Source: Candidatus Bipolaricaulota bacterium (GTDB taxonomy: Bacteria; Patescibacteriota; Patescibacteriia; UBA11705; DATKZF01). Taken from it: DNA of 64,000 nt. Below the pieces are notes generated by a model. It was not told the DNA's origin. It searched no databases and worked only from the letters and a program-made list of their open reading frames with translations. Made by a program: the position numbers and the translations under genes. Positions 1 through 64,000 of the stretch are shown here, one piece after another (positions within the stretch are counted from its first letter, which is position 1; each line of letters starts with the position of its first letter). The stretch is taken from the NCBI GenBank assembly GCA_035528115.1, contig DATKZF010000003.1:22699-86698 (forward strand). The letters are read 5' to 3'.

Positions 1-261
1 AAAACATTATAACATTATACAAAAATACTGTCAACAGTCACGCTCTCACAAAAAAACGTCATAATTTCCAATAGAATATTCACTTTTTATCCCGACTTTA
101 TACACAGCTCATTTGGCTTAAAACCCTCTTTTTCCCCCACACTTTTTCAACTTGCGAAGCGTGGGTTTTTTAGATAAGATGGAATAGCTTGTATCCTGTA
201 TCATGCCTGCCCGCCGTAGCACGATAGAGCGAAGGCGGGGAGCACGTAACAATGTAACAAT

Positions 262-345
262 ATTTCTCCATCCCCAGTTTCAAATTTCCGGTTTCCGGTT
301 TCAAATATCAATTCCCCAATTTCTAGTTTCTATTTTCCAACCCTA
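262..345 (+). promoter_or_regulatory. conserved upstream module (family E) ahead of dnaB
   Basis: atttctccatccccagtttcaaatttccggtttccggtttc...; preceded at 205-245 by the family G palindrome cctgcccgccgtagc..gagcgaaggcgggg. Confidence 0.5.
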
Positions 346-354
346 ATTTCCCCT

Positions 355-1713
355 ATGGACAATCTAACTAAAATTCCACCTCAAAATCTGGAAGCCGAAC
401 AATTTCTTTTGGGTTCGCTTTTGATCGACAAAGACGCGTTTTTGAAAATCGCGGATATTATAGATCCCGAAGATTTTTATAAAACAGCTCATCGGATAAT
501 TTTCGAGCAAATGAGAAAATTATACAGTCAGCAAGAACCGATTGATTTTCTGACTTTGTCAAACGCGCTGGAAGAAAATAAAATGATTGATAAAATCGGC
601 GGCAAAAGTTATTTGACCCAGCTTTCGAACATTGTGCCAACCTCAAGCCACGCCGCCAATTACGCTGAAATCATCAGAAAAAAAGCCACGCGGCGAAGAC
701 TTTTGGACGCGGCCGGAGAAATAGTGGAAATCGGCTATGATGAAGAAAGAGAAGTGGACAAATTATTGGATCAGGCCGAACAAAAACTTTTTTCCGTTTC
801 GCAAAAACATCTTAAACGAGCTTTCGTGCCAATCAACAGCATTTTAAACGAAGCCTTCGATCGCATCGATGAAATTCACAAAGGCGACGGCAAATTGCGC
901 GGCATTCCCACGGGTTTCGGGGATCTGGATAATCTGCTGGGCGGTTTGCAAAAGTCGGATTTGGTAATCTTGGCGGCCAGGCCATCGGTGGGAAAAACTT
1001 CGCTGGCGCTCGATATCGCCAGGCAAGCCGCGGTCAGATCAAAAACTCCGGTCGGCATATTCAGCCTGGAAATGTCAAAAGAGCAGCTGGTTGACCGCTT
1101 GCTTTGCGCCGAAGCCAATGTCGATTTATGGAAAATGAGAACGGGCAAATTGTCCGACCGCGAAGACAATGACGACTTTCCCAGAATCGGCCATGCCATG
1201 GGCTTATTGTCAGAAGCGCCGATTTACATCGACGACTCGGCCATGTGCAATGTTCTGGATATTCGAACCAAAGCGAGGCGTCTTCAAGCCGAACACGGTC
1301 TGGGTTTAATAGTGCTTGATTATTTGCAATTGATGGAAGCTCGAGCCAATGCCGAAAGCCGAGTGCAAGCCGTGGCCGAAATGACCAGGGCGCTCAAAGG
1401 CATTGCCAGGGAATTAAACATCCCAGTATTGGCCTTGTCGCAGTTGTCCCGCGCCGTGGAAATGAGCAAACCGGCCATTCCGAAATTGGCGCATCTTAGA
1501 GAATCGGGTTCAATCGAACAAGACGCGGACGTGGTCATGTTCATTTACAGAAAAACCGCGGACAGAAATTTTACTCCGGAGCAAATCTCTCCGGATGAAA
1601 AATATATGGCGGAAATCCACGTGGCCAAACACAGAAACGGCCCTACCGGACTGGTCAAGCTGTTTTTTCAAGAACAAACGGCCAGCTTCAAAAATCTGAC
1701 GAGGAATATGTAA
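355..1713 (+). CDS. dnaB: replicative DNA helicase DnaB
   Basis: 452 aa; N-terminal DnaB-N-like region (LEAEQFLLGSLL); Walker A ARPSVGKTSLAL; RecA-like C-terminal domain. Confidence 0.9.
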   Translation: MDNLTKIPPQNLEAEQFLLGSLLIDKDAFLKIADIIDPEDFYKTAHRIIFEQMRKLYSQQEPIDFLTLSNALEENKMIDKIGGKSYLTQLSNIVPTSSHAANYAEIIRKKATRRRLLDAAGEIVEIGYDEEREVDKLLDQAEQKLFSVSQKHLKRAFVPINSILNEAFDRIDEIHKGDGKLRGIPTGFGDLDNLLGGLQKSDLVILAARPSVGKTSLALDIARQAAVRSKTPVGIFSLEMSKEQLVDRLLCAEANVDLWKMRTGKLSDREDNDDFPRIGHAMGLLSEAPIYIDDSAMCNVLDIRTKARRLQAEHGLGLIVLDYLQLMEARANAESRVQAVAEMTRALKGIARELNIPVLALSQLSRAVEMSKPAIPKLAHLRESGSIEQDADVVMFIYRKTADRNFTPEQISPDEKYMAEIHVAKHRNGPTGLVKLFFQEQTASFKNLTRNM

Positions 1714-1829
1714 TCATGTATCATGGAGCGGTGTTACAAATTACAATCCTCTGTTTAGCTTTCAGGTTATTTGTTACGAATTACAAGATTCTCAGGCATA
1801 AGGCTATAGGTGAATGTAATTTGTAACAA
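1714..1829. repeat. MITE-like element family A
   Basis: gtgttacaaattacaatcc...agctttcaggttatttgttacgaattacaag...ggtgaatgtaatttgtaacaaa. Confidence 0.7.
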
Positions 1830-1861
1830 AAACGAATTTCAAATATTTAACGCATTTATGT

Positions 1862-2137
1862 ATGAGTTTTTTCGATCAAATCAAACAAATGAAACAGCTC
1901 CAAGCCCAAATGGCGGAAGAATTCGCCGAAGGCTCGGCCGGGTTTGGAAAAGTAAAAATTAAAATCAACGGCGCGCAGGAAATTTTGGACGTGCAAATCG
2001 ATGAAAGTCTTTTGGAAAACAAAGAAAAGCTTCAAAATCTCATCAAAGAAGCGACAAACGACGCCATTAAAAAAATCCAGCGGCAAATGGCTTTAAAAAT
2101 GAGAGGCCAAATGGGCGGAGGATTTCCGGGGCTTTAA
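1862..2137 (+). CDS. ybaB: nucleoid-associated protein YbaB/EbfC
   Basis: 91 aa; MSFFDQIKQMKQLQAQM start and GGFPGL end are typical of the YbaB family; gene order dnaB-ybaB-recR. Confidence 0.85.
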   Translation: MSFFDQIKQMKQLQAQMAEEFAEGSAGFGKVKIKINGAQEILDVQIDESLLENKEKLQNLIKEATNDAIKKIQRQMALKMRGQMGGGFPGL

Positions 2138-2258
2138 GCTTCCACCAGGCTTTACGTCGGACTTTAGTCCGAGCGCTTCAACCGGGCTTTAGCCCAGGGT
2201 CGTCGGACTTTAGTCCGAGCAAGCTAACCCTATCCAAAAAGCCCGGTAGAAATTTCAT

Positions 2259-2864
2259 ATGGTCATATACCCTTCCGAAATCGAAAACCTCATCGACAAA
2301 TTCAACAAACTTCCCGGCATTGGCAGAAAAACATCGGAGAAGTTTGTTTTTTATTTGCTCAGGGAAAATCCCCTCTTTCTTAATGAATTTTCAGCCAGCA
2401 TTTTAAATTTGAAAAAAAATCTCAACTTTTGCCAAAAATGCGGCAACTTCTCCGGCACAAAAACGATTTGCGAAATCTGCGCTGATGAACGCAGAGACAA
2501 ATCGCTTCTTTGCATTATCGAAGACATTCAAGATCTGGCCGTGATCGAATCGACCGGAGAATACCACGGGCAATATCACGTGCTCGGAGGACAAATCAAT
2601 CCGCTCGAAGGAATTACTCCCGAAAAATTGAATATTCAAAAATTAATCGACCGAGTCAAAGCCGAAAAATTTTCGGAGATAATTTTGGCCTTAAATCCGG
2701 ACATTCAAGGCGAAGCCACTTCCCTATACTTGGTCAAACTCTTCAAACCGCTCAACGTCAAATTCACCAAACTCGCCCGCGGCCTGGCCATGGGCAGCGA
2801 TTTGGAATACACGGATGAGACCACTTTGACCAACGCGCTCAAAGGCAGGCAGGAGGTAAAGTAA
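2259..2864 (+). CDS. recR: recombination protein RecR
   Basis: 201 aa; HhH (KLPGIGRKTSEK), C4 zinc finger (CQKCGNFSGTKTICEIC) and Toprim region; its last ~36 nt are the repeat unit seen three more times downstream. Confidence 0.9.
   Translation: MVIYPSEIENLIDKFNKLPGIGRKTSEKFVFYLLRENPLFLNEFSASILNLKKNLNFCQKCGNFSGTKTICEICADERRDKSLLCIIEDIQDLAVIESTGEYHGQYHVLGGQINPLEGITPEKLNIQKLIDRVKAEKFSEIILALNPDIQGEATSLYLVKLFKPLNVKFTKLARGLAMGSDLEYTDETTLTNALKGRQEVK
2821..2864 (+). repeat. recR 3'-terminal repeat, copy 1 (native terminus encoding ...TNALKGRQEVK*)
   Basis: ccactttgaccaacgcgctcaaaggcaggcaggaggtaaagtaa. Confidence 0.85.
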
Positions 2865-2989
2865 TTGATCATGGAGCATAAATCATGAAACAAAAACGGA
2901 TTAAATTTGCGATAGCGGTAACGAATCTCGAATAACAATCATCTCATTATAATCAACAATTTCATTAACTTTTATTTACTCAAAAAAAT

Positions 2990-4348
2990 ATGCAAAACTT
3001 TGAAAAACCAAAAGCGATAGACGAACAATGGTATGACACTTTTGAAAAACACGCGGCCTTTCAAGCTTATGAATACATGGATGGCGATAAAGAATACCGG
3101 GAAGAACAAAAAAAGAAATTTATAGCAGGCGAAATGGAAAATCCCGAATTGGATTATCCTAAAATCGATGTGAAAAAAATTGAAGAAACGGAACAAATTC
3201 TTCTAAAGCTTCGTAAAGACATTAAAACCCTGGAAGAAAATGAAATAGTCAGCCAGCTTTACAGGTGGCGGCTTAATGAAAAAATTGCCGAGCTTCGAAT
3301 CCTAAAAGCGGCGGCCAATAAAGACATGCATCGCTTTCAAGGATATTCGGAGTTTGTCTATGGCGCGCCTTCACCTGATATATTCGCTTACACTGTGCAA
3401 AACGTTAGGAAAACCGCTGAAAAGGCCGTTGAATCGGATAATGCTGATGTTAAAAAAACCGCTCAGGAATTGCTGTCCGCTCTGCCAGACAAAATGCCTG
3501 AAGTTAAAATTCAAGAATTGCCCGATGAGCCTACCGTGCAACTGGCTAAAGAAATGACGGAAAAAGAGATGAGCGACTTGATCAACATTTCGTACAAAGA
3601 CGGAAATTTTAACGCTGAAGATATCACGGCAATATTCACCCAAGCTTTGGCCGGCCTGCGCGCCGATGGCTGGCAGGTGGCGATTGACAAAAGCAGTAAA
3701 ACGGCCATCAGCGTTGATCAAGAATTAAAAACAATAAAAATTCCAGAGTCGAGAAAAATGCTTTTTAATAAACTCAGGACGCTGATCGCCCACGAAATAG
3801 GCACTCATGTCGCCCGCCGAACGAACGGAGAGCGAAGCCGCTTGAAATTGCTGGGTCTGGGACTGGATCGGTATGAAAAAGGCGAGGAAGGCGTGGCCAC
3901 AATGAGAGAGCAAGCTTTATCAGAAGAGCTGAATGATTTCGCCGGACTGGACGGCCATCTGGCCATCGGATTGGCATGCGGGCTTGACGACCAACCCAGG
4001 GATTTCAGAAAAGTGTATGAAATTTTGGAAAAATATTACCGGCTGAATAATTTGCTGCGAGGCAAAAAAATGGAAGAAGCCGTATCCGCTTCAACGACAA
4101 TTGCTTGGAACCGCGCGATTCGCACGTTCAGAGGCACTGACTGCAAAACTCCGGGCGTCTGCTTCACCAAGGATATAATTTACCGCGAAGGCAACATTGA
4201 AACATGGAATGTCGTAAAAAATAAACCGGAAGAGATGTCGCGCTTTAGCATCGGCAAATATGATCCGGCCAATCCGCGGCACATTTGGATCCTAGATACG
4301 CTGGGAATAACCGATAAGGAATTAAATCAAGCGCAACAGACCTCCTAA
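2990..4348 (+). CDS. hypothetical protein, DUF1704-like with HExxH motif (putative zinc metallopeptidase)
   Basis: 452 aa; HEIGTHVARR motif and a QALSEEL segment reminiscent of DUF1704 QEGLA-motif proteins (from memory); followed directly by recR-terminus repeat copy 2. Confidence 0.4.
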   Translation: MQNFEKPKAIDEQWYDTFEKHAAFQAYEYMDGDKEYREEQKKKFIAGEMENPELDYPKIDVKKIEETEQILLKLRKDIKTLEENEIVSQLYRWRLNEKIAELRILKAAANKDMHRFQGYSEFVYGAPSPDIFAYTVQNVRKTAEKAVESDNADVKKTAQELLSALPDKMPEVKIQELPDEPTVQLAKEMTEKEMSDLINISYKDGNFNAEDITAIFTQALAGLRADGWQVAIDKSSKTAISVDQELKTIKIPESRKMLFNKLRTLIAHEIGTHVARRTNGERSRLKLLGLGLDRYEKGEEGVATMREQALSEELNDFAGLDGHLAIGLACGLDDQPRDFRKVYEILEKYYRLNNLLRGKKMEEAVSASTTIAWNRAIRTFRGTDCKTPGVCFTKDIIYREGNIETWNVVKNKPEEMSRFSIGKYDPANPRHIWILDTLGITDKELNQAQQTS

Positions 4349-4383
4349 CCAACGCGCTCAAAGGGAGGCAGGAGGTGAAATAA
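4348..4383 (+). repeat. recR 3'-terminal repeat, copy 2
   Basis: accaacgcgctcaaagggaggcaggaggtgaaataa; 4 differences from copy 1, all synonymous in the RecR frame; abuts the stop of the 2990 ORF. Confidence 0.85.
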
Positions 4384-4393
4384 TTTTATAAAT

Positions 4394-4807
4394 ATGAACG
4401 AAAAACTAGAAACTTCCGGCGCTTTGGAAAAAATCAGCGCGGAAAAAATGAAAACTATAATTCAGGATGTGATCGACGACAATTTCTCGGTTTTCGACAA
4501 TGAAACCATGGCCGATTACGATGCTGATTTTTCCGGCGAAGAGCCTTGTCTCATAAACATTTGGGCCAAACGAAAAGGCTATGGATTCGGCTATTTGGTT
4601 TTTCATGATTTTCTGCGCCGAGTCGGTCTTCAAAAAACATTTCTTTCGACGGATTTTACGGAAGAAGGTTCAAACCTTTTTCAAAAAGCGATGTCCGACG
4701 GCTTGATAGAAAAAGTTTCCGAGCCGAGCGGTCTGCAAAGATTGACAAGATGGAAGGTCATAAACGACCCGATTCAAAATCTGGGAAAAATAAGCGACCG
4801 AAAATGA
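4394..4807 (+). CDS. hypothetical protein (cassette between recR-terminus repeats 2 and 3)
   Basis: 137 aa ORF with no recognisable motif; ends exactly at repeat copy 3. Confidence 0.5.
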   Translation: MNEKLETSGALEKISAEKMKTIIQDVIDDNFSVFDNETMADYDADFSGEEPCLINIWAKRKGYGFGYLVFHDFLRRVGLQKTFLSTDFTEEGSNLFQKAMSDGLIEKVSEPSGLQRLTRWKVINDPIQNLGKISDRK

Positions 4808-4815
4808 GATTTTTC

Positions 4816-4851
4816 AACCAACGCGCTGAAAGGCAGGCAGGAGGTGAAGTG
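4816..4851 (+). repeat. recR 3'-terminal repeat, copy 3
   Basis: accaacgcgctgaaaggcaggcaggaggtgaagtga; still encodes TNALKGRQEVK*. Confidence 0.85.
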
Positions 4852-4874
4852 AATATTTTATTAATCTATAATTT

Positions 4875-5528
4875 ATGAGTGCAGAAAATTGGGTACACGC
4901 TAGTTACATAGCAATATTTATTGGCGGTGTTATAGCCGCGTCTGGAGGTTTAGGGAGTTATTTTTTCAAAAATGCTTTGGAAAAAGAAGACTTAACAAAA
5001 AATAAGCCTGCGATTGAAATCAAAACTCAAAAGAATGATAACAAAATAAATTTTTATATAAAAAGCTCAAACGATAACGTAACTTCAATAGCGATTGATT
5101 ACCCTATCTGGGGAATCGTTACTAATATAACGGATTTCAATTCAATAACTGATGCCCAAACAAAAAAAATGGACGTCATAGGATCGACTAATGGTTATTC
5201 TCAGAATAACATTGAGATGCTTCTTGAAAAGATAAAACCAAATACTTCACTCGAATTTGAAGTTTCATTTAATAAAAATGGCATGTCTCCAGAAGATTTG
5301 GATTTAACTATTGTCGATTATGACAAATATATGAGCAGATATAAACTCTCATATACTTGGGAGTACAAAGGGAAAAAATACAGCGAAATGGAATGGCATC
5401 TTACAGGGGATGATAATTTAACCATTAAACCTGCAATAGAGTATAGAGATATTTCTATTATAAAAGAAGAGGATTCAATCACTCAAACGAATGTATCACA
5501 AAGAAGGAGTTTCATAAAAGCAGACTAA
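4875..5528 (+). CDS. hypothetical N-terminally membrane-anchored protein (AT-rich cassette)
   Basis: 217 aa; N-terminal hydrophobic helix (YIAIFIGGVIAASGGLGSYFF); about 30% GC unlike flanking host genes; followed by repeat copy 4. Confidence 0.5.
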   Translation: MSAENWVHASYIAIFIGGVIAASGGLGSYFFKNALEKEDLTKNKPAIEIKTQKNDNKINFYIKSSNDNVTSIAIDYPIWGIVTNITDFNSITDAQTKKMDVIGSTNGYSQNNIEMLLEKIKPNTSLEFEVSFNKNGMSPEDLDLTIVDYDKYMSRYKLSYTWEYKGKKYSEMEWHLTGDDNLTIKPAIEYRDISIIKEEDSITQTNVSQRRSFIKAD

Positions 5529-5555
5529 TCAAAAAACTTTAATAGCTACATGAAG

Positions 5556-5599
5556 CAACTTTAACTAATGCGTTTATAAGGAGGTAAGAGGTGAAATAA
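5556..5599 (+). repeat. recR 3'-terminal repeat, copy 4 (diverged, longer upstream match)
   Basis: caactttaactaatgcgtttataaggaggtaagaggtgaaataa aligns to copy 1 including the upstream cactttgac; coding potential lost. Confidence 0.7.
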
Positions 5600-5609
5600 A
5601 TAAGCAATA

Positions 5610-6521
5610 ATGTTTATTATGGCAAAATATTTAATCGTTTTAGGCGCTGGAGCTAGCTATGGCTCTGACAAGCCAGCAAACACACCACCGCTTACCAATA
5701 AATTATTTGACGAATTGTGTAAATCTAATCCAGAAGGCTGGGGTAGTTTAGATGGGAAATACAAAAAATTATTCAGGCAGGATTTTGAACAAGCGATGGA
5801 ACAAGTTGCAAAGGAACAACCACAGAACATGACAATTCTGCAAAGAGCAATGGCATACTATTTTTATAAATTTGAACCGTACTGTTCAAACCTATATTAT
5901 CAATTAGCTAAAAAAATAAAAAAGACAACATGGGATGGGGCTTTTGTATCCTTCAATTATGAAAGACTTTTAGAACTTTCCTTGTCAAGAGTAGGGTTTC
6001 AACCATATATTGGAAATAAGCCAAAAAATTCAAACAACCTGATAGAATTATGCTTACCCCACGGGTACTGCGATATTTTCTGTACCGCTGTAAAGGCAGG
6101 ATCAACAACAATTTTTTCTGGATGCAATGTTGATGGGCCAGTTAAAAAAACAAAAACGGAAGAAGAATTTGAAGGGGAAATTAAAAATAGTGTGCCACCT
6201 GTCATGAGTTATTTCGTGCCATCAAAAGTAACAATGAGTGGCACTTCTTTCATAAATCAACAAAGGAACAGATTTAAAGAACTTACCCAGACATCCTCTG
6301 TAATTGTCATTATTGGCATGCGGATTCGAAAACATGACGAGCATATTTGGGATCCTCTTTCGAGCACATCTGCCAAAATCATATATTGTGCAGGCACAAG
6401 CGCTGGCGAAGAATTTAAAGTATGGGCAGAAAAAAACAGAAAAGGCAAGGAAGATATAATGCTACAATTATACTTTAGAAATAACTTCAAACAAATATGT
6501 TTTCATTTAGGAATTATCTAA
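5610..6521 (+). CDS. SIR2-like domain protein (SIR2_2 family), candidate NADase defense effector
   Basis: 303 aa; N-terminal LIVLGAGASYGS...P...L motif and FNYERLLE motif match SIR2_2 (PF13289-like) signatures; candidate catalytic Asn at about residue 116 and His at about residue 151; AT-rich. Confidence 0.5.
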   Translation: MFIMAKYLIVLGAGASYGSDKPANTPPLTNKLFDELCKSNPEGWGSLDGKYKKLFRQDFEQAMEQVAKEQPQNMTILQRAMAYYFYKFEPYCSNLYYQLAKKIKKTTWDGAFVSFNYERLLELSLSRVGFQPYIGNKPKNSNNLIELCLPHGYCDIFCTAVKAGSTTIFSGCNVDGPVKKTKTEEEFEGEIKNSVPPVMSYFVPSKVTMSGTSFINQQRNRFKELTQTSSVIVIIGMRIRKHDEHIWDPLSSTSAKIIYCAGTSAGEEFKVWAEKNRKGKEDIMLQLYFRNNFKQICFHLGII

Positions 6522-6591
6522 TGTATAAATTTAGAATGTAACTCTCACAGTATGGCAACGCCATTAAGTAATCGTTAAATGATATAAAATT

Positions 6592-7014
6592 GTGAAAATA
6601 ATTACTAAAATGGAAATACTAAATACACTATTACAAAAAATCAAAGAAATGGACGAAAACATTGAATCTTGCATTATAGACAATTCGATTTGTTTCTCTC
6701 GCGAATTACACGATAAACACACAAATCATCCCCTAAACATGACTAGTGCTATTTGCATTGTAGAGAAACATGATGTTAACTTATATTTATTTATCTCTGA
6801 GCAAAAAAACACGAATGGTAGCAATCAAAAATTTAGCATCCACTTAAAAGATGGGGATAACACACTTTTAAAATATTACGACAAAGACACTAAATTCGGA
6901 ATACACATTCATGAATGCCCCAACGGGAAAAAGGAAAGGGCGCACAAGCCTTTTAATGGAGGAATAAATGAAATCGCACAGGATATAATTAAAATAATAA
7001 ATAATATTTTATGA
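6592..7014 (+). CDS. hypothetical protein
   Basis: 140 aa ORF, AT-rich; 4-nt overlap (ATGA) with the next ORF suggests translational coupling. Confidence 0.45.
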   Translation: MKIITKMEILNTLLQKIKEMDENIESCIIDNSICFSRELHDKHTNHPLNMTSAICIVEKHDVNLYLFISEQKNTNGSNQKFSIHLKDGDNTLLKYYDKDTKFGIHIHECPNGKKERAHKPFNGGINEIAQDIIKIINNIL

Positions 7015-7253
7015 AGATCTTAAAAATTATTGGAGTATTCATGATCGGTATTATAATTGGATATTTTATTTTTCACAAAGAAGACTCTAACGCAAACCTT
7101 GAGTACGGCCAAACAGGCGCTCCTAAAAATTGCAAAGCAATTATTTATGAAAATTATTTTGCATATAAAATTTCTGAAAAAATTACAGCAGAAGACGCTC
7201 TCACTTCCATTTATAGGAATTGTGGTGAAAATGGCCCAGCTTGGGAAAATTAA
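7011..7253 (+). CDS. small membrane-anchored hypothetical protein
   Basis: 80 aa; N-terminal TM helix (ILKIIGVFMIGIIIGYFIF). Confidence 0.4.
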   Translation: MKILKIIGVFMIGIIIGYFIFHKEDSNANLEYGQTGAPKNCKAIIYENYFAYKISEKITAEDALTSIYRNCGENGPAWEN

Positions 7254-7260
7254 AAAAACT

Positions 7261-7491
7261 ATGTCCAAATCTTGCACATCTTATAACTTCCCCTTAGGCA
7301 AATACAAACATTTCAAAGGCAATATCTACGAAGTCATCGGCTCGGCCAAACACAGCGAAACATTGGAAGATTTGGTGATTTATCGCTCGGTTGAGAATCC
7401 CGACGAGCTTTGGGTTCGGCCGAAAAAAATGTTTTTTGAAGAAGTGGAAGTAAACGGAGAGAAGATTCCCAGATTCGAATTTATGGAATAA
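7261..7491 (+). CDS. DUF1653 domain protein
   Basis: 76 aa; YKHFKGNIYEVIGSAKHSETLEDLVIYRS...ELWVRP matches the DUF1653 consensus; the longer track ORF 7057..7491 is an upstream read-through. Confidence 0.55.
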   Translation: MSKSCTSYNFPLGKYKHFKGNIYEVIGSAKHSETLEDLVIYRSVENPDELWVRPKKMFFEEVEVNGEKIPRFEFME

Positions 7492-7520
7492 ACGGCTCAG
7501 GCGAGGCCGTTTTTTGTTTT
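7492..7520 (+). terminator. putative rho-independent terminator
   Basis: acggctcaggcgaggccgt hairpin followed by ttttttgtttt. Confidence 0.45.
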
Positions 7521-7534
7521 CCCCAATATAATTC

Positions 7535-7560
7535 GAGTTGACTTGAAAAAATGTTATAAT
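7535..7560 (+). promoter_or_regulatory. extended -10 promoter (TGtTATAAT) for the 7588 gene
   Basis: atgttataat at 7551-7560, about 28 nt upstream of ATG 7588. Confidence 0.35.
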
Positions 7561-7587
7561 ATTTACAAAGATTATTAATTCCAACAT

Positions 7588-7842
7588 TTGGAAATTATTA
7601 TAAAAAATATGACACCTTACATTTTAATTTCAATCATTGTATTGGCAGTTATAGCGGCGCTGGTCTTTTTCCTCAAGGGCAAAAAATCAGGCGCCAAGCT
7701 CACGCCCTTAGCCGGAATTAGTTTCGCTTTCATTTTGGCGGGCATGGTTTTCGGCGAGAGCAGGATTGTTGGGTATAGCTTAATGGGCGCGGGCGTGGCT
7801 TTGGCGATCGTGGACATGATACTTAAATTGAAAAATAAATAA
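7588..7842 (+). CDS. small membrane protein (2 TM)
   Basis: 84 aa; two hydrophobic helices. Confidence 0.45.
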   Translation: MEIIIKNMTPYILISIIVLAVIAALVFFLKGKKSGAKLTPLAGISFAFILAGMVFGESRIVGYSLMGAGVALAIVDMILKLKNK

Positions 7843-7846
7843 TTTT

Positions 7847-7880
7847 AAAACCCCGAACAGCTGTTTAGCTGACGGGGCTT
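7847..7880. terminator. putative bidirectional terminator hairpin
   Basis: aaaaccccgaacagctgtttagctgacggggctt; ccccg/cgggg stem; lies between convergent genes. Confidence 0.35.
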
Positions 7881-7893
7881 GATGGAACATCCG

Positions 7894-8148
7894 TTACTCG
7901 CTAAGCTTGTCCGCGCGCCGGTAGATTTTGATCGTGTCGGTTTGATCATCCGGTTTTCGCACGAATTCCTTTCGCACGATGGCGCGCAGCAAATCGAGAA
8001 CGCAAACAAGTCCCGCGACCGGCATCTCCCATTCTCCGACCAGATGGTCTCCTTGCTCGCTGTCTCTCCAGAGGCTGACTTTTTCAAGACCCACGTAATA
8101 GCGGATCTTGGTCACCAGACGCAGTTTATACAGTTCAAGGTCAATCAT
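7894..8148 (-). CDS. hypothetical protein downstream of rplU; possibly ribosomal-processing cysteine protease Prp-like
   Basis: 84 aa; strong SD (ggaggagga) before ATG; QGDH...GLVCVL weakly resembles the Prp His/Cys dyad region; position after rplU is typical for prp. Confidence 0.3.
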   Translation of the reverse strand: MIDLELYKLRLVTKIRYYVGLEKVSLWRDSEQGDHLVGEWEMPVAGLVCVLDLLRAIVRKEFVRKPDDQTDTIKIYRRADKLSE

Positions 8149-8265
8149 CTCGATCCTCCTCCGTTTCCCGTTTTTGGGAATTTTTTAATGTTAACATCGG
8201 CCGCGCCTATTGTCAATCCGCAACAAAAAACAAGCCCGATCAGGCTTGCTTTTTATTTATTGAAA

Positions 8266-8640
8266 TTATTTCTTCACAGTTTTTGTAGCCGTTTTTTTCG
8301 GCTCAACCTTCTTTACTCCAGCTTTCACTCCGCCAACGCTTAAAATTTTAATTTGCGTAAAAGGCTGCCGATGTCCGTATTTTCTTCGATATCTGGTTTT
8401 GCTTTTGTACTTGATAACATCAATTTTTTTGGCTCTGCCCTGCTCTATAATTTCCGTTTCGACTTTCTTTGAAGTGAGCGGCAGGCCCAAATCAAAATCC
8501 TTAGCTGAAGCATCAGAGACGAGCATGGCGTCAAACGAAACCTTATCGCCGGCCTGGCCTTCAATTTTTTCTATTTTCAACATTTTGTTAGGAGTAACAA
8601 CGTATTGCTTGCCTCCGGTTTTTATCACTGCAATGATCAT
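8266..8640 (-). CDS. rplU: 50S ribosomal protein L21
   Basis: 124 aa; MIIAVIKTGGKQYVV... is a typical bL21 N-terminus; Lys-rich C-terminal extension. Confidence 0.85.
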   Translation of the reverse strand: MIIAVIKTGGKQYVVTPNKMLKIEKIEGQAGDKVSFDAMLVSDASAKDFDLGLPLTSKKVETEIIEQGRAKKIDVIKYKSKTRYRRKYGHRQPFTQIKILSVGGVKAGVKKVEPKKTATKTVKK

Positions 8641-8770
8641 ATTTTGGAAATTCGTTATATCGAAATTCGAGAATCGTTATCGAAAATCGAAATTAGAAAT
8701 CGGATTATGAATACAAGAGAAATTATAGCTAATCCAATGATTTTCGTCAAGTTTTGATAACCGCGAGGCA

Positions 8771-9874
8771 TCACTCTTTTTCCCTTAATTCTTTGGCTTT
8801 TTTATAAGCGAAAGCCATAATCAACATAAATGTCAAGAGCGCGGCCATGCCCAAAATTAAAAAAGCCAAGCCTTTGGTCTGCAAATACAGCGCCGCTCCG
8901 GCCAAAATCGCGCTGATTAACCACAAAAACACGCTGGCTCTCTTGACGCCGAAACCGGCGTCAAGCAAACGATGATGAAGATGTTTTTTGTCGGAAAAAC
9001 TGAATGATTTTTTTTCCATTTTGCGCCTAATGAGCGTCCAAGCCACGTCGAGTATGGGCAGGCTGAGCAACATCAAGGTCACCGTCACTTTACTGCCTGA
9101 AATAATGGACAGCGTGCCCAACACAAAACCCGTGTACGTGCTGCCGCCTTCGCCGAGAAAAATGGACGCGGGGTGAAAATTGAAAATCAAAAAGCCCAAG
9201 CATACGCCCGCAAAAATGATCGCCAGTAAAGCCACATCCGGCTGAACATCTTTATTCATCAAGGACACCGCGAAAATAAACAGCGCGCCGATTGTCGTAA
9301 TGCCGCCGACCAAGCCATCCAAACCGTCCAAAATTTTCGTGGTGTACATCATGCCCATCAGCCAAATGAAAGTGAACAAATCAGCCAAAAAAGTAACGCG
9401 GTAAGGAATGCCGTGAAACCACAATAAATCGATTTGATATTTGGCCAAATGCCAAATGCCGTCGCCGAACGGATTGGAAATCCAATCAATGCCGATGCCG
9501 GACATGCCTACCGATATTACGGCCAGGATCGGCCAAATGATTTGATATTTGGGTTTTAAATTATATTTGTCATCCAAAATCCCGCCCAACATTAAAAATG
9601 CGCCGCCGAACAGCAAGCCCCAGATGTATTTTATTAAAATGTTGCTGCCGACAAGTTCCTTGGTGAAATAAACATAAATTAAAATCACCGCGTTAAACGC
9701 CAAGAACAAAGCCAGTCCGCCCATTTTAGGAACCGGTTTATGGTGAATTTTTCTGAGGCTATTCGGATAATCCAGAATTTTTAATTTTTTCGCCAGGAAG
9801 CGAACCGTTATGGTCAAAACAACGCCGGACATAAACGCGATCGCTGCCGCGGCGATATAATCGGCGGCATTCAT
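8771..9874 (-). CDS. glycosyltransferase family 4 (MraY/WecA-type phospho-sugar transferase)
   Basis: 367 aa polytopic membrane protein; DDxxN/D-type motifs (ILDDKYNL, LDGLDGL). Confidence 0.75.
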   Translation of the reverse strand: MNAADYIAAAAIAFMSGVVLTITVRFLAKKLKILDYPNSLRKIHHKPVPKMGGLALFLAFNAVILIYVYFTKELVGSNILIKYIWGLLFGGAFLMLGGILDDKYNLKPKYQIIWPILAVISVGMSGIGIDWISNPFGDGIWHLAKYQIDLLWFHGIPYRVTFLADLFTFIWLMGMMYTTKILDGLDGLVGGITTIGALFIFAVSLMNKDVQPDVALLAIIFAGVCLGFLIFNFHPASIFLGEGGSTYTGFVLGTLSIISGSKVTVTLMLLSLPILDVAWTLIRRKMEKKSFSFSDKKHLHHRLLDAGFGVKRASVFLWLISAILAGAALYLQTKGLAFLILGMAALLTFMLIMAFAYKKAKELREKE

Positions 9875-9914
9875 ATTTTGCCTTTATTTTAATAAAAAAA
9901 ACGCGAAATTGCAA

Positions 9915-9981
9915 TCTACGGCGGCCGGCGGGAACGCGATCGTTCCCGCCCGTAGAGACGCGCCATGGCGCGTCTCTACGG
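9915..9981 (-). terminator. tandem GC-rich hairpins followed (on minus strand) by a U-run; terminator of the Clp ATPase gene
   Basis: ctacgg...ggcgggaacgcgatcgttcccgcc...cgtag stem-loop plus perfect 15-bp stem ccgtagagacgcgcc/ggcgcgtctctacgg; T-run at 9891-9899 on the transcript. Confidence 0.55.
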
Positions 9982-10085
9982 CATACGCGCGCGCATCGGC
10001 CGCCGACAAATAAAAAAACGCCTGTCCAGCGTCCTTATTGTTTCATGTTTCATGATCCATGATCCATGCTCCATGCTCCATGACA

Positions 10086-12866
10086 TCACAACGCCTCCGC
10101 CTTTTCCACGTGAATCTTGCCGCCAACGTCAAAAGTCACCGTGTCGCGTCTGCCGATCTGCGCGGTCAATAGATAATTGGCCAAGGCGTCATCGACTTGC
10201 GTTTGGATCACGCGGCGCAGCGGCCTGGCGCCGAATTTCGGATCAAAGCCTTGATGGGCCAAATCTCTGATCGCCTCGTCCGTCGCTTGGAAAGTAATGC
10301 CTTTTTCTTCCAATCGTTTGGCCACCTTGGCGATCAATAATTTCGCTATCGCGTAAACATTTTCTTCTGTCAGCGGTTTGAACACCATAATGCCATCGTA
10401 GCGATTCAAAAACTCCGGCCTGAAATATTCTCTCAATTCCACGTTGAGCAATTGATTTTTTATTTCTTCTATATTTTTATTTTGAGAAACCGCGTCTTGG
10501 ATATAGGAACTGCCCGCGTTCGAAGTCATGATAATAATCAAATTCGTAAAATCAATCGTTCGACCGGTGTTATCAGTTAAACGCCCGTCTTCCATTACCT
10601 GCAAAAATAAATTCAAAACGTCCGGATGCGCTTTTTCTATTTCATCAACGAGCAAAACCGTAAACGGATTTTTTCTGACCGCATCCGTTAAATAACCGCC
10701 TTCTTTGGACGCGCCCGCCGGCGCTCCAATCAGACGGTAAATGCTCTCCGGCGTTTGGTATTCGGACATGTCCAGTCTGATCATGTTTTCTTCACTGCCG
10801 AAATAAATATCGCCCACGGTCTTCGCCAATTCGGTTTTGCCGACTCCGGTCGGGCCCAAGAAAAGCAAACTGGCGATCGGCCGATCGCCTTCGCGAAGCT
10901 CGGCTCTGGCGCGACGCAAACTTGACGCGACCATTTTCACGGCTTCTTCCTGCCCGATGATTCGGTGATGTATTTCTTCTTCTAGATTCAATAATTTACT
11001 GGCTTCTTTTTGCGTTATTTTCGAAACAGGGATCGAAGTTTTCTCACTGATGAATTTGGCCACATCGTCGCCCGTGACGATTTGATTTTCTCCGCGCTCC
11101 TTTCTCACGGCAATGCCCACTTGTTCTATGATTTCCAAAGCCTTTTGCGGCAAATATTTATCATGAAGATAACGGGAAGACAAAACAACCGCTTTATCCA
11201 AACTGTCATATGAAAAGAAAACCTTGTTGGCGTATTCGATCGGTCCGCTCTTGGCCTCAAGCACCTGAATCGCTTCGTTTATTTCCGGTTCCTCCACTTT
11301 AATATTTTGGAACGAACCGGCCAGCGAGCTGGCCTCGATGTTCGCGAAATCAGCCGGCGTGGTCGTGGCCACGGAAAAGAATTGCTTACTGGTTAAAATA
11401 TCGGCCAGAACCTCTCCCAAATCCAAACCCGCTTCTTGCCCGGCCGTAATGCCGATCATGTCGTGAATATTTTCAATGGCTATAACTATATTTCTCGCGC
11501 GAGACGCTTCAGCCATGGCTTGAAGCAGCCGCTCTTCCGCCTGAGCCGGCGTGGCGCCGCTGACCAAATACGGCACGGATAAACTGACCAAGCGCTTATC
11601 TTTTAACATATCCGGCACATCGTCGGCGATCATCTTTTGCGCCAAGCCTTCCAAAATTGAAGTCTTGCCCACCCCCGAAAAACCCACAAGAAGCGCGCTG
11701 CTTCTCGAGCCTTCGATGATTCTGAAAATTTCTTCGAATTCTTTTTCGCGGTCAACGCACGGGAAAAGCGCGCCGACTCTGGCCGCTTGCGTCAAATCAC
11801 GGCTGATTTGATTCAAAAACGGCGTGGCCGTGGCGGTCATGGCGCGATCAATGCCGCTTTTGCTTTTCAATCTGGCGCGAGAGCGATATCTTGAAATCTG
11901 CCCGATCAATTGATTTTGAATTTTTATCCACACCACCACATTGAACAATTTCTGCCTGTTCAAGTCCAAATCAAGCAGCAGCTCGCCGATATAATCTTTT
12001 TCCAAATCGACAAAAAGCTCTTTAATCGTAAACGCGGCGGCCAAATCGGTCACCTCAACTTTTACTTTATCGTCCATCATGGCTTGCCAATAAGCCATGA
12101 TCAAAATTTTCTTGGCGGTCAATGACAAACGCGGCATTCCCCCGACCGCGGATCGCTGAGACAAAATATTATTGATCTTTTCCTGAATGACTTCTTTATA
12201 AAGTCCCAGTCGGCTAAAAATTATCATGCCGGGCTGGCTTTCCGGCAACACGTAAAATAGGCGCAATTCGCCGATTTGAGGTTCGCTGACGCTTTGCGCC
12301 GCGAAAAATGCTTTGTCTATCAACATTGATGTTTGATCGTTGTAGGATTTGGCAACGTCGATCAAATCGCTTTTCGGCCTGGCCAAAACATCTTGCCAAT
12401 CCGTGGGCAACGAAGAAAACAGCGAATCTTCGTCTCTGTACTCTTTTTTCAAAACTTTGAATTTGGGATCGGTTTCCTGATCAATACGATAATACAAATA
12501 CAAGTCGCCGACGACTGTCAGCCAAAAATAAAATTTTTCAAAACTCGGCTGACGAAACCAATAGTCGAAGGAATACGCCGGCGCGAAATCCAATTTGTAA
12601 AGCTGCCAAAACAAAATGAAAAAACCGCTCAAGCCCAGCAGGATCAAAATGATATTGATGGCCGCCTTGATTGACTTGGTGAATTTTTCATAATAAATGC
12701 TCCAAGTGTCGATTCTCTTGCCCCAATAAAAAACTTTATTTTTGAAAAATAAAACCGCGCCCAAGCCTTGGCAAACTCGGCACGTTTTGTCTTCGATCAC
12801 GCCGGCGCCTTTGCAAGCGTCGCAGACTAAAAACGGCAATTTTTTCAATGGTTTTTTTTCAGTCAT
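10086..12866 (-). CDS. membrane-anchored Clp/Hsp100-family AAA+ ATPase (two AAA+ modules; N-terminal zinc ribbon plus TM helices)
   Basis: 926 aa; N-terminal CxxC...CxxC (CDACKGAG...CRVCQG); TM helices (ILILLGLSGFFILFW); AAA+ domain 1 GFSGVGKTSI; AAA+ domain 2 GPTGVGKTELAK and VDEIEKAHPDV. Confidence 0.8.
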   Translation of the reverse strand: MTEKKPLKKLPFLVCDACKGAGVIEDKTCRVCQGLGAVLFFKNKVFYWGKRIDTWSIYYEKFTKSIKAAINIILILLGLSGFFILFWQLYKLDFAPAYSFDYWFRQPSFEKFYFWLTVVGDLYLYYRIDQETDPKFKVLKKEYRDEDSLFSSLPTDWQDVLARPKSDLIDVAKSYNDQTSMLIDKAFFAAQSVSEPQIGELRLFYVLPESQPGMIIFSRLGLYKEVIQEKINNILSQRSAVGGMPRLSLTAKKILIMAYWQAMMDDKVKVEVTDLAAAFTIKELFVDLEKDYIGELLLDLDLNRQKLFNVVVWIKIQNQLIGQISRYRSRARLKSKSGIDRAMTATATPFLNQISRDLTQAARVGALFPCVDREKEFEEIFRIIEGSRSSALLVGFSGVGKTSILEGLAQKMIADDVPDMLKDKRLVSLSVPYLVSGATPAQAEERLLQAMAEASRARNIVIAIENIHDMIGITAGQEAGLDLGEVLADILTSKQFFSVATTTPADFANIEASSLAGSFQNIKVEEPEINEAIQVLEAKSGPIEYANKVFFSYDSLDKAVVLSSRYLHDKYLPQKALEIIEQVGIAVRKERGENQIVTGDDVAKFISEKTSIPVSKITQKEASKLLNLEEEIHHRIIGQEEAVKMVASSLRRARAELREGDRPIASLLFLGPTGVGKTELAKTVGDIYFGSEENMIRLDMSEYQTPESIYRLIGAPAGASKEGGYLTDAVRKNPFTVLLVDEIEKAHPDVLNLFLQVMEDGRLTDNTGRTIDFTNLIIIMTSNAGSSYIQDAVSQNKNIEEIKNQLLNVELREYFRPEFLNRYDGIMVFKPLTEENVYAIAKLLIAKVAKRLEEKGITFQATDEAIRDLAHQGFDPKFGARPLRRVIQTQVDDALANYLLTAQIGRRDTVTFDVGGKIHVEKAEAL

Positions 12867-12872
12867 GTGAAT

Positions 12873-13292
12873 TTATTTAAAAACCGGCAAACCCAAATTG
12901 GCTAGGATCATCATTAAAACGAAAATCGGAAAAATAAGACGAATTAAAAAAACAAACGCGTAAAACACCGCCAAAAAGCAAAAACCGATAAAGCGAATGA
13001 CAACCATGGCGAGGCGCACGAACAAACTGACCAGCCTCCCCTGCCAATCCGTCTGGCCGAACATCGGGGTAAAAATATTTTTGGCCCAAAGCGTCAAGGC
13101 CATGTTTTCATTGGCGTGTCGCAGATTATTGCCCAAACTTCTCCATCCCTTGGCCAGACCTTTCGTGTACCACCAAATCGGAAAATAAAAAACATCTCCA
13201 ATCAGATCCTTGAAGAAAAATTTCAGCGATTTCAAAAACAGACTTTGCTCCATAGAATTTGTTTCGTCTACTATATTATAACATAAAAACAA
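12873..13292 (-). CDS. hypothetical membrane protein
   Basis: 139 aa; C-terminal hydrophobic helices. Confidence 0.4.
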   Translation of the reverse strand: MFLCYNIVDETNSMEQSLFLKSLKFFFKDLIGDVFYFPIWWYTKGLAKGWRSLGNNLRHANENMALTLWAKNIFTPMFGQTDWQGRLVSLFVRLAMVVIRFIGFCFLAVFYAFVFLIRLIFPIFVLMMILANLGLPVFK

Positions 13293-13393
13293 AGAAACAG
13301 AGAAACGCGGGTAGCGGTGGCGGTCTTGTGTAGGGACAGGTCACTGCCATGTCCTCGAATAGGCGATAATAATCCAAATTTATCGGCACCGAG

Positions 13394-13425
13394 TCGTAGG
13401 AACACAAAATTTTGTATTCCTACGA
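13394..13425 (-). terminator. hairpin terminator downstream of dNK
   Basis: tcgtaggaacac-aaaatttt-gtattcctacga, 12-bp stem with one mismatch. Confidence 0.45.
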
Positions 13426-13428
13426 CGC

Positions 13429-14043
13429 CTAATCCATTAAGTAAGATGAAATTTTTGAAATGAAATCATCAAAATCCTCCTGATTGTGTTTCAAATCCAC
13501 CTTGTCGTAATCAATGGTCAAAACCGGCGCGACTTTGAAATTCTCCGTCCACTCCGCATAAAGTTTGTTAAGCGACTCGACATATTCCCTGGAAATCAAA
13601 TTTTCGAATTCCCGACCGCGCTTTTTCACCCGCGCCATAATGGTTTCCGTCGAGGCCTTCAAATAAATCACCACGTCCGGAGCGGGTAAAATATTCAAAC
13701 AGATTTTGTAAAATTTTTGATAAACTTGCCAATCCCGAGTGGAAATAAAACCTTGGAGAAACAAGTTTTTGGCGAACACTTCCGAATTCTCATATAAACT
13801 GCGATCCAAGATCACAGAGCCGGGATTGATCGACAAATTATATTGATCCTCCAGCCGTTTTGATAAAAAATAAAGCTGGGATAAAAACGCCCACTTGTTC
13901 ATGTCCTGGTAAAAATCAGCCAAGTAAGGATTTTCCACAGCCGGCTCGACATAAGACGACCAGTTGAAATATTCGGCCAATTTTTTCGACAAAGTTGTCT
14001 TGCCCACGCCGATATTGCCGGCGATGGCTATAAACTTTTTCAT
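13429..14043 (-). CDS. deoxynucleoside kinase (dNK family)
   Basis: 204 aa; P-loop IAIAGNIGVGKTTL; dNK-type ERS/DR motifs. Confidence 0.8.
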   Translation of the reverse strand: MKKFIAIAGNIGVGKTTLSKKLAEYFNWSSYVEPAVENPYLADFYQDMNKWAFLSQLYFLSKRLEDQYNLSINPGSVILDRSLYENSEVFAKNLFLQGFISTRDWQVYQKFYKICLNILPAPDVVIYLKASTETIMARVKKRGREFENLISREYVESLNKLYAEWTENFKVAPVLTIDYDKVDLKHNQEDFDDFISKISSYLMD

Positions 14044-14057
14044 ACCGCTAATTTGCT

Positions 14058-14250
14058 GTTAGTTACAAATTACATTCACCTATAGCTTTAATCCTGAGAA
14101 TCTTGTAATTCCTGCCTGCTCCTCGAGTCTGAGCGACCTCGGAGTCGAAGACCGGCAGGCAGGCGTAACAGATGACCTAGAAGCTTAATAGCGGATTGTA
14201 ATTCGTAACAAATAACCTGAAAGCTAAATAATCGATTGTAATTCGTAACA
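14058..14250. repeat. MITE-like element family A (TIR ttgttacgaattacaa) with nested family B palindrome
   Basis: shares gtaatttgtaac / ttgtaattcgtaaca termini and an internal agctttcaggttatttgttac module with five other copies in the window. Confidence 0.7.
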
Positions 14251-16224
14251 TTAATCATAATAAATCGTCCTATCCTGCGAATCATTATCCAAATACGCGT
14301 TAAAATAATCATCCCCGCCCACGGTCACGTAAAGCGAAGGCTCCAATTCCTTGATGAACATGGACGGCTGATTTATCATTTCTCCGTATTCATAACTGAT
14401 GGTTCTGATCGGATAAATCATGGATAGTTCCTCCTTCGCCCGAGTAACGGCCACGTAAAAAAGCCGGCGCTCTTCTTCGAGCTGCGCCCGATCTTCCATT
14501 GATTTATGATGAGGGAACGCGCCGTCGCAAAGGCCTATAATAATGACATATGGCCATTCCAGGCCTTTGGCCTGATGGATGGTGGACAAGACCACTTCAT
14601 CTCGCGCCTCGGCGTCATTACGCCGATAACTTTCGCTGAGCATCACGTCGGTCAGCAGATCTTCGAGTTTTTCATAAGTGACCACGAAATTCATCAGCTG
14701 CCTGATGTCGTCGAGCCGGTCGCGATAGTTTTCAAAAACATTTCTGGCGTACTCTTTGTAATCCAAATCCAAAACGCATTTGATCATGTCCGCGATGCCG
14801 CGATTGTTTTCCTTTATTTCAAACATTTTTCTCAAAATATTGTTCAAATCATTCCAGCTGGCGCTCGCCCTCGAGCCGACCTGAATCTTAGTCGCCAAAA
14901 CTTCGTTCAAACTTTCGAACTTTTGAATTTTTTTCCAAATAGCGTCCGCGTTTTTCACGCCAATGCCTTCGCGCATTTTCAACAAACGCTTCCAGGAAAT
15001 CTCGTCCCTGAAATTTTGAATGATTTTCAAATATGAAACAATGTCTTTGATATGAGCCTGCTCGAAATAACGCAAACCGCCGCGAACGACATAAGGAATG
15101 TTTCTTTTGCTCATTTCCAGCTGCAATTCCGCGGATTGAAAAGTCGAGCGAAACAAAACCGCAGCCTCGCGCAAAGCTCGGCCTTTGTCTTTGATTTCCA
15201 AAATCCTATTGACCACCATGCTAGCCTGCTGATAAACGTCGCGCGCCGGAATGAGAATCGGCAAAATGCCATCGGGTTTATGAGTATTCAAATTTTTCCT
15301 AAATTGATCCTTGTTTTTTTCAATGCTGGCGTTGGCCAGATCCAAAATCTGCGGAGTCGAGCGGTAATTGGTTTCCAATTTGTAAATTTTTGCGTTTTCA
15401 AATCTTTTGGGAAAATTCAAAATGTTTTTTATATCCGCGGCGCGAAAAGAATAAATGCTCTGCGAATCGTCGCCGACCACCAAGACATTTTGATGAACGG
15501 ACGCCAATTCGTAAATTATTTCCGCTTGAATATGATTGGTGTCCTGATACTCATCCACCAAAATATAATGGAATCTCTCTGATAATTTGGTTTTGGTTTC
15601 CGGGAATTTTTTGAGCAAATCCAGCCACTTGGTCAAAAGATCATCAAAATCCATCAAGTTGGCCGATTTTTTCTTTTCCTCGTAGGAGGCCGCCACGTCA
15701 TCGATTTTATGGCTGACAAAATCGGGATAGCCGTAAATCTCCTCGGCCACTTCCAGCACGGGTTTTCTCGTGTTAAAAGCGAATGAAATTATGGAATGAA
15801 CCAAATCGGCTTTGGGAAAATCGTGGCCTTTGGTTTTTATGCCGAAATCTTCATAAACCGATTTCAATAATGTCACGCTGTCGTCTTGATCCAAAATATT
15901 AAAATTGCTTTGATAACCCAGCTTAGCCGCGTATTGTCTTAAAATCACGTTGCCGATATGGTGAAACGTGCCGGCCCAAAACTTCTTCGGCTCAAAGCCC
16001 AGCAATTTTTTTATTCGCTCCATCATTTCATTGGCCGCTTTATTGGTGAAAGTGACCAATAAAATATTTTCCGGCGAAACGCCTTTTTCAATCAAATACG
16101 CGACACGATAAACCAAAGTTCTGGTTTTTCCGCTGCCCGCTCCGGCCAAAACCAAAGCCGGCCCGTCCGCTTCGCTGACGACCTTGTATTGTTCTTCGTT
16201 CAGTTCCTTTTTAAAATCTATCAT
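14251..16224 (-). CDS. uvrD: ATP-dependent DNA helicase UvrD/PcrA family
   Basis: 657 aa; motif I AGAGSGKTRTL; motif II VDEYQDTN; UvrD-like C-terminal domain. Confidence 0.85.
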   Translation of the reverse strand: MIDFKKELNEEQYKVVSEADGPALVLAGAGSGKTRTLVYRVAYLIEKGVSPENILLVTFTNKAANEMMERIKKLLGFEPKKFWAGTFHHIGNVILRQYAAKLGYQSNFNILDQDDSVTLLKSVYEDFGIKTKGHDFPKADLVHSIISFAFNTRKPVLEVAEEIYGYPDFVSHKIDDVAASYEEKKKSANLMDFDDLLTKWLDLLKKFPETKTKLSERFHYILVDEYQDTNHIQAEIIYELASVHQNVLVVGDDSQSIYSFRAADIKNILNFPKRFENAKIYKLETNYRSTPQILDLANASIEKNKDQFRKNLNTHKPDGILPILIPARDVYQQASMVVNRILEIKDKGRALREAAVLFRSTFQSAELQLEMSKRNIPYVVRGGLRYFEQAHIKDIVSYLKIIQNFRDEISWKRLLKMREGIGVKNADAIWKKIQKFESLNEVLATKIQVGSRASASWNDLNNILRKMFEIKENNRGIADMIKCVLDLDYKEYARNVFENYRDRLDDIRQLMNFVVTYEKLEDLLTDVMLSESYRRNDAEARDEVVLSTIHQAKGLEWPYVIIIGLCDGAFPHHKSMEDRAQLEEERRLFYVAVTRAKEELSMIYPIRTISYEYGEMINQPSMFIKELEPSLYVTVGGDDYFNAYLDNDSQDRTIYYD

Positions 16225-16316
16225 ATTGAGTATACGAGATTACAGATTTGCGTACAGATTATACGAGATAATTCCAATCTGTATAATCTCGTATGTTTAT
16301 CTGTAATCTCGTAACC

Positions 16317-16847
16317 TCAATTCACTGAGAACTCGCAGCCGCAATAATTCTGCCTATGAAAATGTTCCTTATCGCAAATCTCGCAAGACTTTTTGAACCC
16401 GTCTCCCTTTCTCCAAATATTATCAATAAATGTCACTCCGTACATGGCCGCCATTTCATGGCCGATTTCATTGATCAATTCCGCCGGTTTGTGCGGACTG
16501 ACCGTCAGGGTCGCGGCGATGGCGTCAAATCCGTTTTCGCTCGCGACTTGAGCCGTTTCCGACAATCTGAGCGTAAAATCGACTTCACAGCGCTTGCCTT
16601 TCTCCGGTTCTTTTTCCAAACCTTTGATTTTTTCCAACCAGGCGCCATGATCGTATTCTCCTTCGATTAAATTCACATCGTATTTTTCGCAAAGTTTTTT
16701 CGCTTCGCTTAATCTCAAATCATATTCTTCTTTGGGAAAAACATTGGGATTATAAAAAAAAGCGGTTACATCCCACCCCATTTCTTTTAATTTTTCAATA
16801 ACATAACCGCCGCACGGAGCGCAGCAGATGTGAAGCAATACTTTCAT
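16317..16847 (-). CDS. queH: epoxyqueuosine reductase QueH (DUF208)
   Basis: LLHICCAPC N-terminal Cys motif and C-terminal CGC; start moved to the MKVLL ATG at 16847. Confidence 0.7.
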   Translation of the reverse strand: MKVLLHICCAPCGGYVIEKLKEMGWDVTAFFYNPNVFPKEEYDLRLSEAKKLCEKYDVNLIEGEYDHGAWLEKIKGLEKEPEKGKRCEVDFTLRLSETAQVASENGFDAIAATLTVSPHKPAELINEIGHEMAAMYGVTFIDNIWRKGDGFKKSCEICDKEHFHRQNYCGCEFSVN

Positions 16848-16975
16848 AAACTCTAAATTCGAAATCCTAAACAATATCGAAATTCCAATTTCCCAATGTT
16901 CCAAACGTTTGGAATTTAGTGTTTTGAAAATTAAAATTTGTTTAGGATTTAGAGATTAGTGTTTAGAATTTTTTA

Positions 16976-17320
16976 TTATTCTTCTCTTCTCAAAAGCAAT
17001 CCCGTCAGAGTCGTCACCAAAGTGTACAACAACGCGCCCAAAACCGCCGCCCAAAATCCGCTGACCGCAAATCCTTTGATGAATGTGGACACAAGCCAGA
17101 ACATCAGGCCGTTGATGATTAAATTGGACAAACCAAGCGTTAAAATGGTGATCGGCAAAGTTAAAAGTTTGAGAATATTTCCGATAATCGCGTTGACTAT
17201 TCCCAAAATAAGCACGAGGATCAAGGCGATGTAAAATTTTTCTACGCCGATACCCGGCACCAAATACGCAATGGCCAATAGCCCGAGAGCGTTCAGCAGC
17301 CAAGTTAAAATTAGTCTCAT
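16976..17320 (-). CDS. YvlD-like membrane protein (phage holin 4_2 / DUF360 family)
   Basis: LLNALGLLAIAYLVPGIGV...LTLPITILTLGL...NGLMFWLV closely matches B. subtilis YvlD-type sequences; start at MRLILT with SD aggagaaaat. Confidence 0.7.
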   Translation of the reverse strand: MRLILTWLLNALGLLAIAYLVPGIGVEKFYIALILVLILGIVNAIIGNILKLLTLPITILTLGLSNLIINGLMFWLVSTFIKGFAVSGFWAAVLGALLYTLVTTLTGLLLRREE

Positions 17321-17355
17321 ATTTTCTCCTGTAGCATGAAACATGAATCACGCTT

Positions 17356-17721
17356 TTAATGATTATCCAGTCCATTAAACGTCTTCCAAAGCATTGCGCC
17401 TATCTCGTCAGCCAACGCTTTCGCTTTCTGAAAATCACCCACAATCTCAATATAGCCTTCTTCTTTGGCAAAATCCATTAAATAAACGGATTCCTTCAGC
17501 GAACCATAAGCGATTTCCAAAAAATTTCGATGCACTTTATTTTTTATTCTGGCGTATCCTTCAATATAATTTAATATAACCGACAAAGCCGATCTCCTCA
17601 ATTGAGAAGTAACCCCATATAATTCCTCTATAGGAAAACATTTTGAAATTTTATAAACCAAATGCACATACTCATTCATCTTTTGTCTCATTATCCCATG
17701 AAATGTATTTTCATCTTCCAT
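17356..17721 (-). CDS. four-helix-bundle protein (23S rRNA intervening-sequence protein family)
   Basis: 121 aa; YK...ELYGVTSQLRRSALSVILNYIEGYAR...EIAYGSLKE matches the TIGR02436-type consensus. Confidence 0.7.
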   Translation of the reverse strand: MEDENTFHGIMRQKMNEYVHLVYKISKCFPIEELYGVTSQLRRSALSVILNYIEGYARIKNKVHRNFLEIAYGSLKESVYLMDFAKEEGYIEIVGDFQKAKALADEIGAMLWKTFNGLDNH

Positions 17722-17755
17722 ATTGTTTCATGATTCATGTTTCATGATTCATGCT

Positions 17756-18280
17756 TTATGACTTCCTAATCGCCGCGGCAAGACTTTTCCAGAAATGCAC
17801 ATCATCAAGCGCCTCAAAAAACGCTGCCGTATGCTCCCGGATAAGTTTTTCATTGGCCAGATAAATCAGCTTGGCGAGCCAATAATAAACGATAAGCAAC
17901 ATGATGATCAAATACAATCCTCCCCAAAACCACTTGTTGTTCAATGTCCAAAAAGAAACATTCACTTTCGCCACTTGCGAATATTGCCGGCCGTAAAAAT
18001 CATACGCCTTCAGTCTGACCAAATAATCTCCGTTGTCGAGCGTGCGCACCAGGTCGCGGCCTTCGTATGAAAAATCGTCGCTAAAATCCCACTCAAAAAC
18101 CAAATTCGCTTCATTCAAATTGTTTATTTTCGGTTCAAAATAAAAAGTGTTCCAATCAAGCTGTTTGATTCTGACGTAAACATTGCCGTCGCTTTGCATG
18201 CCGACTTGAGACGAAACAAACACTGCCGCGGCCAGCCAGGCGACCAGAAAAATAATTAAAATTTTTATTTTTGTTTTCAT
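17756..18280 (-). CDS. hypothetical secreted/membrane-anchored protein
   Basis: start at MKTKIKILIIFLVAWLAAAVFV (signal/TM); track ORF extends upstream through a repeat. Confidence 0.4.
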   Translation of the reverse strand: MKTKIKILIIFLVAWLAAAVFVSSQVGMQSDGNVYVRIKQLDWNTFYFEPKINNLNEANLVFEWDFSDDFSYEGRDLVRTLDNGDYLVRLKAYDFYGRQYSQVAKVNVSFWTLNNKWFWGGLYLIIMLLIVYYWLAKLIYLANEKLIREHTAAFFEALDDVHFWKSLAAAIRKS

Positions 18281-18350
18281 TTTGATTTTAGAAATTCGCC
18301 ACATCGAAATTCGATATTCGTAAGCGAAACGGGAAATTCGAAATTCGGAA

Positions 18351-18800
18351 TCAGTCCTCATGATAATTTTCCCATGTCTGTCCCAGCTTGGTCAACTGCC
18401 TGCAACATTTATCATATAAATCGATCAATTCTAAACAGGCGTCTCGACTATAAAATTTATTATAAAGATCCTTACACACCGATACATGATGAATTATTTC
18501 ATTTGATTCACCCGCGCAATCGTTCAAATATTTTCTCCAATTTTTCTTTTGATATCTTTTTGCAAATCCCTCCGCGATTAACGCCGGAGCCGCCTTGGAA
18601 GCTCTGCGCATCTGGCTCGCCAAATCAAATTTTTCATCATCAGGCAAAACCGGCACAATTTTTTCATGAACAATCAACATGGCTCGATATAAATTCTGAT
18701 AAACATTCAAATCCAAAAAACTCTTAATTGGTCCATATCGACGATTTTCGACGCCCGAATTTCCATTACGATTTTCGATTATCGACATAACGAATTTCAA
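18351..18800 (-). CDS. four-helix-bundle protein (23S rRNA IVS protein family), second copy
   Basis: 149 aa; LDLNVYQNLY...KFDLASQMRRASKAAPALIAEGFAKR...GESNEIIHH matches the same family. Confidence 0.65.
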   Translation of the reverse strand: MKFVMSIIENRNGNSGVENRRYGPIKSFLDLNVYQNLYRAMLIVHEKIVPVLPDDEKFDLASQMRRASKAAPALIAEGFAKRYQKKNWRKYLNDCAGESNEIIHHVSVCKDLYNKFYSRDACLELIDLYDKCCRQLTKLGQTWENYHED

Positions 18801-18801
18801 T

Positions 18802-19236
18802 TTATAATACTCTTAAGATTTTTAAGGCATGCTCAAAACCTTTAATGGCTTTGGCCGCTTCGCCGCGACGCAATTTGTAATCCGATTCATGCACGATTGT
18901 GTTTCTCAATTTATGCGCCCACCAAACATTTCTCAATTTTTCGTATTTGTAACAAGCGACTTTCAAACGTTGACCCAGGGTCTCGCCGGGCATGATCATT
19001 CCTTTCAAAACGAAATCCAGTAAATTATCCGCCTCGATAATCGCCACTCGCCACATGGCTTCGCTGTCTTTTGAAATCAAACTTTCAATTTCCACCCACT
19101 TGTCTTGTATTTGTTTGACGTCAATGTCTTCCGGCGGCCGGCGCCTGACCACAAACAAAATAATGACCACGACAAAAATCACTATCGCGCCGATTAAAAC
19201 GTCCAGCCATGAAAACTGCCAAGTTATGTCAAACAT
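18802..19236 (-). CDS. hypothetical membrane-anchored protein
   Basis: 144 aa; N-terminal TM (VLIGAIVIFVVVIILFVV). Confidence 0.4.
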   Translation of the reverse strand: MFDITWQFSWLDVLIGAIVIFVVVIILFVVRRRPPEDIDVKQIQDKWVEIESLISKDSEAMWRVAIIEADNLLDFVLKGMIMPGETLGQRLKVACYKYEKLRNVWWAHKLRNTIVHESDYKLRRGEAAKAIKGFEHALKILRVL

Positions 19237-19260
19237 AAATTCATAAATAAATAAACAAAG

Positions 19261-19394
19261 TTGTCATCTCGACCGCAGTCGTCCGAAGCCGCGGCGAAGG
19301 ATGACGGAGCGGAGAGATCTTTTCCAATTTTATTAAAAAGATTTCTCCATTTCGTTCTCCAGCCTGGCCGAGGGGTCGAAATGACAAAGACTAT
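19261..19394. repeat. MITE-like element family C (TIR ttgtcatctcgacc / ggtcgaaatgacaa)
   Basis: 14-bp terminal inverted repeats; internal gtcgtccgaagccgcggcgaaggatgac and gagagatcttttcc modules shared with copies at 30117, 31338 and 41994. Confidence 0.7.
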
Positions 19395-19400
19395 TATCGC

Positions 19401-20822
19401 TTAAAAACTCTGTTCAAACTGATGCGCCACTCTCAAAATGGTCGCTTCATCGAAATAATTGCCCAAAATCTGCAAACCGGTCGGGAATTCCCCGACTTGA
19501 TTCATGGGCACGGAAATGGCCGGCAACCCGGCCACGTTCGCGGACACCGTGTACACATCGGCCAAATACATTTGCAAAGGATCCTTCACTTTTTCACCGA
19601 TTTTAAACGCAATGCTCGGCGCGGTGGGCATTATGACCGCGTCGACTTTTTTGAAAGCCTTGGCAAAATCATGTTTGATCAGGGCTCGAACTTTTTGCGC
19701 TTGTTTGTAATACGCATCGCTGTAGCCTTCGGACAAAACATACGTGCCCATCATTATTCTTCTTTTAACTTCTTCTCCGAATCCGGCTTCTCTGGTTTTC
19801 AAGTACATGTTCATCAAATCGTCCGCTGCCGCTCTTTGCCCGTATTTGACGCCATCATATCTGGCCATATTGGAAGAGACTTCGGCTGACATTAAAATAT
19901 AATAAGCGGCCAAACTGTATTTGAAATAAGGCAATTCCACTCTTTTTATTTTCACTTTCAATTGTTCCAAAATCTTAATCGACTTTTTCAAATCATCAAA
20001 AACATTTCTATCCAGACCTTCGAAAAAACTTTCTTCCGGCAAGCCGATGGTCAGGCCTTTGAGCGGCTTTTCCAAATTTTGCAAAAAATCGTCTTGTCTG
20101 GAAACCGAAGTGGAATCAAACCTGTCTTGTCCATAAATGGTTTGCAAAATCATGGCCGCGTCTTCGGCCGTTTTGGCCAACGGCCCCACTTGGTCTAAGC
20201 TCGAAGCCATGGCCGCCACGCCATAGCGAGACACTCGGCCGTAAGTCGGTTTCAAACCCACGCAGCCGCACAGCGCCGCCGGTTGCCGCACCGAGCCGCC
20301 GGTATCCGTTCCCAAGGCTCCCAAACATTGATCATCGGCCACGGCCGCAGCCGAACCGCCTGATGAGCCTCCGGCCACGCGTTCCGGGTTAAACGGATTT
20401 TTAACCGCGCCGAAAGCGGAATTCTCGGTGGACGCTCCCATGGCGAATTCATCCAAATTCGTTTTGCCCAAATATACGGCATTCTGCTCGTTCAATTTCT
20501 CAATAACCGTCGCGTTGTACGGCGCCACGTAATTTCGCATAATCTTTGACGCGCAAGTGCAATGAACATCTTCAATCAAAATAATATCCTTGATCGCCAA
20601 AGGAATGCCTTCCAAAGTTTTCAGAGGCAGTCCGCTTGAAATTTTTTCATCGACAACTTTGGCGCGCGCCAGCGCGTCGCCTTCCATGACAGTTAAAAAA
20701 GCGTTTATCTCGGGCTGTCTTTTTTCTATTTGTTTCAAACAATCCTTGATCAATTCCGCGCAAGAAAATTCTTTTTCCCGCAGACCTCTTTGAGCTGATT
20801 TGATTGTTAATTTATTAAGCAT
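19401..20822 (-). CDS. gatA: Asp-tRNA(Asn)/Glu-tRNA(Gln) amidotransferase subunit A
   Basis: 473 aa; amidase signature GGSSGGSAAAVA; gatC is adjacent. Confidence 0.9.
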   Translation of the reverse strand: MLNKLTIKSAQRGLREKEFSCAELIKDCLKQIEKRQPEINAFLTVMEGDALARAKVVDEKISSGLPLKTLEGIPLAIKDIILIEDVHCTCASKIMRNYVAPYNATVIEKLNEQNAVYLGKTNLDEFAMGASTENSAFGAVKNPFNPERVAGGSSGGSAAAVADDQCLGALGTDTGGSVRQPAALCGCVGLKPTYGRVSRYGVAAMASSLDQVGPLAKTAEDAAMILQTIYGQDRFDSTSVSRQDDFLQNLEKPLKGLTIGLPEESFFEGLDRNVFDDLKKSIKILEQLKVKIKRVELPYFKYSLAAYYILMSAEVSSNMARYDGVKYGQRAAADDLMNMYLKTREAGFGEEVKRRIMMGTYVLSEGYSDAYYKQAQKVRALIKHDFAKAFKKVDAVIMPTAPSIAFKIGEKVKDPLQMYLADVYTVSANVAGLPAISVPMNQVGEFPTGLQILGNYFDEATILRVAHQFEQSF

Positions 20823-20882
20823 AGTTACAAATTACATTCGACTAATTAGCTTCCAGGCTGTTGTTACAAATTACATTCGCCC
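20822..20882. repeat. MITE-like family A fragment
   Basis: agttacaaattacattcg ... tgttacaaattacattcgc. Confidence 0.55.
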
Positions 20883-20892
20883 CGCAGGCGCC

Positions 20893-21276
20893 TTAATGCA
20901 AATTCAAAATCCTTCTAAATCTCAATGTTTTTTTCGCAAATAACGCAAGTATTCCCAATTTTAAACCTGTTTGTCCGAGATATCCATGGACTTGCGCAAA
21001 ATCATTGTTCGCAAAACTCTCTCCCCTTTTTATTTCCAAAACAATTTTCTCTTCGATGATGAAATCCGGCACATAACAACCTATTCTTTCGTCTCTATAT
21101 TTGATAGAAATTGTCTTCTGACTGACGCAATTTATATGTGAATCCTTAAACGCTTTTTCCAACGCCCGTTGATAATATTTTTCTTGCAATTGTCCGCCCA
21201 ATTCGGAATGGACATTTTTCAGCGCCCCCACGATTTTAAAACTGAGATATTTATAAATAATTTTACTTTCTTTCAT
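20893..21276 (-). CDS. GxxExxY protein (PD-(D/E)XK-like, rRNA-IVS-associated family)
   Basis: start MKESKIIY with SD; YxxLSFKIVGAL...Y..AL..E...VPDFIIEEKIVLEIK pattern is typical of the GxxExxY family. Confidence 0.6.
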   Translation of the reverse strand: MKESKIIYKYLSFKIVGALKNVHSELGGQLQEKYYQRALEKAFKDSHINCVSQKTISIKYRDERIGCYVPDFIIEEKIVLEIKRGESFANNDFAQVHGYLGQTGLKLGILALFAKKTLRFRRILNLH

Positions 21277-21296
21277 TTTAATTTCTCCTAAAAATA

Positions 21297-21390
21297 TTGT
21301 AATTCGTAACATTTATTAATCGGCCACCCAGATCATTGTACTTCGTAACAAATTACCTGAAAGCTTCACAGAATATTGTAATTCGTAACA
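21297..21390. repeat. MITE-like element family A
   Basis: ttgtaattcgtaaca ... acctgaaagct ... ttgtaattcgtaaca. Confidence 0.65.
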
Positions 21391-21391
21391 C

Positions 21392-21685
21392 TCATTTTTT
21401 CCCCCGCATCACTCCTTGCACCCTAATCTGCCCACTCTCAACTTCCGGCGCCTGACCGAGTAATTTTTCCGCCGAATAAATCAAATGAACTTCGTCCTCG
21501 CGACTGACATTGCTCAAGCCGGTGATATGCGAAACCGGTTCGATATTGCTCAAATCGATTGACTTTAATTCTTCGAAATATTTGAAAACTTCACCGATTT
21601 GCTTGGCGTATTTTTCTTTTTCTTCCTCGCTTATCCCGAGCCTGGCCAAGATCGCCAGCCTCTCTATCAACTCCTTATTTATCAT
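21392..21685 (-). CDS. gatC: Asp/Glu-tRNA amidotransferase subunit C
   Basis: 97 aa; LAILARLGISEEEKEKY... is typical of GatC. Confidence 0.85.
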   Translation of the reverse strand: MINKELIERLAILARLGISEEEKEKYAKQIGEVFKYFEELKSIDLSNIEPVSHITGLSNVSREDEVHLIYSAEKLLGQAPEVESGQIRVQGVMRGKK

Positions 21686-21968
21686 AAAATTTCGATTTGC
21701 TTGAAGTAAGAAATCTATTGGAATTATAGCACATTTTCATGAAGCATGGAACATGCCTGCCCGCCGTAGCTTAAGAGCGAAGGCGGGAAGCATGGAGCAT
21801 GAAACAGAGGCAGATAAGCTATGTTTTCGTAAATTTTGTAAATTCCTGTAGTTTCGCAGTCAAAATTCGTAACTATTCGTAATTATTAATAATGAATTTA
21901 ACTGGATTTGATTTGTAATCATTTGCAATTTATTTTTTACTAAAATAAGCTAAAAAAGCTCAGAAACA

Positions 21969-22000
21969 TTGACTAAAATTAGATTTTATGCTATTATAAT
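21969..22000 (+). promoter_or_regulatory. sigma70-type promoter TTGACT-17-TATTAT driving the high-GC island
   Basis: ttgact at 21969-21974, 17-nt spacer, tattat(aat) at 21992-22000; lies in AT-rich host-like DNA immediately before the GC jump. Confidence 0.5.
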
Positions 22001-22095
22001 ATGTTATTCTGCGCGAATCAGCCGGACAAAACAAAGCTTTTCGCGACAGAATATTGTTTTTCACGCGGTGGAAACCGCCAAATTAGGAGGGAAGG

Positions 22096-22569
22096 ATGAA
22101 TCTGCTGAACGAGATCACTCGATTCACCTGCAATCTGTTCGACGACGACGACCGCGACCCCGAGTTCTTCGGAATGCACGAGGTCGGGCGGCGCGGCGAC
22201 GCTCTGCCCTTCATCGGGGACGTCGCGCGGCAGATCGCGGACGAGGACGGAGACGGAGACGATGAGTTCGTCTACCGGCCCAACGCCCCGATCGAGGGGC
22301 CGCTTCCCCGCCGGTCGGCCGATCCGCCCGCGGCCAAGCCCATTTTCTGCTCGGTCATCCCTCCCTTCACCAACCGCCCGACGAAGCGGGGCATGTACCA
22401 GCGCACTCGCAGTCTGCCCGCGGACTCGCTCCGCGAGTGCAAACCCCGACGGGACTCGAACTGGAAGGACTCCGGGGCTGAGCGCCAGTTCGTCCGTCAC
22501 ACGGGACGCCGCGGACGGATCATGACCATCCGCGACCCCGCGCTCGTCGACAACGACGCGATCGGTTAG
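22096..22569 (+). CDS. hypothetical protein (high-GC island ORF1, Asp-rich, no signal peptide)
   Basis: 157 aa; AGGAGG 7 nt upstream of ATG; antisense ORFs in this region judged to be GC artefacts. Confidence 0.4.
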   Translation: MNLLNEITRFTCNLFDDDDRDPEFFGMHEVGRRGDALPFIGDVARQIADEDGDGDDEFVYRPNAPIEGPLPRRSADPPAAKPIFCSVIPPFTNRPTKRGMYQRTRSLPADSLRECKPRRDSNWKDSGAERQFVRHTGRRGRIMTIRDPALVDNDAIG

Positions 22570-22717
22570 CCCACCTGTTCTTTCCCACCTTTCGCCCAAC
22601 CTCATTCGTTGGGCTCCAATCCTTGCTTGATATAATCACATAGCGGGCAAAGATCGGAGATTGTTCCGAAACACCCACCATGCTTCCCGCTGAGAGCGGG
22701 AAAAGAGGAGATGCTAG

Positions 22718-25700
22718 ATGAAACGGATGATCGTGTGTCTTATGGTTGTTCTTCTGGCCGCAAGCTGCGGCAACAGCGCGTCCACCCGCAAGGTGGAAAC
22801 CGACGCCGGTCCCGCGCTCGAATGCGGGGAGGGCACCATCAAAGTGGACGGAGAATGCCGTCCGAAAGACGAACTCTGCAACGGCATCGACGACGACGGG
22901 GACGGAGTGACGGACGAACAGTGCGTCATCCCTCCCAGCAACGTGGCCTGTGGCGCGGGTACCATCCTCGTAGATGGGGAATGCGTTCCCCTGCCAAATC
23001 AGGACTACGATGAGGACAACGACGGCTTCTCGCCGTTCGAAGGCGACTGCAACGACGACGATCCGACCATCAACCCGACGGCGACCGAAGTCTGTGATGA
23101 ACTGGACAACAATTGCGACGGGCAGGTAGACGAGGACGATCCGTCGCAGGACGATTTCTGCATCTCGATGAACCAGTACAACGGCAATTACGTTGCCGTT
23201 CAGGGTACGGAGAGGTGCCATGGGATCGCCGGCATGATCTGCACGCCGCTACCGGTCGAGCTATGCCGGCAAAACGCAGAAATCTGCGACAATGCTCTCG
23301 ACGACAACTGCGACGGCGTGGTGGACGAGGGCTGCGACCCCGACTTTGACTTTGACAAAGACGGCTTCAGTCCGTTCGACGGAGACTGCGACGACGACAA
23401 CCGCGACATCCATCCGGATGCCATCGAAAGCTGCAACGGCCTGGACGACGACTGCGACGGCCAGATCGACGAGGGCTACCCGATCCAGTTTTTCCTCCGC
23501 GACGCGGATGGAGACGGGCACGGAGATCCCGAAAACATGATTCAGGCCGCCGACTGTCTCTCCGCGCCGTACGGATACATCGACTGGATCGTCGACCTTG
23601 ACAACGACTGCGACGACAGCGACAGTCACGTCAACCCCGCGGCCATCGAGTACTGCAACAACATCGACGATGACTGCGACGGCGCGACCGACGAGGACGA
23701 CCCGGATATGGGTATTGCCTGCACGGCCGTGCTGAGTCTGCACGACCACGACGTGCCGATCCTCGGCGTCAACCTCTGTGAGAACGGAGAGATGCTGTGC
23801 ACGCCTCCGCCGCTGGAAGAATGCCAGCTGCAGACGGAAATCTGCGGCGACATCTACGACAACAACTGCGACGGGCAGGTGGACGAGGACTGTGAAGAAG
23901 ATGGGGCCCCGCACTACTGCGAGCCGGTCTACACCAACTACGGCATCCTGATCGGCTACCGCGGCTGTTGCGGCGCCAGCCCGCTGACTACTACTCATCC
24001 CGAAGCGGGCATGTTGATCAAGACGCATGAGTACAGCTCAGTGTACTACTACGCCAGTGACGGATTCAGGTATGTCTTCCCGACTACGCTCGAGCTAGAT
24101 TCCTGGTACTCTCCCCTCGACGAATACGGCATCCCCGTTTCGCCCAACGAGGAGATCTGCCAGCAGGTCTACGACGTTTCACTCCTTGTGTTGGCATCGA
24201 TTCCAATGGGCATGAAAAACGTCACCCTTCGTCCCGGAGCATTCGTCACCGGAAGCACGACGGACTCGAGCCAGCGCTACGTGGTGGATCACTGCGCGAC
24301 GCGGAAAGAAGTCGATCCGATCACCGTGCTGGATGAGATCTACTCGTCCAACTACGGGTCGACCGCCTGGGAGCGAACGCACCCGGTGTGGAATGTCATG
24401 TGGGGCATGTACACGACCGGTCAGACAGTCACCTCCGCCGATAATTTCGACTGGCTGGAAACATACCAGTCGGCAACCATCGAAGAGGAGCTGGGAATCA
24501 GCGGGATGTGCGTCGACCAGGACGGCGACGGCTACAGCCCATTCGCGGGCGATTGCGACGACGGAAATGATTCGCTCTTTCCCGGCGCGCAGGAACTCTG
24601 CGACGGGATTGACAATAACTGCGACGGCGAAACCGACGAAGATTTCGCCGAGTATCTCGGCCAGCCATGCAGAGGATACGCCCGTAACGGTGAATTCCTC
24701 GATGGCTACTGTTCCGAGATCGGGACAGTCGTTTGCCATAACAACCTCGCGCTCAGGTGTTCATCCGCTGACGAAAATTCGCGGTGGACAACCGATTACA
24801 ACTGGTCGTTGCCCGAAGTCTGCGGCAACAGCCTCGACGACAACTGCGACGGGCAGGTGGATGAAGGCTGCGACCAGCCGCCGGACGGAGTGAGCTTCTG
24901 CGAAGTCGACGATGACTGCGCGGATGCCGCCTGGGGCCAGTACTGCGTGTATTCGCTAGTACTGGATGCCAGCTTCTGCCAGGCTTGTCGGCAAGACGTC
25001 GACCCCGTGGACATGTCTCAATGGGAGTCTGTCGGATGCGGTGGTCAGACGCCAATCTGCGCATGGGGAGTCCAAACCGTACCCGTAAGCGATGCGTTTC
25101 CCGATGGGTATGCGCCGTTCTACTGGTGCGTGGAATGCGTCCTCGACACGGACTGCACACCGGGGTTCATCTGCTCGCAAGACAATTTCGTCTGCGAGCA
25201 GCAAGCCGCCGCCGCGACTTTGACTGTCGATGTCGCCGGCATGCCGGCTTCCGGCAATACCTACGTCAAAGGCACTGACGGAGTTCCGGCCGTAGGATTC
25301 ATCTTCACGGCCGGCGATTCCGCTGACGCGCTGGTCAATTCCGTGAAATTGACGGTGTACCTCGACAACAACCAAAACGGCTTTAGCGATACCGCGGATG
25401 TCGATGACACTTCGGGCGCCCAAAACGTTTTGGCGACAGTCACCATCTACGACGCAGGGACTCCGACAACCCCGCTGGCCGACGCCAAGAACCTGACAGT
25501 CAATGCCAGCGACATCACCGTTCAGTTCGACTCGTTGAACTGGACAGTCCCATCAGGCAGTACAAAAGCTCTGTTGGTCAAAGCGACGTTGTCGACCACA
25601 GCTCCTTTGAGCGGAGATGACGACGATTTCGCCTTGACGATCCAGGAGTCTGGCGATGTTGACGCCGAAGATGGCAATGGCACGGCGGTCAATGTCGTTC

Positions 25701-26719
25701 TGCAAAACGGCAACCAGGAACCGGATGTCTGGCAAACCGCAACCGGTGGCGGCATCCTGGACCTGACCGAAGCAACAAGCACACCCGTCTCATCCTTGCT
25801 CGTGGCCGGCACCTCGAACAACCTGGTTTCCGTGGTCGAATTCGCTTCGACCGGCGAAGCCTTCATCGTCGAGAGAATGCAGGTCTACGATGCCGACGGC
25901 AATGGCTATGATGAGATCGGTGCCGTCAGAGTAAGCTATACGAACAGCCTCGGCGAGACCGAAGCCAAGGCCGCGATCCCGGACATGAACGGGATTGCAA
26001 TTTTCAACAACTTGGACATCTATGTCCCGAAAGATGCGGCCGCGGATGTCCGGATCTTTACGGATCTGAACACGGTCGCGGGTAGCGCGGACAATGGCGA
26101 TTCAATCAGACTCACGGTGGCCGAATCCGCGAACTTCAGAGCGGTCGGACGAGAGTCGGGGGTCGTCGTCATCGACACGGCGGCTGCAGCTGACCCTGAG
26201 GTCAACAGCCACTACGTGTTCGAGTCCGTACCGAGTGTTGCCTTCGCGGTGGACACTCCGTCCGGAAATCTGATCCCGAGCGCCAACACTTTGTTGGCTA
26301 AATTAGCGGTCACCGCTGACGGCGCGAAGGACATCACGTTCGACGCGGCTACCGGCGATATTACTTTCAAGATCAGCTCTTCTTGCGCCGGCACGGCGAC
26401 AGGAGATGTTTACTTGAAAGACGCAGATGGAACCACTTTGGCTACACCCACCGCTATCGCTCCGTGTTCCGCCACCAGCGTTAAGTTCCTTTTCGAAGAT
26501 GTTACCACCGACTGGAGAGTTCCGGCCGGCGAGACCAAGTACTTGTATGTTTGGGGTGATACGTCAATGATGACGTCTCAGGGCGATTCCATCCAGCTCT
26601 GGTTGGATGACGCTTCAAATGCAAACTTCACTTGGAGCATCAACGGAATCGGCACTTACCAACATGCTGACATCCTCTTTAGAGGCGATAAGTATGGCGG
26701 TCTGTTGCTCAAGCCATAG
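22718..26719 (+). CDS. giant lipoprotein with about 10 MopE-type putative metal-binding repeats (CxxxDDDCDGxxDE) and C-terminal beta-rich repeats
   Basis: 1333 aa; lipoprotein signal MKRMIVCLMVVLLAASC; repeated DxDGDGxSPFxGDCDDxxxxxxPxAxExCDGxDNDCDGxxDE units; C-terminal half Thr/Val/Ala-rich tandem modules. Confidence 0.7.
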   Translation: MKRMIVCLMVVLLAASCGNSASTRKVETDAGPALECGEGTIKVDGECRPKDELCNGIDDDGDGVTDEQCVIPPSNVACGAGTILVDGECVPLPNQDYDEDNDGFSPFEGDCNDDDPTINPTATEVCDELDNNCDGQVDEDDPSQDDFCISMNQYNGNYVAVQGTERCHGIAGMICTPLPVELCRQNAEICDNALDDNCDGVVDEGCDPDFDFDKDGFSPFDGDCDDDNRDIHPDAIESCNGLDDDCDGQIDEGYPIQFFLRDADGDGHGDPENMIQAADCLSAPYGYIDWIVDLDNDCDDSDSHVNPAAIEYCNNIDDDCDGATDEDDPDMGIACTAVLSLHDHDVPILGVNLCENGEMLCTPPPLEECQLQTEICGDIYDNNCDGQVDEDCEEDGAPHYCEPVYTNYGILIGYRGCCGASPLTTTHPEAGMLIKTHEYSSVYYYASDGFRYVFPTTLELDSWYSPLDEYGIPVSPNEEICQQVYDVSLLVLASIPMGMKNVTLRPGAFVTGSTTDSSQRYVVDHCATRKEVDPITVLDEIYSSNYGSTAWERTHPVWNVMWGMYTTGQTVTSADNFDWLETYQSATIEEELGISGMCVDQDGDGYSPFAGDCDDGNDSLFPGAQELCDGIDNNCDGETDEDFAEYLGQPCRGYARNGEFLDGYCSEIGTVVCHNNLALRCSSADENSRWTTDYNWSLPEVCGNSLDDNCDGQVDEGCDQPPDGVSFCEVDDDCADAAWGQYCVYSLVLDASFCQACRQDVDPVDMSQWESVGCGGQTPICAWGVQTVPVSDAFPDGYAPFYWCVECVLDTDCTPGFICSQDNFVCEQQAAAATLTVDVAGMPASGNTYVKGTDGVPAVGFIFTAGDSADALVNSVKLTVYLDNNQNGFSDTADVDDTSGAQNVLATVTIYDAGTPTTPLADAKNLTVNASDITVQFDSLNWTVPSGSTKALLVKATLSTTAPLSGDDDDFALTIQESGDVDAEDGNGTAVNVVLQNGNQEPDVWQTATGGGILDLTEATSTPVSSLLVAGTSNNLVSVVEFASTGEAFIVERMQVYDADGNGYDEIGAVRVSYTNSLGETEAKAAIPDMNGIAIFNNLDIYVPKDAAADVRIFTDLNTVAGSADNGDSIRLTVAESANFRAVGRESGVVVIDTAAAADPEVNSHYVFESVPSVAFAVDTPSGNLIPSANTLLAKLAVTADGAKDITFDAATGDITFKISSSCAGTATGDVYLKDADGTTLATPTAIAPCSATSVKFLFEDVTTDWRVPAGETKYLYVWGDTSMMTSQGDSIQLWLDDASNANFTWSINGIGTYQHADILFRGDKYGGLLLKP

Positions 26720-26771
26720 AGCGCCCTTTTCCGCCCAACCGTCCATGACGGTTGAGGCAAGGAGACACGAA

Positions 26772-26808
26772 AAAACGCCTTCCGGATCACTCTGGAAGGC
26801 GTTTCTAA
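26772..26808 (+). terminator. rho-independent terminator (copy 1 of a duplicated terminator)
   Basis: gaaaaaacgccttccggatcactctggaaggcgtttctaatttt; 9-bp stem acgccttcc/ggaaggcgt plus T-run. Confidence 0.7.
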
Positions 26809-26958
26809 TTTTAAAATCACCATTGACATATTCCTCAAACTGTGCAAAAATATGAATTCCGCGGATAATTGCCATTCAAGCCTTGTTTATTTGCTAAAAT
26901 AAGCGGGGCTTGGGTAGTAATTCGTGTTCAACGGCTTTCCAATAGGAGGGAAAAAGCC

Positions 26959-28017
26959 ATGAAACACTTCGGTTGCTTGTTCGCGTGCGTACTGGTTCTG
27001 GGCTGCGGCGACAACGGCAGCAAGCCACAACTGGGCGATGCCCAGGACGTCGCCGTGTTCGATTTCTCGGGCAACGACCTCCAAGAGACGTTCATGCCCG
27101 ACACGTCCGGCGACGTCAGCGCCGCCGAAGTCACGAGCGACGCGACCATCGAGGACGCCGGCGAGGACTCGGCCATCGAGGCCGGTTCCGACCTGCCGAC
27201 GCAAGACATGATCGAAGACGCGCCGGTCGAGCTGTGCGGCAATGGAGCGCTCGATCCGGGCGAGCAGTGCGACGGCGTCCCCGCGGACGACGTCAACTGT
27301 CAGACGCTCGGCTTCTACGCCGGGCACCTGTCCTGCGCGGACTGTTCGTTCGACACCAGCCAGTGCTCGAACGAAGTGCCCCCGACCTGCGGGGACGGCA
27401 ACGTGGACGCGGGAGAGGACTGCGATGGCGACAACCTCGCGGGATCCTACTGCACCTCGCTCGGATGGGAATTCACGGGCGGTTCGCTCGCCTGCCTCGA
27501 CTGCGCCTTCGACGCCAGCGGCTGCACTCCCCAGTGCGGCAACGGCGTCTGCGAGCCGGAAGAGTCCTACGACTCATGTCCGGACGACTGTCCGCAACCA
27601 TGCCTGGAGGCGCTCGTCATGGCCTTCGCGGCCGACGGTCCGCAGAACCTGGTCATGAACGTGAATGCGCACGTGGCCAGAATCAGCTTGTCCGCCATCG
27701 GCGAGAACGCGGTCGTGGACACGTTGACGTTCCGCGTCGCGGTCCAGATCGCCACGCCGGACAGCGACGTGGAGACCTGGCGTCTCAAGACGGAGACCAC
27801 GCTCGTGATCGCCGACTACCTGGCCGATCTCTCGGGCGATGAGAACGGCTTAGTGATCTTCAACATCAACAACCCGCTGACAATCACTCCCGGCGCGCCG
27901 AGGACGCTGGACATCTTCGTCAACACGGCCGAGATGGACGCGGCAACCGACACCCTTCAGCTGTGGCTCGTAACGGGCTGCGGCGAAGAGGTGGAAGGTC
28001 CGTTGCTGATCAAGTAA
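26959..28017 (+). CDS. lipoprotein with myxo-type cysteine-rich repeats (CGNGxxDxGExCDG) and a C-terminal domain shared with the giant protein
   Basis: 353 aa from ATG 26959 (AGGAGG RBS); signal MKHFGCLFACVLVLGC; CGNGALDPGEQCDG, CGDGNVDAGEDCDGDN and CGNGVCEPEE repeats; C-terminal TLQLWL motif also present in the 22718 protein. Confidence 0.65.
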   Translation: MKHFGCLFACVLVLGCGDNGSKPQLGDAQDVAVFDFSGNDLQETFMPDTSGDVSAAEVTSDATIEDAGEDSAIEAGSDLPTQDMIEDAPVELCGNGALDPGEQCDGVPADDVNCQTLGFYAGHLSCADCSFDTSQCSNEVPPTCGDGNVDAGEDCDGDNLAGSYCTSLGWEFTGGSLACLDCAFDASGCTPQCGNGVCEPEESYDSCPDDCPQPCLEALVMAFAADGPQNLVMNVNAHVARISLSAIGENAVVDTLTFRVAVQIATPDSDVETWRLKTETTLVIADYLADLSGDENGLVIFNINNPLTITPGAPRTLDIFVNTAEMDAATDTLQLWLVTGCGEEVEGPLLIK

Positions 28018-28051
28018 AAACAAGTCCGGCCAAGCCCGGACACAACACGAA

Positions 28052-28100
28052 AAAACGCCTTCCGGTCAGTCTGGAAGGCGTTTGAAATTTTAATTTTTTT
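28052..28100. terminator. rho-independent terminator (copy 2 of the duplicated terminator; may also terminate ligA)
   Basis: gaaaaaacgccttccggtcagtctggaaggcgtttgaaattttaattttttttt. Confidence 0.7.
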
Positions 28101-30239
<2,139 letters not shown>

Positions 30240-31247
30240 TTACTTCGAAGCTAAAATCTCAACCATCTTCACCAAATGATAACTATAGGCGTATTCATTG
30301 TCATACCACGCCATGATCTTCACCAAATCGCCGTCGACGACTTTCGTAAAATTCAAATCGACAATGGCCGAATAAATCGTGCCCACGATATCCGAAGACA
30401 CCAAAGCCTCTTTTGACACGCCCAAAACTTCCCTATAACGCGCGGTCTTGGCCGCGTCCATGAAAGCTTTATTGACCGCGGCCACGGTCGTTTTCTTTTT
30501 GGTCACAATGGTAAAATCCGACAACGAACCGCAAGACAGCGGAACCCGAACCGCCACCGCGTCGAATTTGTCTTTCAGCCCGGGCAAGGTTTTGACAGTG
30601 GCCAAAGCCGCGCCCGTGGAAGTGGGAGACATATTCATAGCGGCCGCGCGGCCGCGTCTAAAGTCCTTGGGATCCGGGCCATCAACCAATTTTTGCGTGG
30701 CCGTGTACGCGTGGATGGTGGTCATTAAAGCTTTTTTAATGCCGAATTTGGCTTGCATGATCGCCATGATCGGAGAAACGCAATTGGTGGTGCAGGACGC
30801 GTTGGAGATAACGACATCTTTTTTGGAAATCTTATTTTCATTGGCGCCGGCCACGAAAGTCTTTAAATCGGCCGACTTGGTCGGCGCGGAAATTATGACT
30901 TTTTTGGCGCCGGCTTTTATATGCTTGAAAGCGCCGTCTTTGTCCGTAAAAAATCCCGTGCATTCCAAAACCACGTCAACGCCCAGTTTTTCCCAAGGCA
31001 GTTTGGCCGGATCCTTTTCCGCGAATGTTTGAACTTTAACATCATCGATTTTCAAAAAATCTTTGCCCGCGAAAACCTGTCGATCGTATCTGCCGTAAAC
31101 CGTGTCGTATTTTAAAAGATAAGCCAAATTTTCCGGATCCACCAAATCATTTATGGCGACCACTTTTATTTTTTTGTTTTCCAAAGCAACTTTAAAAGCC
31201 GCGCGGCCGATGCGGCCGAAGCCGTTGATGGCGATTTTTATGGGCAT
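30240..31247 (-). CDS. gap: glyceraldehyde-3-phosphate dehydrogenase
   Basis: 335 aa; NGFGRIGR Rossmann motif; catalytic SCTTNC. Confidence 0.9.
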   Translation of the reverse strand: MPIKIAINGFGRIGRAAFKVALENKKIKVVAINDLVDPENLAYLLKYDTVYGRYDRQVFAGKDFLKIDDVKVQTFAEKDPAKLPWEKLGVDVVLECTGFFTDKDGAFKHIKAGAKKVIISAPTKSADLKTFVAGANENKISKKDVVISNASCTTNCVSPIMAIMQAKFGIKKALMTTIHAYTATQKLVDGPDPKDFRRGRAAAMNMSPTSTGAALATVKTLPGLKDKFDAVAVRVPLSCGSLSDFTIVTKKKTTVAAVNKAFMDAAKTARYREVLGVSKEALVSSDIVGTIYSAIVDLNFTKVVDGDLVKIMAWYDNEYAYSYHLVKMVEILASK

Positions 31248-31261
31248 AATTTTTATTTTAG

Positions 31262-31320
31262 TGAGTAAAAAGTAATTAGAAACTGGAAACCGGAAACTAG
31301 AAACTGGGGATGGAAAAATC
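31262..31320 (-). promoter_or_regulatory. conserved upstream module (family E: atttctccatcccc-gtttc-aatttccggtttccggtttc) in the gap leader
   Basis: same module in the same orientation lies about 35-90 nt upstream of the dnaB start (262-345) and the 42310 ORF start (42216-42300). Confidence 0.5.
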
Positions 31321-31337
31321 TATTCCCAAAAATCAGG

Positions 31338-31421
31338 AAAAGATCTCTCCGCTTCGTCATCCTTCGCCGCGGCTTCGGACGACTTCCTGCCTGCCGGCAG
31401 GCAGGCGGTCGAGATGACAAC
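31338..31421. repeat. MITE-like element family C (reverse orientation) with a family B-like palindrome
   Basis: reverse complement reads ttgtcatctcgaccgcctgcctgccggcaggcaggaagtcgtccgaagccgcggcgaaggatgacgaagcggagagatcttttcc. Confidence 0.65.
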
Positions 31422-31513
31422 AGCGGCAGACTTGTCTCTTTATTTCTCTGTTCTTTTGTTCCATGCTCCATGATACATGATTCATGATACAGGCGTGATA
31501 CGTGCTCCATGAC

Positions 31514-31999
31514 TCATGCTGCCGCGGATTGTTCTTCAAACTGAACCATAAGATCATCAATCACTTCTTTCGCCAAAGCTTCCACCTTAGCCACCATTTT
31601 TTTTCTGTTCGCCAATTTATACGCTTTAACGTCTTCCTGCTCATCTTGCGACATGACATTTTCCGGATCCTTATATTCTTTAAGCAGCGAATTCACTTTT
31701 TTCATCATTTTCTCCGCCTCTTTTTCGTCAAAAAAATCATCGATGGCGGATTGGATGTCTCCCAAAACAATCGATGCCCAGGTCGTTCTCAATTTATTTT
31801 CAAAAACTTTTTGACTTTCCTTTCTGGCGTATTTATCTTTATAACTTTCAGGACTCACCCACTCGTCTTCGAGTATTGGCCAAGCCAGCACTCTGTCAAA
31901 ATCGGCTATGGTTTTTCCGATTGCAATGGCTCGCTCCCTGTCTTGCGCGGGAACCTCCGACTTTCTCAATACATTTTCTTTCATATTTTTATGAAACAA
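31514..31999 (-). CDS. hypothetical protein
   Basis: 161 aa charged/helical ORF with no recognisable motif. Confidence 0.45.
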   Translation of the reverse strand: MFHKNMKENVLRKSEVPAQDRERAIAIGKTIADFDRVLAWPILEDEWVSPESYKDKYARKESQKVFENKLRTTWASIVLGDIQSAIDDFFDEKEAEKMMKKVNSLLKEYKDPENVMSQDEQEDVKAYKLANRKKMVAKVEALAKEVIDDLMVQFEEQSAAA

Positions 32000-33104
32000 A
32001 TTTATTCCAAATATTCGCGAAAACGTCTTTGAATTTGAATATGTCTCTGCCTGTAATCATTATAATCAATAAAATCAGCAAAGCAAAACCGATCGTGTGA
32101 ATGATATTCTCGATTTTTTGATTGATCGGCTTGCCGCGCAATTTTTCAATCAGCAGGAAAAGAGCCCGCCCGCCGTCGAGCGCCGGAAACGGAATGAAGT
32201 TGATTATCATCAAGTTAATCGATAAGAGCGCCGCGAATTGAATCACATAAATAATGCCCATTCTGGTGAATTGTCCGGTCAAGACGGCAATGCCCACCGG
32301 ACCGGCGACATCAAGGCCGGCGTGGCCGGTCGTCACCAAATTTTTAATCACGATCGCCAAACCTTTGACGATTTGTCCGGTCAGCAATGTCCCGCTTTTC
32401 AAACCGAGCCACAAAGATTTGTACCACGGATAAGATACGATGGCGGTCGAAACCACGCTCACGCCGATGCCGGGCTGTCCCAAATTCTCGAAATAAACGG
32501 GAGAAACGGACAAAGCCAGTGTCTCGTCGTATCTTTTGACTTTAATGTCAACGCTTTGTCCTTCTTTGGTTTTGATAATTTCCGCCACTTGCGAAGACGA
32601 CGACAAAGCTTGACCGTCTATTTCCAAAATGGCGTCGCCCGGCTCCAGTCCCGCGTCCATGGCCGGCGAATCGGCAGAGACTTCATACACCTGAACTTGC
32701 TTGTTTTTCAATAAAGCGGAGTTATCGCCGTTATCGATAATTTGCGGCGCGCCGATCATAAAACCGATTGACAATAAAACGCAGGCCAAAACGAAATTCA
32801 TGAATACGCCGGCGATGATTATTGCAAAACGCTTCCAAACTTTTTGAGCAATAAAGCTGTCTTTGTCTTCTTTATGCGCTCCGTCCTCGCCTTTTATTTT
32901 CACAAATCCCCCCAAAGGAATCCAATTCACCGAATAAAGGATGCCGGTTTTTTTGCTTTTGTATCCCCAAGCTTTGGGCGGAAAACCGATGCCGAATTCC
33001 TCGATTTTGACGCCGAGCTTTCTGGCCGTGAAATAATGGCCGATTTCGTGAACCAAAACCAAGACGGATAAAATGATGATGAAGACTATTGCAGTTAGGA
33101 GCAT
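31989..33104 (-). CDS. rseP: RIP metalloprotease RseP (site-2 protease, M50 family) with PDZ domain
   Basis: 371 aa; HEIGH motif (LVHEIGHYFTARKLG); PDZ region; LDGG motif (FPALDGGRAL). Confidence 0.8.
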   Translation of the reverse strand: MLLTAIVFIIILSVLVLVHEIGHYFTARKLGVKIEEFGIGFPPKAWGYKSKKTGILYSVNWIPLGGFVKIKGEDGAHKEDKDSFIAQKVWKRFAIIIAGVFMNFVLACVLLSIGFMIGAPQIIDNGDNSALLKNKQVQVYEVSADSPAMDAGLEPGDAILEIDGQALSSSSQVAEIIKTKEGQSVDIKVKRYDETLALSVSPVYFENLGQPGIGVSVVSTAIVSYPWYKSLWLGLKSGTLLTGQIVKGLAIVIKNLVTTGHAGLDVAGPVGIAVLTGQFTRMGIIYVIQFAALLSINLMIINFIPFPALDGGRALFLLIEKLRGKPINQKIENIIHTIGFALLILLIIMITGRDIFKFKDVFANIWNKFVS

Positions 33105-33139
33105 AATTTAAAATTAGTAATGAGTAAAAAGTAATGGGT

Positions 33140-33332
33140 AATTTGTTACGAATTACATTCTTCCATTTAGCTTCCAAGCGGTTGTTACGCCTGCCTGCTC
33201 CTCGAGTCTGAGCGACCTCGGAGTCGAAGACCGGCAGGCAGGAAGTACATTAACTTATAGCTTTAAGCCTGAGAATCTTGTAATACGTAACAAATAACCT
33301 AAAAGCTAAATAGAATATTGTAATTCGTAACA
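33140..33332. repeat. MITE-like element family A with nested family B palindrome (33190-33242)
   Basis: gtaatttgttacgaattacattc ... cctgcctgctcctcgagtctgagcgacctcggagtcgaagaccggcaggcagg ... ttgtaattcgtaacaa. Confidence 0.7.
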
Positions 33333-33335
33333 ATG

Positions 33336-34148
33336 CTACGTGCTACGTAAATCAACCTGCTCGATTTTTAATTTCTGTCCCAAAAACCTCTCGGCCATCT
33401 TTTCAAAATTCTCCGTCAAATCAGTCGCCAAATATTTTCTCTCTTTATTTTTACCCAATTTCGTTTCGATTTCAGGATGTCTTTTCAAATAATCTTTCAG
33501 CGACTCGGCCACGATCTTGGCCGGGTTGGGAACATCGACTTGCTTTCCCATCACCCGCCTGATTTGCTTGATTAAAATCGGATAATGAGTGCAACCCAAA
33601 ATCAAACTTTGAATTTTTTTGTTTTTTAACGGCCGCAGATAAGTTCTCAAAATCCTCATGGTTTCCGGACGATTGAGCCAATTTTCTTCAATCAGCGGCA
33701 CGAACAAAGGGGTGGCCGCTTGAAAAATCTTGGCTTTTGATTTTAATTTTTCCAATTCTTTTTTATAAACATTTGACGCGATGGTGCCCCTGGTGCCGAT
33801 GACCCCGATTCTTTTATAATCTTTTACGGCGAAAAATTCCGCCACCGGCCTGATGACTCCGAGTATTCTTTTCGTCTCGGAATTTTTCACCGGCAGATAA
33901 TCCTCTTGCAATCTTTTCAAAGCCAAGCCTGAGGAAGTATTGCAAGCCACGATAATCAATTCACAGCCTTGCTCAAACAAATAATCGCAAGCTTGTTTGG
34001 AAAACTCATAAATCGCCTCGGCCGAGCGATTGCCGTAAGGCACGCGGGCCGTGTCGCCCAAATACAAGTAATCGTATTGCGGCAAATTTTTCAATAATTG
34101 CCTAAGGACCGTTAAGCCGCCCAGGCCTGAATCGAATACTCCAATCAT
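33336..34148 (-). CDS. murI: glutamate racemase
   Basis: 270 aa; IGVFDSGLGGLTV; catalytic ACNTSS and GCTHYP motifs. Confidence 0.85.
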   Translation of the reverse strand: MIGVFDSGLGGLTVLRQLLKNLPQYDYLYLGDTARVPYGNRSAEAIYEFSKQACDYLFEQGCELIIVACNTSSGLALKRLQEDYLPVKNSETKRILGVIRPVAEFFAVKDYKRIGVIGTRGTIASNVYKKELEKLKSKAKIFQAATPLFVPLIEENWLNRPETMRILRTYLRPLKNKKIQSLILGCTHYPILIKQIRRVMGKQVDVPNPAKIVAESLKDYLKRHPEIETKLGKNKERKYLATDLTENFEKMAERFLGQKLKIEQVDLRST

Positions 34149-34259
34149 AAATAAACTGGGAATAGTTATGACATTATTAATTTACGAGGTTGTTAGGTCG
34201 TAGGTTCTTAGGGAAGCTATGAAATCCAACCCTAAAAACCTAATAACCTACCACCTACT

Positions 34260-35609
34260 TTATGTTTCATGCTTAATCAAAGCTGATATTTCAGTCGTCT
34301 TTGCCTCCATCATCTCTTTGGTCTTTGCTTCCAAATTCAATCTAAGCACCGACTCGGTGTTCGATGCTCTCACATTGAACCACCAATCATCAAATTCTAT
34401 TCTGATCCCGTCCATTTGCGAAACGTCTTTGGCGCCGGCCGCGTATTTTGATTTTAAATTATTCATGACGCCGTCCTGGTCATTGACTTCGAAATTCAAT
34501 TCACCCGATCGAAAATAAACATCCACCGCCCTGACCATTTTCGATAATTTTTCATTTTTTTCCGACAGCAATTCAAGCATGTAAAGCATGGTCAAATCAG
34601 CGGACTCGACATTGAAGAAATCACGGTAATAAAAGTGGCTGGACAATTCTCCGGCAAAAACCGCTTTTTGTCTGGCCATTTCCTTTATAATCAATGTCCT
34701 GCCCACCTTGAACATGACCGGCTGACCGCCGGCTTTCAAAACCGCCTCTTTGACCGCCCAGCCGGAGCGCAGATCATAAATGACTTTGCCGCCCGGATGC
34801 TTGGTCAAAACTTTCTCGGCCAAAAGCGCGGTTGCGATATCGCCTGACAAAATATTTCCTTGGTCATCGACAAAACCGACGCGATCCGCGTCGCCGTCAA
34901 AGGCCACTCCCAAGTCCGCGCCGCTTTCTTTGACTTTGGCCACCAAAGCGACCAGAGTTTCCTTTTTCAAGGGGTTGGCCTCATGATTGGGGAAATTGCC
35001 GTCAAGTTCCTTAAATAAATATTCAACGCGGCAAGGCAAACGATCCATGATTTGGTCTATCAAAAGTCCTCCCACGGCATTGGCCGTGTCAATGACCACT
35101 TTGAACGGCTTGATTTTCTCAATATCGATCAAGGATAAAATTTTATCCAAATATTCTTTTTGAAAATTCAATTCTTTGACCGCGCCTTTTTCCTTTTGTT
35201 CGAACTCGGCCTCAGCCATCAAATGCTTGATTTTATTCAAACCATGTTCCAGTCCGATCGGTTCGCCGTTTTTATCCAAGAATTTAAAACCGTTCCATTC
35301 TTTGGGATTATGCGAGGCCGTCACCATAATTCCCAAATCGACTTTTTTGTCAGTCAAAACGGAAAAATTAAACAGCGGCGTGGAAGCCAAGCCGATATCG
35401 ATCGCCTCCGCTCCCCCGTCAATGATGCCTTCGATCAAAGATTGTTTCAATTCCGGACTGGAAATTCTGGCATCGGCGCCGACCAGCACGGTCTTGGCAC
35501 TGGCAAAGGCCACAGCCGCTCGGCCCAGCAAAAAAGCGAATTCCTTGTTTATCCGCTCGGGATAAACGCCTCTAATATCATAGGCCTTGAAAATTTCATG
35601 GTCTTTCAT
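34260..35609 (-). CDS. phosphoglucomutase/phosphomannomutase family protein
   Basis: 449 aa; active-site TASHNPKEWNGFK; Mg-binding DGDADR. Confidence 0.8.
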   Translation of the reverse strand: MKDHEIFKAYDIRGVYPERINKEFAFLLGRAAVAFASAKTVLVGADARISSPELKQSLIEGIIDGGAEAIDIGLASTPLFNFSVLTDKKVDLGIMVTASHNPKEWNGFKFLDKNGEPIGLEHGLNKIKHLMAEAEFEQKEKGAVKELNFQKEYLDKILSLIDIEKIKPFKVVIDTANAVGGLLIDQIMDRLPCRVEYLFKELDGNFPNHEANPLKKETLVALVAKVKESGADLGVAFDGDADRVGFVDDQGNILSGDIATALLAEKVLTKHPGGKVIYDLRSGWAVKEAVLKAGGQPVMFKVGRTLIIKEMARQKAVFAGELSSHFYYRDFFNVESADLTMLYMLELLSEKNEKLSKMVRAVDVYFRSGELNFEVNDQDGVMNNLKSKYAAGAKDVSQMDGIRIEFDDWWFNVRASNTESVLRLNLEAKTKEMMEAKTTEISALIKHET

Positions 35610-35722
35610 AAAATATCCTTTTTAAGGTTATACAAATTCAATTTTACAGAAAAAATGGAATTACCACAAGTAAAAGCGCCCCGCCGAAATAATGACGGAG
35701 CGCTTTCCAATTATTAAAACGA

Positions 35723-36862
35723 TTAAGATTTGGAACTGTCCTTGATCGCCAAAATAAAGGCTCCCAGACCAACCAAGACGAGAACAACCCAGACCATTCC
35801 TCCGACAAACGGAATCAAGCCGATAACGGACAAGACAACCAAGCCGATCAAAAATCCCAAGTAACGATCTATTTTTTTCTTTTTGAATAAATATTTCAGT
35901 AACAAAGACCCGACGAATAAACCGGCGAAGACTTTCGAAACATACAACATCACCAAGAACAAAACCAAGGAAACGACGGCCAACGGCGCGCCGATGATGG
36001 TAATCAGTAAAATGACAAAAGCGACGGGCATCAGTATTAGCGCCAAGAATCCGAGGCCCAAGCTGACGCCGAATCTTTCCATGGCCTTGGCCGCCACCCG
36101 TTCGCCGAATTTGCCGAAAACGGCCATTAGCAAAAGACCTATTAAAAGCAGAGCGGCGAATGAAAAGATCTTTTTGCCCCAAAAATTATTTCGCGATTTT
36201 TCGGCGCTAACAGCCGCCACATTGACTTTTTTCACCACTTCGCCTTCCACGATCGCGCCATCTTCGCTTATCAACTCATTCGGCGCGGAGTATGTTATGC
36301 CTCCTTTGACATTGGCGCTGGAATGCAAAATAAATTGACCTTCTTTATCAATGCTGGCCCTAACCCCTTGATCAATGGCAGAATTGATTTCGAGCGATCC
36401 GGCCGCGACGCTGAGAGTTCCTTTCACCGGTCCGTTAACATTGACCAAACCGCCGGCCGCCATCAAATCCCAGCCGATCTCGGCGTTTTCCTTGACGAAA
36501 ATAATACCGGCGGCCACGGTCGCGTTTTTGCCGACTTTGCCGTCGATTTCAAAACTGCTGGCTCCGCCGCGCACATTGCCGGCCACATTGCCGGAGATTC
36601 GAACATATGAACCGAAAACGATCAAGTCGCCGTCTATATTACCGGTGACATTGACCATGTTGCCGAAGACGTAAACGTCTTTTTTGAAATTGCCGCCCAA
36701 GTCAATGGACTGACCGGCCGCGATGAAATTGGTCTCGACATCTTGCCCTGCCGGAATATAAATATTTTGCGGCATGGACTCACCGGCCAAAGAGACGGCC
36801 GGCATGGCCAAAGACATCAAAGCAACGCCCAAAACGGCGATTAGAACTTTTGTTTTTTTCAT
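35723..36862 (-). CDS. membrane protein with bactofilin-like (polymer-forming) repeats and C-terminal TM helices
   Basis: start MKKTKVLIAVLG (signal); repeated GN(I/V)xG(D/N)(L/V) beta-helix-like units; 3-4 C-terminal TM helices. Confidence 0.5.
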   Translation of the reverse strand: MKKTKVLIAVLGVALMSLAMPAVSLAGESMPQNIYIPAGQDVETNFIAAGQSIDLGGNFKKDVYVFGNMVNVTGNIDGDLIVFGSYVRISGNVAGNVRGGASSFEIDGKVGKNATVAAGIIFVKENAEIGWDLMAAGGLVNVNGPVKGTLSVAAGSLEINSAIDQGVRASIDKEGQFILHSSANVKGGITYSAPNELISEDGAIVEGEVVKKVNVAAVSAEKSRNNFWGKKIFSFAALLLIGLLLMAVFGKFGERVAAKAMERFGVSLGLGFLALILMPVAFVILLITIIGAPLAVVSLVLFLVMLYVSKVFAGLFVGSLLLKYLFKKKKIDRYLGFLIGLVVLSVIGLIPFVGGMVWVVLVLVGLGAFILAIKDSSKS

Positions 36863-36973
36863 AAAAAGGCTATTTGAATTATTAAATACGATTTTTGACA
36901 TTCCCGTTTATTCATTATACAATATTTAAACAAACAATCAAATATTCGTAATTAATATTAACTTAAAAATGTT

Positions 36974-37609
36974 ATGACAGGTTTACTAATAGTCATTGCA
37001 GCGATCGTGGTTATCGCCCTTTGGCTGGTCGGAATTTACAACGGTTTAATCAAGCTGAAAAACAGAACGCAAGAAGCTTGGTCCGATATCGACGTGCAGC
37101 TGAAAAGGCGCTATGATCTGATCCCCAATTTGGTGGAAACGGTCAAAGGCTACGCCACTCACGAGCAATCGACATTTCTCAAAGTCACCGAGGCGAGGAA
37201 CATGGCCATGGCGGCCACCACGCCCGAAGAAAAAGCCAAAACGGAAAACATGCTTTCTTCCACTTTGAAAACCTTGTTCGCTGTCGCTGAAAATTATCCG
37301 GAATTGAAAGCGAATCAAAATTTCTTGCAACTGCAAGATGAATTGTCCGACACGGAAAATAAAATTCAATCTTCCCGCAGATTTTACAATGGCAATGTCA
37401 GAGACTTTAACACCAAAATCGAAGTTTTTCCGAACAACATGATTGCCGGAACTTTAGGATTTAAAAAATTCGAATATTTCGAGGCGGAGGAAGAAGAAAA
37501 GAAAAACGTGAAAGTCAGTTTTCAGAACGAACAACCGGCGACTCCGGCTCCTGCTCCGGAAAATAAACCGGAAAACATGAACGGAGAAAGCGAATCAAAG
37601 CCGCAATAA
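36974..37609 (+). CDS. lemA: LemA family protein
   Basis: 211 aa; N-terminal TM plus WSDIDVQLKRRYDLIPNLVETVKGYA, which is the LemA consensus. Confidence 0.8.
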   Translation: MTGLLIVIAAIVVIALWLVGIYNGLIKLKNRTQEAWSDIDVQLKRRYDLIPNLVETVKGYATHEQSTFLKVTEARNMAMAATTPEEKAKTENMLSSTLKTLFAVAENYPELKANQNFLQLQDELSDTENKIQSSRRFYNGNVRDFNTKIEVFPNNMIAGTLGFKKFEYFEAEEEEKKNVKVSFQNEQPATPAPAPENKPENMNGESESKPQ

Positions 37610-37670
37610 TCTTTTACAATTCACTCGGCGTTAAACAGGCAAAAGTTAAGCGCTTTTGCTTGTTTGATAA

Positions 37671-37808
37671 ATGTTACGAATTACAATATTCTATTTAGCT
37701 TTCAGGTTATTTGTTACTAATTACAATCTTCTTAAGCATAATGCTATGGGTGAATGTAATTTGTAATATTCGTCTGTAGGCCAAATGGAATCTTGTAATT
37801 CGTAACAA
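37671..37808. repeat. MITE-like element family A (about 85% identical to the copy at 1714-1829)
   Basis: atgttacgaattacaat...agctttcaggttatttgttac...ggtgaatgtaatttgtaa...ttgtaattcgtaacaatg. Confidence 0.7.
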
Positions 37809-37878
37809 TGTAACAATGATTCATGTTATGTGTTATGTGATACGTGTTACGTGATATGTGTTCCATGATCCAGGAAAT

Positions 37879-38775
37879 ATGTACAAACAAATAGACTCCA
37901 ATAAAAGAAAAAGTTTTTTTCTGGTAACCATCTTCATTATCATTGTGTTATTGTTGGGCGCGATTTTCGGATATTTGACCGGATACTTTTTCGAATTCGT
38001 CTTTTTGGCTATTGTCATTTCGCTGGTCATGACGCTGGTCAGCTATTTTCAAGGAGATAAAATCGCGCTCGCTTCCGCCGGTGCGGTCGGGCCGATAGCC
38101 GAATCGGAGAATAAATACGTTTATCGATTGGTGCAAAATTTATGCATCACCGCCGGCCTGCCCATGCCGAAAATTTATCTGATCAATGACCCGGCGCCCA
38201 ACGCTTTTGCCACGGGCAGAAAACCTGAGATGGCTTCGATCGCCTTGACCACGGGCCTGATTGAAAAGCTGGAAAACGAAGAACTCGAAGGCGTCATCGC
38301 CCATGAATTGTCGCACATAAAAAATTACGATATCAGACTGATGATGATGGTGCTGATTCTGGTCGGCACGGTGGCGCTCATGGCCAATTGGTTTTTCAGA
38401 TTCTCCGCTTTCGGCGGACGCTCGCGAGATCGAAGCGGCCAAGCAGGAGGAATTTTGATTATCGTCGGCATCGTATTATCTCTTTTATCTCCTTTGATCG
38501 CCGAATTGATCAAATTGGCCATTTCTAGAAAAAGAGAATTTTTGGCTGACGCAGACGGCGCGCTTTTGACTCGCTATCCTGAAGGCTTGGCCAAAGCTCT
38601 TGAAAAAATCTCAGCTTACGACAGACCCATGGCCAAAGCCAGCAACGCCTCGGCCCATCTTTACATCGCCAATCCGTTTTTCGGGCAAAAAAAATTTTTG
38701 ACCGGCTTATTTTCCACTCATCCGCCGATTGAAAAAAGAATCGGCGAACTCAGAGGCATGGAAAGAAATTTATAA
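37879..38775 (+). CDS. htpX: zinc metalloprotease HtpX (M48 family)
   Basis: HELSH motif (IAHELSHIKNYD); 4 TM segments; start set at MYKQ (37879) because the upstream ATG lies in a family D repeat. Confidence 0.8.
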   Translation: MYKQIDSNKRKSFFLVTIFIIIVLLLGAIFGYLTGYFFEFVFLAIVISLVMTLVSYFQGDKIALASAGAVGPIAESENKYVYRLVQNLCITAGLPMPKIYLINDPAPNAFATGRKPEMASIALTTGLIEKLENEELEGVIAHELSHIKNYDIRLMMMVLILVGTVALMANWFFRFSAFGGRSRDRSGQAGGILIIVGIVLSLLSPLIAELIKLAISRKREFLADADGALLTRYPEGLAKALEKISAYDRPMAKASNASAHLYIANPFFGQKKFLTGLFSTHPPIEKRIGELRGMERNL

Positions 38776-41207
38776 TGATTATGTACAGCGACAAATTCGA
38801 CAACAACGTAAAAAAGGCCATTTATAAAGCCTTTAATATAGCCAAGGCAACGGGTTGCGAGCAAGTCTTGCCCGCGCACCTGCTTTTGGCGTTGATCAAG
38901 CAAAAAGGCACCATTGCCAATGAACTGCTCAGTCCGAAATCGCTGGAAAGCAAAATTTTGGACACCGTTTCCAAACACAAATCCTCGGAAACTTTGAGAA
39001 AATTGCCGACACTGTCTTTATCCACGGAAGAAATCGTTTTGCGCGCCGCAAAAACCGCTTTCGAAAACAAACATCCGTTCATCGGCACCGAACATTTGTT
39101 TCATGCCATCATTTCGGACGAGAGCAATGATTTGAAAGAAATCTTTTCCAATAAAATAAACCGCGCCAATATCAAAACCCAGCTTAAAGCCCGCTTTAGC
39201 GGTATTTCCAGATTTCCGGAAATACGCGATATGTTTAATTTTTTCCAGGCGGACATGCCGACAGACATTATCGATAACCCGGCCGGCGACAAAAAACAAA
39301 ATCTGCTGGAATTTTTCGCCGTTGATTTGACCGATCCCAAAAATCAAAAAAAATTCATGCCGCTCATCGGCAGAGAAAAAGAAATCAGCCAACTGATTCA
39401 AATTTTGTGCCGAAAGAATAAAAATAATCCGCTGCTGCTCGGCGAGCCGGGCGTGGGCAAAACCGCGCTGGTCGAAGGCCTGGCGCAAAGAATTCTCGAA
39501 GGCAAAACACCTGACATTTTGGCTGATAAAAAAATTATGGCTTTGGATTTGGGTTCCTTGGTCGCCGGCACCATGTACCGCGGCGATTTCGAATCTCGCG
39601 TCAAACAAATTCTGGAAGAAATAAAATCGGATCCGAAAATAATTTTATTCATCGATGAAATCCACGCCATCACCGGCGCGGGCTCGGCCAGCGGCGCGCT
39701 GGACGCGGCCAATCTTTTCAAACCTCTGCTCGCTCGAGGCGAACTCCGATGCATCGGCGCGACCACCGATCAAGAATACAAAAAAACCATCAGCCAGGAC
39801 GCCGCCCTGGCCAGAAGATTTCAACCGTTGTCGCTCGGCGAACCGACCGGCGAAGAAACCTTTGAAATATTGCAAGGATTGAAAGAATGTTATGAAGACT
39901 TTCACGAAATAAAAATCAGCGACCAAGCCTTGCTGGCCGCGATTGACTTGTCTTCAAAATACAATCCGGAAAGATTCCAGCCTGACAAATCTCTGGATTT
40001 GATCGATGAGGCGTCGGCCATGCTGAAAATAGAAAATCCCGCGGCCAACGAGAAAATCAAAAAAACCAAAAACCTGCAAAAACAAATCGAAATTTTGCGC
40101 GGCCGCAAAGAAAAAGCGGTGCTGGAAGAAAATTACCACGAAGCCATTAACATCAGGGAACAAATACGCAAGCTCAAAAAAAACATCGAGGCTGAAAACG
40201 GGCAAAACCCGGACAAAAAATCTCTGCCCCTGCTTGAAGCGAGCGATATTCAAAAAGTTTTGGCGCAAAAACTAAACATTGATTTATCTCAAATCAGCCT
40301 GACCCAAAGCGGAAACCTGGCCGGTCTAAATGAAAAAATATCCAATATTGTCATTGGCCAAAATGGCATTATCGAAAAAGTCGTAAAAACCCTTAAAAAA
40401 TCATACACCGGACTCAATGCCGGCAAACGTCCGCTGGCTTCTTTTATCTTTGCCGGACCGAGCGGTTGCGGCAAAACCTATTTGGCCGAAGCGCTGTCAA
40501 ACTCCCTGTTCGCGGGCAGAAATAATTTAATTCGCCTGGACATGTCCGAATTCTCGGAACAATTCAATATTTCCAAACTGATCGGCGCTCCGGCGGGTTA
40601 CGTGGGCTACCAAGAAGAAAATAAATTCACGGATCAGGTCAAGAAAAAACCGCACAGCATTATTTTGTTGGATGAAGTGGAAAAAGCGCACAAAAGCGTT
40701 TACAATTTATTTCTGCAAATCTTGGACAGAGGGCAATTGACTGACGCGGCCGGAAAAATAATATCGTTTCGGCAAGCGATAATAATTTTCACCACCAATC
40801 TCGGAAATTCCAACGAGCGAATAAAAATCGGCTTCGGCGGCGACGGCAAGGAAGACAGCGGAGACAATGTCATTTCCGAAATCAAAAAATTCTTTTTGCC
40901 GGAATTCATAAATCGCTTGGATGAAATTTTAGTTTTTAACAGCTTGGACTTAAATAATTTGGAAAAAATAGCTACAATGGAATTAGCAAAGATAAAAGAC
41001 CGGCTTGAGGCCGCCGGCAAAAAAATGACATTCTCCGATGAAATCGCCGCCACCCTGGCCAAGCAATGCGAAAAGAAAAACGCGAGATCTCTGCTGAAAA
41101 TAATCGAAGAAAAAATCATTGAACCCCTGACGGAAAAAATAATCAGCTCCGCCGATAATTCTCTCATTGAAATAACTCTCGACGGCCAAAATATAAACAT
41201 AAAATAA
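38775..41207 (+). CDS. clpC: ATP-dependent Clp protease ATP-binding subunit ClpC/ClpA-like
   Basis: 810 aa; duplicated Clp_N repeats; Walker A GEPGVGKTALVEGLA and GPSGCGKTYLAEALS; sensor/arginine-finger motifs. Confidence 0.85.
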   Translation: MIMYSDKFDNNVKKAIYKAFNIAKATGCEQVLPAHLLLALIKQKGTIANELLSPKSLESKILDTVSKHKSSETLRKLPTLSLSTEEIVLRAAKTAFENKHPFIGTEHLFHAIISDESNDLKEIFSNKINRANIKTQLKARFSGISRFPEIRDMFNFFQADMPTDIIDNPAGDKKQNLLEFFAVDLTDPKNQKKFMPLIGREKEISQLIQILCRKNKNNPLLLGEPGVGKTALVEGLAQRILEGKTPDILADKKIMALDLGSLVAGTMYRGDFESRVKQILEEIKSDPKIILFIDEIHAITGAGSASGALDAANLFKPLLARGELRCIGATTDQEYKKTISQDAALARRFQPLSLGEPTGEETFEILQGLKECYEDFHEIKISDQALLAAIDLSSKYNPERFQPDKSLDLIDEASAMLKIENPAANEKIKKTKNLQKQIEILRGRKEKAVLEENYHEAINIREQIRKLKKNIEAENGQNPDKKSLPLLEASDIQKVLAQKLNIDLSQISLTQSGNLAGLNEKISNIVIGQNGIIEKVVKTLKKSYTGLNAGKRPLASFIFAGPSGCGKTYLAEALSNSLFAGRNNLIRLDMSEFSEQFNISKLIGAPAGYVGYQEENKFTDQVKKKPHSIILLDEVEKAHKSVYNLFLQILDRGQLTDAAGKIISFRQAIIIFTTNLGNSNERIKIGFGGDGKEDSGDNVISEIKKFFLPEFINRLDEILVFNSLDLNNLEKIATMELAKIKDRLEAAGKKMTFSDEIAATLAKQCEKKNARSLLKIIEEKIIEPLTEKIISSADNSLIEITLDGQNINIK

Positions 41208-41870
41208 ATGACTCCGATCAATCAAGCCGCGGCGGCCGATGACAATCAAAGACAGGATGTCAACGCGACTGAAAATACCGATGTCAATAACGAACCCGCG
41301 CCGAAAAGAGGCGGGCTGGCTTATAGTGAACAAAAAGCCGCGCCAAGCAGCGCTCCGGCTCCGGATCGAGCGGCTGACGAGCTGACCATGGCCAGGCGAT
41401 TGAAACGGCGAAAGATGAAAGACAAAGTCAGGAGAGCAAGGAGCGTCGCCGGAGGCGGCGCCAAACTCGCGGGCAAAGGCATGAAAGTCGCGGGCAAAGG
41501 CATGAAAGTCGCTGGCAAAGGCATAAAGGCGGGGGGACAAGCCGTTGGCGCGACGGGCAGCGCCCTGTCATCAACCGGAATCGGCGCGATTGTCGGCGTG
41601 CCTTTGCAAATAGCGGGCGGCGCCATGTCCTTGGGAGGCTCGGCGGTCTCCGCGGGCGGCTCGGGATTGGGCAAACTCGGAAAAATGGCAAGCCCGGGCA
41701 AAGCGCGGCCGGAAGAACCGGCTCAAAAAGTCGTCAAAGCCGCAAAAAAAGCGATTTCCACCTTTGTAAAAATATTCGTGCCGCTCGTTTGCTGCAATCC
41801 TTTCTGTCTGCTTATTTTACTGATTTTATTCATAGTTATAATGATCGCGCACCAGCTTGGCATGTTGTGA
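41208..41870 (+). CDS. Gly/Ala-rich tail-anchored hypothetical protein, translationally coupled to clpC
   Basis: 220 aa; start overlaps the clpC stop (taaATG); three 21-bp tandem repeats encoding AGKGMKV; C-terminal TM helix. Confidence 0.5.
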   Translation: MTPINQAAAADDNQRQDVNATENTDVNNEPAPKRGGLAYSEQKAAPSSAPAPDRAADELTMARRLKRRKMKDKVRRARSVAGGGAKLAGKGMKVAGKGMKVAGKGIKAGGQAVGATGSALSSTGIGAIVGVPLQIAGGAMSLGGSAVSAGGSGLGKLGKMASPGKARPEEPAQKVVKAAKKAISTFVKIFVPLVCCNPFCLLILLILFIVIMIAHQLGML

Positions 41871-41993
41871 CGCATGGAGCCATATCACATATCACGTATC
41901 ATGGATCACATATCATGGAACATGAAGCATGGAGCACGTAACACGTATCACATAACAAAAGAACAGAAAGACAGAGAAACAAGGCCGACGCTG

Positions 41994-42205
41994 TTGTCAT
42001 CTCGACCGCCTGCCTGCTCCTCGAGTCTGAGCTCGGAGTCGAAGACCGGCAGGCAGGAAGTCGTCCGAAGCCGCGGCGAAGGATGACGAAGCGGAGAGAT
42101 CTTTTCCTAATTAACCATCGTTGTCATCTCGACCGAAGCGGAGAGATCTTTTCCTAATTAACCATCGTTGTCATCTCGACCGAAGCGGAGAGATCTTTTC
42201 CTAAT
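41994..42205. repeat. three tandem family C MITE-like copies (first with nested family B palindrome at 42009-42057)
   Basis: ttgtcatctcgacc...gaagcggagagatcttttcctaattaaccatcg repeated three times. Confidence 0.7.
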
Positions 42206-42215
42206 TCTTCGGAAT

Positions 42216-42300
42216 AGATTTCTCCATCCCCGGTTTCCAATTTCCGGTTTCCGGTTTCTATTTCCCATTCCCCATTACTCTTTACCAATTACTTTTAACA
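42216..42300 (+). promoter_or_regulatory. conserved upstream module (family E) ahead of the 42310 operon
   Basis: atttctccatccccggtttccaatttccggtttccggtttc is nearly identical to 262-302 upstream of dnaB. Confidence 0.5.
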
Positions 42301-42309
42301 AAAAAAAAT

Positions 42310-43581
42310 ATGAATTTATCAAATCTGCCCGTAAAAAAAATCGGTTTGGCCGCACTTATTTTAATCATCGCAGCCGGCGCCGGTTATGGAATTTATTATT
42401 TATTTTTCAGACAAGCCGCCCCGGTGATTACCGAAAATGAGGCAACCAATGAAGCGGCGGGCGGTTTGCCCACGGGTCCGGCCGGAGGCGTGACCAATCA
42501 AATCGTCAATGGCGTTCCGGTCAATGAAGCTTTGCCCGGAATTCCCGGAATTCCCAAAACCATCACCAAAGTCCCGGCTCCGACCGGTATTTCCGCCATC
42601 GCTGCGGGCGGCGTCACCAAAGTCGCCACCAATTTCACGGGCGCGGTGGCCGCGGTCAATATGCCGGCAGGACAAAACAATCCTCTCTTTTACAATCCTC
42701 AGGATGGTTATTTTTACGAAATCAGCTCCTTTGGCACGACCACTAAAAAGTCCAACACTTCTTATCCCAACGCGCAAAACATCGCCTGGGCGTCAAACGG
42801 AGACAAGGCTATTTTGGAATTTCCGGACGGCTCGAACATCTTGTACGATTTTAAATTGCAAAAGCAGACTTCCCTGCCCAAGTCGTGGCAAGATTTTCAG
42901 TTCAACGATCAAGGCTCGAAAATCGCTTTCAAAGATATAAATGTCAATGAAAATTACAACTGGCTGGCTATCGCCGATCCGGACGGTTCCAAACAAAAAT
43001 ATTTGGAAACATTGGGAGACCGCGGCAGCCGAGTGGAAATCAATTGGTCGCCGACAAGCAACACGGTCGCCAATTATTACAAATCCGAAAACGCGTCCTC
43101 GACCACGATTTACATGATCGGACAAAACGAAGAAAATTTCAGAGCGATCGATGCCAAGGGCCAATTCGTGCAATCCAAGTGGGTGCCTGACGGCAAGAGA
43201 ATGGTTTACAGCGCCTATAGCGCGGAAACGGACAACAAACCCAATCTTTATATCGTTGACGCCGTCGGCGACAGTGTGGGCTACAACCACAATTCTCTCA
43301 ATCTGAACACCTGGATCGATAAATGCGTCTTCCAAGGAGAAAGCATCATGTACTGCGCCGTGCCCAAATCTCTGCCCAGCGACGCGGGTTTTCAGCCGAC
43401 AATCGCGGACACCATACCGGACTACATATACAAAATAGATTTAAATACGGGCTCAAAGGTCATTATCGCCGAACCGGAATACAGCTACACGATTCAAAAC
43501 ATGGAAATTTCTCCGGACGGCAAATATCTTTACTTCACGGACAAAGCTTTGGGGCAGCTGCATAATATTCAATTGAAATAA
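42310..43581 (+). CDS. secreted/membrane-anchored hypothetical protein with beta-propeller-like (TolB/WD40-like) C-terminal region
   Basis: 423 aa; N-terminal TM (LAALILIIAAGAGYGIYYLFF); SPDGKYLYFTD-type motifs. Confidence 0.45.
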   Translation: MNLSNLPVKKIGLAALILIIAAGAGYGIYYLFFRQAAPVITENEATNEAAGGLPTGPAGGVTNQIVNGVPVNEALPGIPGIPKTITKVPAPTGISAIAAGGVTKVATNFTGAVAAVNMPAGQNNPLFYNPQDGYFYEISSFGTTTKKSNTSYPNAQNIAWASNGDKAILEFPDGSNILYDFKLQKQTSLPKSWQDFQFNDQGSKIAFKDINVNENYNWLAIADPDGSKQKYLETLGDRGSRVEINWSPTSNTVANYYKSENASSTTIYMIGQNEENFRAIDAKGQFVQSKWVPDGKRMVYSAYSAETDNKPNLYIVDAVGDSVGYNHNSLNLNTWIDKCVFQGESIMYCAVPKSLPSDAGFQPTIADTIPDYIYKIDLNTGSKVIIAEPEYSYTIQNMEISPDGKYLYFTDKALGQLHNIQLK

Positions 43582-43584
43582 AAT

Positions 43585-45333
43585 ATGAAAAAAATCGCGC
43601 TTTTCGCTTTTTGCATTTTTTTCGTTTTATCAATCAGGCCGGCTGACGCGGCCAATACTTTTTGCGATTGCCAAAACAGAACCGGCGACTGCCAAATACT
43701 TTGCAGCGGCTATCAAGATTCGGATAAAATTTGCGAATGCGAAGTCGGACAATCCTTTACCGCTATAGATCAAACGGTCTGCGACACCCAATGCGCGGCT
43801 CAAGCCGCGGCCGCCGCGAGCGCGAATTTACCCAAAGTCAATTCCATTTTCTGCGATTGCAACACTCAAATTTCGCAAACAAACGATCAATGTAAAACAC
43901 AATGTCCCAATTACAATAATCAAAAAATCTGCATGTGCGCAATCGGCGCCAAACCGACAACGATGAACGCGGATGCGACCGCCGCCGTCTGCCAAACAGA
44001 TTGCCAAACCGCGGCGGCCGGGCAAACGGAAACCTCTCCGCCCGCCGAAACCTCGGTTGAAGCCGGACAACCGGCTCCGGCCACCTCGCCGGCCATCAAA
44101 CCCAAATTATACGTGCCCATTCCCGATCTCCATTTTTCCGATGTTGTCTTGGCCACCACTGGCGGCGGCGCGGCCAGCCTGCCTTGGATTTCCGAATATG
44201 TCATTGCCGTTTACAAATACGCCATGGGCATCGGTTCTATTTTGGGCATTATTATGATCATGATCGCCGGGGTCTTGTACCTGACCTCAGCCGGCAATCC
44301 TCAAAGAGTCGGACAGGCCAAAGATTATATTGTCGGCTCAGTGATCGGCTTGACCGTTTTGTTTTCTTCGTATTTGATTTTGAATTTTATCAATCCTCAA
44401 TTAACAAAATTAGGCAGTCTCCAATTTCAAACCGTTTCTTTGGAACAACTTGAGATAGAATTCCAAGACGCGGAAGCCGTGGGCAGAGAGGATGTTAATG
44501 CCGGAGATTACGCCCCCATTCCCGGAGCCGCGCCTTCGGCGCCCGCTCCCCGCCCGTCAGGAGAAGTATTGCCTGTAGTTGCGCTAGATCCAGACAATTG
44601 TAAACCCAGTAAACCCAGTGGGATTGGCAACGCATCCTTGCTTTCAAAATATCAGGAAATGAATTGTTTAAGCCTTGGCCAAAGAAGTTTAGCTAACATA
44701 ACCAGAGTATACATTCATGAGGGTTCAACCGCCGAAAAAAATGTAAAATCTTGGATTAATAAATACAAAAAAGAAGGAAAAACCATAAGCAGCCACTACA
44801 CGATCAACCGCGACGGAACAATCTATCAAATGTTAGGTGAAGAAAAAGTCGCGGCTCATGTTCCATGTAGAAAAGTTTTTAATGAAAGAACCGGAAAAAA
44901 AGATAAATGTGACCCAAATGGAATACCCAACAAGAACTCCATTGGAATTGATTTGGAAGTCAATGTCCGAACAGCATACTATTGGAGCAAAATCAATACT
45001 TGCTTGGGATTGGTGAAAGATAAAAAGATTAAAGGGGTTGAAAACACAAAGGAAGCCGCGATCGAATTCTGCACACCCACATATACCCAAGCCCAGTATG
45101 ATTCTCTGAAAAAATTATTGCAGAGCATTGCCGGCAGAACAGGCTATTCTTATGACATAAGCCACACTTTCGCTCATTGCGAATGGGGCGGGCACACCGA
45201 TCCTCGAAACTTTGACTGGTCAAAACTGGGTCAAAGCACTGAGACGCATCAAGACAGAAATCCGAGCTATTGTAAATATTTTCCCATTTATGAAGAGAGG
45301 GTCAAAGAACTTGCTGATAAACTTTTTCAATAA
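43585..45333 (+). CDS. secreted Cys-rich protein with T4SS-pilin-like TM hairpin and C-terminal N-acetylmuramoyl-L-alanine amidase (Amidase_2/PGRP) domain
   Basis: 582 aa; signal peptide; more than 20 Cys in the N-terminal domain; pilin-like AMGIGSILGIIMIMIAGVLYLTSAGNPQRVGQAK motif; amidase motifs HYTINRDGTIYQ, IGIDLE and FAHCEWGGHTDPRNF. Confidence 0.6.
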   Translation: MKKIALFAFCIFFVLSIRPADAANTFCDCQNRTGDCQILCSGYQDSDKICECEVGQSFTAIDQTVCDTQCAAQAAAAASANLPKVNSIFCDCNTQISQTNDQCKTQCPNYNNQKICMCAIGAKPTTMNADATAAVCQTDCQTAAAGQTETSPPAETSVEAGQPAPATSPAIKPKLYVPIPDLHFSDVVLATTGGGAASLPWISEYVIAVYKYAMGIGSILGIIMIMIAGVLYLTSAGNPQRVGQAKDYIVGSVIGLTVLFSSYLILNFINPQLTKLGSLQFQTVSLEQLEIEFQDAEAVGREDVNAGDYAPIPGAAPSAPAPRPSGEVLPVVALDPDNCKPSKPSGIGNASLLSKYQEMNCLSLGQRSLANITRVYIHEGSTAEKNVKSWINKYKKEGKTISSHYTINRDGTIYQMLGEEKVAAHVPCRKVFNERTGKKDKCDPNGIPNKNSIGIDLEVNVRTAYYWSKINTCLGLVKDKKIKGVENTKEAAIEFCTPTYTQAQYDSLKKLLQSIAGRTGYSYDISHTFAHCEWGGHTDPRNFDWSKLGQSTETHQDRNPSYCKYFPIYEERVKELADKLFQ

Positions 45334-45336
45334 ATT

Positions 45337-47148
45337 ATGAAAAAAATATTTATTTACTTCTTCTTCAGCTTGATTTTTTTAACACTGAGCGCCCAGGATT
45401 CGTTCGGGGCTTCGGTTTTTTGCGATTGCGCCGCTCAAAGCGGTTGCGCGCTAACATGCCAAGGGCAAAGTACGGCTGCGAAAATATGCCAGTGCGCCAA
45501 TGGAAATGATTATAGCGTTTCCAGCCAAAGCGAGTGCGTTAATCAATGCAATATAACTAATTCAGAAATCCTATCATATTGCGAATGCCCTGTCAGCGGC
45601 GAATGCCCAACTTTATGTTCAAATACGCCCGCTGATTCAAAGATATGCAAATGCGACAACGGCAATACAATATCAGTCGCAAACTCGACTCAATGCGACA
45701 CTCAATGCGCGGCTCAAGCCGCGGCCGCCGCGAGCGCGAATTTGCCCACGGTCAATTCCATTTTTTGCGATTGCAACACTCAAATTTCGCAAACAAACGA
45801 TCAATGCAAAACTCAATGCCCCAATTACAATAATCAAAAAATCTGCATGTGCGGACTTGGCGCCAAACCGAAAACGATGAATGCCGAAGCGACCCCCGCC
45901 GTCTGCCAAACCGATTGCCAAGCCGCTGCGCTGGCTGTAACTTCCGCTCCGGCCGAGACCGCGGCCGAGCCCGGACAACCGGCTCCGGCCACCTCGCCGG
46001 CCATCAAACCAAAACTTACCGTGCCCATTCCGGATCTCCATTTTTCCGATGTCGTTTTGGCCACCGCGGGCGGCGGCGCGGCCAGCCTGCCTTGGATTTC
46101 CGAATATGTCATCGCGGTTTACAAATACGCCATGGGTATCGGCTCGATTTTGGCCGTGATCATGATCATGATCGCCGGAATTTTATACCTGACCTCGGCC
46201 GGCAATCCGCAAAGAATCGGCCAGGCCAAAGGCTACATCATCGGCTCGATCACGGGCCTGACAATTTTATTCAGTTCGTATTTGCTTTTGAATTTGATCA
46301 ATCCGGCATTGACGCGATTGGGACCTATTGGGATTGGAGTTGTTGAGGCGGAAAGGCTGGCATGGGAAGAATCTTTCGCGATTGCGGAGGCAGCAGCGAT
46401 AACGCCACCGAATGTTGAACAAACAGATCCTGAAAAATTAATACCAACCGAAAGAGCCGGTTGCACGGATACAGGTAAGGCAAGCAAGCCATCCGGATTT
46501 AGCATGGCGAATACTTCTCTTCTAGGTAAACTCGACTGCAACGCGACACGCCAAAGGCAAGTAAGCAGCATAAAATATATCGTATTGCACGACGGCGGCG
46601 GCGCCGCGTTCAATGTGAGTTTTTGGACAAAAAGATGTCAAGAAAAAGGCTATCAGAGTTGCCCGGCTTCTCACTACACAATCAATAGAAGCGGGGCGAT
46701 ATATCAAACATTGGGAGAAGAAAAAGTCGCCTACCACGCTCAAGCGTATAATTCCGCCGGCATCGGCATAGATTTGGAAAATGATTTGCCATCGAAATTC
46801 ATTTACAGTAGGGTAGATGATTGCCTGACAGCCTGCAAAGACGGCAAATATCCGTGCAAAAAAGCGACCGCGAACAATAAACAATACGCTATCAGCAAGT
46901 GCACGCCAGAAAAATCAGTGTCGCAATACGTGTCCCTGGCATTGCTTATACAAGACATCAGGACGCGCGCCCCAGGAGCTAAGGTAGTGGCTCACTGCGA
47001 AGGAGGAGTTCATAGCGATCCGCGCAATTTTAATTGGAGATTGATTGGGATTGATCCCGCGGCGCATCCAGACACAGCCCATTGTAAATTTTATCCCACT
47101 TACTCAGACAGGGTAAAATCCTTGGCAGATAAAATTTTTGGCCCATAA
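45337..47148 (+). CDS. paralogous secreted Cys-rich / pilin-like TM / Amidase_2 protein
   Basis: 603 aa; N-terminal and pilin-like segments nearly identical at DNA level to the 43585 gene; diverged amidase domain (SHYTINRSGAIYQ, VAHCEGGVHSDPRNF). Confidence 0.6.
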   Translation: MKKIFIYFFFSLIFLTLSAQDSFGASVFCDCAAQSGCALTCQGQSTAAKICQCANGNDYSVSSQSECVNQCNITNSEILSYCECPVSGECPTLCSNTPADSKICKCDNGNTISVANSTQCDTQCAAQAAAAASANLPTVNSIFCDCNTQISQTNDQCKTQCPNYNNQKICMCGLGAKPKTMNAEATPAVCQTDCQAAALAVTSAPAETAAEPGQPAPATSPAIKPKLTVPIPDLHFSDVVLATAGGGAASLPWISEYVIAVYKYAMGIGSILAVIMIMIAGILYLTSAGNPQRIGQAKGYIIGSITGLTILFSSYLLLNLINPALTRLGPIGIGVVEAERLAWEESFAIAEAAAITPPNVEQTDPEKLIPTERAGCTDTGKASKPSGFSMANTSLLGKLDCNATRQRQVSSIKYIVLHDGGGAAFNVSFWTKRCQEKGYQSCPASHYTINRSGAIYQTLGEEKVAYHAQAYNSAGIGIDLENDLPSKFIYSRVDDCLTACKDGKYPCKKATANNKQYAISKCTPEKSVSQYVSLALLIQDIRTRAPGAKVVAHCEGGVHSDPRNFNWRLIGIDPAAHPDTAHCKFYPTYSDRVKSLADKIFGP

Positions 47149-47151
47149 TTT

Positions 47152-48453
47152 ATGCTATTCACCTGCTCCAAATGCGACGCTCAATTGCCCAAATGGTCCG
47201 GACGCTGTTCCGAGTGCCAAGCTTGGGGCACGATTGAAAAAGCCGCCGGCAACGGGCAGAAGACGGCATTTAAAAGCGACTCCAAAATAATTTCGCTTGA
47301 TGAAATAGACAATCTAAGGCTGGAGCGGCTGAAAACCAAGGTAAAAGAATTCGATGAATTTTTAGGAGGGGGGCTGGTCGAAGGCAGCCTTCTTTTAATC
47401 GGCGGCGAGCCCGGCATCGGCAAATCCACGGTCGCCTTGCAGCTGCTCGGCAAATTCGGCCAAGATTCGCTTTATATCAGCGGCGAAGAATCCGCTCAGC
47501 AGATCAAACTGCGGGCTCAAAGAATCGGCGAAAGTAATTTGAAAATTCTCAACACCAACTCGCTCGAAGACATTCTTTATCATTTGCAAACTTCAAAACC
47601 AAAAATCGCCATCATTGATTCGATTCAAACGATTTATTCTTCGCAAATAGAAGGCGAGGCGGGCAATATCGCGCAAATCAAAACCATTGCGGTCAAACTG
47701 CTCGAGCTGGCCAAAAAACAAAACATCGCTTTGATCATTATCGGCCACATCACCAAAGACGGCTCCATTGCCGGGCCGAAAACGCTGGAGCATTTGGTGG
47801 ACGCGGTTTTTTATCTGGAAGGCGAAAAAAATTCGGATTTGAGAATTTTGAGATCAATAAAAAACAGGTTCGGCTCGACCAATGAACTGATTATTTTCGA
47901 AATGACCGAGGCCGGCCTTCAAATCGTGAGCAACCCGTCTAAATTATTTCTCTCGCCCACGCCGCTTGACGTGGCCGGCACAGTGACCGGAGCGGTCATC
48001 GAAGGTTCGAGATGTTTTTTGGTGGAAGTGCAAGCCTTGATCAATCAGACGGTCTTCGGGTATCCGCAAAGAAAATCAAGCGGCTATGATTTGAATCGGT
48101 TTCAACTTCTTTTGGCTGTGCTGGGAAAACGAGCGAATTTGAATTTCAATACGCAAGACGCGCATCTTAATGTCACGGGCGGATTCAAAATAAAAGAACC
48201 CGCGCTTGACCTGGCCGTGGCCATGGCTTGCGCCTCGGCCCTCACCAATAAGACGCTCGGCCCGAAAACATTGGTTTTCGGCGAAGTGGGCCTGGCCGGA
48301 GAAATTCGAGCCGTGAAACAGGCTGAAAAACGTCTAAAAGAAGGCGAAAAATTGGGGTTTGAGGCGGCTATTGTCCCTTTTGGCGTCAAATACACGGGCA
48401 ACATGAAAATCAGCCAAATAAAGACAATTTCAGAAGCGATTCAATTACTTTAA
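47152..48453 (+). CDS. radA: DNA repair protein RadA/Sms
   Basis: 433 aa; N-terminal C4 zinc finger; Walker A GGEPGIGKST; KNRFG motif; Lon-like C-terminus. Confidence 0.9.
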   Translation: MLFTCSKCDAQLPKWSGRCSECQAWGTIEKAAGNGQKTAFKSDSKIISLDEIDNLRLERLKTKVKEFDEFLGGGLVEGSLLLIGGEPGIGKSTVALQLLGKFGQDSLYISGEESAQQIKLRAQRIGESNLKILNTNSLEDILYHLQTSKPKIAIIDSIQTIYSSQIEGEAGNIAQIKTIAVKLLELAKKQNIALIIIGHITKDGSIAGPKTLEHLVDAVFYLEGEKNSDLRILRSIKNRFGSTNELIIFEMTEAGLQIVSNPSKLFLSPTPLDVAGTVTGAVIEGSRCFLVEVQALINQTVFGYPQRKSSGYDLNRFQLLLAVLGKRANLNFNTQDAHLNVTGGFKIKEPALDLAVAMACASALTNKTLGPKTLVFGEVGLAGEIRAVKQAEKRLKEGEKLGFEAAIVPFGVKYTGNMKISQIKTISEAIQLL

Positions 48454-48594
48454 TAATGCGACCTTGGCGCGTTCCTACATGTGGCGATGGCGGCGAATTT
48501 GGATTTTCATCGTCGATTTGAGGACAGGGCAGTGCCCTGTCCCTACACCATGCCGCCTTTTTCGTCATTCCCGACCCCGATCGGGAATTCGCTT

Positions 48595-49197
48595 ATGATT
48601 CCACTTAAATTCTACAATCAATCCACTCTAAAAATCGCCCAAGCTCTCTTGGGTCAATTTATTGTCCGCGAAATCAATGGCCGAAAACTAATGGGCAAAA
48701 TCGTGGAGACCGAAAGCTATGTCGGTTTCAATGACTTGGCCTCGCATGCTTCTCGCGGAAAAACGGACAGAACGAAAATCATGTTCGGCCCGGCCGGACA
48801 TGCTTACATTTATTTGATTTACGGAATGTACTGTTGCTTCAATATTGTCACTGAAAAAAAAGATTATCCGGCCGCGGTTTTGATTCGAGCGGTCGAACCG
48901 ATCGAGGGCATTGATCAAATGCTGAAAAATCGTAAACTTCAATCCCCGATTTCCAATTCAAAATTTCTAATTTCAATTTCCAACGGCCCGTCCAAATTCT
49001 GCCAAGCCTTTGCCATTGATCGCAAATTAAACGATCACGCGCTGAATAAAAAACCCCTGTATTTAATCAAGGGCGAAAAAATCAAACCATCTCAAATGGT
49101 CAAAGCGACGCGGATCGGCGTTGATTACTCCGGCGAATACGCCAAAAAGAAATGGCGGTTTTATATTAAAGGCAATGCGTTTGTTTCGAAAAAATAA
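48595..49197 (+). CDS. mpg: DNA-3-methyladenine glycosylase (Mpg/AAG family)
   Basis: LLGQFIVR...GKIVETESYVG...GPAGHAYIYLIYGMYCCFNIV...AAVLIRAVEP matches the MPG consensus; start set to ATG 48595 because upstream is a repeat. Confidence 0.8.
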   Translation: MIPLKFYNQSTLKIAQALLGQFIVREINGRKLMGKIVETESYVGFNDLASHASRGKTDRTKIMFGPAGHAYIYLIYGMYCCFNIVTEKKDYPAAVLIRAVEPIEGIDQMLKNRKLQSPISNSKFLISISNGPSKFCQAFAIDRKLNDHALNKKPLYLIKGEKIKPSQMVKATRIGVDYSGEYAKKKWRFYIKGNAFVSKK

Positions 49198-49246
49198 AAT
49201 TTCTACCCCACTTTAGTGGGCCGACTAAAAGTCGGGCAGACAATTT

Positions 49247-51292
49247 TTATTCAAAATGCAAAGACACCTTGGTCTCTTCGACTTTCTTTTTCAATTCTTC
49301 AAACTCATCTAGCCTCGGCGCGTATTTAATGGCGTCGCCTTGCGCCTTTTTAATCAATTCAATATCGGTCAAGCTGGCGATTTTCAAATCCGGCAAACCC
49401 GATTGGCGCGTGCCGTAAACTTCGCCGGGACCGCGAAGTTCGAGATCCATTTCCGCCAATTTAAAACCGTCATTGGTTCTTTCCAAAGCCTTTAACCGCT
49501 TAAAAGCGATGTCGTTCAAATTCTCGCCGAACAAAAAGCAATAAGACTGCTCCTCTCCCCTGCCCACTCGACCGCGGAATTGATGCAGCTGAGCCAGCCC
49601 GAATCGAGCAGCTCCTTCGATCGCCATGATCGCGGCGTTGGGCACGTCCACTCCCACTTCCACCACCGAAGTCGATACCAAAATATCGATTTTTTTATTT
49701 AAAAAATTTTGCATCACTTCATTTTTTTCTTTTGATTTCATTTTGCCGTGCAGCATGGAGATTTTTAAATCCGTGAAAATGTGTTTTGATAATTTTTCAA
49801 ATTCCTCGGTCACGCTCTTGACTCCCAATTTGTCGCTTTCTTCAATCAACGGACAAATAACAAAAACTTGTCTGCCTTCCTTGATTTTGTCTTTGATGAA
49901 TTTATAAGCTTGCGGCCGTTTGTCCTCAGTCACCAATTTCGTGATTATCGGCTTTCTGCCTTTCGGTTTTTCTTTAATGACGGAAACGTCCAAATCGCCG
50001 TACAAAGTCAAAACCAGAGACCTGGGAATGGGCGTGGCGGTCAATGACAGAAAATGCGGCACCAAATTCACTCCGGTTTCAACCAACTTTCTTCTCTGAT
50101 CCACGCCGAAGCGATGCTGTTCGTCCACGGCCACCAAAGCCAAGTCTTTTATTTTCACCTCATCGGAAATCAAGGCGTGCGTGCCGATGACCAAATCAAT
50201 TTCGCCGGTTAATAAACCTTCAAGAATCATCTTTTTGCTCGCCTTTTCTTGGCCATAAATCATTTTGCTCGAGCCGGTCAAAAGCGCGACTTTGACTTTC
50301 GGCGATAAAAACCTCGACAGGCTTTCAAAATGCTGGCGCGCCAAAATTTCCGTGGGAGCCATCAAAGCGCTTTGAAAACCGTTTAAGGCCACGTTCAAAA
50401 TGGCCAAGCCGACCACGATTGTTTTGCCCGAGCCGACATCTCCTTCGAGCAATCTGTTCATGGGCTTTTCTTTGTCCAAATCAAGTAAAATCTCCCAAGC
50501 CGCTTTTTTCTGATCATCGGTCAGCGTAAACGGCAATTTGGCCACGAAGTCTTTGGTGGCTTTTTCCAAAAACTTCACTTTGGGAGAGTTTTCTTTCGCC
50601 AAATCCTCGCGGTATTTTTGAATTTTCAATTGAATTAAAAACAATTCGTCGAATTTCAATCTTTCTTTGGCTTGTTCCATCAATTCTTTTGATTTGGGAA
50701 AATGAATGTTTTCAATCGCTTCGGTTATTTTCAAGAATTTGTTTTTCGCCATCAATTCATTCGGCAAAAATTCTTTCAATTCTTTGGCCAAAGGCAGGCA
50801 CTGCTTAATCCAATATCGAAATTGCTTTTGCGTCAAACTTCCGCTCAACGAATAAACGGGTTGCAGCCGCTCGGTCATAGTGCTGAATGAAGAAACTTTT
50901 TCGTAAAACGGGCTGATCATTTGCTGATGATAATTGTCGGAAACTTTTCCGGCCAAATACACCTCACTGCCCACGGGCAAAGTTTTGGTTAAAAATGGCT
51001 GATTGAACCAAACCACGTTCAGTTGACCCGAGTCATCGGAAACGACCGCTTCGGTGACGAATTTTCGCTGACGCCGACTTCTTCTGTTGGCGATCAAATC
51101 GATTTTGACCTTCACCGTGGCGTTTTCATCCGGCGTTAAGTCCGCGATAGTCCGCACAGAGGTAAAGTCGTCATAGCGAAACGGAAAATGAAAAAGCAGG
51201 TCATGCAAATCTAAAATACCCAATTTTTCCAATTGTTTGGACATTCCTTTGCCCACGCGATGCAGCATCTCGATTGATTGATCAAGTCGCAT
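49247..51292 (-). CDS. recG: ATP-dependent DNA helicase RecG
   Basis: wedge/OB N-terminal domain; helicase motifs GDVGSGKT and DEQHRFGV; start set at MRLDQSIE. Confidence 0.85.
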   Translation of the reverse strand: MRLDQSIEMLHRVGKGMSKQLEKLGILDLHDLLFHFPFRYDDFTSVRTIADLTPDENATVKVKIDLIANRRSRRQRKFVTEAVVSDDSGQLNVVWFNQPFLTKTLPVGSEVYLAGKVSDNYHQQMISPFYEKVSSFSTMTERLQPVYSLSGSLTQKQFRYWIKQCLPLAKELKEFLPNELMAKNKFLKITEAIENIHFPKSKELMEQAKERLKFDELFLIQLKIQKYREDLAKENSPKVKFLEKATKDFVAKLPFTLTDDQKKAAWEILLDLDKEKPMNRLLEGDVGSGKTIVVGLAILNVALNGFQSALMAPTEILARQHFESLSRFLSPKVKVALLTGSSKMIYGQEKASKKMILEGLLTGEIDLVIGTHALISDEVKIKDLALVAVDEQHRFGVDQRRKLVETGVNLVPHFLSLTATPIPRSLVLTLYGDLDVSVIKEKPKGRKPIITKLVTEDKRPQAYKFIKDKIKEGRQVFVICPLIEESDKLGVKSVTEEFEKLSKHIFTDLKISMLHGKMKSKEKNEVMQNFLNKKIDILVSTSVVEVGVDVPNAAIMAIEGAARFGLAQLHQFRGRVGRGEEQSYCFLFGENLNDIAFKRLKALERTNDGFKLAEMDLELRGPGEVYGTRQSGLPDLKIASLTDIELIKKAQGDAIKYAPRLDEFEELKKKVEETKVSLHFE

Positions 51293-51438
51293 ATACACAT
51301 AGTTTACAAGATCGGCGTTAAAATTCAATCCTGAAAAGCCCAAGAGAGCGGAAAGTCAAGCTTTCCGCTCAATTTACGCCCCGATATCATTAAAACAAAA
51401 AAATCCCCGCCAAAGGGACTTTAATCTTTCAACTGAAA

Positions 51439-51515
51439 TGGCGTACCCGACAGGAATCGAACCTGTAACCTCCAGCTCCGCAAGCTGACGCTCTATCCAG
51501 TTGAGCTACGGGTAC
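51439..51515 (-). tRNA. tRNA-Arg (anticodon read as GCG)
   Basis: perfect 7-bp acceptor GTACCCG/CGGGTAC; D arm GCTCAACTGGATAGAGC; anticodon loop TTGCGGA; T arm ACAGGTTCGATTCCTGT; CCA encoded. Confidence 0.75.
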
Positions 51516-51608
51516 ACATTCTTTCAAGCCAACTGCCTGCCGCGTCGTTCGCCAACGACGTGACCTGTCCGCCGTAGCGCATAGGTTAGCGAGTAGCGAA
51601 GCAGGAAA

Positions 51609-52103
51609 TCACATCTTGAAAAACTTAGCCAGCCTATCAGACAATTCTTCTTCCTCTTTTTCCAAATCCTCGAACAAATATTGTTTCAAACTATCTCTGA
51701 CTTTATTCGGATCAACTTCTTCCAGCGGCACGGGCAAGCTTCTTTTCAGCGGATTCTTATATTCCAAATAAAGCAATTTGGCCGGCGGATTGTAAATCAG
51801 CCAAAAATTTTCCAATTCTTGAAAAGCGTAAAATTTCCGCCCGATCATAATCCCGTCTTCAGTCACGGCGGCTTTCACTTTTTGAGGAGCTTGATAATGC
51901 TGAATTACCCCGATAAAAGCGGCCAACACCACTATCGCGCCGAACAAAATATTCCCGGTCCAAACGGCATATATTAAAAATATCGCGAATATGACAATGG
52001 CCGCCGCGTACCAGCCTTTGCCGCGGCTATGCTTTTCGAATTCATCAAAAGTCCATTCTATTAAAACTTCCGGATCGCCTCCGCTGTTTTTATTTTCCTC
52101 CAT
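51609..52103 (-). CDS. hypothetical membrane protein
   Basis: 164 aa; two TM helices near the N-terminus. Confidence 0.45.
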   Translation of the reverse strand: MEENKNSGGDPEVLIEWTFDEFEKHSRGKGWYAAAIVIFAIFLIYAVWTGNILFGAIVVLAAFIGVIQHYQAPQKVKAAVTEDGIMIGRKFYAFQELENFWLIYNPPAKLLYLEYKNPLKRSLPVPLEEVDPNKVRDSLKQYLFEDLEKEEEELSDRLAKFFKM

Positions 52104-52117
52104 ATGATTCTATCTAT

Positions 52118-52272
52118 TAAATGCCTTGATAATTTATATAAACTCCGATGGCGCTATTTATCAAAGTCAACACCAAAAATATTATACTTAAAACAAGTCC
52201 GGCAATGGCTTGTTTGGCTTTCTTGGCGGAGATATCTTCTTTTTTTGTCTCCATAATATTTCCGTTTGCCAT
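52118..52272 (-). CDS. small (about 50 aa) putative membrane protein, not in the ORF track
   Basis: reverse-strand ORF MANGNIMETKKEDISAKKAKQAIAGLVLSIIFLVLTLINSAIGVYINYQGI directly upstream of the 51609 gene. Confidence 0.3.
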
Positions 52273-52314
52273 AATTTATTTTTATTTTATTTGTTAATGA
52301 CTGAGCTGGCGGAG

Positions 52315-52338
52315 CCACGTCGTTCGAGAACGACGTGG
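52315..52338 (-). terminator. hairpin ccacgtcgttcgagaacgacgtgg abutting the tRNA-Ser 3' end
   Basis: perfect 10-bp stem; its terminal tgg supplies the encoded CCA. Confidence 0.5.
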
Positions 52339-52425
52339 CGGAGAGGGCGGGAGTCGAACCCGCACACCGCTTTTAGACGGTGACGGTTTAGCAAACCGCT
52401 GCCTTACCATTCGGCGCACCTCTCC
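52336..52425 (-). tRNA. tRNA-Ser(GCT), intact copy
   Basis: class II tRNA; acceptor GGAGAGG/CCTCTCC; anticodon stem-loop CGGTT-TGCTAAA-AACCG; long variable arm CACCG..CGGTG; T arm GCGGGTTCGACTCCCGC. Confidence 0.8.
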
Positions 52426-52495
52426 CTGATCACATATCACGTATCATGAAACACATAACAATCTATGGCCTGCCAGCCGTAGCCTTGGCGAAGGC
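52426..52495. repeat. 70-bp tRNA spacer repeat (copy 1; copy 2 at 52660-52729)
   Basis: ctgatcacatatcacgtatcatgaaacacataacaatctatggcctgccagccgtagccttggcgaaggctg, repeated with 3 mismatches. Confidence 0.8.
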
Positions 52496-52659
52496 TGACG
52501 GAGAGGGCGGGAGTCGCCCAGTACCAGAGCGAAGCACGGTACTGGGCGCCCCGAACCGTTCGAGCCAGAGGCTCGATCTGGTTTGGGGCGAACCCGCACA
52601 CCGCTTTTAGACGGTGACGGTTTAGCAAACCGCTGCCTTACCATTCGGCGCACCTCTCC
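52496..52659 (-). tRNA. tRNA-Ser(GCT) duplicate interrupted by a 74-nt insertion in the T-loop (intron-like element or pseudogene)
   Basis: identical to the 52336-52425 copy except the 3' end reads GTCA and a 74-nt insert splits GCGGGTT|CGACTCCCGC. Confidence 0.6.
52517..52590 (-). other. 74-nt structured insertion within the tRNA-Ser T-loop
   Basis: two strong hairpins: cccagtacc-12 nt-ggtactggg (9-bp stem) and gcccc...ttcgagcc-agag-gctcga...ggggc; boundary ambiguous by 1 nt (g at both ends). Confidence 0.6.
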
Positions 52660-52728
52660 CTGATCACATATCACGTATCTTGAAACACATAGCAATCTAT
52701 GGCCTGCCAGCCGTAGCCTTGGCGAAGG

Positions 52729-52819
<91 letters not shown>

Positions 52820-52867
52820 ATTAAACGATCTCATCCATTTTAGCATAATCGGCCATTTTTGTAAATA

Positions 52868-53782
52868 TTACACCTTTAGATACTTGCTGATGGCCAGGCC
52901 GCTGCTGAAAATAGTCAAAAATACCGCGCCGAGCAATTCAAGACCGAAAATAACGAAGAAATGGCTGTTGAAATAAGTGAGCAAATCAAAACCGTAATCC
53001 GCCAAAAGATTACTGAAATACGGCTGCATTAAACCTAGCAGCGGATATAAAATGACCACGGACAAAACAACGCTCAAAACAGCGTAAATTATACTGCTTA
53101 TTAAAAACGGAGTTCTGATGAACCAATTTGTGGCGCCGACTAGCCGCATGACTCCGATCTCTTCCTTATGAGTGTAAATAATCACCCTGATCGCGTTATA
53201 AACAATCAAAACGGCGATAAGGCCGAATATGGCGCTCATGGCCAGGCCGAATCTCTCCACTTTGCCGGTCACGCTGTTTATTCTGTCAATAATCAATCGA
53301 TGATCCGCAAAATCCTTGTCCTGAATCAAATCCTCAAAATCCGGATTTTCAAGCAAGGCCAAAACCGCGTCATAATCATCCGCGGAATTCGCTTTGACTA
53401 TAATGGAATTCAATAACGGATTTTCTCCTATTTCCGAAAGCGTCTCGTTTATTTTTTGGTCGTCCTGGTGTTTCTCTTTGAATTTTTCCAGCGCCTCTTC
53501 TTTGGAAACAAAAACGACTTCTTTCACTTGCGGCGCTTCTCGCAGCTTGGCCGATAAATTTTCTATTTCCGCTTGGCTCGCCGATTCGGTAAAAAACACG
53601 CTGACATCGATTTTATCCTGAACCGAAGAGATGACTTCATCTGTCATGGCATTCATTAATATCAAAACGTTGACTGACAGCAGCGCCAAAGTCAAAATAC
53701 TGACTGTTACCAGTGAAAGCCAAATATTGCGATAGAAATCCTGAACCGCGAATTTTATTATGCGAAAAGCGGCGACAAACAT
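52868..53782 (-). CDS. ftsX: cell division permease FtsX-like
   Basis: 304 aa; 4 TM helices with a large periplasmic loop; adjacent to ftsE. Confidence 0.8.
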   Translation of the reverse strand: MFVAAFRIIKFAVQDFYRNIWLSLVTVSILTLALLSVNVLILMNAMTDEVISSVQDKIDVSVFFTESASQAEIENLSAKLREAPQVKEVVFVSKEEALEKFKEKHQDDQKINETLSEIGENPLLNSIIVKANSADDYDAVLALLENPDFEDLIQDKDFADHRLIIDRINSVTGKVERFGLAMSAIFGLIAVLIVYNAIRVIIYTHKEEIGVMRLVGATNWFIRTPFLISSIIYAVLSVVLSVVILYPLLGLMQPYFSNLLADYGFDLLTYFNSHFFVIFGLELLGAVFLTIFSSGLAISKYLKV

Positions 53783-53870
53783 ATTTTAGTTAAAGTGGTT
53801 AGAAGAGTTAAAGTAGTTAGAATAGTTCGATTTTAACTCTTTTAACTAATCTAACTTTTATAACCGCGAA

Positions 53871-54551
53871 CTATAAAATATAACGACCGTGTTTTTGATC
53901 GCTGACGATCCTCCCTTTATCCAAAGTAATTACTCTTTGTTTTAATAAATTAACTATTTCCCGATTGTGCGTGACCAATAAAACAGTGGTGCCGAGTTCA
54001 TTTATCTTCACCAATAAATCAATTATTTCTTTGCTATTGATGGAATCCAAATTACCCGTCGGCTCATCCGCCAAAAGTATCTTCGGACGATGAATCAACG
54101 CTCTGGCAATGGCTACGCGTTGCTGTTCGCCTCCCGAGAGCTGTCTCGGGTATCGACCCAGCTTATCTTCCAAACCGACGACTTTCAAAATTTGCGGCAC
54201 GATCTTTTTTATTTTGCCGTGCGGCGCGCCGCAGACCTCAAGCGCGAAGGCGATATTTTCAAAAATAGTTTTTTTCGGCAATAATTTAAAATCCTGAAAA
54301 ATGACCCCTATTTGCCGGCGTAAAATGGAAATATCGCGATATTTAATATTGGTGATATTCCAGCCTCCCACGTAAATCTCTCCCTTGGTCGGTTTTTCCT
54401 CGGCGGTCAACATTTTCACCAAAGTGGTTTTGCCGGTGCCGCTCTGGCCGACGATTGACACAAACTCACGCGGCTTGATATGCAAATTAATGCCGCTAAG
54501 CGCTTTGGAATTCGCGATATATTGTTTGGTTACCCCCTTGAATCGTATCAT
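53871..54551 (-). CDS. ftsE: cell division ATP-binding protein FtsE (ABC ATPase)
   Basis: Walker A GQSGTGKTT; ABC signature LSGGEQQRVAIARAL; Walker B ILLADEPTGNLD; start at MIRFKGV. Confidence 0.85.
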   Translation of the reverse strand: MIRFKGVTKQYIANSKALSGINLHIKPREFVSIVGQSGTGKTTLVKMLTAEEKPTKGEIYVGGWNITNIKYRDISILRRQIGVIFQDFKLLPKKTIFENIAFALEVCGAPHGKIKKIVPQILKVVGLEDKLGRYPRQLSGGEQQRVAIARALIHRPKILLADEPTGNLDSINSKEIIDLLVKINELGTTVLLVTHNREIVNLLKQRVITLDKGRIVSDQKHGRYIL

Positions 54552-54577
54552 AAAGAAAATTGAATATTTCAAAACTT

Positions 54578-55369
54578 TTATTCCGCCAATTTCTCCAATT
54601 CGACTCTGACATTGGGCAAGATTCCCATGCGCGTCGAACCTATTTGAGAAAACGCCACTTTATCCAAATCAATCACGCGCTCCGGAAAAATATTTCGTTC
54701 CGGTCCGAAGTCATTGACTCTGACGATAATTGATTTATCATTGTCCAAATTCGTGACTTTAAGCAAACTGCCTTTTGGATAATCCGGAGACGCCGCGCAG
54801 TCGCAATCTTTGTAAGCGTACCAGCTGGCTTGTCCGAATTCCATTTTGCCCGTGGAATCCGTCCTGGTTAAAACGACCAATCTGGCGTACGGCAAATGAA
54901 AAGCCGCTTTGACGATTGCATCTCCGGCGCTGGCCGAAGGCAATTCCTGCCAAACCGCGTCCACGCCATTCCAAAAATAAATTCTTTTCTTCTGGGTCTC
55001 CGGCCTGAAAGTGCGCATGGTAACCCATACAGGTTTTTCATCGTTGAAATATTCTTTATTTTTTACATCAAATTCATACACATCGCTTAAAGACTCAAAC
55101 CCTTCGGGGAAATCAAACATTTCCCTGCTCAATTGCTTGGTGACGACCTCGGTCGGAGAATTCAAAACATCCGGAGTCAGGCCGACGCGAAACACCTGAT
55201 CCATGCTGGTGATGGTATAACCTTTGCTGATAGTCGCTTGATCTATGAATAAATTATTGATAATGGGATCGAAAGCGCCGGCGTCAACCGGGGTTGTCGC
55301 CCAAAACAAAGCGACAATCAAAATCATTGAAATAAAAAGCTTTTGTGAGGTCATAATTGATTTTTTCAT
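54578..55369 (-). CDS. rlpA: RlpA-like double-psi beta-barrel protein (septal ring lytic transglycosylase RlpA family)
   Basis: 263 aa; signal peptide; GQASWYAY...VTNLDNDKSIIVRVNDFGP is the DPBB/RlpA consensus. Confidence 0.7.
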   Translation of the reverse strand: MKKSIMTSQKLFISMILIVALFWATTPVDAGAFDPIINNLFIDQATISKGYTITSMDQVFRVGLTPDVLNSPTEVVTKQLSREMFDFPEGFESLSDVYEFDVKNKEYFNDEKPVWVTMRTFRPETQKKRIYFWNGVDAVWQELPSASAGDAIVKAAFHLPYARLVVLTRTDSTGKMEFGQASWYAYKDCDCAASPDYPKGSLLKVTNLDNDKSIIVRVNDFGPERNIFPERVIDLDKVAFSQIGSTRMGILPNVRVELEKLAE

Positions 55370-55484
55370 AAATCAATGTATAATAATTACTATTATGCCG
55401 AGATAGCTCCCGCCTTCGCCAAGGCTTCGTCGAGCAGGCGACTGGAGCAGCCCAGAATAGGGAGCGATTTTTTCTAAAACTTTT

Positions 55485-55560
55485 GCCTGAGTAGCTCAGT
55501 TGGTAGAGCAATGCTTTCGTAAAGCAGAGGTCGGAGGTTCGATCCCTCTCTCAGGCTCCA
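55485..55560 (+). tRNA. tRNA-Thr(CGT)
   Basis: acceptor GCCTGAG/CTCAGGC; D arm GCTCAGTTGGTAGAGC; anticodon loop TTCGTAA; T arm GGAGGTTCGATCCCTCT; CCA encoded. Confidence 0.8.
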
Positions 55561-55589
55561 ACACGTAAAATTCCTATAACGGGATTTTT

Positions 55590-56561
55590 TTATTTGACGA
55601 ATTTTCTGACTTTGCTGTTGGAAATGTAATCGACCAAATAAGCTTCGAAATCCGAAATTCTGATGAAAATGTCATAAACAAAAGCCTCATCTCCGCCTTC
55701 GCTTCGCTTATCCGTAATTTTAATGATATGAAATCCTTGTTCCGTTTCAATCAAGTCGCTCGTGTCCCCGACCTCCATTGCCATTACCGCGTCTTGCAAA
55801 GCCTTCGGCAACATATCAGCTGACACCCAACCCACTTCGCCACCGAGAGGCGCGAACCTTGAATCCTGACTGTATTTTTTAGCTAAATCCTCAAACGACT
55901 CTTTGCCTTTCTGAACCAATTTCAAAACTTCCTGAGCCAATTTGCGCGGCTCTTTTTTAATATCTTCGTTTTCCGCATATTTTTCGGCAACGCGCTCTTG
56001 ATACACGGAACTCAAAACCATTTCATTAAAAAACGTGTCAAAATCAATACCCACGGCTTCAAGGAACTTGGAATCCACTTCTTCTTTGGTGCCGCCGATC
56101 TCGGTCACCGCCTTTTCTTTTTCCGCCGCAATATCGTCATAACTCAATTTAACATCGAACTTATCAGCCAACTGCATGATAACTTTATCATGGATCAATT
56201 TATCCATCACCGTCTCTTTCAATTCCAGCTCTTGCTCGGACGTTAATTCCGGCTGCTGCTTGGCCACCAGCAACTTGAAATTCTCCAACTCCTTATAATA
56301 ATCGTGCAAGCTGACAATACGATAATTTACCAAAACCGCCGGATAAGGCACGTTGCTCGTCAGCTTATTCAGATAAACATTACTAACGCCGTATTTATAC
56401 GCCAACAGACCAGAAGACAAAACGGCGCAAACCGCGAAAACAATCAGCAGCAACGCCGCCAACGCGTGATGCTTATGAATGAATCCGAAAATCTTTTTTG
56501 TTTCCTTTTTGGCAGAATCTACTTTCTCGGTCGTCAAAATTGATTTATTTTCATTTTCCAT
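55590..56561 (-). CDS. peptidyl-prolyl cis-trans isomerase, PpiC/parvulin type (PrsA/SurA-like), membrane-anchored
   Basis: 323 aa; N-terminal TM; parvulin motif FHIIKI near the C-terminus. Confidence 0.65.
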   Translation of the reverse strand: MENENKSILTTEKVDSAKKETKKIFGFIHKHHALAALLLIVFAVCAVLSSGLLAYKYGVSNVYLNKLTSNVPYPAVLVNYRIVSLHDYYKELENFKLLVAKQQPELTSEQELELKETVMDKLIHDKVIMQLADKFDVKLSYDDIAAEKEKAVTEIGGTKEEVDSKFLEAVGIDFDTFFNEMVLSSVYQERVAEKYAENEDIKKEPRKLAQEVLKLVQKGKESFEDLAKKYSQDSRFAPLGGEVGWVSADMLPKALQDAVMAMEVGDTSDLIETEQGFHIIKITDKRSEGGDEAFVYDIFIRISDFEAYLVDYISNSKVRKFVK

Positions 56562-56567
56562 AATTTT

Positions 56568-56993
56568 TTATGATACTTTATCTCCAAAAAAATAATCCCA
56601 CCATAATTTCACATTGCTTTTGCCGCTTAGCGTCTCCGACGCGGAGGAATTGATTCCGTTGGGACCGTTCACCGACAAGTCGGGAGGAACGTTGTCTTCG
56701 TTAGTTTTTATTAAAACGACTTTCTCTCCTCTTTTTTTGTAATTGAAGTTTTCTCTGGCTGCCTGCTCAATAAATTCCTGCGAATTGTAATTATCGATTA
56801 ACGTGATAAATTCGTCCTGTTCTATTTTCAAACGATCAATTTCTTTTTCCAAGTCTGAAATCTCTTTATCCAATTGATGTTTGTGGATAAACTCCCTGCT
56901 GGCAGCCACTGAAAAAAGGGCAATTAAAACCAGCCCCGAAATAATCAATATTTTTGAGTTGAATTTTCCAAAAAATGTCTTTTTCTCCAACAT
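56568..56993 (-). CDS. septum formation initiator family protein (FtsB/DivIC-like)
   Basis: 141 aa; N-terminal TM then coiled coil (ISDLEKEIDRLKIEQDEF). Confidence 0.55.
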   Translation of the reverse strand: MLEKKTFFGKFNSKILIISGLVLIALFSVAASREFIHKHQLDKEISDLEKEIDRLKIEQDEFITLIDNYNSQEFIEQAARENFNYKKRGEKVVLIKTNEDNVPPDLSVNGPNGINSSASETLSGKSNVKLWWDYFFGDKVS

Positions 56994-57024
56994 GCATTAA
57001 TTATAGCAGAATCGACAACAAGCT

Positions 57025-57762
57025 TCAAATCGATTCCTCTTTCCAATAATCCTCAAGAAATTGATCACGATTTTTCCCTTTATTTTTTGATTTATCTTCA
57101 TTTTTTTCTTCCGCAGCCGGTTCTTTTTTGAGGCGAGAATATATTTTCTTTCGCTCGGTTTCGGGCAAACGTTCGATGCGGGAAAGGATATCTTCGGTTT
57201 CTTCATCCGGGCTTTCCGCCTCATCAGCCTCTTTGGGCTCGACCGCCGATTTTTTTTCAGTTGATTTTTCAATCAAGGTCAATAATAATTTCTGGAGATC
57301 TTCCACGTCCTTGAGATTATAAAGCTCGATCGGATGTTCATTGCCGAAAAACAATATTTCGAGATTGCCGTATTTAAACATTGTCTGCCATAAGCCTTTG
57401 GTGGCGCAAGCGATCTCCCGAATTTGCTCAAAAGGGTATGATGATACTTTCTTTGTAAAAAGACCTTGCTGATCGAAATCAATAATTCTTTTACTGGTAA
57501 TAATAAAGGCGTTCTTATGCCAGAAAAAAACCACTTTCAAAACGTAAAAAACGCTGATGGCCAAAACCGCCAAGAAAATAATACCGCCGATCGCTCCGTT
57601 TTTGAATAAGAAAAACAGCAGAAAAAAATCAATGACAATTATGGCGAAACTGATCAATAAGTGCGGCAAAAAAACCAAAAAGTGATGGCGAACTTTCAAA
57701 ATATAATCCTCATCTTCTTCCAATTTGTAAGGCAATTGAAATTTGGTCATAAAATATATCAT
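57025..57762 (-). CDS. PH-domain (bPH_2/DUF304) membrane protein
   Basis: 245 aa; two TM helices then a PH-like segment (TSKRIIDFDQQGLFTKKVSSYPFEQIREI); acidic C-terminal tail. Confidence 0.5.
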   Translation of the reverse strand: MIYFMTKFQLPYKLEEDEDYILKVRHHFLVFLPHLLISFAIIVIDFFLLFFLFKNGAIGGIIFLAVLAISVFYVLKVVFFWHKNAFIITSKRIIDFDQQGLFTKKVSSYPFEQIREIACATKGLWQTMFKYGNLEILFFGNEHPIELYNLKDVEDLQKLLLTLIEKSTEKKSAVEPKEADEAESPDEETEDILSRIERLPETERKKIYSRLKKEPAAEEKNEDKSKNKGKNRDQFLEDYWKEESI

Positions 57763-60398
57763 TTATTTCTTCTGATAAAAATATATTTGGCTATTTCTAT
57801 ACCAACAACTTTTATCGCGGACAAAGCCACCAACATTAGCCAATCAAAACCGTTCAAAGGAATGAAACTGAAAATATTTTGAGTCACCGGAACGTAAATC
57901 GGAGCCGCGAGCATTAACGTCCCGAAAGCGACCGCAACCAAAAGCCATTTATTTGACCAAAGCTTTATTTTCAAAATGGATTGCGTCAAACTGCGGCAAC
58001 TGAAAATGTAAAACATGGTGTCGAGGCCGAGCGCGGCAAACATGAATGTTCTCAAATGCCCGATTTCTATTTTGGCGATATTGTAAAGATACAGGAACAA
58101 TCCAAACAACACCAGATCGGTTAGAATTCCTATAATAAAAATAATTACCGTCATTTCTTTATCCAAAATCTTCGCGGTTTTTTTCTGCGGCGGCTCTAGC
58201 ATCACGCCCTTTTCTTCTTTCTCTTGCGTCAGGGAAGCCGCCGGGAAACTGTCACTGACCAAATTAACCCATAAAATTTGCGCCGCGGTCAGCGGCAAGG
58301 GCAAGCCGAACAACAAACTGCCGAAAAGAAGCACCACCTCGGTGAAAGAATCCGTCAACAAATAAACCACGACTTTTTTTATATTGGCAAAAATGACTCT
58401 GCCCTCTTTAATGGCATGGACGATAGTCGCCAAATTATTGTTCAATAAAATCAGATCGGCGGTTTGCTTGGTAATTTCCGAACCGGCGCCGACCGCGATG
58501 CCGATATCCGCCGCCTTTAAAGCCGGCGCGTCATTGACGCCGTCGCCCGTCATGGCCACCACTTCTCCGACAGCTTGGTATGCTTGAACTATTTTATATT
58601 TATCGACAGGGCTGACTCTGGCGAAAACATTGATGCTTGATATTTCTTTTTTCAAATTAGCCGCGGAAAGCTTGGCCAGCCGCTCCCCGTTCATCACGCT
58701 TTTTTCAGTAACCGAGAGTCCGATTTCCTTGGCGATGGCCGTAGCGGTCAGCACGTGATCTCCGGTAATCATCACTATTTTTATGCCGGCTCGCTCAATT
58801 GTTTTCACCGTTTTTTTCACGTCTTTTCTCAAGGCGTCGGAAATTATGAAATAACCCAAAAACACAAAATTGCCATTTTGGGAAATGCCGTTTTTCCCAA
58901 TCTCCTGATCTTTGTACGCCGCGGCCAAAACGCGATAACCGGATTTACCGAACACGACGAATTTATCGGTCAATTGACGGCGAATGTCTTCGGTCAGCCG
59001 CTCGGCTCGAGCATTTTGATAATGCGAACATTTTTTTAAAACCACTTCCGGCGCGCCCTTGCAAAAGACTCTGTTCGAACCGGATGAAAGTTTGTTCAAA
59101 GTGAACATGATTTTGGTTTTTGAAGAAAAAGGAACTTCGGAAATTCTGGCATATTTTTTCTGCCAGAGCTGGACATTCAGTTTGCTCGACGCGGCCGCGA
59201 AAAAAATGGCTTTTTCAGTCGGAGAACCGATAATTTTCCATTGACTCATTCTTTTTTTCGGATCAATCACCGCCGAATTATTGCACAAGACTCCTGCTTG
59301 AAACAAAAATTTTTCAACTTCATTCAAGCGATGACCGTCAAGCTTCAAATCTCTTGAAAAAGTGCTGATGGTCGTCACTTTCATGATGCCCGTTGTCAAA
59401 GTGCCTGTTTTATCAACGCATAAAACCGAAGTGCTGCCCAAGGTTTCCGCGGATACCAGTTTTCTGACCAAAGCTTTTTTCTTTAAAATTCTCTGCATGC
59501 CCGTGGCCAAAACCACGGTCATGGCCACGGGCAAGCCTTCCGGAATGGCGGAAACCGCCGAAGCCACGGACACGGCGAATATTTCAACAAAATCCCTGCC
59601 GGATAAAAGCCCGAACACGAAAATTATCAAAACCAAGGAAATCAAAGCCAAACCTATTTTTCTGCCAAAGGATCTGAGCTGAATTTGAAAAGGCGTCATT
59701 TCCTCTTCCGTTTTTTGCAAAATATCGGCGATTTGTCCGACTTTGGTTTTCATGCCGGTATTGACCACCACGGCCAACCCTGTGCCCTGAGCGATCAGAG
59801 TGCCCATGAAAACCATATTTTTTTGATCGCCGGTAATTAAATTTTTCTTGACCAGCGCCTGAGTAGTCTTAATCACCGGCGCGGCCTCTCCTGTTAAAAT
59901 GGCCTCCTGCGTTTGCAATTGATTGACTTCTATCAACCTGGCGTCCGCCGGCACTTTATTGCCCGCCTCAAGGTACAAAATATCTCCGGGCACGATCTCT
60001 TCCGATTCTATTTCCATTCTGTTCCCCGCTCGATACACCACGGCTTTTAATTTCAAAAACTTTTTCAATTCAAATAGCGATCGCTGAGCCTTGCTTTCTT
60101 GGATATAACCAACCAGAACATTCACGAAAACCGCGGCCAAAATCACGCCGAAATCCACCCATTCGGAAAATAACGCGGAAATCCCGGCGGCCGCGAGCAA
60201 AATTAAAATCAGCACGGATTTAAACTGTGAAAAAAACAATTTCAGCTCAGGCAACGGTCGCTCTTCCGACAATTTGTTAAATCCTTTGCTTTTCAATCTG
60301 GCTTTCGCTTCCCCGACCTCAAGGCCGCTTTTTTTTGTTTTTATTTGCTCGAAAATTTCTTGGACGGATAAATCGTACCAAGTTTTTTCTTTGGCCAT
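57759..60398 (-). CDS. cation-transporting P-type ATPase (Ca2+/Mg2+ type, P2 family)
   Basis: 879 aa; phosphorylation motif CVDKTGTLT; TGES region; MITGDHVLTA; GDGVNDAPALK; 10 TM segments. Confidence 0.85.
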   Translation of the reverse strand: MAKEKTWYDLSVQEIFEQIKTKKSGLEVGEAKARLKSKGFNKLSEERPLPELKLFFSQFKSVLILILLAAAGISALFSEWVDFGVILAAVFVNVLVGYIQESKAQRSLFELKKFLKLKAVVYRAGNRMEIESEEIVPGDILYLEAGNKVPADARLIEVNQLQTQEAILTGEAAPVIKTTQALVKKNLITGDQKNMVFMGTLIAQGTGLAVVVNTGMKTKVGQIADILQKTEEEMTPFQIQLRSFGRKIGLALISLVLIIFVFGLLSGRDFVEIFAVSVASAVSAIPEGLPVAMTVVLATGMQRILKKKALVRKLVSAETLGSTSVLCVDKTGTLTTGIMKVTTISTFSRDLKLDGHRLNEVEKFLFQAGVLCNNSAVIDPKKRMSQWKIIGSPTEKAIFFAAASSKLNVQLWQKKYARISEVPFSSKTKIMFTLNKLSSGSNRVFCKGAPEVVLKKCSHYQNARAERLTEDIRRQLTDKFVVFGKSGYRVLAAAYKDQEIGKNGISQNGNFVFLGYFIISDALRKDVKKTVKTIERAGIKIVMITGDHVLTATAIAKEIGLSVTEKSVMNGERLAKLSAANLKKEISSINVFARVSPVDKYKIVQAYQAVGEVVAMTGDGVNDAPALKAADIGIAVGAGSEITKQTADLILLNNNLATIVHAIKEGRVIFANIKKVVVYLLTDSFTEVVLLFGSLLFGLPLPLTAAQILWVNLVSDSFPAASLTQEKEEKGVMLEPPQKKTAKILDKEMTVIIFIIGILTDLVLFGLFLYLYNIAKIEIGHLRTFMFAALGLDTMFYIFSCRSLTQSILKIKLWSNKWLLVAVAFGTLMLAAPIYVPVTQNIFSFIPLNGFDWLMLVALSAIKVVGIEIAKYIFIRRNK

Positions 60399-60463
60399 AT
60401 TTGATTATATTTTAACACATCGGTTTGTTTTTTTCATTAACTTATTAACTTTTTAAAATTTAA

Positions 60464-60488
60464 AAACTGTTGAAACTTTCAACAGTTT
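60464..60488. terminator. perfect 12-bp palindrome aaactgttgaaa-c-tttcaacagttt
   Basis: lies directly downstream of the high-GC ORF 60498..60848. Confidence 0.5.
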
Positions 60489-60497
60489 GTAGGCCTC

Positions 60498-60848
60498 CTA
60501 GTCGTCGTACGACGGCGGCGGGGCGAAATCTTCGACCTGCTGATCGATGGGAACTTCATCCCCGTCTGCCGGCAACGGCGGCGGCATGACCTCCTCCGCC
60601 TCGACCTCCTCGACCGCCTCAGGCGACTGATCCGCTCTCTCCGAAGATTTCGACACGGTCAGGCGCGTCGACGTGCCGATCGCGAGCTCGACAACGTAGC
60701 CTTCGTTTCTCAGGCCTTCGGCCAGAGCATTGGCTTCATCTTCAGTGATGGAAATGAAACCAATCGCAAGCGGCTTTTCCCCCCGCAATGACAGCCAGAC
60801 ACCGATCCTCCAATCGGCATACGCCCGATAATATCGAAGTCTATACAT
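60498..60848 (-). CDS. high-GC hypothetical protein with acidic Pro-rich tail (PPPLP, PPPSY)
   Basis: 116 aa; about 60% GC versus about 40% around it; SD aaggagg before ATG; adjacent to the 3' side of tRNA-Lys. Confidence 0.45.
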   Translation of the reverse strand: MYRLRYYRAYADWRIGVWLSLRGEKPLAIGFISITEDEANALAEGLRNEGYVVELAIGTSTRLTVSKSSERADQSPEAVEEVEAEEVMPPPLPADGDEVPIDQQVEDFAPPPSYDD

Positions 60849-61049
60849 GACTGTCCTCCTTGCCCGATTTTGGGCTGTTTCATATATATCTTAATATATA
60901 AATGAATTTTGTCAAATAAAAAAACAAACCTTAACGGTTTGTGACTTCGCCTCATTCAAATAATAGCATTACCGGATATATTCTCCGCTACTCATAGTAT
61001 GGCCGCGCCATCCGAAGCTCCGACGAACGGAGCGAGGAGGAGCGAAGGA

Positions 61050-61126
61050 TGGTGGGTCCTCTGGGATTCGAACCCAGGACGCCCAGCTTAAAAGGCTGGC
61101 GCTCTAACCGACTGAGCTAAGGACCC
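61050..61126 (-). tRNA. tRNA-Lys(TTT)
   Basis: acceptor GGGTCCT/AGGACCC; D arm GCTCAGTCGGTTAGAGC; anticodon stem-loop CCAGC-CTTTTAA-GCTGG; T arm CTGGGTTCGAATCCCAG; CCA encoded. Confidence 0.8.
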
Positions 61127-61251
61127 AAATAATCAAATCCTAAATCCTAATCTCTAAATACTAAACAAATTACAATATTCCAAATCTCAAATAAGCTCCA
61201 AATCCAAAATTCCAATACTGAATAAAATTATAAGGCACTTTTCACGGGTTG

Positions 61252-62319
61252 TCAATGCTTTTGGGCTGTTTTAGTCACTTTTTCAATAATTGCTTGATAT
61301 GAGGCATTGGCGTTTTTGGACAATATTTCGCCAATGTTTTTTGACAATTTTTGCCGCTCAGGGTCATTTTCAATCAATGCCTTTATTTCTTCTTTCAATT
61401 TTCGGACGGTCAAATCTCTTTCGGTCAAAACCTCGGCCGCTTCATGTTTTAAAAAATATTCGGAGTTCTTGATCTGATCTTTATTGGGCAAAGGAATCAA
61501 AATCGCGGGCTTGCCCAAAGCGGACAATTCCGTCAAAGCTCCAAAACCCGCTCTGGAAATGACCAAGTCCGCGACCGCGTACGCGTCAGCCAAATCTTCA
61601 TTCAAAAATTCAAAAGAATGATATCTTTGACTTTTGAAATCAATATTTTTACCCGGTCCGGTGACATGAATCACTTGGCAAAATTCAACCAATTCCGGCA
61701 AAGTTTGATTGATGATGTTGTTGATCGCCGTTGACCCCGTGCCGCCGCCGAGAACCAAAACGACGGGCAAGCCATTTTCCAAACCGAACCTTTCGGCCGC
61801 GGAATCCCTTGAACCTGAAAAAATATTTTTTCTAACCGGATTGCCGATGACAATCGTTTTTTTCTCGGAAAATTCTTTTTTTAATATTTCCAAACTGACG
61901 GTAATGATCGAAGCCAAAGGAGCCATTAATTTATTGGCCAGGCCGACCGTAAGATCCTGCTGATGAACAATGATTCTTTTTCTCAAGACAAATCCCGCGA
62001 AAGCCACGGGCACGCAGACGAAACCTCCGGCGGTTAAAATAAGATCGGGCTTGAATTTCAATATGACGAGCAAACTTTGAAAAAATCCGGCCGCAAAAAG
62101 AAAAGGAGCGGCCAATGTTTTCCAACTGAAATATCTTCTCAATTTCGCCGAACTTATGTCTTGGAACTTAACGCCCGCTTTTTCCACCACTCGCCTTTCC
62201 GGCCCGTTTTTCGTGCCCAGCCATAAAAACTCGGCCTCCTTCGACCGTAAATCGTCTTTAATGGCGATAAGCGGCATAACCGAACCCATTGTTCCTCCGC
62301 CGGACAGTAGTATTTTCAT
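61252..62319 (-). CDS. murG: UDP-GlcNAc:undecaprenyl-PP-MurNAc-pentapeptide GlcNAc transferase MurG
   Basis: N-terminal G-loop MKILLSGGGTMGSV; GT28 C-terminal domain (VLVLGGGTGSTAIN); start set at MKILL. Confidence 0.85.
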   Translation of the reverse strand: MKILLSGGGTMGSVMPLIAIKDDLRSKEAEFLWLGTKNGPERRVVEKAGVKFQDISSAKLRRYFSWKTLAAPFLFAAGFFQSLLVILKFKPDLILTAGGFVCVPVAFAGFVLRKRIIVHQQDLTVGLANKLMAPLASIITVSLEILKKEFSEKKTIVIGNPVRKNIFSGSRDSAAERFGLENGLPVVLVLGGGTGSTAINNIINQTLPELVEFCQVIHVTGPGKNIDFKSQRYHSFEFLNEDLADAYAVADLVISRAGFGALTELSALGKPAILIPLPNKDQIKNSEYFLKHEAAEVLTERDLTVRKLKEEIKALIENDPERQKLSKNIGEILSKNANASYQAIIEKVTKTAQKH

Positions 62320-62446
62320 AAGATTATCAGTGATCAATAAATAGTAATGAATAATTTAAAAGGTGGTAGCTTATTAGCTTTTTAGGTTGTAGGTGGCCAC
62401 CTAACCAGCTAAGAAGCTACAACCTACAAGCTCGATCTAAAATAGC

Positions 62447-63169
62447 TCAACTGCCGTGCGCCAGCGCTAAAGCGCGCACTTCCTTGACCCCCGCGGCCTT
62501 TAACGACTTGGCCGCTTCGTTCATTGTTTGACCGGTGGTGAACACATCGTCAAATAAAAAAACTTTTTCAATCGCCGCTCCTTCGCGGGCGGAAAAAGCT
62601 TCCTTTATATTCTCAAAACGCTCGCTTTTAGTCAAATTGGCTTGATGAGCGGTGTTTTTTATCCGACAAAGCAAATCCGGACGAAAATTCATGTGCAACG
62701 CTTCGGCCACCTTTCGAGCGATCAATTCGGATTGATTAAATCCTCTTTCCAAAAATCTTTTTCGGTAAAGCGGAATCGGTATAATGATCTGATCGAACAG
62801 CGACGGAGAAATGTTTGATGACACAACGGCGTCAACGAACAATTTGGACAAATCAGCGGCCGCCTCCTCGACATAATCGAATTTGAGCAGTCTAATCAAT
62901 TCTTTGATCGCCCCATCGTATTTACCCATCACGAAAACGCCGTCCAAAAAAAATTCATTGCCGCATAATGGACAAAGTCGATTATCCGGCTTCGCCGGGC
63001 GGCCGCAAACAACGCATTGGTTTTCATTCGAAAAATCAATGGTTTTAAAACATTTTTTACACAAAAAAGATCCCTCCTCTTTGCAAACAACGCATTCTTT
63101 CGGAAAAACCAAATCCCAGAGGAGGGAGAATATTTTTTTAAACGGATTTTTATTGCCAATAAGCCGCAT
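62447..63169 (-). CDS. comF: ComF family protein (phosphoribosyltransferase domain)
   Basis: 240 aa; N-terminal Cys-rich zinc-finger pairs; PRTase motif VFLFDDVFTTGQT. Confidence 0.75.
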   Translation of the reverse strand: MRLIGNKNPFKKIFSLLWDLVFPKECVVCKEEGSFLCKKCFKTIDFSNENQCVVCGRPAKPDNRLCPLCGNEFFLDGVFVMGKYDGAIKELIRLLKFDYVEEAAADLSKLFVDAVVSSNISPSLFDQIIIPIPLYRKRFLERGFNQSELIARKVAEALHMNFRPDLLCRIKNTAHQANLTKSERFENIKEAFSAREGAAIEKVFLFDDVFTTGQTMNEAAKSLKAAGVKEVRALALAHGS

Positions 63170-63743
63170 TGATTAACCATTCGCCGTTAACTTTCACGAA
63201 GGCCAATTTTAAATCTTGGTTAAAAACGCGAATTTCGCCATCCTTGGTTTCTTTTCTCTGAGTGGAGACGATAATAACCGCGCTGCTATCGCTTTGACTT
63301 TCAATTTTGGCTATCGGCGCGATGGTGGTTACTCCGTAATATACCTCGTCGGCAGCGTATTGAGCGGACAACTTTTTTTTCTGAGCGACCAACCAATCCT
63401 GCATTTGAGGCGTTGACAGCGCGGCCAAATCGTCCAAATTGGAAAATGAGCCTTGATTGGAAAAGCTGCCGAATCTTTCCGCGAATATTTTCGCGATATT
63501 CTGAGCCTGTTCAATGCCTTTTTCCTCAGCGGTCATCTCAGGCAAATCAAATGCCGGCCTATTTTCCACGGGCACGATCTGCTCTCTCGCGGGCGGCTTG
63601 GTTTCATCGATCACGCCCGGCTCGACAGGTTCTTGCCCCGCGTTTCTGAAGTATAAGAAGCCGAAAATTATGGCGCCGATGATTAAAACCGCGATAACTA
63701 CTAGAATTATAATTTTGGTTCCGATTGAATATTTTTCCATCAT
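63150..63743 (-). CDS. hypothetical membrane-anchored protein
   Basis: 197 aa; N-terminal TM (IIILVVIAVLIIGAIIFGFLYF). Confidence 0.4.
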   Translation of the reverse strand: MMEKYSIGTKIIILVVIAVLIIGAIIFGFLYFRNAGQEPVEPGVIDETKPPAREQIVPVENRPAFDLPEMTAEEKGIEQAQNIAKIFAERFGSFSNQGSFSNLDDLAALSTPQMQDWLVAQKKKLSAQYAADEVYYGVTTIAPIAKIESQSDSSAVIIVSTQRKETKDGEIRVFNQDLKLAFVKVNGEWLINAAYWQ

Positions 63744-63758
63744 ATTTTAATCAATTAT

Positions 63759-64000
63759 TTAACTCGCTTTGGGTTTTAGTTGTTCCGGCGATTGAGTCTC
63801 GCCGCCGCGCCTTGAAGCCAATTCCTCTTCCATTTCCTTTCTCATCCTCTCTATTTCCAAAAGTTGCTGGGGATCGGAAGTGATCAATTGGTCTTCCATG
63901 CCCGAAGCCACCACCTTAATGGCCGCGTGCCGGTCGCCGGCGAAAAAGATGCCTTCGCCCACTCCGCCTTCAAGCAATAAATATCTTTCGCCTTCGGTCA
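63759..64000 (-). CDS. partial CDS (3' part only; continues beyond the window)
   Basis: open reverse frame from stop 63759 to the window edge. Confidence 0.3.
   Translation of the reverse strand, partial: TEGERYLLLEGGVGEGIFFAGDRHAAIKVVASGMEDQLITSDPQQLLEIERMRKEMEEELASRRGGETQSPEQLKPKAS

Follow-up and report, generated by a model that had tools for sequence, protein, structure and literature searches.

Islands and tycheposons of Prochlorococcus carry ladders of partial tRNA ends similar to the array considered here, while IMEX exploit Xer recombination at dif, and pdif modules are found on Acinetobacter plasmids. Ladders made of the 3′ ends of target genes are known from the accretion of CIMEs, ICESt1/ICESt3-related elements accreting in this way at the 3′ end of fda in Streptococcus thermophilus (PMC5704250), and a further precedent is found in Dehalococcoides, with its tandem islands at ssrA (PMC3146451). 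The present analysis concerns the 3′ end of recR and the genes beyond it in a small CPR/Patescibacteria-type bacterium, within a window of 64 kb, by which is meant the whole stretch of DNA that was analysed.

Anatomy of the recR array

Downstream of recR, three further copies of its final 36 bases are found in direct orientation, each lying between single inserted genes (Table 1). A 35-mer search allowing up to three mismatches found three sites, against none in 100 shuffled sequences, and an HMM built from the copies recognised only these four sites in the window. The four direct copies of the original prediction are thus real and, within the sequence available, the 36-mer is not a generic repeat; only the third copy needs moving, by one base from 4816-4851. 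No further copies were found by HMM search in the ~7.7 kb upstream of the window (L051). The order of genes in the array is the same in eight contigs from different, independent assemblies, the RecR protein is identical on all of them, and the array DNA is 100% identical to the window in the two contigs whose DNA was compared. With eight assemblies in agreement, an assembly artefact is excluded.

Table 1. Features of the recR array and its right flank, in window positions.
Feature	Position	Strand	Details
recR, intact target gene, 201 aa	2259-2864	+	Pfam RecR_HhH, RecR_ZnF, Toprim_4, RecR_C
T1, functional recR terminus (TNALKGRQEVK*), reference repeat copy	2829-2864	+	
AT-rich spacer from T1 to cassette 1, 27% GC	2865-2989	+	
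Cassette 1, MATCAP/DUF1704-type metallocarboxypeptidase, 452 aa, HEIGTH motif	2990-4348	+	Pfam PF08014, E=3e-26
T2, pseudo-terminus, 33/36 vs T1	4348-4383	+	Ancestral states kept; conserved between species
Cassette 2, 137-aa protein, conserved family	4394-4807	+	Predicted fold weakly GNAT-like
T3, pseudo-terminus, 33/36 vs T1	4817-4852	+	
Cassette 3, 217-aa protein, N-terminal hydrophobic segment	4875-5528	+	Opens low-GC block
T4, decayed pseudo-terminus, frame broken	5550-5600	+	Core 5564-5599; ~14 nt extension upstream
Remaining low-GC cargo, no recR-end copies between ORFs	5610-7253	+	303 aa (5610-6521), 140 aa (6592-7014), 80 aa (7011-7253)
DUF1653 gene, end of co-directional gene string	7261-7491	+	Pfam PF07866, E=3.5e-28
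Terminator-like hairpin, strongest plus-strand one from recR to convergent genes	7490-7512	+	
First conserved right-flank gene, 84 aa	7894-8148	-	Homologous to L002 12127-12408 (-), E=5e-8
rplU, next after 84-aa gene	8266-8640	-	Synteny with L002 resumes here

All genes from 2990 to 7491 lie on the plus strand, the minus-strand ORFs of this interval falling within them, and the spacers from each copy to the next start codon are 10-126 nt long. Like the cassettes of integrons and CALINs, those of the array are promoterless single ORFs in the same orientation as recR. Since they are co-oriented with recR, and since no strong plus-strand terminator was found between the cassettes or anywhere before 7490, they would probably be co-transcribed by read-through from the dnaB-ybaB-recR transcript. 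Gene orientation and GC skew also converge at this locus.

T2 and T3 each differ from T1 at three positions, five distinct positions being variable altogether. The original prediction had counted four differences, which was too many, and had called all of them synonymous, which holds for 5/5 of the variable positions: TNALKGRQEVK plus stop is preserved in T2 and in T3. The chance of such a result is 5e-4 under uniform substitution and 6e-3 if only transitions are allowed. Compared with outgroups, however, it is T1 that carries derived synonymous states (GGC, GTA and AAG), of which T3 has GGC and AAG in common with it, along with CTG and TGA of its own. The ancestral states sit in T2 and the changes fall on the functional T1 lineage, so that the synonymous-only pattern does not need copies that were once coding. 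T4 is more diverged, at 11/36 positions from T1 and 8/36 from T2, with 7/8 of the latter changes being from G/C to A/T, and its reading frame is broken (TNAFIRR*). Its similarity reaches left to ~5550, giving 51 nt of 80% identity to the recR end of the related genome L002 (E = 8e-7). The suggestion that this copy is older, or came from a different donor, fits both its AT-biased decay and the surrounding low-GC block (GC3 0.26-0.32). The left edges of the copies are close to the ends of cassette ORFs: T2 begins on the third base of the stop codon that ends MATCAP (4346-4348), T3 begins 9 nt past the stop of the 137-aa ORF, and the core of T4 starts 35 nt past that of the 217-aa ORF, or 21 nt with the extension counted.

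The cassette genes themselves are diverse. That of cassette 1, which also gives a weak match to NCBIfam QEGLA, stops at the C-terminal position usual for the MATCAP family, a family that does not adjoin recR elsewhere in CPR genomes. The 137-aa protein of cassette 2 has 36 homologues of 56-77% identity, and an AlphaFold model (pLDDT 83) whose best PDB matches are GNAT folds, though weakly (E of at least 0.013). In L061, L062 and L067 its homologues stand in arrays with repeated intergenic elements bearing attC-type core boxes, and the L061 repeats fold as attC-like hairpins (z = -4.3 and -6.8), which points to a gene drawn from a mobile pool. The 217-aa protein has no match in Pfam, NCBIfam or PADLOC and belongs to a sparse, distant family (identity of 44% or less); the GC3 of its gene is 0.28. 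Beyond T4, the 303-aa ORF has only a weak PADLOC match, to PDC-S21. The low-GC cargo at the end of the array has a GC3 of 0.26-0.32 and is absent from L002, and the block 4853-7260 as a whole is of foreign composition.

Variation among relatives and conservation of T2

The content of the recR-rplU interval is different in every related species. In four of them (L001, L018, L038 and L053) other genes follow recR and there are no copies of its end; duplications of the recR end were seen only in this genus (the window, L002 and L047), none being found in ~35 more distant recR loci. Where they occur, direct repeats of the target-gene end accompany an intact target gene, T1-T4 being in register. 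Alignment with relatives thus revealed a varying arrangement rather than a fixed, identical layout, and at the same site close relatives differ in presence or absence or in content. The relatives without copies carry other content, and within the species neither an empty-site nor a circular junction was seen among eight assembled contigs, 8/8 of which carry the full array.

In L002 the order is recR, T1′, MATCAP and T2′, followed directly by the conserved flank, a layout that would be the expected product of one insertion into an empty site. Its MATCAP orthologue occupies the same place (80% amino acid and 78% DNA identity), while the spacer between T1 and cassette 1 cannot be aligned with the 66-nt spacer of L002. 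MATCAP plus T2 shows 78% DNA identity between the two genomes and the flanking core genes 78-80%; as the divergence equals that of the core genes, the recR-proximal MATCAP cassette with T2 is the oldest datable part of the array, and ancestral. The 3.5 kb specific to the window sits distal to T2 and is absent from L002, synteny breaking at the right edge of T2, 3-4 nt past its stop codon. A ladder in which the newest insertion lies next to recR does not agree with this arrangement.

L047 presents a different case. Here the recR end is followed by a 219-aa ORF and then by a 76-nt copy of the recR end. The displaced copy and its 25-nt leader match the true recR end and leader of the sister species L038, so it is native-like, while the working terminus is foreign-looking and resembles that of L054. 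This duplication is an independent event around a different gene. The start codon is the exact point at which L038 and L047 diverge past their common leader, which gives junctions of a third type. The L047 arrangement also bears on the idea that the 3′ end of recR was tandemly duplicated along with the gene after it, and that the duplicated genes then diverged or were replaced. Such a process would yield direct repeats of the same orientation and register, but the displaced copy would not be expected to be the native-like one. In addition, the cassette proteins of the array have no similarity to one another and differ in composition and phylogenetic distribution; tandem duplication is therefore barely credible.

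The window and L002 are identical at 35/36 positions of T2, in a setting where dS of the flanking genes is 1.25-1.31 (synonymous sites saturated) and third-position identity is 0.6. For this comparison of two genomes P is 2.6e-7 against neutral expectation and 1.5e-3 against the coding average. At third positions, 11/12 are identical in T2 vs 6/12 in T1 (P = 0.02-0.03). Because 35/36 positions are identical despite a dS of about 1.3, T2 appears to be functionally constrained and kept by selection, a conservation that rests on two genomes. It is not predicted by a model in which the copies are mere remnants (pseudo-termini) of past insertions.

One possible reason for such constraint is that the 36-mer acts in cis on expression, whether as a Shine-Dalgarno-like GGAGG, as a site of RNA processing or by stabilising 3′ ends. 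It would then have been copied for its benefit to the expression or separation of the genes downstream, and its resemblance to recR would be secondary. T contains AGGAGGTGA, the conservation of T2 extends everywhere, RecR-synonymous positions included, and the next start codon follows 10 nt past T2 and likewise 10 nt past T4. Yet the 16-30 nt between GGAGG and the next ATG exceed the distance at which a Shine-Dalgarno sequence would work, T2 of L002 is conserved though no plus-strand gene lies downstream of it, the 36-mer has no Rfam match and no folded structure, and synonymous sites of genuine recR termini vary freely. As a signal also provides no mechanism for making copies, we consider this explanation improbable.

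Site structure and proposed mode of insertion

No recombinase was detected among the 45 ORFs of the 64-kb window, either with Pfam or by tblastn with the L047 recombinase, as the original prediction had noted. Neither the array nor the window holds an integrase or transfer-gene remnant, there is no intI or PF00589 protein in the window, and the cognate tyrosine or serine integrase that goes with tandem-accretion arrays is absent from it. L047 alone has an Xer-like recombinase fragment, 1.6 kb beyond its copy. The T copies, with or without their flanks, form no hairpin on either strand (folding z -1.2 to +1.6), and neither a repeat search nor the sequence itself shows dyad symmetry or any inverted repeat at close range from which two arms of T could be formed. 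Identification of the copies with integron attC sites was rejected (no hairpin, no paired R″/R′ boxes), as was identification with the 28-bp dif sites (no pair of inverted 11-bp arms flanking a centre of 6 bp).

If the array were a degenerate integron or CALIN, IntI would have delivered the cassettes, the recR end would have served it as an attI-like or secondary site, and the copies would take the place of attC. This reading would account for the promoterless, co-oriented single-ORF units with minimal untranslated sequence. It also draws on the 137-aa homologues in attC-like/attC-box arrays, part of whose 5′ UTR is retained in the window, on the bottom strand of T, where GTTGGTY at the homology boundary resembles the GTTRRRY core, and on the L047 fragment, which scores with integron-integrase and Xer models. 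However, the copies are unfolded and lack paired boxes, the window has no intI, and a target duplication of 36-76 nt would not result from IntI insertion at a secondary site. At the L047 boundary (AATGGGCAG) there is no GTT core, and the match of the L047 fragment to TIGR02249 is split into two pieces, suggesting that the IntI-specific insert is missing. Membership of the array in the integron/CALIN class is very improbable, and close to refuted.

The boundaries of the duplications are less uniform than a single fixed site would give. The duplications are unequal in length (36-39 nt here, 51 nt or more for T4, 76 nt in L047), and there are therefore several element types or the process is not site-specific. 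At the right edge of T2, its end (GAAATAATTTTAT) overlaps the 5′ UTR of the cassette-type 137-aa homologues (GAAATAAATTTT(T)AT), which looks like microhomology joining, not a fixed crossover point. In sliding windows no DNA of the neighbourhood is better conserved than the last 120 nt of recR (92%). These features are in keeping with homology-facilitated illegitimate recombination after natural transformation, in which the recR of a relative pairs with that of the recipient and its non-homologous tail, the gene downstream of recR in that relative, is joined by microhomology. If the join lies dozens of bases upstream of the recipient recR stop, the terminus is duplicated, no site-specific recombinase is involved and the copies have no function. 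Variable lengths and junction types, the possible GAAATAA-TTTT microhomology at the junction of T2 and the 137-aa gene, the lack of a recombinase in the window and of site symmetry, and the well-conserved recR end would all follow, as would the foreign-like working terminus of L047, as if a donor allele had replaced it, and the different DNA directly after recR in each relative, mostly without duplications. What this account leaves unexplained is a frozen T2 beside a decaying T4, the left boundaries of T2 and T3, which agree within 1-2 nt, and the 2/2 testable cassette ORFs that end on their natural stop exactly at the junction. In Acinetobacter and pneumococcus, moreover, such recombination usually deletes recipient DNA and does not duplicate it, which also counts against it here. 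We regard it as a possible, though rather unlikely, explanation.

The anatomy of the array, the differences between relatives, the native terminus displaced in L047, the conservation of T2 and the lack of a recombinase in the window and of structure in the sites are established here, and the best reading of them, as in the original prediction, is that the copies are target duplications from insertions that restore recR; the varying relatives and the independent L047 event agree with it. More specifically, we give a probability of about 0.5 to repeated Campbell-type insertion of small promoterless units into the 3′ end of recR by an enzyme acting in trans. An incoming unit, presumably a circular intermediate, would carry a stretch matching the recR end, of any of the lengths given above, and recombination within that stretch would leave recR intact, with a second copy of its terminus beyond the insert. 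The recombinase might be a tyrosine recombinase encoded elsewhere, or RecA might act on the short homology. At least 3-4 events in the genus would be required: insertion of MATCAP with T2 before the window species and L002 separated, the T3 and T4 events in the window lineage, and a separate insertion in L047. Later additions would also have used the right edge of T2. T2 and T3 would still be under selection and T4 dead and decaying. The former two may be live recombination sites, which could be why T2 is conserved, or may serve as the working recR end once upstream cassettes are lost.

Comparison with described systems

In CIME accretion, as here, direct repeats copy the 3′ end of a target gene that is restored, several units stand in tandem, and some of them have no integration gene and need a recombinase in trans. 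Each unit of the recR array, however, is a single gene, 0.45-1.5 kb long and nearly free of non-coding DNA, whereas CIMEs are decayed islands of several kb; no remnant of an integrase or transfer gene accompanies the recR units, the host is of CPR/Patescibacteria type, and one internal copy is conserved across species. The ssrA islands of Dehalococcoides (PMC3146451) similarly form a hypervariable region downstream of a single-copy gene, punctuated by repeats of its 3′ end, with repeat numbers that differ by strain and some units that have no integration module. Their target is an RNA gene with a fixed 20 bp repeat, and the islands are 10-30 kb long, most with a serine-recombinase module adjoining attL. 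The recR target is instead a protein-coding end whose duplicated length is not fixed, and it is for this reason that the copies vary in a codon-aware manner. The array is best read as a variant of tandem island accretion on a miniature scale and without an integrase, marking the recR end as a site of repeated gene insertion with no recombinase nearby.

Likenesses to other systems are more partial. The array shares with IMEX and pdif modules the small units without a recombinase of their own, a short recurring boundary site and a putative movement by a host enzyme; an Xer-like gene lies near the array in L047, and the window locus is at the convergence of gene orientation and GC skew. The 36-mer nevertheless lacks the 11-6-11 dyad architecture and derives from recR coding sequence. 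With integron arrays and CALINs the array has in common ORF-sized cassettes, promoterless and co-oriented, with a recurring site between them. Their expression probably starts from a promoter upstream, and their content varies between relatives, the 137-aa gene itself being a cassette in attC-like/attC-box arrays elsewhere. The array differs from integrons in that its site, a gene terminus copied in linear form, has neither hairpin nor paired core sites, that no IntI was found here, and that the platform is the end of a housekeeping gene and not attI. It is conceivable, if unlikely, that the recR end represents a new cassette-capture platform in CPR, with read-through cassettes, selected sites that are linear copies of a coding terminus, and a recombinase encoded elsewhere or host recombination. 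In such a case recR would survive the loss of any cassette undamaged, since its reading frame is kept in the spare copies. It would be a previously undescribed system, functionally integron-like and working without folded attC sites.

Copies of the recR end and the genes between them

The recR gene of the window encodes the complete set of RecR Pfam domains (RecR_C at residues 175-198), and its last 36 nt (T1) recur as three further copies in direct orientation, T2 to T4. These four copies had been proposed in the original prediction and are confirmed here by a recurrence search, shuffles and an HMM. Shuffled versions of the window gave no match to the 36-nt recR end, and the HMM of the copies found no other site in the 64 kb nor in the upstream DNA added by L051, a record of the same species reaching about 7.7 kb further, so that chance and a generic repeat, the latter raised at the outset as a possible objection, are both ruled out as the origin of the copies. 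T2 and T3 show three differences each from T1, and the five distinct variable positions are all silent in the RecR frame (chance probability 5e-4 to 6e-3). Eight positions separate T4 from T2, seven of them by G/C to A/T changes; T4 also carries an in-frame stop and resembles recR for about 14 nt further upstream. The DNA of the array is identical in two further assemblies compared, and the eight contigs that encode the exact RecR all have identical gene order; since the array is the same in eight assemblies, an assembly artefact is ruled out. Look-ups of the exact RecR, 137-aa and 217-aa proteins, used to seek array variants within the population, returned the same eight contigs with the same order.

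Features of the recR array in the window
Feature	Coordinates	Orientation	Description
recR	2259-2864	+	complete RecR
T1	2829-2864	+	final 36 nt of recR
Cassette ORF	2990-4348		between T1 and T2; 452 aa, MATCAP/DUF1704-type metallopeptidase
T2	4348-4383	direct	copy of T1
Cassette ORF	4394-4807		between T2 and T3; 137 aa, well-conserved family, predicted fold weakly GNAT-like
T3	4817-4852	direct	copy of T1
Cassette ORF	4875-5528		between T3 and T4; 217 aa, hydrophobic segment at N-terminus
T4	5564-5599	direct	decayed copy of T1
ORFs of 303, 140 and 80 aa, then DUF1653 gene		+	distal to T4
First strong terminator-like hairpin	7490-7512

The three ORFs between the copies are mutually unrelated, and tandem duplication is rejected for want of paralogy among the cassette proteins. 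Repeat searches and folding detected no inverted-repeat or hairpin potential in the copies, ruling out an attC or dif nature, and Rfam had no relevant match in 1500-9000, which rules out a known RNA element. By folding and protein comparison, copies and cassettes belong to none of three classes: integron, dif module and tandem duplication. Around the T boundary, compensatory change in a 6-bp inverted repeat (CTTTGA...TCAAAG) was seen in only 5 of 13 termini, and the idea was dropped. Also dropped was a fusion of the RecR tail and MATCAP by frameshifting, a slippery site being absent. Pfam scans of 45 ORFs across the window revealed no recombinase or transposase and tblastn of a relative's tyrosine-recombinase fragment against the window no recombinase, bearing out the earlier remark that no integrase is in sight. 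Signs of a phage or plasmid donor were also sought: a pattern back-translated from the terminus and a longer one for the recR end were unmatched in viral contigs, phage and plasmid collections gave no match to the 137-aa protein, and scans of viral contigs with the proteins of 303 and 217 aa were unhelpful. GC3 is 0.26-0.32 across 4853-7260, against 0.42-0.54 in neighbouring genes. The DUF1653 gene (7261-7491; Pfam E = 3.5e-28) is uncalled in public records of the contig, which have an opposite-strand ORF of 97 aa instead (L051 15036-15329).

Several other features of the window were recorded. At about 7500-8260 the genes switch from the plus to the minus strand and GC skew reverses sign, cumulative skew reaching its peak; the variable interval between recR and rplU may be located at, or close to, the replication terminus, and inspection by eye showed no dif-like site. 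A 16-nt motif, ATTGTAATTCGTAACA, occurs at 14183-14253, 21284-21393, 33305-33335 and 37780-37810, and in reverse at 33144-33176 and 37672-37704, often as pairs about 40 nt apart, and may be an operator or a promoter element belonging to a regulon. The segment 22000-28000 has 58-61% GC within a 45% GC genome, looks foreign in composition, and encodes a 1333-aa protein (22718-26719) of Cys/Asp-rich repeats (CxxxxDDDCDG-type). A 47-nt unit is repeated in tandem three times (two perfect, one at 72%) at 42087-42227, upstream of the gene at 42310, and a 162-nt direct repeat (52355-52516 and 52589-52750, 97% identical) overlaps the tRNA-Ser genes at 52336-52425 and 52730-52819. Adjacent paralogues at 43585-45333 and 45337-47148 each join a type IV secretion pilin-like domain to Amidase_2, their DNA being 85-92% identical in stretches.

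The recR locus in related genomes

RecR sequences at 84-91% identity delimit a small Patescibacteria-type genus, the next relatives standing at about 60%. Comparison with these close relatives, suggested as a check in the original prediction, showed that the DNA after recR differs in every species of the genus. The order in one of them, L002, is recR, T1', MATCAP, T2', 60 nt, and then the conserved flank (a small reverse gene and rplU); T1' and T2' are its counterparts of T1 and T2. A copy of the recR end is absent from L001, L018, L038 and L053, and about 35 recR loci at greater distance all lacked a duplicated terminus. In L047, a 219-aa ORF follows the recR end and precedes a 76-nt copy of that end, a duplication that is an independent event. 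This copy and the next 25 nt match L038 at its genuine recR end and leader, and the working terminus of L047, its real recR end, resembles that of L054; such a pattern is what would be predicted for an insertion into the working terminus by which the original one is displaced. The reciprocal markers of L047 (ACC/ACG, TTA/TTG) are not decisive as proof of circle integration, both combinations occurring in genuine termini of other species. At the end of the contig, 1.6 kb past the copy, lies a fragment of a tyrosine recombinase (Xer/XerA/integron-integrase-like).

In the relatives, the variable region is made up of small genes on the reverse strand; each has a near-consensus promoter of its own and a recurring terminator hairpin, AAAAACCCACGCAA...TTGCGTGGGTTTT (L001 15690-15730, L002 12650-12690, L018 1851-1913 and 2398-2460, L038 565-600). 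These modules differ in kind from the promoterless plus-strand cassettes of the window. A palindromic unit, CGTCGGACTTTAGTCCGAGC, stands twice between ybaB and recR (window 2155-2174 and 2201-2220), a similar hairpin, CCCGACTTTAGTCGG, lies directly 3' of recR in L047 (174-190), and palindromes of this type may be a REP-like element of the genus. The dnaB product of L053 (3268-5901) has 877 aa with an intein (Intein_splicing, LAGLIDADG_3); DnaB of the window has 452 aa and no intein. The RecR of the window (P0001) carries the NCBI label Candidatus Bipolaricaulota; both its nearest relatives and the genes of the window indicate Patescibacteria/CPR (candidate phyla radiation), so the source bin is probably mislabelled.

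Conservation of T2 and the order of additions

T2 is identical at 35 of 36 positions between the window and L002 (42 of 43 with immediate flanks), compared with about 60% identity at third codon positions of flanking genes and intergenic DNA that is unalignable. For these two genomes, P is 2.6e-7 against the neutral expectation and 1.5e-3 against the coding average, and the 12 RecR-frame third positions show one change in T2 versus six in the working termini (P about 0.02-0.03). Since a dead remnant would be expected to look like T4, this conservation argues, from two genomes, that T2 is under constraint. It may be a live recombination site, or may serve intermittently as the real recR end after loss of upstream cassettes, which would also hold the frame open, or it may have some nucleotide-level role.

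MATCAP is as diverged between the window and L002 (78% DNA identity) as are dnaB, ybaB and recR (78-80%; dS 1.25-1.31), and because its divergence equals that of core genes the recR-proximal cassette is taken to be ancestral. The DNA that the window has and L002 lacks (4384-7893) lies distal to T2, with the break in synteny 3-4 nt past the T2 stop codon. The original interpretation is supported in part: insertion as the origin of the array is upheld, but not the order implied by a series of insertions at the recR end itself. Outgroup polarisation places ancestral states in T2 and derived ones in T1, two of the latter being common to T1 and T3, so the synonymous-only signal mostly reflects change on the coding T1 lineage; its earlier reading, as the mark of elements that carry their own version of the target, needs revision. 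Concerted evolution of T1 and T2 was rejected, as T2 is nearer to the T2 of the other species (one difference) than to its own T1 (three) and distances are additive.

At the junction of T2 with the 137-aa gene, the T2 end and a short untranslated stretch (GAAATAATTTTAT) overlap the 5' UTR that homologues of that gene have in attC-like or attC-box repeat arrays (GAAATAAATTTT(T)AT), which suggests joining through short homology. These homologues (70-77% identical) stand in gene arrays (L061 1054-6694; L062 152-2490 and 5022-6458; L067 228-345) with repeated elements between the genes, about 90-170 nt long in L061 and 30-50 nt in L062, which end in GTTAGGC, ATTAGGC or GTTATCG and then GAAAT. The L061 elements fold into long, imperfect hairpins on the bottom strand (z = -4.3, -6.8). 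The arrays resemble integron-type attC cassette arrays, and the uncultured genomes that carry them are apparently of CPR type.

Serial, trans-catalysed Campbell-type insertion of small units into the recR end is given a probability of about one half. Small incoming units would carry a mimic of the recR end and be inserted one after another, with catalysis supplied in trans; some of the later units would have been added at the edge of a copy already displaced. The chief rival is homology-facilitated illegitimate recombination following DNA uptake, in which recR serves as anchor. It would account for the variable boundaries and the missing recombinase, but is judged less likely; it leaves unaccounted for the conservation of T2, the boundary common to T2 and T3, and the junctions exactly at natural stop codons.

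Significance and comparison with known systems

Members of the CPR/Patescibacteria have tiny genomes, and their routes of gene gain are little known. If the locus is an active platform, it would be a compact, integrase-free way of adding and expressing single accessory genes behind a housekeeping operon, and a natural case of cassette-like units with boundary sites of traceable origin, a gene's own terminus, which bears on how integron-type cassettes first arise. Read conservatively, the locus is a clear target-end ladder at a protein-coding gene, its units shrunk to single genes, in which a non-coding 36-mer has resisted change across a divergence that saturated synonymous sites, and this calls for explanation. 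Its appeal lies mainly in units that are miniature and lack an integrase, and in a spare terminus that is conserved. No paper was found on recR as an integration target, and literature on integrons in Patescibacteria yielded resistome surveys only.

The nearest known systems are the tandem accretion of integrative and cis-mobilizable elements at the fda 3' end in streptococci (PMC5704250) and the ssrA 3'-end repeat ladders of Dehalococcoides (PMC3146451). Unlike these, the array of the window is built of promoterless, single-gene units at a protein-coding target in a CPR-type genome, lacks an integration module, and has one displaced copy that appears to be under selection.

Follow-up and report, generated by a model that had tools for sequence, protein, structure and literature searches.

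The locus raises the question of what a SIR2-like gene is doing in an AT-rich stretch downstream of recR, and whether the small genes that surround it are its partners or merely its neighbours. The GC content of positions 4860–7260 is 0.327, compared with a mean of 0.453 for the window (the whole 64-kb stretch of DNA that was analysed), and it is the lowest among 616 sliding windows of 2.4 kb scanned over the 64 kb, so the AT-rich region reported in a preliminary description is real. All five ORFs from p217 to the DUF1653 gene lie on the + strand. They comprise p217 (4875–5528, 217 aa, with a hydrophobic N-terminus), the SIR2-like gene (5619–6521), p134 (6610–7014), p80 (7011–7253, 80 aa, also with a hydrophobic N-terminus, its start overlapping the p134 stop by the 4 bp ATGA) and the DUF1653 gene (7273–7491; Pfam PF07866, E 2.9e-28). 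The GC3 of p217, the SIR2-like gene, p134 and p80 is 0.28, 0.31, 0.33 and 0.26, respectively, in contrast to 0.51–0.54 for the DUF1653 gene (0.51), p84, recR and dnaB; the DUF1653 gene, with its host-like composition, forms the right flank of the AT-rich block and lies outside it. The ORFs were found as first described, except that the SIR2 ORF opens at 5610 (303 aa) and the start conserved among homologues is 5619, giving 300 aa, in agreement with the public record. For p134, an alternative GTG start at 6592 gives 140 aa (6592–7014), while public gene callers use the ATG at 6610, giving 134 aa. The first site on the + strand downstream of recR that resembles an intrinsic terminator is a hairpin followed by a T-run at 7490–7512; one weak + strand terminator-like site was also observed inside recR, at 2662–2676. 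An Rfam search of positions 2000–9000 returned no match.

The history of the block can be read from its repeats, all on the + strand. The 3′ end of recR (ORF 2259–2864, identified by its RecR Pfam domains on the source contig) constitutes copy 1 of a repeat (2806–2871; nhmmer E 3.3e-18, with alignment), and it is followed by a first cassette, a MATCAP-like gene of 452 aa (2990–4348, + strand; PF08014, E 3.4e-26). Copy 2 (4327–4393; E 2.6e-16; repeat family D1) lies directly 3′ of this gene, and the second cassette is p137 (4394–4807, + strand; 137 aa, GC 0.418), which has no match in Pfam, PADLOC, NCBIfam or PHROG. Copy 3 (4798–4863; E 9e-16) coincides in the GC profile with the left edge of the AT-rich block and precedes p217, the third cassette, while copy 4 (5542–5609; E 1.4e-14), the most diverged and AT-shifted of the four with 69% identity to copy 2, lies just upstream of the SIR2-like gene. 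No fifth copy was found downstream of the SIR2 gene by nhmmer --max. With a copy of the recR end wedged between p217 and the SIR2 gene, the AT-rich block does not form a single unit; of the sub-island proposed earlier, the low GC content stands and the unity does not. Judged from the sequence, the four copies of the recR 3′ end, of which the one just upstream of the SIR2 gene is degraded, are the marks of genes inserted singly and one after another on the 3′ side of recR, and the SIR2 gene is one of several in this stack that were acquired independently. Probes for tyrosine integrases, serine recombinases and reverse transcriptases had no match in the window. The tRNA genes, lying more than 43 kb away, were rejected as an integration landmark, and an inverted DUF1653 remnant opposite p137 was likewise rejected as the cause of a 27-nt inverted repeat. 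A metagenome scan for flank synteny with the MATCAP-like protein yielded one locus, 28% identical.

The AF2 model of the 300-aa protein (pLDDT 92.7, pTM 0.91) has the three-layer Rossmann fold with an inserted small domain that characterizes the SIR2 superfamily. Foldseek against the PDB placed SIR2-HerA/Nezha chains first (E 1.7e-8 to 1e-6), followed by SIRT2/3, CobB, Af-Sir2 and EfAvs5, and all 75 PDB matches listed at E ≤ 1e-3 were SIR2 or sirtuin chains, in keeping with the SIR2 fold first noticed from the sequence. The TM-scores to solved SIR2s are modest (0.5–0.6) because of large inserts; the family-specific inserts are helical at residues ~26–101 and β-rich at ~150–205. The GAGAS and NYE..LLE motifs recognized earlier, together with PHG, are invariant across 40 homologues, and in the broad alignment A3, which extends down to 24% identity, G9-A10-G11-A12-S13, N113-Y114 and H148-G149 do not vary. 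The GAGxS follows strand 1, as in an NAD-binding loop, and aligns with the GAGAS/GAGFS of E. coli SIR2-HerA and Avs5. In the broad profile, NY(D/E)xLxE aligns with ‘TTNYDRLIE’ of ThsA and xHG with ‘KMHGD’, so that N113 and H148 correspond to N112 and H152 of ThsA (family profile against 6LHX); these are the candidate catalytic Asn ~116 and His ~151 of the preliminary description in the 300-aa numbering. A further motif, G233/D240/H242/W244, was observed near the C-terminus. Among PDB sequences, phmmer and the close-family profile retrieved nothing relevant and SIR2 structures were reached only with A3, which matched SIR2-type proteins exclusively: PsSIR2 of SIR2-HerA (the best, E 0.0048), Avs5, ThsA 6LHX, E. 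coli SIR2-HerA, KomC and FAM118B. With three deviations at 81 conserved columns, the copy in the window is, on its predicted structure, a real and intact SIR2-fold protein. SIR2 enzymes may also be deacylases or ADP-ribosyltransferases, and the Asn/His pair is no guide to which of these activities is present.

No model in Pfam, NCBIfam, PHROGs or the PADLOC HMMs matched the window protein at threshold. Its earlier labelling as SIR2_2-type holds for the fold and fails for membership of Pfam SIR2_2 (PF13289), which gave no match to the window protein at E ≤ 1, matched one of 40 close members (E 0.032) and reached at best 21.6 bits among divergent relatives against a gathering cut-off of 24.5. 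Divergent members nevertheless bridge to Pfam SIR2_2 (positions 2–51) and to PADLOC SIR2 models (down to 6.3e-7). An exhaustive protein search with alignment A1 gave a family of ~1,358 clusters at 50% identity, nearly all of ~300 aa, full length and single-domain; its members come from bacteria as well as archaea, CPR/DPANN-type MAGs among them. When one genome from each of 185,579 species was scanned with a pattern as seed, 102 relatives were confirmed, also scattered over both domains. By sequence comparison, the window SIR2 thus belongs to an unannotated and unmodelled family, and no paper reporting biochemical or phenotypic tests of one of its short, standalone members was found in the literature.

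The homologues occur in mobile and defence-rich surroundings. The Falkowbacteria copy lies amid a Fic toxin–antitoxin, a DpnII restriction–modification system, an RT with PD-(D/E)XK and an ATPase; another copy is in an integrative element with a serine recombinase, and five further contexts hold integrases, transposases, restriction–modification genes, toxin–antitoxin pairs and Schlafen/AlbA_2. Members of the divergent branch were located beside terminase small subunits and integrases, or between P2-type gpA and portal (the gpA–gpQ hotspot), a site shown to hold anti-phage systems (PMC9122126). Only this divergent branch was observed on viral contigs, the close branch being absent from IMG/VR and sequenced phages. 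In an integron array, each cassette is an ORF flanked by attC sites that carry R′′ (RYYYAAC) and R′ (GTTRRRY) cores and fold into an imperfect hairpin. One homologue, L055, is such a single cassette: its SIR2-like ORF lies between two of seven attC-like 134-nt repeats that are spaced 0.4–1.1 kb apart, and their GCCTAAC/GTTAGGC ends pair in the ssDNA fold, a feature of L055 and not of the window. Across these settings the family moves one gene at a time, as the cargo of integrative elements, defence islands, prophage hotspots and an integron array. These contexts make the defence role suggested at first plausible, the enrichment being qualitative because the survey had no background control.

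The SIR2 product is therefore probably an anti-phage NADase, as far as activity and phenotype can be judged from sequence. With somewhat better than even confidence, we take it to be a standalone member of the immune-type branch of the SIR2 superfamily (SIRim, which takes in ThsA, SIR2-HerA, DSR, Avs5 and AbiH, among others), AbiH-like in architecture, that acts as an infection-triggered NADase, with p217, p134 and p80 as orphan cargo. Such a protein would bind NAD+ and hydrolyse it, or transfer ADP-ribose, and would be held inactive until infection; the trigger might be a change of assembly state, or a phage component bound through the helical and β-rich inserts. Once triggered, it would arrest the infected cell by NAD+ depletion, giving abortive infection from one gene.

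The gene might instead be mobile cargo with a non-defence NAD-dependent activity, for example as a deacylase or ADP-ribosyltransferase whose target is a particular component of the host or the element (in regulation, in addiction or as a toxin), or as a counter-defence enzyme of a phage or element that destroys NAD-derived immune signals. We consider this rather unlikely. The identity of 45–53% across phyla, with 46 invariant columns, is less typical of fast-evolving defence genes and suggests a fixed substrate; the gene is found on prophages; and C145, C151 and C155, conserved in the close branch, follow the catalytic His, at the site of the sirtuin zinc module. The same cluster is not conserved in the divergent branch, however, the four-Cys module is incomplete, and neither the window protein nor the close members match the classical sirtuin family (PF02146). 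Sirtuins also rank structurally below the defence SIR2s; the best neighbours by sequence, profile and structure are immune SIR2s of the NADase type, and the gene is found in places known as defence hotspots. Fusions to CBS and to Zn-ribbon/SEC-C, all rare, and a small Zn-ribbon ORF in seven loci, are also in line with a non-defence enzyme; the fusions, of which there are a single CBS pair, a single SEC-C motif and a single Zn-ribbon tail, are too few to serve as functional clues, and the Zn-ribbon ORF, present in only 7 of 111 loci and absent from the window, was rejected as a general partner.

The reading first offered for the locus was a compact defence module, in which the SIR2 effector would be joined by the anchored 217-aa protein, the 140/80-aa pair or both, acting as sensors or as partners in the membrane; we now regard it as very improbable. 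The genes are indeed co-oriented, closely spaced and alike in low GC content, and up to 7490 no terminator-like site interrupts them, but none of p217, p140, p80, DUF1653 and p137 recurs in the 111 homologue loci (79 genomic and 32 viral), where homologues were never linked to these neighbours, an outcome that the first reading had itself named as its refutation, and no Pfam family occurs in more than two of 116 flanking genes. Moreover, p217 and p134 are ORFans that match only themselves among 5.8 billion proteins, p80 and p134 have no family match in Pfam, PADLOC, NCBIfam or PHROG and p217 has none in Pfam or PADLOC, and p217 is cut off from the SIR2 gene by the scar of the recR end. The SIR2 protein showed no evident sensor domain or partner. 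The supposed membrane partners p217, p134 and p80 are thus unrelated orphan cargo, separately acquired, and the SIR2 gene is a standalone cassette, not part of a multi-gene module. It is scarcely credible that it is a housekeeping sirtuin-like gene of a small genome lying in an AT-rich stretch by chance, since, although it sits among core genes (dnaB, recR, rplU) with which it is probably co-transcribed, its composition is foreign, an insertion scar flanks it, it falls outside the sirtuin clade and its relatives in the species scan were so few and scattered.

Among the effectors of prokaryotic immunity, SIR2 NADases rank with the commonest and, to our knowledge, nearly all those characterised rely on a sensor domain fused to them or on a partner (SLOG, HerA, pAgo, STAND or a tail-tube-binding domain). 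If the standalone reading is true, a lone SIR2 of 300 aa would be a minimal system for how an NADase is silenced and then triggered. Tentatively, and with a little less than even confidence, we propose that the gene is the founding example of a SIR2 defence family, widespread and single-gene (~1,350 clusters in bacteria and archaea, CPR-like lineages included), that might sense infection with neither a dedicated sensor domain nor a partner, perhaps by assembling with itself as FAM118B, ThsA or Avs5 do in their filaments, and, separately, that the fourfold re-copying of the recR 3′ end might be cassette accretion at the terminus of a housekeeping gene, without a locally encoded integrase. The family closes an annotation gap, because Pfam, NCBIfam and PADLOC all miss it, and it extends to CPR-type bacteria and DPANN/Asgard-type archaea, lineages in which little is known about defence. 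In itself, the stack of recR-terminus repeats documents cleanly how a small genome has, in nature, gained genes singly and in series.

Among known systems, the best structural match is the SIR2 of SIR2-HerA/Nezha (8SUB, 8J4U, 8WLD and 8W9L; E 1.7e-8, TM 0.55–0.61), but the identity is 12–15%, the window protein is shorter (300 aa against 380–415 aa), and no HerA was found beside it or recurrently in the 116 flanking genes. The SIR2 domain of ThsA (6LHX) has the same GAGxS, (T)NY(D/E)xLxE and xHG with nearly identical catalytic spacing; unlike ThsA, the window protein carries no SLOG or Macro domain and has no ThsB/TIR neighbour, therefore Thoeris-type activation as known does not apply. DSR1/DSR2 and SIR2-APAZ/pAgo (SPARSA) differ in that the window protein is wholly covered by the SIR2 profile and has no C-terminal sensor, and no pAgo or APAZ match was found among its neighbours. 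The candidate single-gene PADLOC model PDC-S21, on which a literature search found no paper, gave a weak local match (E 6.7e-4; residues 221–261 against profile positions 254–294 of 336), limited to ~40 residues of the C-terminal Rossmann strand and D-x-H motif. Vertebrate FAM118B/FAM118A and KomC (a 264-aa SIR2 NADase, 8ZSF) are likewise short SIR2-only proteins of the immune branch, and the sensor-less FAM118B is regulated by filament assembly (PMC12700824). Their profile matches are marginal (E 0.27–0.5); KomC acts in a multi-gene system and FAM118B needs a paralogue, whereas no such partner was seen for the window SIR2. AbiH of Lactococcus (PF14253) differs in profile score (16.2 bits for the window protein and 20.7 for the best family member against a gathering cut-off of 30.9), and the window family has an N-terminal GAGAS loop, inserts of its own, a C-terminal D-x-H-x-W and its wide spread over bacteria and archaea with CPR/DPANN-type MAGs. 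Reciprocal signals between the two are weak (AbiH E 0.012 with the window protein, and 4.9e-4 with P0200, a member of its family). Nevertheless, AbiH is likewise a single-gene, standalone SIRim of ~300–350 aa with no fused sensor, and this single-gene system has been placed by Bonhomme et al. in the SIRim clade, around which defence genes are enriched 12-fold (10.1101/2024.09.18.613514).

The SIR2-like gene (5619-6521, + strand) encodes a 300-aa protein that was recognised by none of the curated libraries searched: Pfam returned AbiH as its sole match (E 0.012), PADLOC returned only the candidate PDC-S21, spanning 40 residues, and NCBIfam and PHROGs returned no match. A total of 417 detectable homologues were obtained from many phyla, with identities of 43-54% among the 120 listed, and 46 columns are invariant across 40 homologues, including GAGAS, N113-Y114 and P147-H148-G149. 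The AlphaFold model built on this 40-homologue alignment (pLDDT 92.7, pTM 0.91) placed the SIR2 subunit of SIR2-HerA/Nezha first in a Foldseek search against PDB (8SUB, E 1.7e-8; also 8J4U and 8WLD), followed by SIRT2/3, CobB, Af-Sir2, PsSIR2 and the SIR2-STAND protein EfAvs5. The secondary structures of the model are in the SIR2 order, with strand 1 leading to GAGAS and a helical insert, strand 107-111 to N113, strand 141-145 to H148, a beta-rich insert at the place of the sirtuin Zn module, and strand 228-232 leading to G233.

Relatives with 24-31% identity carry the pattern TLNYDxLxE ... LKxHGS, match PADLOC SIR2 models (down to 6.3e-7), and match positions 2-51 of Pfam SIR2_2 with a best score of 21.6 bits, below the 24.5 cut-off. 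A profile of the close (45-53% identity) and divergent (25-31%) branches retrieved nothing but SIR2-type proteins from the PDB sequences, namely PsSIR2 (E 0.0048), Avs5, ThsA 6LHX, E. coli SIR2-HerA, KomC and FAM118B. In the ThsA alignment N113 falls on N112 and H148 on H152, and therefore the Asn/His pair with ThsA-like spacing proposed in the preliminary description is correct; its naming of the protein as SIR2_2-type was right in substance as a SIR2 call, but the protein lies below the Pfam SIR2_2 threshold. The window copy deviates at three of the 81 columns that are ≥90% conserved (family range 0-10), and it is not decayed.

An exhaustive HMM search against 1.84 billion cluster representatives revealed 1,358 clusters with E ≤ 1e-3, of which 1,006 reach ≤ 1e-10; nearly all are about 300 aa long and aligned to the profile over their full length. 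Few fusions exist, and they differ in kind (one coiled-coil with a CBS pair, one SEC-C motif and one Zn-ribbon tail), and a few members have an unannotated N-terminal extension of ~140 aa. In a pattern-seeded scan of one genome per species (185,579 species), 102 relatives were confirmed, scattered over bacteria and archaea, including Gracilibacteria, Peribacteria, Falkowbacteria, Bathyarchaeia, Heimdallarchaeota and Nanobdellati. The distribution of the family is patchy and horizontally transferred. The family was not found in sequenced phage genomes, and plasmids are nearly devoid of it, with one match on a Halorubrum plasmid.

The source of the window is a MAG that bears the label 'Candidatus Bipolaricaulota bacterium' and whose contigs reach 762,837 bp. 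The AT-rich dip described around the gene was borne out and is extreme for the window, with a GC of 0.327 at 4860-7260 against a 64-kb mean of 0.453, the lowest among 616 sliding 2.4-kb windows. Third-position GC is low and foreign-looking in the 217-aa ORF p217 (0.28), the SIR2-like gene (0.31), p134 (0.33) and the 80-aa p80 (0.26); host-like values were observed on either side in recR (0.54), dnaB (0.52), the DUF1653 gene (0.51) and the 84-aa p84 (0.53), and intermediate ones in the MATCAP-like gene (0.47) and the 137-aa p137 (0.44). The ORFs are all as first described, but two starts were refined: the SIR2-like gene has its conserved start at 5619, also in the public record, giving 300 aa, and the "140-aa" ORF starts at ATG 6610 in public records, giving 134 aa (p134). 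The DUF1653 gene (7273-7491, + strand; Pfam E 2.9e-28), which has a clean terminator after it (7490-7512), is absent from public gene calls, which instead place a 97-aa ORF (7294-7587, - strand) opposite it. DUF1653 also weakly matches positions 120-180 of PHROG 2162, 'Sir2 (NAD-dependent deacetylase)' (E 0.017), and some phage Sir2 proteins may contain a DUF1653-like module; across the 111 homologue loci, DUF1653 showed no linkage with SIR2-like family members. Elsewhere, GC rises to 0.58-0.66 vs 0.45 at ~22000-28000, a block that contains + strand ORFs of 1,333 aa (22718-26719) and 382 aa (26869-28017) and is probably another foreign segment.

The terminal ~50-65 nt of recR (2806-2871; ...GACCAACGCGCTCAAAGGCAGGCAGGAGGTAAAGTAA) are repeated directly at three further sites: one where the MATCAP-like gene stops (4327-4393), one where p137 stops (4798-4863), and one 3′ of p217 and immediately upstream of the SIR2-like gene (5542-5609). 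The nhmmer E-values span 3e-18 to 1e-14, and nhmmer gave no further copy elsewhere in the 64 kb. Such repeats are the footprint expected of successive insertions that target or recombine through a gene 3′ end, each bringing or leaving a copy of that end. The pattern shows the MATCAP-like gene, p137 and p217 to be separate single-gene arrivals, and it also shows that p217 does not form one cassette with the SIR2-like gene. The fourth copy (5542-5609) is the most diverged and is A/T-shifted, and repeat divergence suggests that the distal copy is the oldest; however, the distal genes look the least ameliorated by composition. The SIR2-p134-p80 segment is not bounded by a fifth copy, and three probes yielded no recombinase homologue in the window. 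Read-through transcription across the stack is plausible, because the first + strand terminator-like site downstream of recR is the one at 7490-7512, past DUF1653. The first cassette after recR encodes a 452-aa MATCAP-family protein (PF08014; 2990-4348), with one distant relative (28% identity) in the metagenome scan. The AT-rich block is also bracketed by a 27-nt inverted repeat, 89% complementary, at 4627-4653 in p137 and 7416-7442 in DUF1653, whose 16-nt exact core is unique in the window (expected 0.02); a DUF1653 remnant was ruled out as its source.

The multi-gene compact module first proposed is not supported by the homologue neighbourhoods, judged by the refuting condition set in the preliminary description, namely that homologues are not linked to the adjoining genes. 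None of p217, p134, p80, DUF1653, p137, p84 and the MATCAP-like gene recurs in the 79 genomic loci, nor when the 32 viral loci are added; no Pfam family is seen more than twice among the 116 genes directly flanking homologues, and p217 and p134 match only themselves among 5.8 billion proteins. The sole recurrent neighbour is a zinc-ribbon-like CxxC...CxxCG ORF of ~81-105 aa adjoining the SIR2-like gene in seven of the 111 loci (L028, L032, L033, L059, L063, L066 and L075), its stop overlapping the SIR2 start in six; this minority two-gene sub-architecture is not present in the window. A few family members carry a SEC-C or Zn-ribbon fusion in its place.

Mobile-element or defence hallmarks were observed within ±7-8 kb in all seven Pfam-annotated close-branch contexts (45-53% identity). 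The Falkowbacteria copy lies amid HTH-Fic, acetyltransferase, DpnII R-M, RT with PD-(D/E)XK, HARE-HTH and an ABC/STAND-like ATPase. Among the other members, P0002 is carried by an integrative element that also encodes a CI/LexA-like repressor, excisionase-type HTH, NERD and large serine recombinase; integrases lie near P0059 (with GIY-YIG and a ParE TA pair), P0056 (with HTH_17 and SLFN_AlbA_2) and P0069 (with a Gp49/HTH TA pair, SLFN_AlbA_2 and a transposase); P0046 is flanked by transposases, and P0047 adjoins MvaI/BcnI and a methyltransferase. The divergent branch (25-31% identity) is carried by 32 IMG/VR loci, five of which (L083, L099, L102, L104 and L105) have it between P2-type gpA ('nicking at origin', phrog_91) and portal (phrog_68), while other copies adjoin terminase small subunits, integrases or UmuCD. 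In P2-like phages the gpA-gpQ interval (old/tin hotspot) has been validated by experiment as a hotspot of anti-phage systems (PMC9122126). In Geothrix terrae SG184 scaffold 11 (locus L055, 608-5500), seven 134-nt repeats lie 0.4-1.1 kb apart, their ends GCCTAAC...GTTAGGC matching integron attC R″/R′ cores and pairing as a hairpin in the ssDNA fold, and the divergent SIR2-like gene (4021-4959) is exactly one cassette of this integron-type array of attC-like repeats. Streamlined defence systems are reported to be abundant in integron cassettes (10.1101/2024.07.02.601686).

The family has the SIR2 fold, an intact NAD-binding loop and intact Asn and His at the catalytic positions, and it is standalone, mobile and located in defence or mobile-element neighbourhoods. 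[quoted passage not shown] With neither a fused nor a linked sensor, the protein must receive its trigger through the SIR2 domain itself or through the family-specific inserts; activation might proceed by assembly, as in the filaments of ThsA and Avs5 and the head-to-tail filaments of FAM118B (PMC12700824), or through a phage protein that binds it directly, as in DSR2. Alternatively, the protein may act as an NAD-dependent transferase or a deacylase, or may benefit the mobile element and not the host. No published test of any family member was found in the part of the literature covered. A minimal single-gene SIR2 defence family is a credible candidate reading of these sequences; SIR2 effector chemistry is already well known, and the cassette stack at recR is instructive.

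Compared with known systems, the 300-aa protein is homologous to, and by analogy would work like, the SIRim clade, the immune-type SIR2 branch defined by Bonhomme et al. that includes single-gene AbiH (10.1101/2024.09.18.613514). It scores below the thresholds of both Pfam SIR2_2 and Pfam AbiH and so is a member of neither. Thoeris, SIR2-HerA, DSR and SPARSA are each defined by partners or domains that are missing here, so it belongs to none of them, and it is best described as an unmodelled standalone SIR2 branch.

Follow-up and report, generated by a model that had tools for sequence, protein, structure and literature searches.

A GC-rich locus of predicted envelope lipoproteins at a fixed chromosomal site in a small clade of Patescibacteria

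A GC-rich block between gatC and ligA in the window (the whole 64,000-nt stretch of DNA analysed here) is best read, with a probability of roughly 0.6, as a fast-evolving envelope-lipoprotein locus that occupies a constant chromosomal site in a small clade of ultra-small (CPR) Patescibacteria and that was present before the genome of the window diverged from its two closest retrieved relatives, L010 and L011. The carrier clade probably lies near Falkowbacteria, Kuenenbacteria and Buchananbacteria. To judge from their sequences, the products are likely to be membrane-anchored, disulfide-rich envelope or adhesin proteins with a putative EccB/PlyCB-like wall-binding module. The original prediction took the block for a recent, unameliorated transfer, a reading that is contradicted by a GC-rich MopE block in syntenic position in two relatives that have diverged at 45–61% of 4-fold sites.

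The compositional island is confirmed. From 22001 to 28000, successive 1-kb windows have a GC content of 0.61, 0.61, 0.58, 0.58, 0.52 and 0.66, and each of the remaining 58 in the 64-kb stretch has 0.518 or less. The block at 22.0–28.0 kb (52–66% GC) was predicted to stand out from a genome of 35–40% GC; the block is real, but the background is about 44–45%, so that GC is low in the immediate flanks only. At 200-nt resolution, GC climbs within 21900–22200 and drops within 27900–28100, in agreement with the edges that had been placed at about 22005 and 28045, and it dips to 0.40–0.44 at 26700–26950 inside the block. Base composition and codon usage are both atypical, as in a genomic island: GC3 is 0.86, 0.73 and 0.86 in ORF1, the giant gene and gene 3, against 0.28–0.60 (mostly 0.47–0.59) in 40 other genes of the window. 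Composition of this kind could also result from a chimeric assembly or from mis-binning of a GC-rich contig with a Patescibacteria contig. We regard such an artefact as excluded in practice, because exact copies of the proteins of the window occur on contigs of 438, 621 and 763 kb from several source collections and because the same type of junction is found in two separately assembled genomes; the AT-rich spacers with host-type promoters and terminators inside the block also argue against it.

The position of the island between gatC and ligA, the absence of mobility genes and the gene content were predicted correctly (Table 1). Three plus-strand genes are each preceded by an AGGAG-type ribosome-binding site, and the first encodes a small acidic protein. 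The lengths of the first two products (157 and 1,333 amino acids) were also as predicted; the third has 352 residues rather than 353. The three genes had been taken for a single operon, but they look like two transcription units, because a strong terminator hairpin and then a promoter-like site lie in succession between genes 2 and 3. A search for mobility signatures found no integrase or transposase, no tRNA and no flanking direct repeat, and tandem repeats and phase-variation tracts were searched for and not found. The spacer between gatC and ORF1 has no match in Rfam.

Table 1. Features of the gatC–ligA locus; positions are those of the window
Feature	Position	Strand	Remarks
gatC	21392..21685	-	Left conserved flank; Pfam GatC; 69–71% nucleotide identity to gatC of L010/L011
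AT-rich divergent intergenic region	21686..22095	.	GC 0.25–0.37, host-like
Promoter-like site	21969–21997	+	TTGACT-17-TATTAT, extended -10 TG
ORF1, 157 aa	22096..22569	+	GC3 0.86; frame signature GC3>GC1>GC2; AGGAGG ribosome-binding site
Giant lipoprotein gene, 1,333 aa	22718–26719	+	
Signal peptide and lipobox, giant protein	22718..22768	+	MKRMIVCLMVVLLAAS-C17, read from sequence
N-terminal Cys/Asp-rich MopE-repeat region, aa 40–392	22835..23893	+	Six core motifs; PF11617 E = 4e-52
Central domain, aa 395–600	23900..24517	+	EccB-repeat/PlyCB-like fold; putative cell-wall-binding module
Second MopE block and Cys-rich linker (aa 717–830)	24518..25207	+	Motifs at aa 628 and 702
Three tandem all-beta modules	25208..26719	+	aa 831–1005, 1006–1168, 1169–1333; predicted
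Terminator hairpin 3' of gene 2	26771..26814	+	14-bp stem then T-run; repeats D8, I18
Promoter-like site, gene 3	26823..26851	+	TTGACA-17-AAAAAT with TG; in 40–44% GC spacer
Gene 3, 352-aa lipoprotein	26959..28017	+	
Second terminator-hairpin copy, 77% identical	28050..28093	.	Between convergent gene 3 and ligA
ligA	28101..30062	-	Right conserved flank; Pfam ligase domains; 80.6%/76% nucleotide identity to ligA of L010/L011

Both larger products have the N terminus of a lipoprotein, a signal peptide that ends in [LVI][ASTVI][GAS]-C (MKRMIVCLMVVLLAAS-C in the giant protein, W_1333, with the lipobox-like sequence LAAS-C17, and MKHFGCLFACVLVLG-C in the predicted lipoprotein of gene 3, W_352, with VLVLG-C16). 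The same layout occurs in the L010 gene, in L11_566 and L11_676 of L011, and in P0003 and P0014, the only homologues with the full architecture of the giant protein, which lie on short contigs with only a few flanking bases, and these are AT-rich; in P0003, P0014 and the L010 gene the signal peptide ends N-C-G/S.

The giant protein, which already carries the NCBI name ‘MopE-related protein’, belongs to PF11617 (‘Cu-binding_MopE’), with 174.4 bits in seven stretches against a gathering cutoff of 27. MopE repeats had been predicted and are present by both profile and regular expression, at a count of eight core CxxxDDxCDGxxDE motifs rather than about ten; those of the N-terminal region, which also holds the DNA repeat families D1–D6, lie at residues 54, 126, 190, 239, 313 and 376. 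With its 7–8 copies the protein resembles other PF11617 proteins, which NCBI names MopE-related or putative metal-binding motif-containing proteins, but it shares the short repeat alone and adds Patescibacteria-type domains and a lipoprotein signal. Likewise, it matches MopE of Methylococcus capsulatus, which has a copper site of His, His and an oxidised Trp, in the short repeat only. Similar motifs range from teneurins to algal gametolysins (PMC3278476), and the MopE motif therefore says little about donor or function.

For the central domain, the best structural matches of the predicted model are the repeats of EccB (type VII secretion) and the PlyCB-type wall-binding domains PlyCB, LysIME-EF1 CBD and Lys170 CBD, all of them cell-envelope-associated modules; the link between EccB1 and PlyCB has been discussed before (PMC4769845). 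A profile search of the domain against PDB sequences found nothing. The Cys-rich linker is 45% identical to L11_676. C-terminal tandem beta-rich modules had also been predicted; three can be delimited and have sequence homologues, the third ending GDSIQLWL...LLLKP, but the structure prediction is unusable (AlphaFold on the C-terminal 508 residues with a four-row alignment gave an unreliable model with a pLDDT of 45). None of the three has a significant family in Pfam or NCBIfam.

In the gene 3 product, an acidic linker is followed by about 2.5 Cys-rich CGNGxxDxGExCDG repeats (residues 91–215) and by a C-terminal module (residues 216–352) whose homologue in the giant protein is module 3; this shared domain, as predicted, is recovered by BLASTP (E = 4e-7 over 123 residues). 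Its orthologue L11_566 (56% identity over 265 residues) has eight repeats and no significant family in Pfam or NCBIfam. The description of these repeats as ‘myxo-type’ does not hold: TIGR02232 (myxo_disulf_rpt) scores 14.2 bits on W_352 against a cutoff of 20.8 and has no match on L11_566 at E ≤ 1. The start of the motif, CG(N/D)G..D.GE.CD, is shared with that model, but the unit is about 47 residues long and its second half (TCxxLGFxGGxLxCxxxCxFDTSxC) falls outside it.

The ORF1 protein has an acidic N-terminal and a basic C-terminal half, has no signal peptide and has no match in Pfam or NCBIfam. At the same gatC-proximal position, L010 and L011 carry genes that are homologous to each other (33% identity, E = 1e-20) and that have no significant family in these databases. 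ORF1 shares short motifs only with these counterparts, at non-significant similarity, and an HMM built from L10_194 and L11_215 gives it 0.6 bits, with shuffled controls reaching 7.3, so homology of ORF1 was not found.

Nearly all of the best LigA matches with an organism name (57–87% identity) are from Patescibacteria, and the host is therefore a Patescibacterium. The closest retrieved relatives, L010 (GCA_049319825.1, LigA 87% identical) and L011 (IMG 3300022699, LigA 77% identical), come from separate assemblies and are the only two found with long context. Both have a GC-rich block with PF11617 genes at the ligA–gatC site, in the same orientation as in the window (56–66% GC at about 12.2–20.3 kb against a background of about 43% in L010; 58–66% at 13.4–19.2 kb against about 38% in L011). 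On this basis, the island is either older than the split of the three genomes or has been repeatedly exchanged at one slot. The island genes are homologous but domain-shuffled, with strongly differing gene content: the L010 gene (770 residues) is 44% identical to residues 46–596 of W_1333, and L11_676 matches its N terminus, Cys-rich linker and C-terminal module. Nucleotide identity between the window and the relatives is 64–72% in island segments and 65–81% in flanking genes, and 4-fold sites differ at 0.48–0.56 in island orthologues compared with 0.45–0.61 in core genes.

Across more distant relatives the flanks are conserved and the cargo varies, as in a hypervariable fixed-site locus. The island is missing only at LigA identities of 62% or less; the slot holds nothing but a methyltransferase in L012 and Cas12a–Cas4–Cas1–Cas2 in L013. 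For a fourth relative, L020 (LigA 77% identical), only 737 nt of contig extend beyond ligA, with 40% GC and a suggestive tail of a Cys-rich ORF. An alignment scan with the central domain found three loci in the genome collection and two in the metagenome collection, with no further island carriers.

No close homologue of the giant protein was found outside the clade among 5.8 billion proteins. The central domain has relatives in Uhrbacteria and Patescibacteria MAGs. With the C-terminal 508 residues, phmmer gave 521 cluster representatives at E ≤ 1e-3, with E as low as 7e-104 for the best end-to-end alignments; many of these homologues have about 1,100–1,300 residues and likewise carry the region at their C terminus. 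Of ten that were looked up, two have organism names, Patescibacteria group and Peregrinibacteria. By sequence comparison, then, the families that include the central domain and the C-terminal modules have few named members, and these are Patescibacteria or Peregrinibacteria. The large surface proteins of these groups (P0250, P0253, P0255, P0265 and MBI2464412.1) form an unnamed family of about 1,100–1,300 residues that has no Pfam entry, with a signal peptide, PlyCB-like ‘GDL[IV]K..VYY..DGKRY.FP’ repeats, tandem beta modules and a C terminus in ..KP. Residues 826–1333 of W_1333 align with them end to end at 27–44% identity and share the terminal GDxIQ.(W/Y)L...L(V/L)KP, and its central domain is of their N-terminal repeat type, the ‘VYY..DG.RY.FP’ module being recognizable by alignment, homologues and fold. 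W_1333 departs from these proteins in four respects: a lipobox stands where they have a plain signal or transmembrane segment, the N-terminal half is of MopE type, there are three beta modules only, and GC3 is 0.62–0.79, compared with about 0.31 in P0250 and P0265.

The repeat types had been presented as hallmarks of Myxococcota and Bdellovibrionota, and a host from these groups as a possible donor, so that the block would be a recent, unameliorated import into a possible episymbiont. The atypical GC and GC3, the abundance of MopE repeats in Myxococcota proteins among the search matches and a weak, sub-threshold TIGR02232 match are consistent with this. We nevertheless consider it very improbable. 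No candidate donor lineage yielded homologues of high identity: apart from P0003 and P0014, the MopE matches that span about half of the giant protein are at most about 31% identical and repeat-driven, and the TIGR02232 cutoff is not reached. Homologues of the central and C-terminal domains occur elsewhere among Patescibacteria, and two of these homologues come from AT-rich genomes (P0250, at 44% identity the closest outside the clade, and P0265; GC3 0.31–0.32). The same site and orientation, with homologous genes, recur in two relatives near saturation at 4-fold sites; the spacers of the island are AT-rich with host-type promoters; and no plasmid or phage matched the island by blastn. We found neither a publication connecting Patescibacteria to MopE repeats nor one that deals with GC-rich islands in the genomes of CPR bacteria.

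The origin of the GC excess is a separate matter. About half of it is due to the amino-acid composition of the products (12% Asp, 9% Gly, 5% Cys and under 2% Lys) and the rest to a strong preference for C- or G-ending codons, seen in codon families with A or T at the second position and mostly within coding sequences. One possible account, which we hold tentatively, is a single old import from a donor with about 65–70% GC (possibly a GC-rich Patescibacterium) into the common ancestor of the three carriers, with the present GC3 of 0.65–0.96 reflecting partial amelioration. All three carriers share position and orientation, GC3 declines from 0.79 to 0.62 along the giant gene, and family members form a GC3 continuum (0.35 in L11_341, 0.64 in P0003, 0.73–0.86 in the window and 0.96 in L10_194). 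A rough two-state estimate suggests that about 0.44 substitutions per site per lineage at 4-fold sites would leave about half of the initial excess, a figure compatible with GC3 in the coding sequences and with a GC of about 0.40–0.45 in the spacers. Passive amelioration does not, however, predict that W_352 and L11_566 have equal GC4 (0.88 and 0.87) in hosts of unequal GC4 (about 0.70 and 0.49). In addition, the nearest outside relatives of the beta-module half are in AT-rich genomes, so a GC-rich donor within Patescibacteria must be postulated, and none was found. The polarity of 4-fold substitutions, determined with outgroups, yielded 39 usable sites, too few for power.

It is doubtful, although it would explain the independence of the bias from the host background, that the locus is actively held at a GC3 of 0.7–0.96, with C-ending codons in coding sequences only, through divergence near saturation and whatever the drift of the host (38–45% GC). 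Such a bias could be kept up by extreme selection on the codons of highly abundant envelope proteins (GNN anticodons reading NNC codons) or, in a recombining cassette locus, by GC-biased gene conversion. The restriction of most of the bias to coding sequences between AT-rich spacers points this way, as do the C-ending fraction of NNY codons (0.74–0.90 in the island genes of all three genomes, against 0.13–0.58 in about 40 genes of the window and 0.23–0.30 in the hosts of the relatives), the excess of C3 over G3 in island genes, and the shuffled modules and duplicated cassette terminators. On the other side, GAPDH, which is likely to be well expressed, has a C-ending NNY fraction of just 0.44, and Gln, Glu and Lys in the island are preferentially encoded by codons ending in G rather than A, unlike the usual signature of translational selection. 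Repeat copies are only 60–84% identical and so bear no sign of recent gene conversion.

A further account is that the slot is overwritten through homologous recombination in the flanks, with alleles drawn from a GC-rich pool among related Patescibacteria. The fixed site with atypical composition, the lineage-specific cargo (island, methyltransferase or Cas12a locus) and the strong differences in gene content among the three carriers would suit such replacement. We consider it unlikely, as the island orthologues have diverged about as much as the flanks, no pool genome or identical allele was present in any collection scanned, and the account leaves the origin of the GC bias unexplained. Enterobacterial O-antigen clusters between galF and gnd are hypervariable surface loci at a fixed site with atypical GC. 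The gatC–ligA locus resembles them in its conserved flanks, variable cargo, atypical composition across relatives and surface-exposed products; it differs in that the cargo consists of adhesin-like lipoproteins rather than sugar pathways, that the genome leans towards AT and the locus departs from it towards high GC, and that exchange by flank recombination is hypothetical.

Returning to the reading that we prefer, an envelope-lipoprotein locus older than the divergence of its carriers, we propose the following arrangement for this variable slot between gatC and ligA. The ORF1 product would be a small cytoplasmic protein, acidic and basic in its two halves, and both lipoproteins would be lipid-anchored in the cytoplasmic membrane through their N-terminal Cys. 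The giant protein is a chimera that joins MopE repeats to domains of the kind found in large surface proteins of Patescibacteria. The disulfide- and Asp-rich MopE-type repeats could form a rigid stalk that probably binds Ca2+; the central domain may bind a polymer of the cell's own wall or of a partner's. The distal beta modules, including the C-terminal module common to both lipoproteins, would present a variable exposed interaction surface. Modules are gained, lost and reshuffled among relatives, as expected of surface proteins under diversifying pressure, and a surface or adhesin role is plausible.

Surface proteins of CPR bacteria are a likely means of attachment to partner cells, and very few have been characterised. 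In the locus described here, three genomes have candidate lipoproteins of the envelope or adhesin kind at comparable positions, and modules have clearly been swapped among them. The case also indicates that recent transfer should not be presumed from a sharp GC island in a small genome: half of the signal stems from the amino-acid composition of the products, and the block appears older than the split of its carriers. The bias towards C-ending codons, mostly confined to coding sequences, persists across hosts of different GC and can be tested with full genomes and public reads; if it is actively held, the locus would be a natural, locus-scale case of a composition-maintaining force in reduced genomes.

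The GC content of the window jumps at about 22 kb and drops at about 28 kb, as originally predicted. In 1-kb windows, 22001-28000 has values of 0.61, 0.61, 0.58, 0.58, 0.52 and 0.66, and all remaining windows of the 64 kb are at or below 0.518 (mostly 0.40-0.48). At 200-nt resolution the rise falls at 21.9-22.2 kb and the drop at 27.9-28.1 kb, with a trough of 0.40-0.44 inside the island at 26.7-26.95 kb. The shift is real and sharp, and is present at synonymous sites too: GC3 is 0.86, 0.73 and 0.86 in the three island ORFs and 0.28-0.60 (mostly 0.47-0.59) in 40 other genes. The background had been put at 35-40% GC; because most of the window lies at 0.40-0.48 and host coding sequence is 45.2% GC, we place it at ~44-45%, and near the island, values as low as 35-40% are confined to the adjacent spacer and a small PDDEXK gene. 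Elsewhere, a pair of ORFs (217 and 303 aa; 32-36% GC, GC4 0.26-0.32) with no Pfam match is a low-GC outlier, the opposite of the island.

The three expected plus-strand genes were found, each with a ribosome-binding site. Their left flank consists of gatA, a PDDEXK_3 gene and gatC, and their right flank of ligA and gap; in agreement with the original prediction, no mobility gene (integrase or transposase) was found, nor was a tRNA or a direct repeat flanking the block. The giant lipoprotein W_1333 matches PF11617 (Cu-binding_MopE) with 174 bits in seven stretches, which upholds the MopE repeats, but it carries eight core CxxxDDxCDGxxDE motifs rather than about ten; 60 of its 62 cysteines lie within residues 1-830. 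Both W_1333 and W_352, the third gene product, have an N-terminal signal peptide that closes with a lipobox-like Cys, and their C-terminal modules are homologous, as had been noticed (BLASTP, E=4e-7). The Cys-rich repeats of W_352 had been called 'myxo-type', a label that fails against TIGR02232 (myxo_disulf_rpt). The NCBI model of the giant protein starts at Met9 (1325 aa); we consider the 1333-aa model preferable because an AGGAG site lies 8 nt upstream of its start and it includes the basic n-region of the signal peptide (MKRM...). Copies of a perfect 13-nt inverted repeat, CCATGCTTCCCGC, stand on either side of ORF1 (2 matches against a chance expectation of 0.12); both copies belong to local GC-rich hairpins, and Rfam gave no match.

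Coordinates of features in the window and, where prefixed, in the contexts of LigA homologues from relatives
Feature	Position	Strand	Description
MATCAP-family gene	2990-4348		452 aa
Low-GC ORF pair	4875-6521
Genes flanking the island	8771-36901	-	all on this strand
Island genes	22096-28017	+	only plus-strand genes within 8.8-36.9 kb
13-nt repeat, copy 1	21783-21795	-
Promoter-like site	21969-21997		TTGACT-17-TATTAT with TG; upstream of ORF1
ORF1	22096-22569	+	157 aa; AGGAG-type ribosome-binding site
13-nt repeat, copy 2	22678-22690	+
Gene 2 (W_1333)	22718-26719	+	1333 aa; AGGAG-type ribosome-binding site
44-nt terminator unit, copy 1	26771-26814		after gene 2; hairpin with 14-bp stem at 26773-26804
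Promoter-like site	26823-26851		TTGACA-17-AAAAAT with TG; between gene 2 terminator and gene 3
Gene 3 (W_352)	26959-28017	+	352 aa; AGGAG-type ribosome-binding site
44-nt terminator unit, copy 2	28050-28093		after gene 3, common to convergent ligA; 77% identical to copy 1
Tandem paralogues	43585-45333, 45337-47148		582 and 603 aa
L11_341 gene	L011:12146-13171		adjoins ligA
Slot beyond ligA	L012:12002-13369		38% GC
Slot beyond ligA	L013:12181-20319		~30% GC
Sequence beyond ligA	L020:2606-3342		737 nt, 40% GC, then contig end

An assembly artefact is effectively ruled out by the recurrence of the exact proteins on long contigs in several collections. The 1333-aa protein is present on six contigs of 0.2-1 Mb, and exact copies of ORF1, ORF3, GatA, GatC, GAPDH and ClpB occur in NCBI, IMG, Logan and ENA on contigs of up to 763 kb; the NCBI record lists them under consecutive locus tags (VMX18_02270-02280). 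The source MAG (HUT222xx, locus tags VMX18_) is labelled 'Candidatus Bipolaricaulota bacterium'. The best 120 LigA matches are 57-87% identical, and among the quarter or so that bear an organism name nearly all are Patescibacteria (Falkowbacteria, Kuenenbacteria, Buchananbacteria, Parcubacteria group), two being labelled just 'bacterium'; 'Patescibacteria group' is the label of the closest relative, GCA_049319825.1. These matches place the host among the Patescibacteria, in keeping with its neighbourhood genes (23S-rRNA-IVP proteins, PDDEXK_3, QueH and DUF8173), and the Bipolaricaulota name is probably a taxonomic mis-assignment. The window also encodes two tandem paralogues with T4SS_pilin and Amidase_2 (N-acetylmuramoyl-L-alanine amidase) domains, preceded by a PD40-repeat protein and followed by a RadA/KaiC-like ATPase, and a protein matching PF08014 (MATCAP, microtubule-associated tyrosine carboxypeptidase family; E=3e-26).

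We fetched the contexts of the two nearest LigA homologues: L010, on a 365-kb contig of GCA_049319825.1 (LigA 87% identical), and L011, on a 170-kb contig of IMG 3300022699 (77%). Both retain the synteny pgm, racemase, rseP, gap, ligA ... gatC, gatA, and between ligA and gatC both carry PF11617 genes running opposite to ligA, in a GC-rich block (56-66% in L010, background ~43%; 58-66% in L011, background ~38%). These genes are homologous to those of the window but rearranged. In L010, a 770-aa lipoprotein 44% identical to residues 46-596 of W_1333 consists of MopE repeats and the central domain (residues 395-600 of W_1333) and ends there, and is accompanied by a second lipoprotein (497 aa) with another central domain and by two short MopE lipoproteins. 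In L011, L11_566 is 56% identical to W_352 over 265 aa, with 8 Cys-rich repeats against ~2.5, and L11_676 joins MopE repeats, the Cys-rich linker of W_1333 residues 722-819 and the common C-terminal module. The gatC-proximal acidic/basic proteins of the two relatives, L10_194 and L11_215, are 33% identical to each other; ORF1 shares with them only short motifs (FFG[IM][RH]; QF[LV]RH..R), a similarity without statistical support, and has no detectable relatives.

Nucleotide identity between the window and these relatives is 64-72% in island segments and 65-81% in flanking genes, and the fraction of differing 4-fold sites is 0.48-0.56 for island orthologues, as against 0.45-0.61 for core genes; the island segments are as diverged as their flanks. 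The same block at the same site, with divergence like that of its flanks, leaves the recent, unameliorated transfer originally proposed unsupported. By these comparisons, the MopE island appears to be a trait of one small clade, older than the divergence of its known members. In more distant relatives the ligA ... gatC-gatA ... QueH-UvrD synteny persists, whole or in part, with other cargo in the slot: a single methyltransferase in L012, and a Cas12a-Cas4-Cas1-Cas2 locus with a transposase in L013. Because the cargo differs between relatives, we regard the slot as a variable insertion hotspot in the lineage. One L011 MopE-repeat lipoprotein, L11_341, is host-like (43% GC, GC3 0.35), unlike the remainder of its island (58-66% GC), and is either fully ameliorated or a native family member. 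In a fourth relative (L020, LigA 77% identical), the short contig breaks off within a minus-strand ORF; the tail of this ORF, ...GNENIENCPDDCSEEQAEKPL*, is suggestive of the CGNGxCE..CPxDC linker of W_352. The island genes of the window lie opposite to their flanking genes; with a negative GC skew on the plus strand, they may be transcribed head-on to replication. L010 and L011 share the opposite orientation.

A Myxococcota-type host had been suggested as the donor. A search with the whole giant protein against 5.8 billion proteins yielded MopE-repeat proteins by the thousand, spread over many phyla (Myxococcota, Bacteroidota and Thermodesulfobacteriota among them), but matches spanning about half of it are at most ~31% identical, with two exceptions. 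These two, P0003 (868 aa, 51%) and P0014 (925 aa, 41%), are the only ones with the whole architecture (lipobox, MopE repeats, central domain, MopE repeats, Cys-rich linker and C-terminal module); they lie on 3-kb contigs, in genes of 53-54% GC with a few AT-rich flanking bases, and look like the same phenomenon in further relatives. Relatives of the central domain, stand-alone or in other protein contexts, occur in a 'Patescibacteria group' MAG beside pilin-like and LamG proteins, in an Uhrbacteria MAG and in another Patescibacteria MAG. A full HMMER scan with the C-terminal 508 aa matched 521 cluster representatives, many of ~1100-1300 aa with the region at their C-terminus; two of ten looked up were named (Patescibacteria group and Peregrinibacteria). 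The N-termini of these large homologues carry a 'GDL[IV]K..VYY..DGKRY.FP' module, as in the central domain. The nearest outside the clade, P0250, is 44% identical and, like P0265, is encoded in an AT-rich genome (GC3 0.31-0.32). From the homologues of both regions, the giant protein consists, over its distal 60% or more, of domains common to other Patescibacteria, which speaks against the proposed donor; judged by its domains, the protein is chimeric, with MopE repeats joined to a large surface protein of the Patescibacteria type. The original headline, a recent transfer out of a myxobacterial-type host, is likewise not borne out.

The GC excess has two sources. The island proteins are rich in Asp (12.3% versus 5.2% in the host), Cys (4.7% versus 1.1%) and Gly (8.9% versus 6.4%), and poor in Lys (1.7% versus 8.6%) and Ile (4.4% versus 8.1%). 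With these amino acids and host codon preferences, 52.7% GC would be expected, between the host value and the 60.5% observed, so that roughly half of the jump is protein composition; the remaining half is synonymous. Preferences are nearly equal in the GCN, GGN, CCN, ACN and TGY families; in families with A/T at the second position, the host favours codons ending in A/T and the island those ending in C/G (host versus island: GAC 0.39 and 0.74, TTC 0.43 and 0.87, ATC 0.36 and 0.90, AAC 0.32 and 0.76, TAC 0.41 and 0.83, CAG 0.28 and 0.74). The C-ending fraction in two-fold NNY codons is 0.74-0.90 in the island genes and at most 0.58 in other window genes, and differs similarly between island and host in L010 (0.74 versus 0.30) and L011 (0.79 versus 0.23). 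C3 exceeds G3 throughout the island genes, the bias weakens toward the 3' end of the giant gene, and the spacers within the islands are AT-rich with host-type promoter-like sites. The host bias is itself unusual in depending on position 2: GC4 is ~0.70 in 4-fold families with G/C there (GCC/GCG, GGC, CCG, ACC), and two-fold families with A/T there take A/T endings (AAA 0.80, GAA 0.75, AAT 0.68).

Two explanations remain for the synonymous half. The island may be an old import still ameliorating: 4-fold divergence gives a crude ~0.44 substitutions per site per lineage, at which an equally crude two-state model would remove about half of the initial excess, roughly fitting coding GC3 and spacer GC. 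Alternatively, codon selection or GC-biased gene conversion may actively maintain the bias, which is mildly favoured, over 69 sites, by GC4 of 0.88 and 0.87 in W_352 and L11_566 despite host GC4 of ~0.70 and ~0.49, respectively. The window holds no ribosomal or elongation-factor genes for calibrating expression-linked bias.

One operon had been claimed; a terminator between genes 2 and 3 and a second promoter-like site make two units likely, ORF1 with gene 2 and then gene 3. The hairpin, AAAAAACGCCTTCCGG...CTGGAAGGCGTTT in both copies of the 44-nt terminator, is duplicated above chance (4 arm matches versus 0.24 expected), and the promoter-like sites, by their number alone, are not above chance (2 versus 2.7 in shuffled sequence). 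The terminator is absent from L010 and L011, and its presence after both genes suggests a cassette-like duplication.

W_1333 and W_352 are predicted to be exported, with a lipid anchor at Cys17 in the former and at Cys16 in the latter. We expect the MopE repeats of the giant protein to be disulfide-stabilised, Ca2+-binding stalk elements rather than a copper site. Cys/Asp-rich motifs of this kind occur in extracellular proteins from bacteria to teneurins (PMC3278476). For the central domain, a structure model (pLDDT 79.6) ranked EccB top, weakly, in Foldseek; EccB1 has been noted to resemble PlyCB, and peptidoglycan binding was proposed, untested there (PMC4769845). Given this match and that resemblance, the domain is a putative wall-polymer binder, a plausible but weakly supported role. 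The three C-terminal beta modules have no Pfam family and their structure model was unusable (pLDDT 45); their position, variability between relatives and surface-family membership suggest that they are the exposed, interacting end.

The domain families already exist, two of them without a name, and NCBI names the giant protein 'MopE-related protein'. Surface loci that vary and have an atypical GC at a fixed site are already familiar, O-antigen loci being the classic example. We found no paper describing this combination or persistent codon bias. An adhesin role for the island lipoproteins, directed at the organism's own wall or a partner cell, is reasonable; the idea that they were co-opted from a host finds no support. 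A single protein uniting a MopE half, surface-protein modules of the Patescibacteria and a lipoprotein anchor is unusual, as is its occurrence in an ultra-small-genome lineage, and most unusual is a largely coding-only bias towards C/G-ending codons that has lasted at one locus in three genomes of differing GC.
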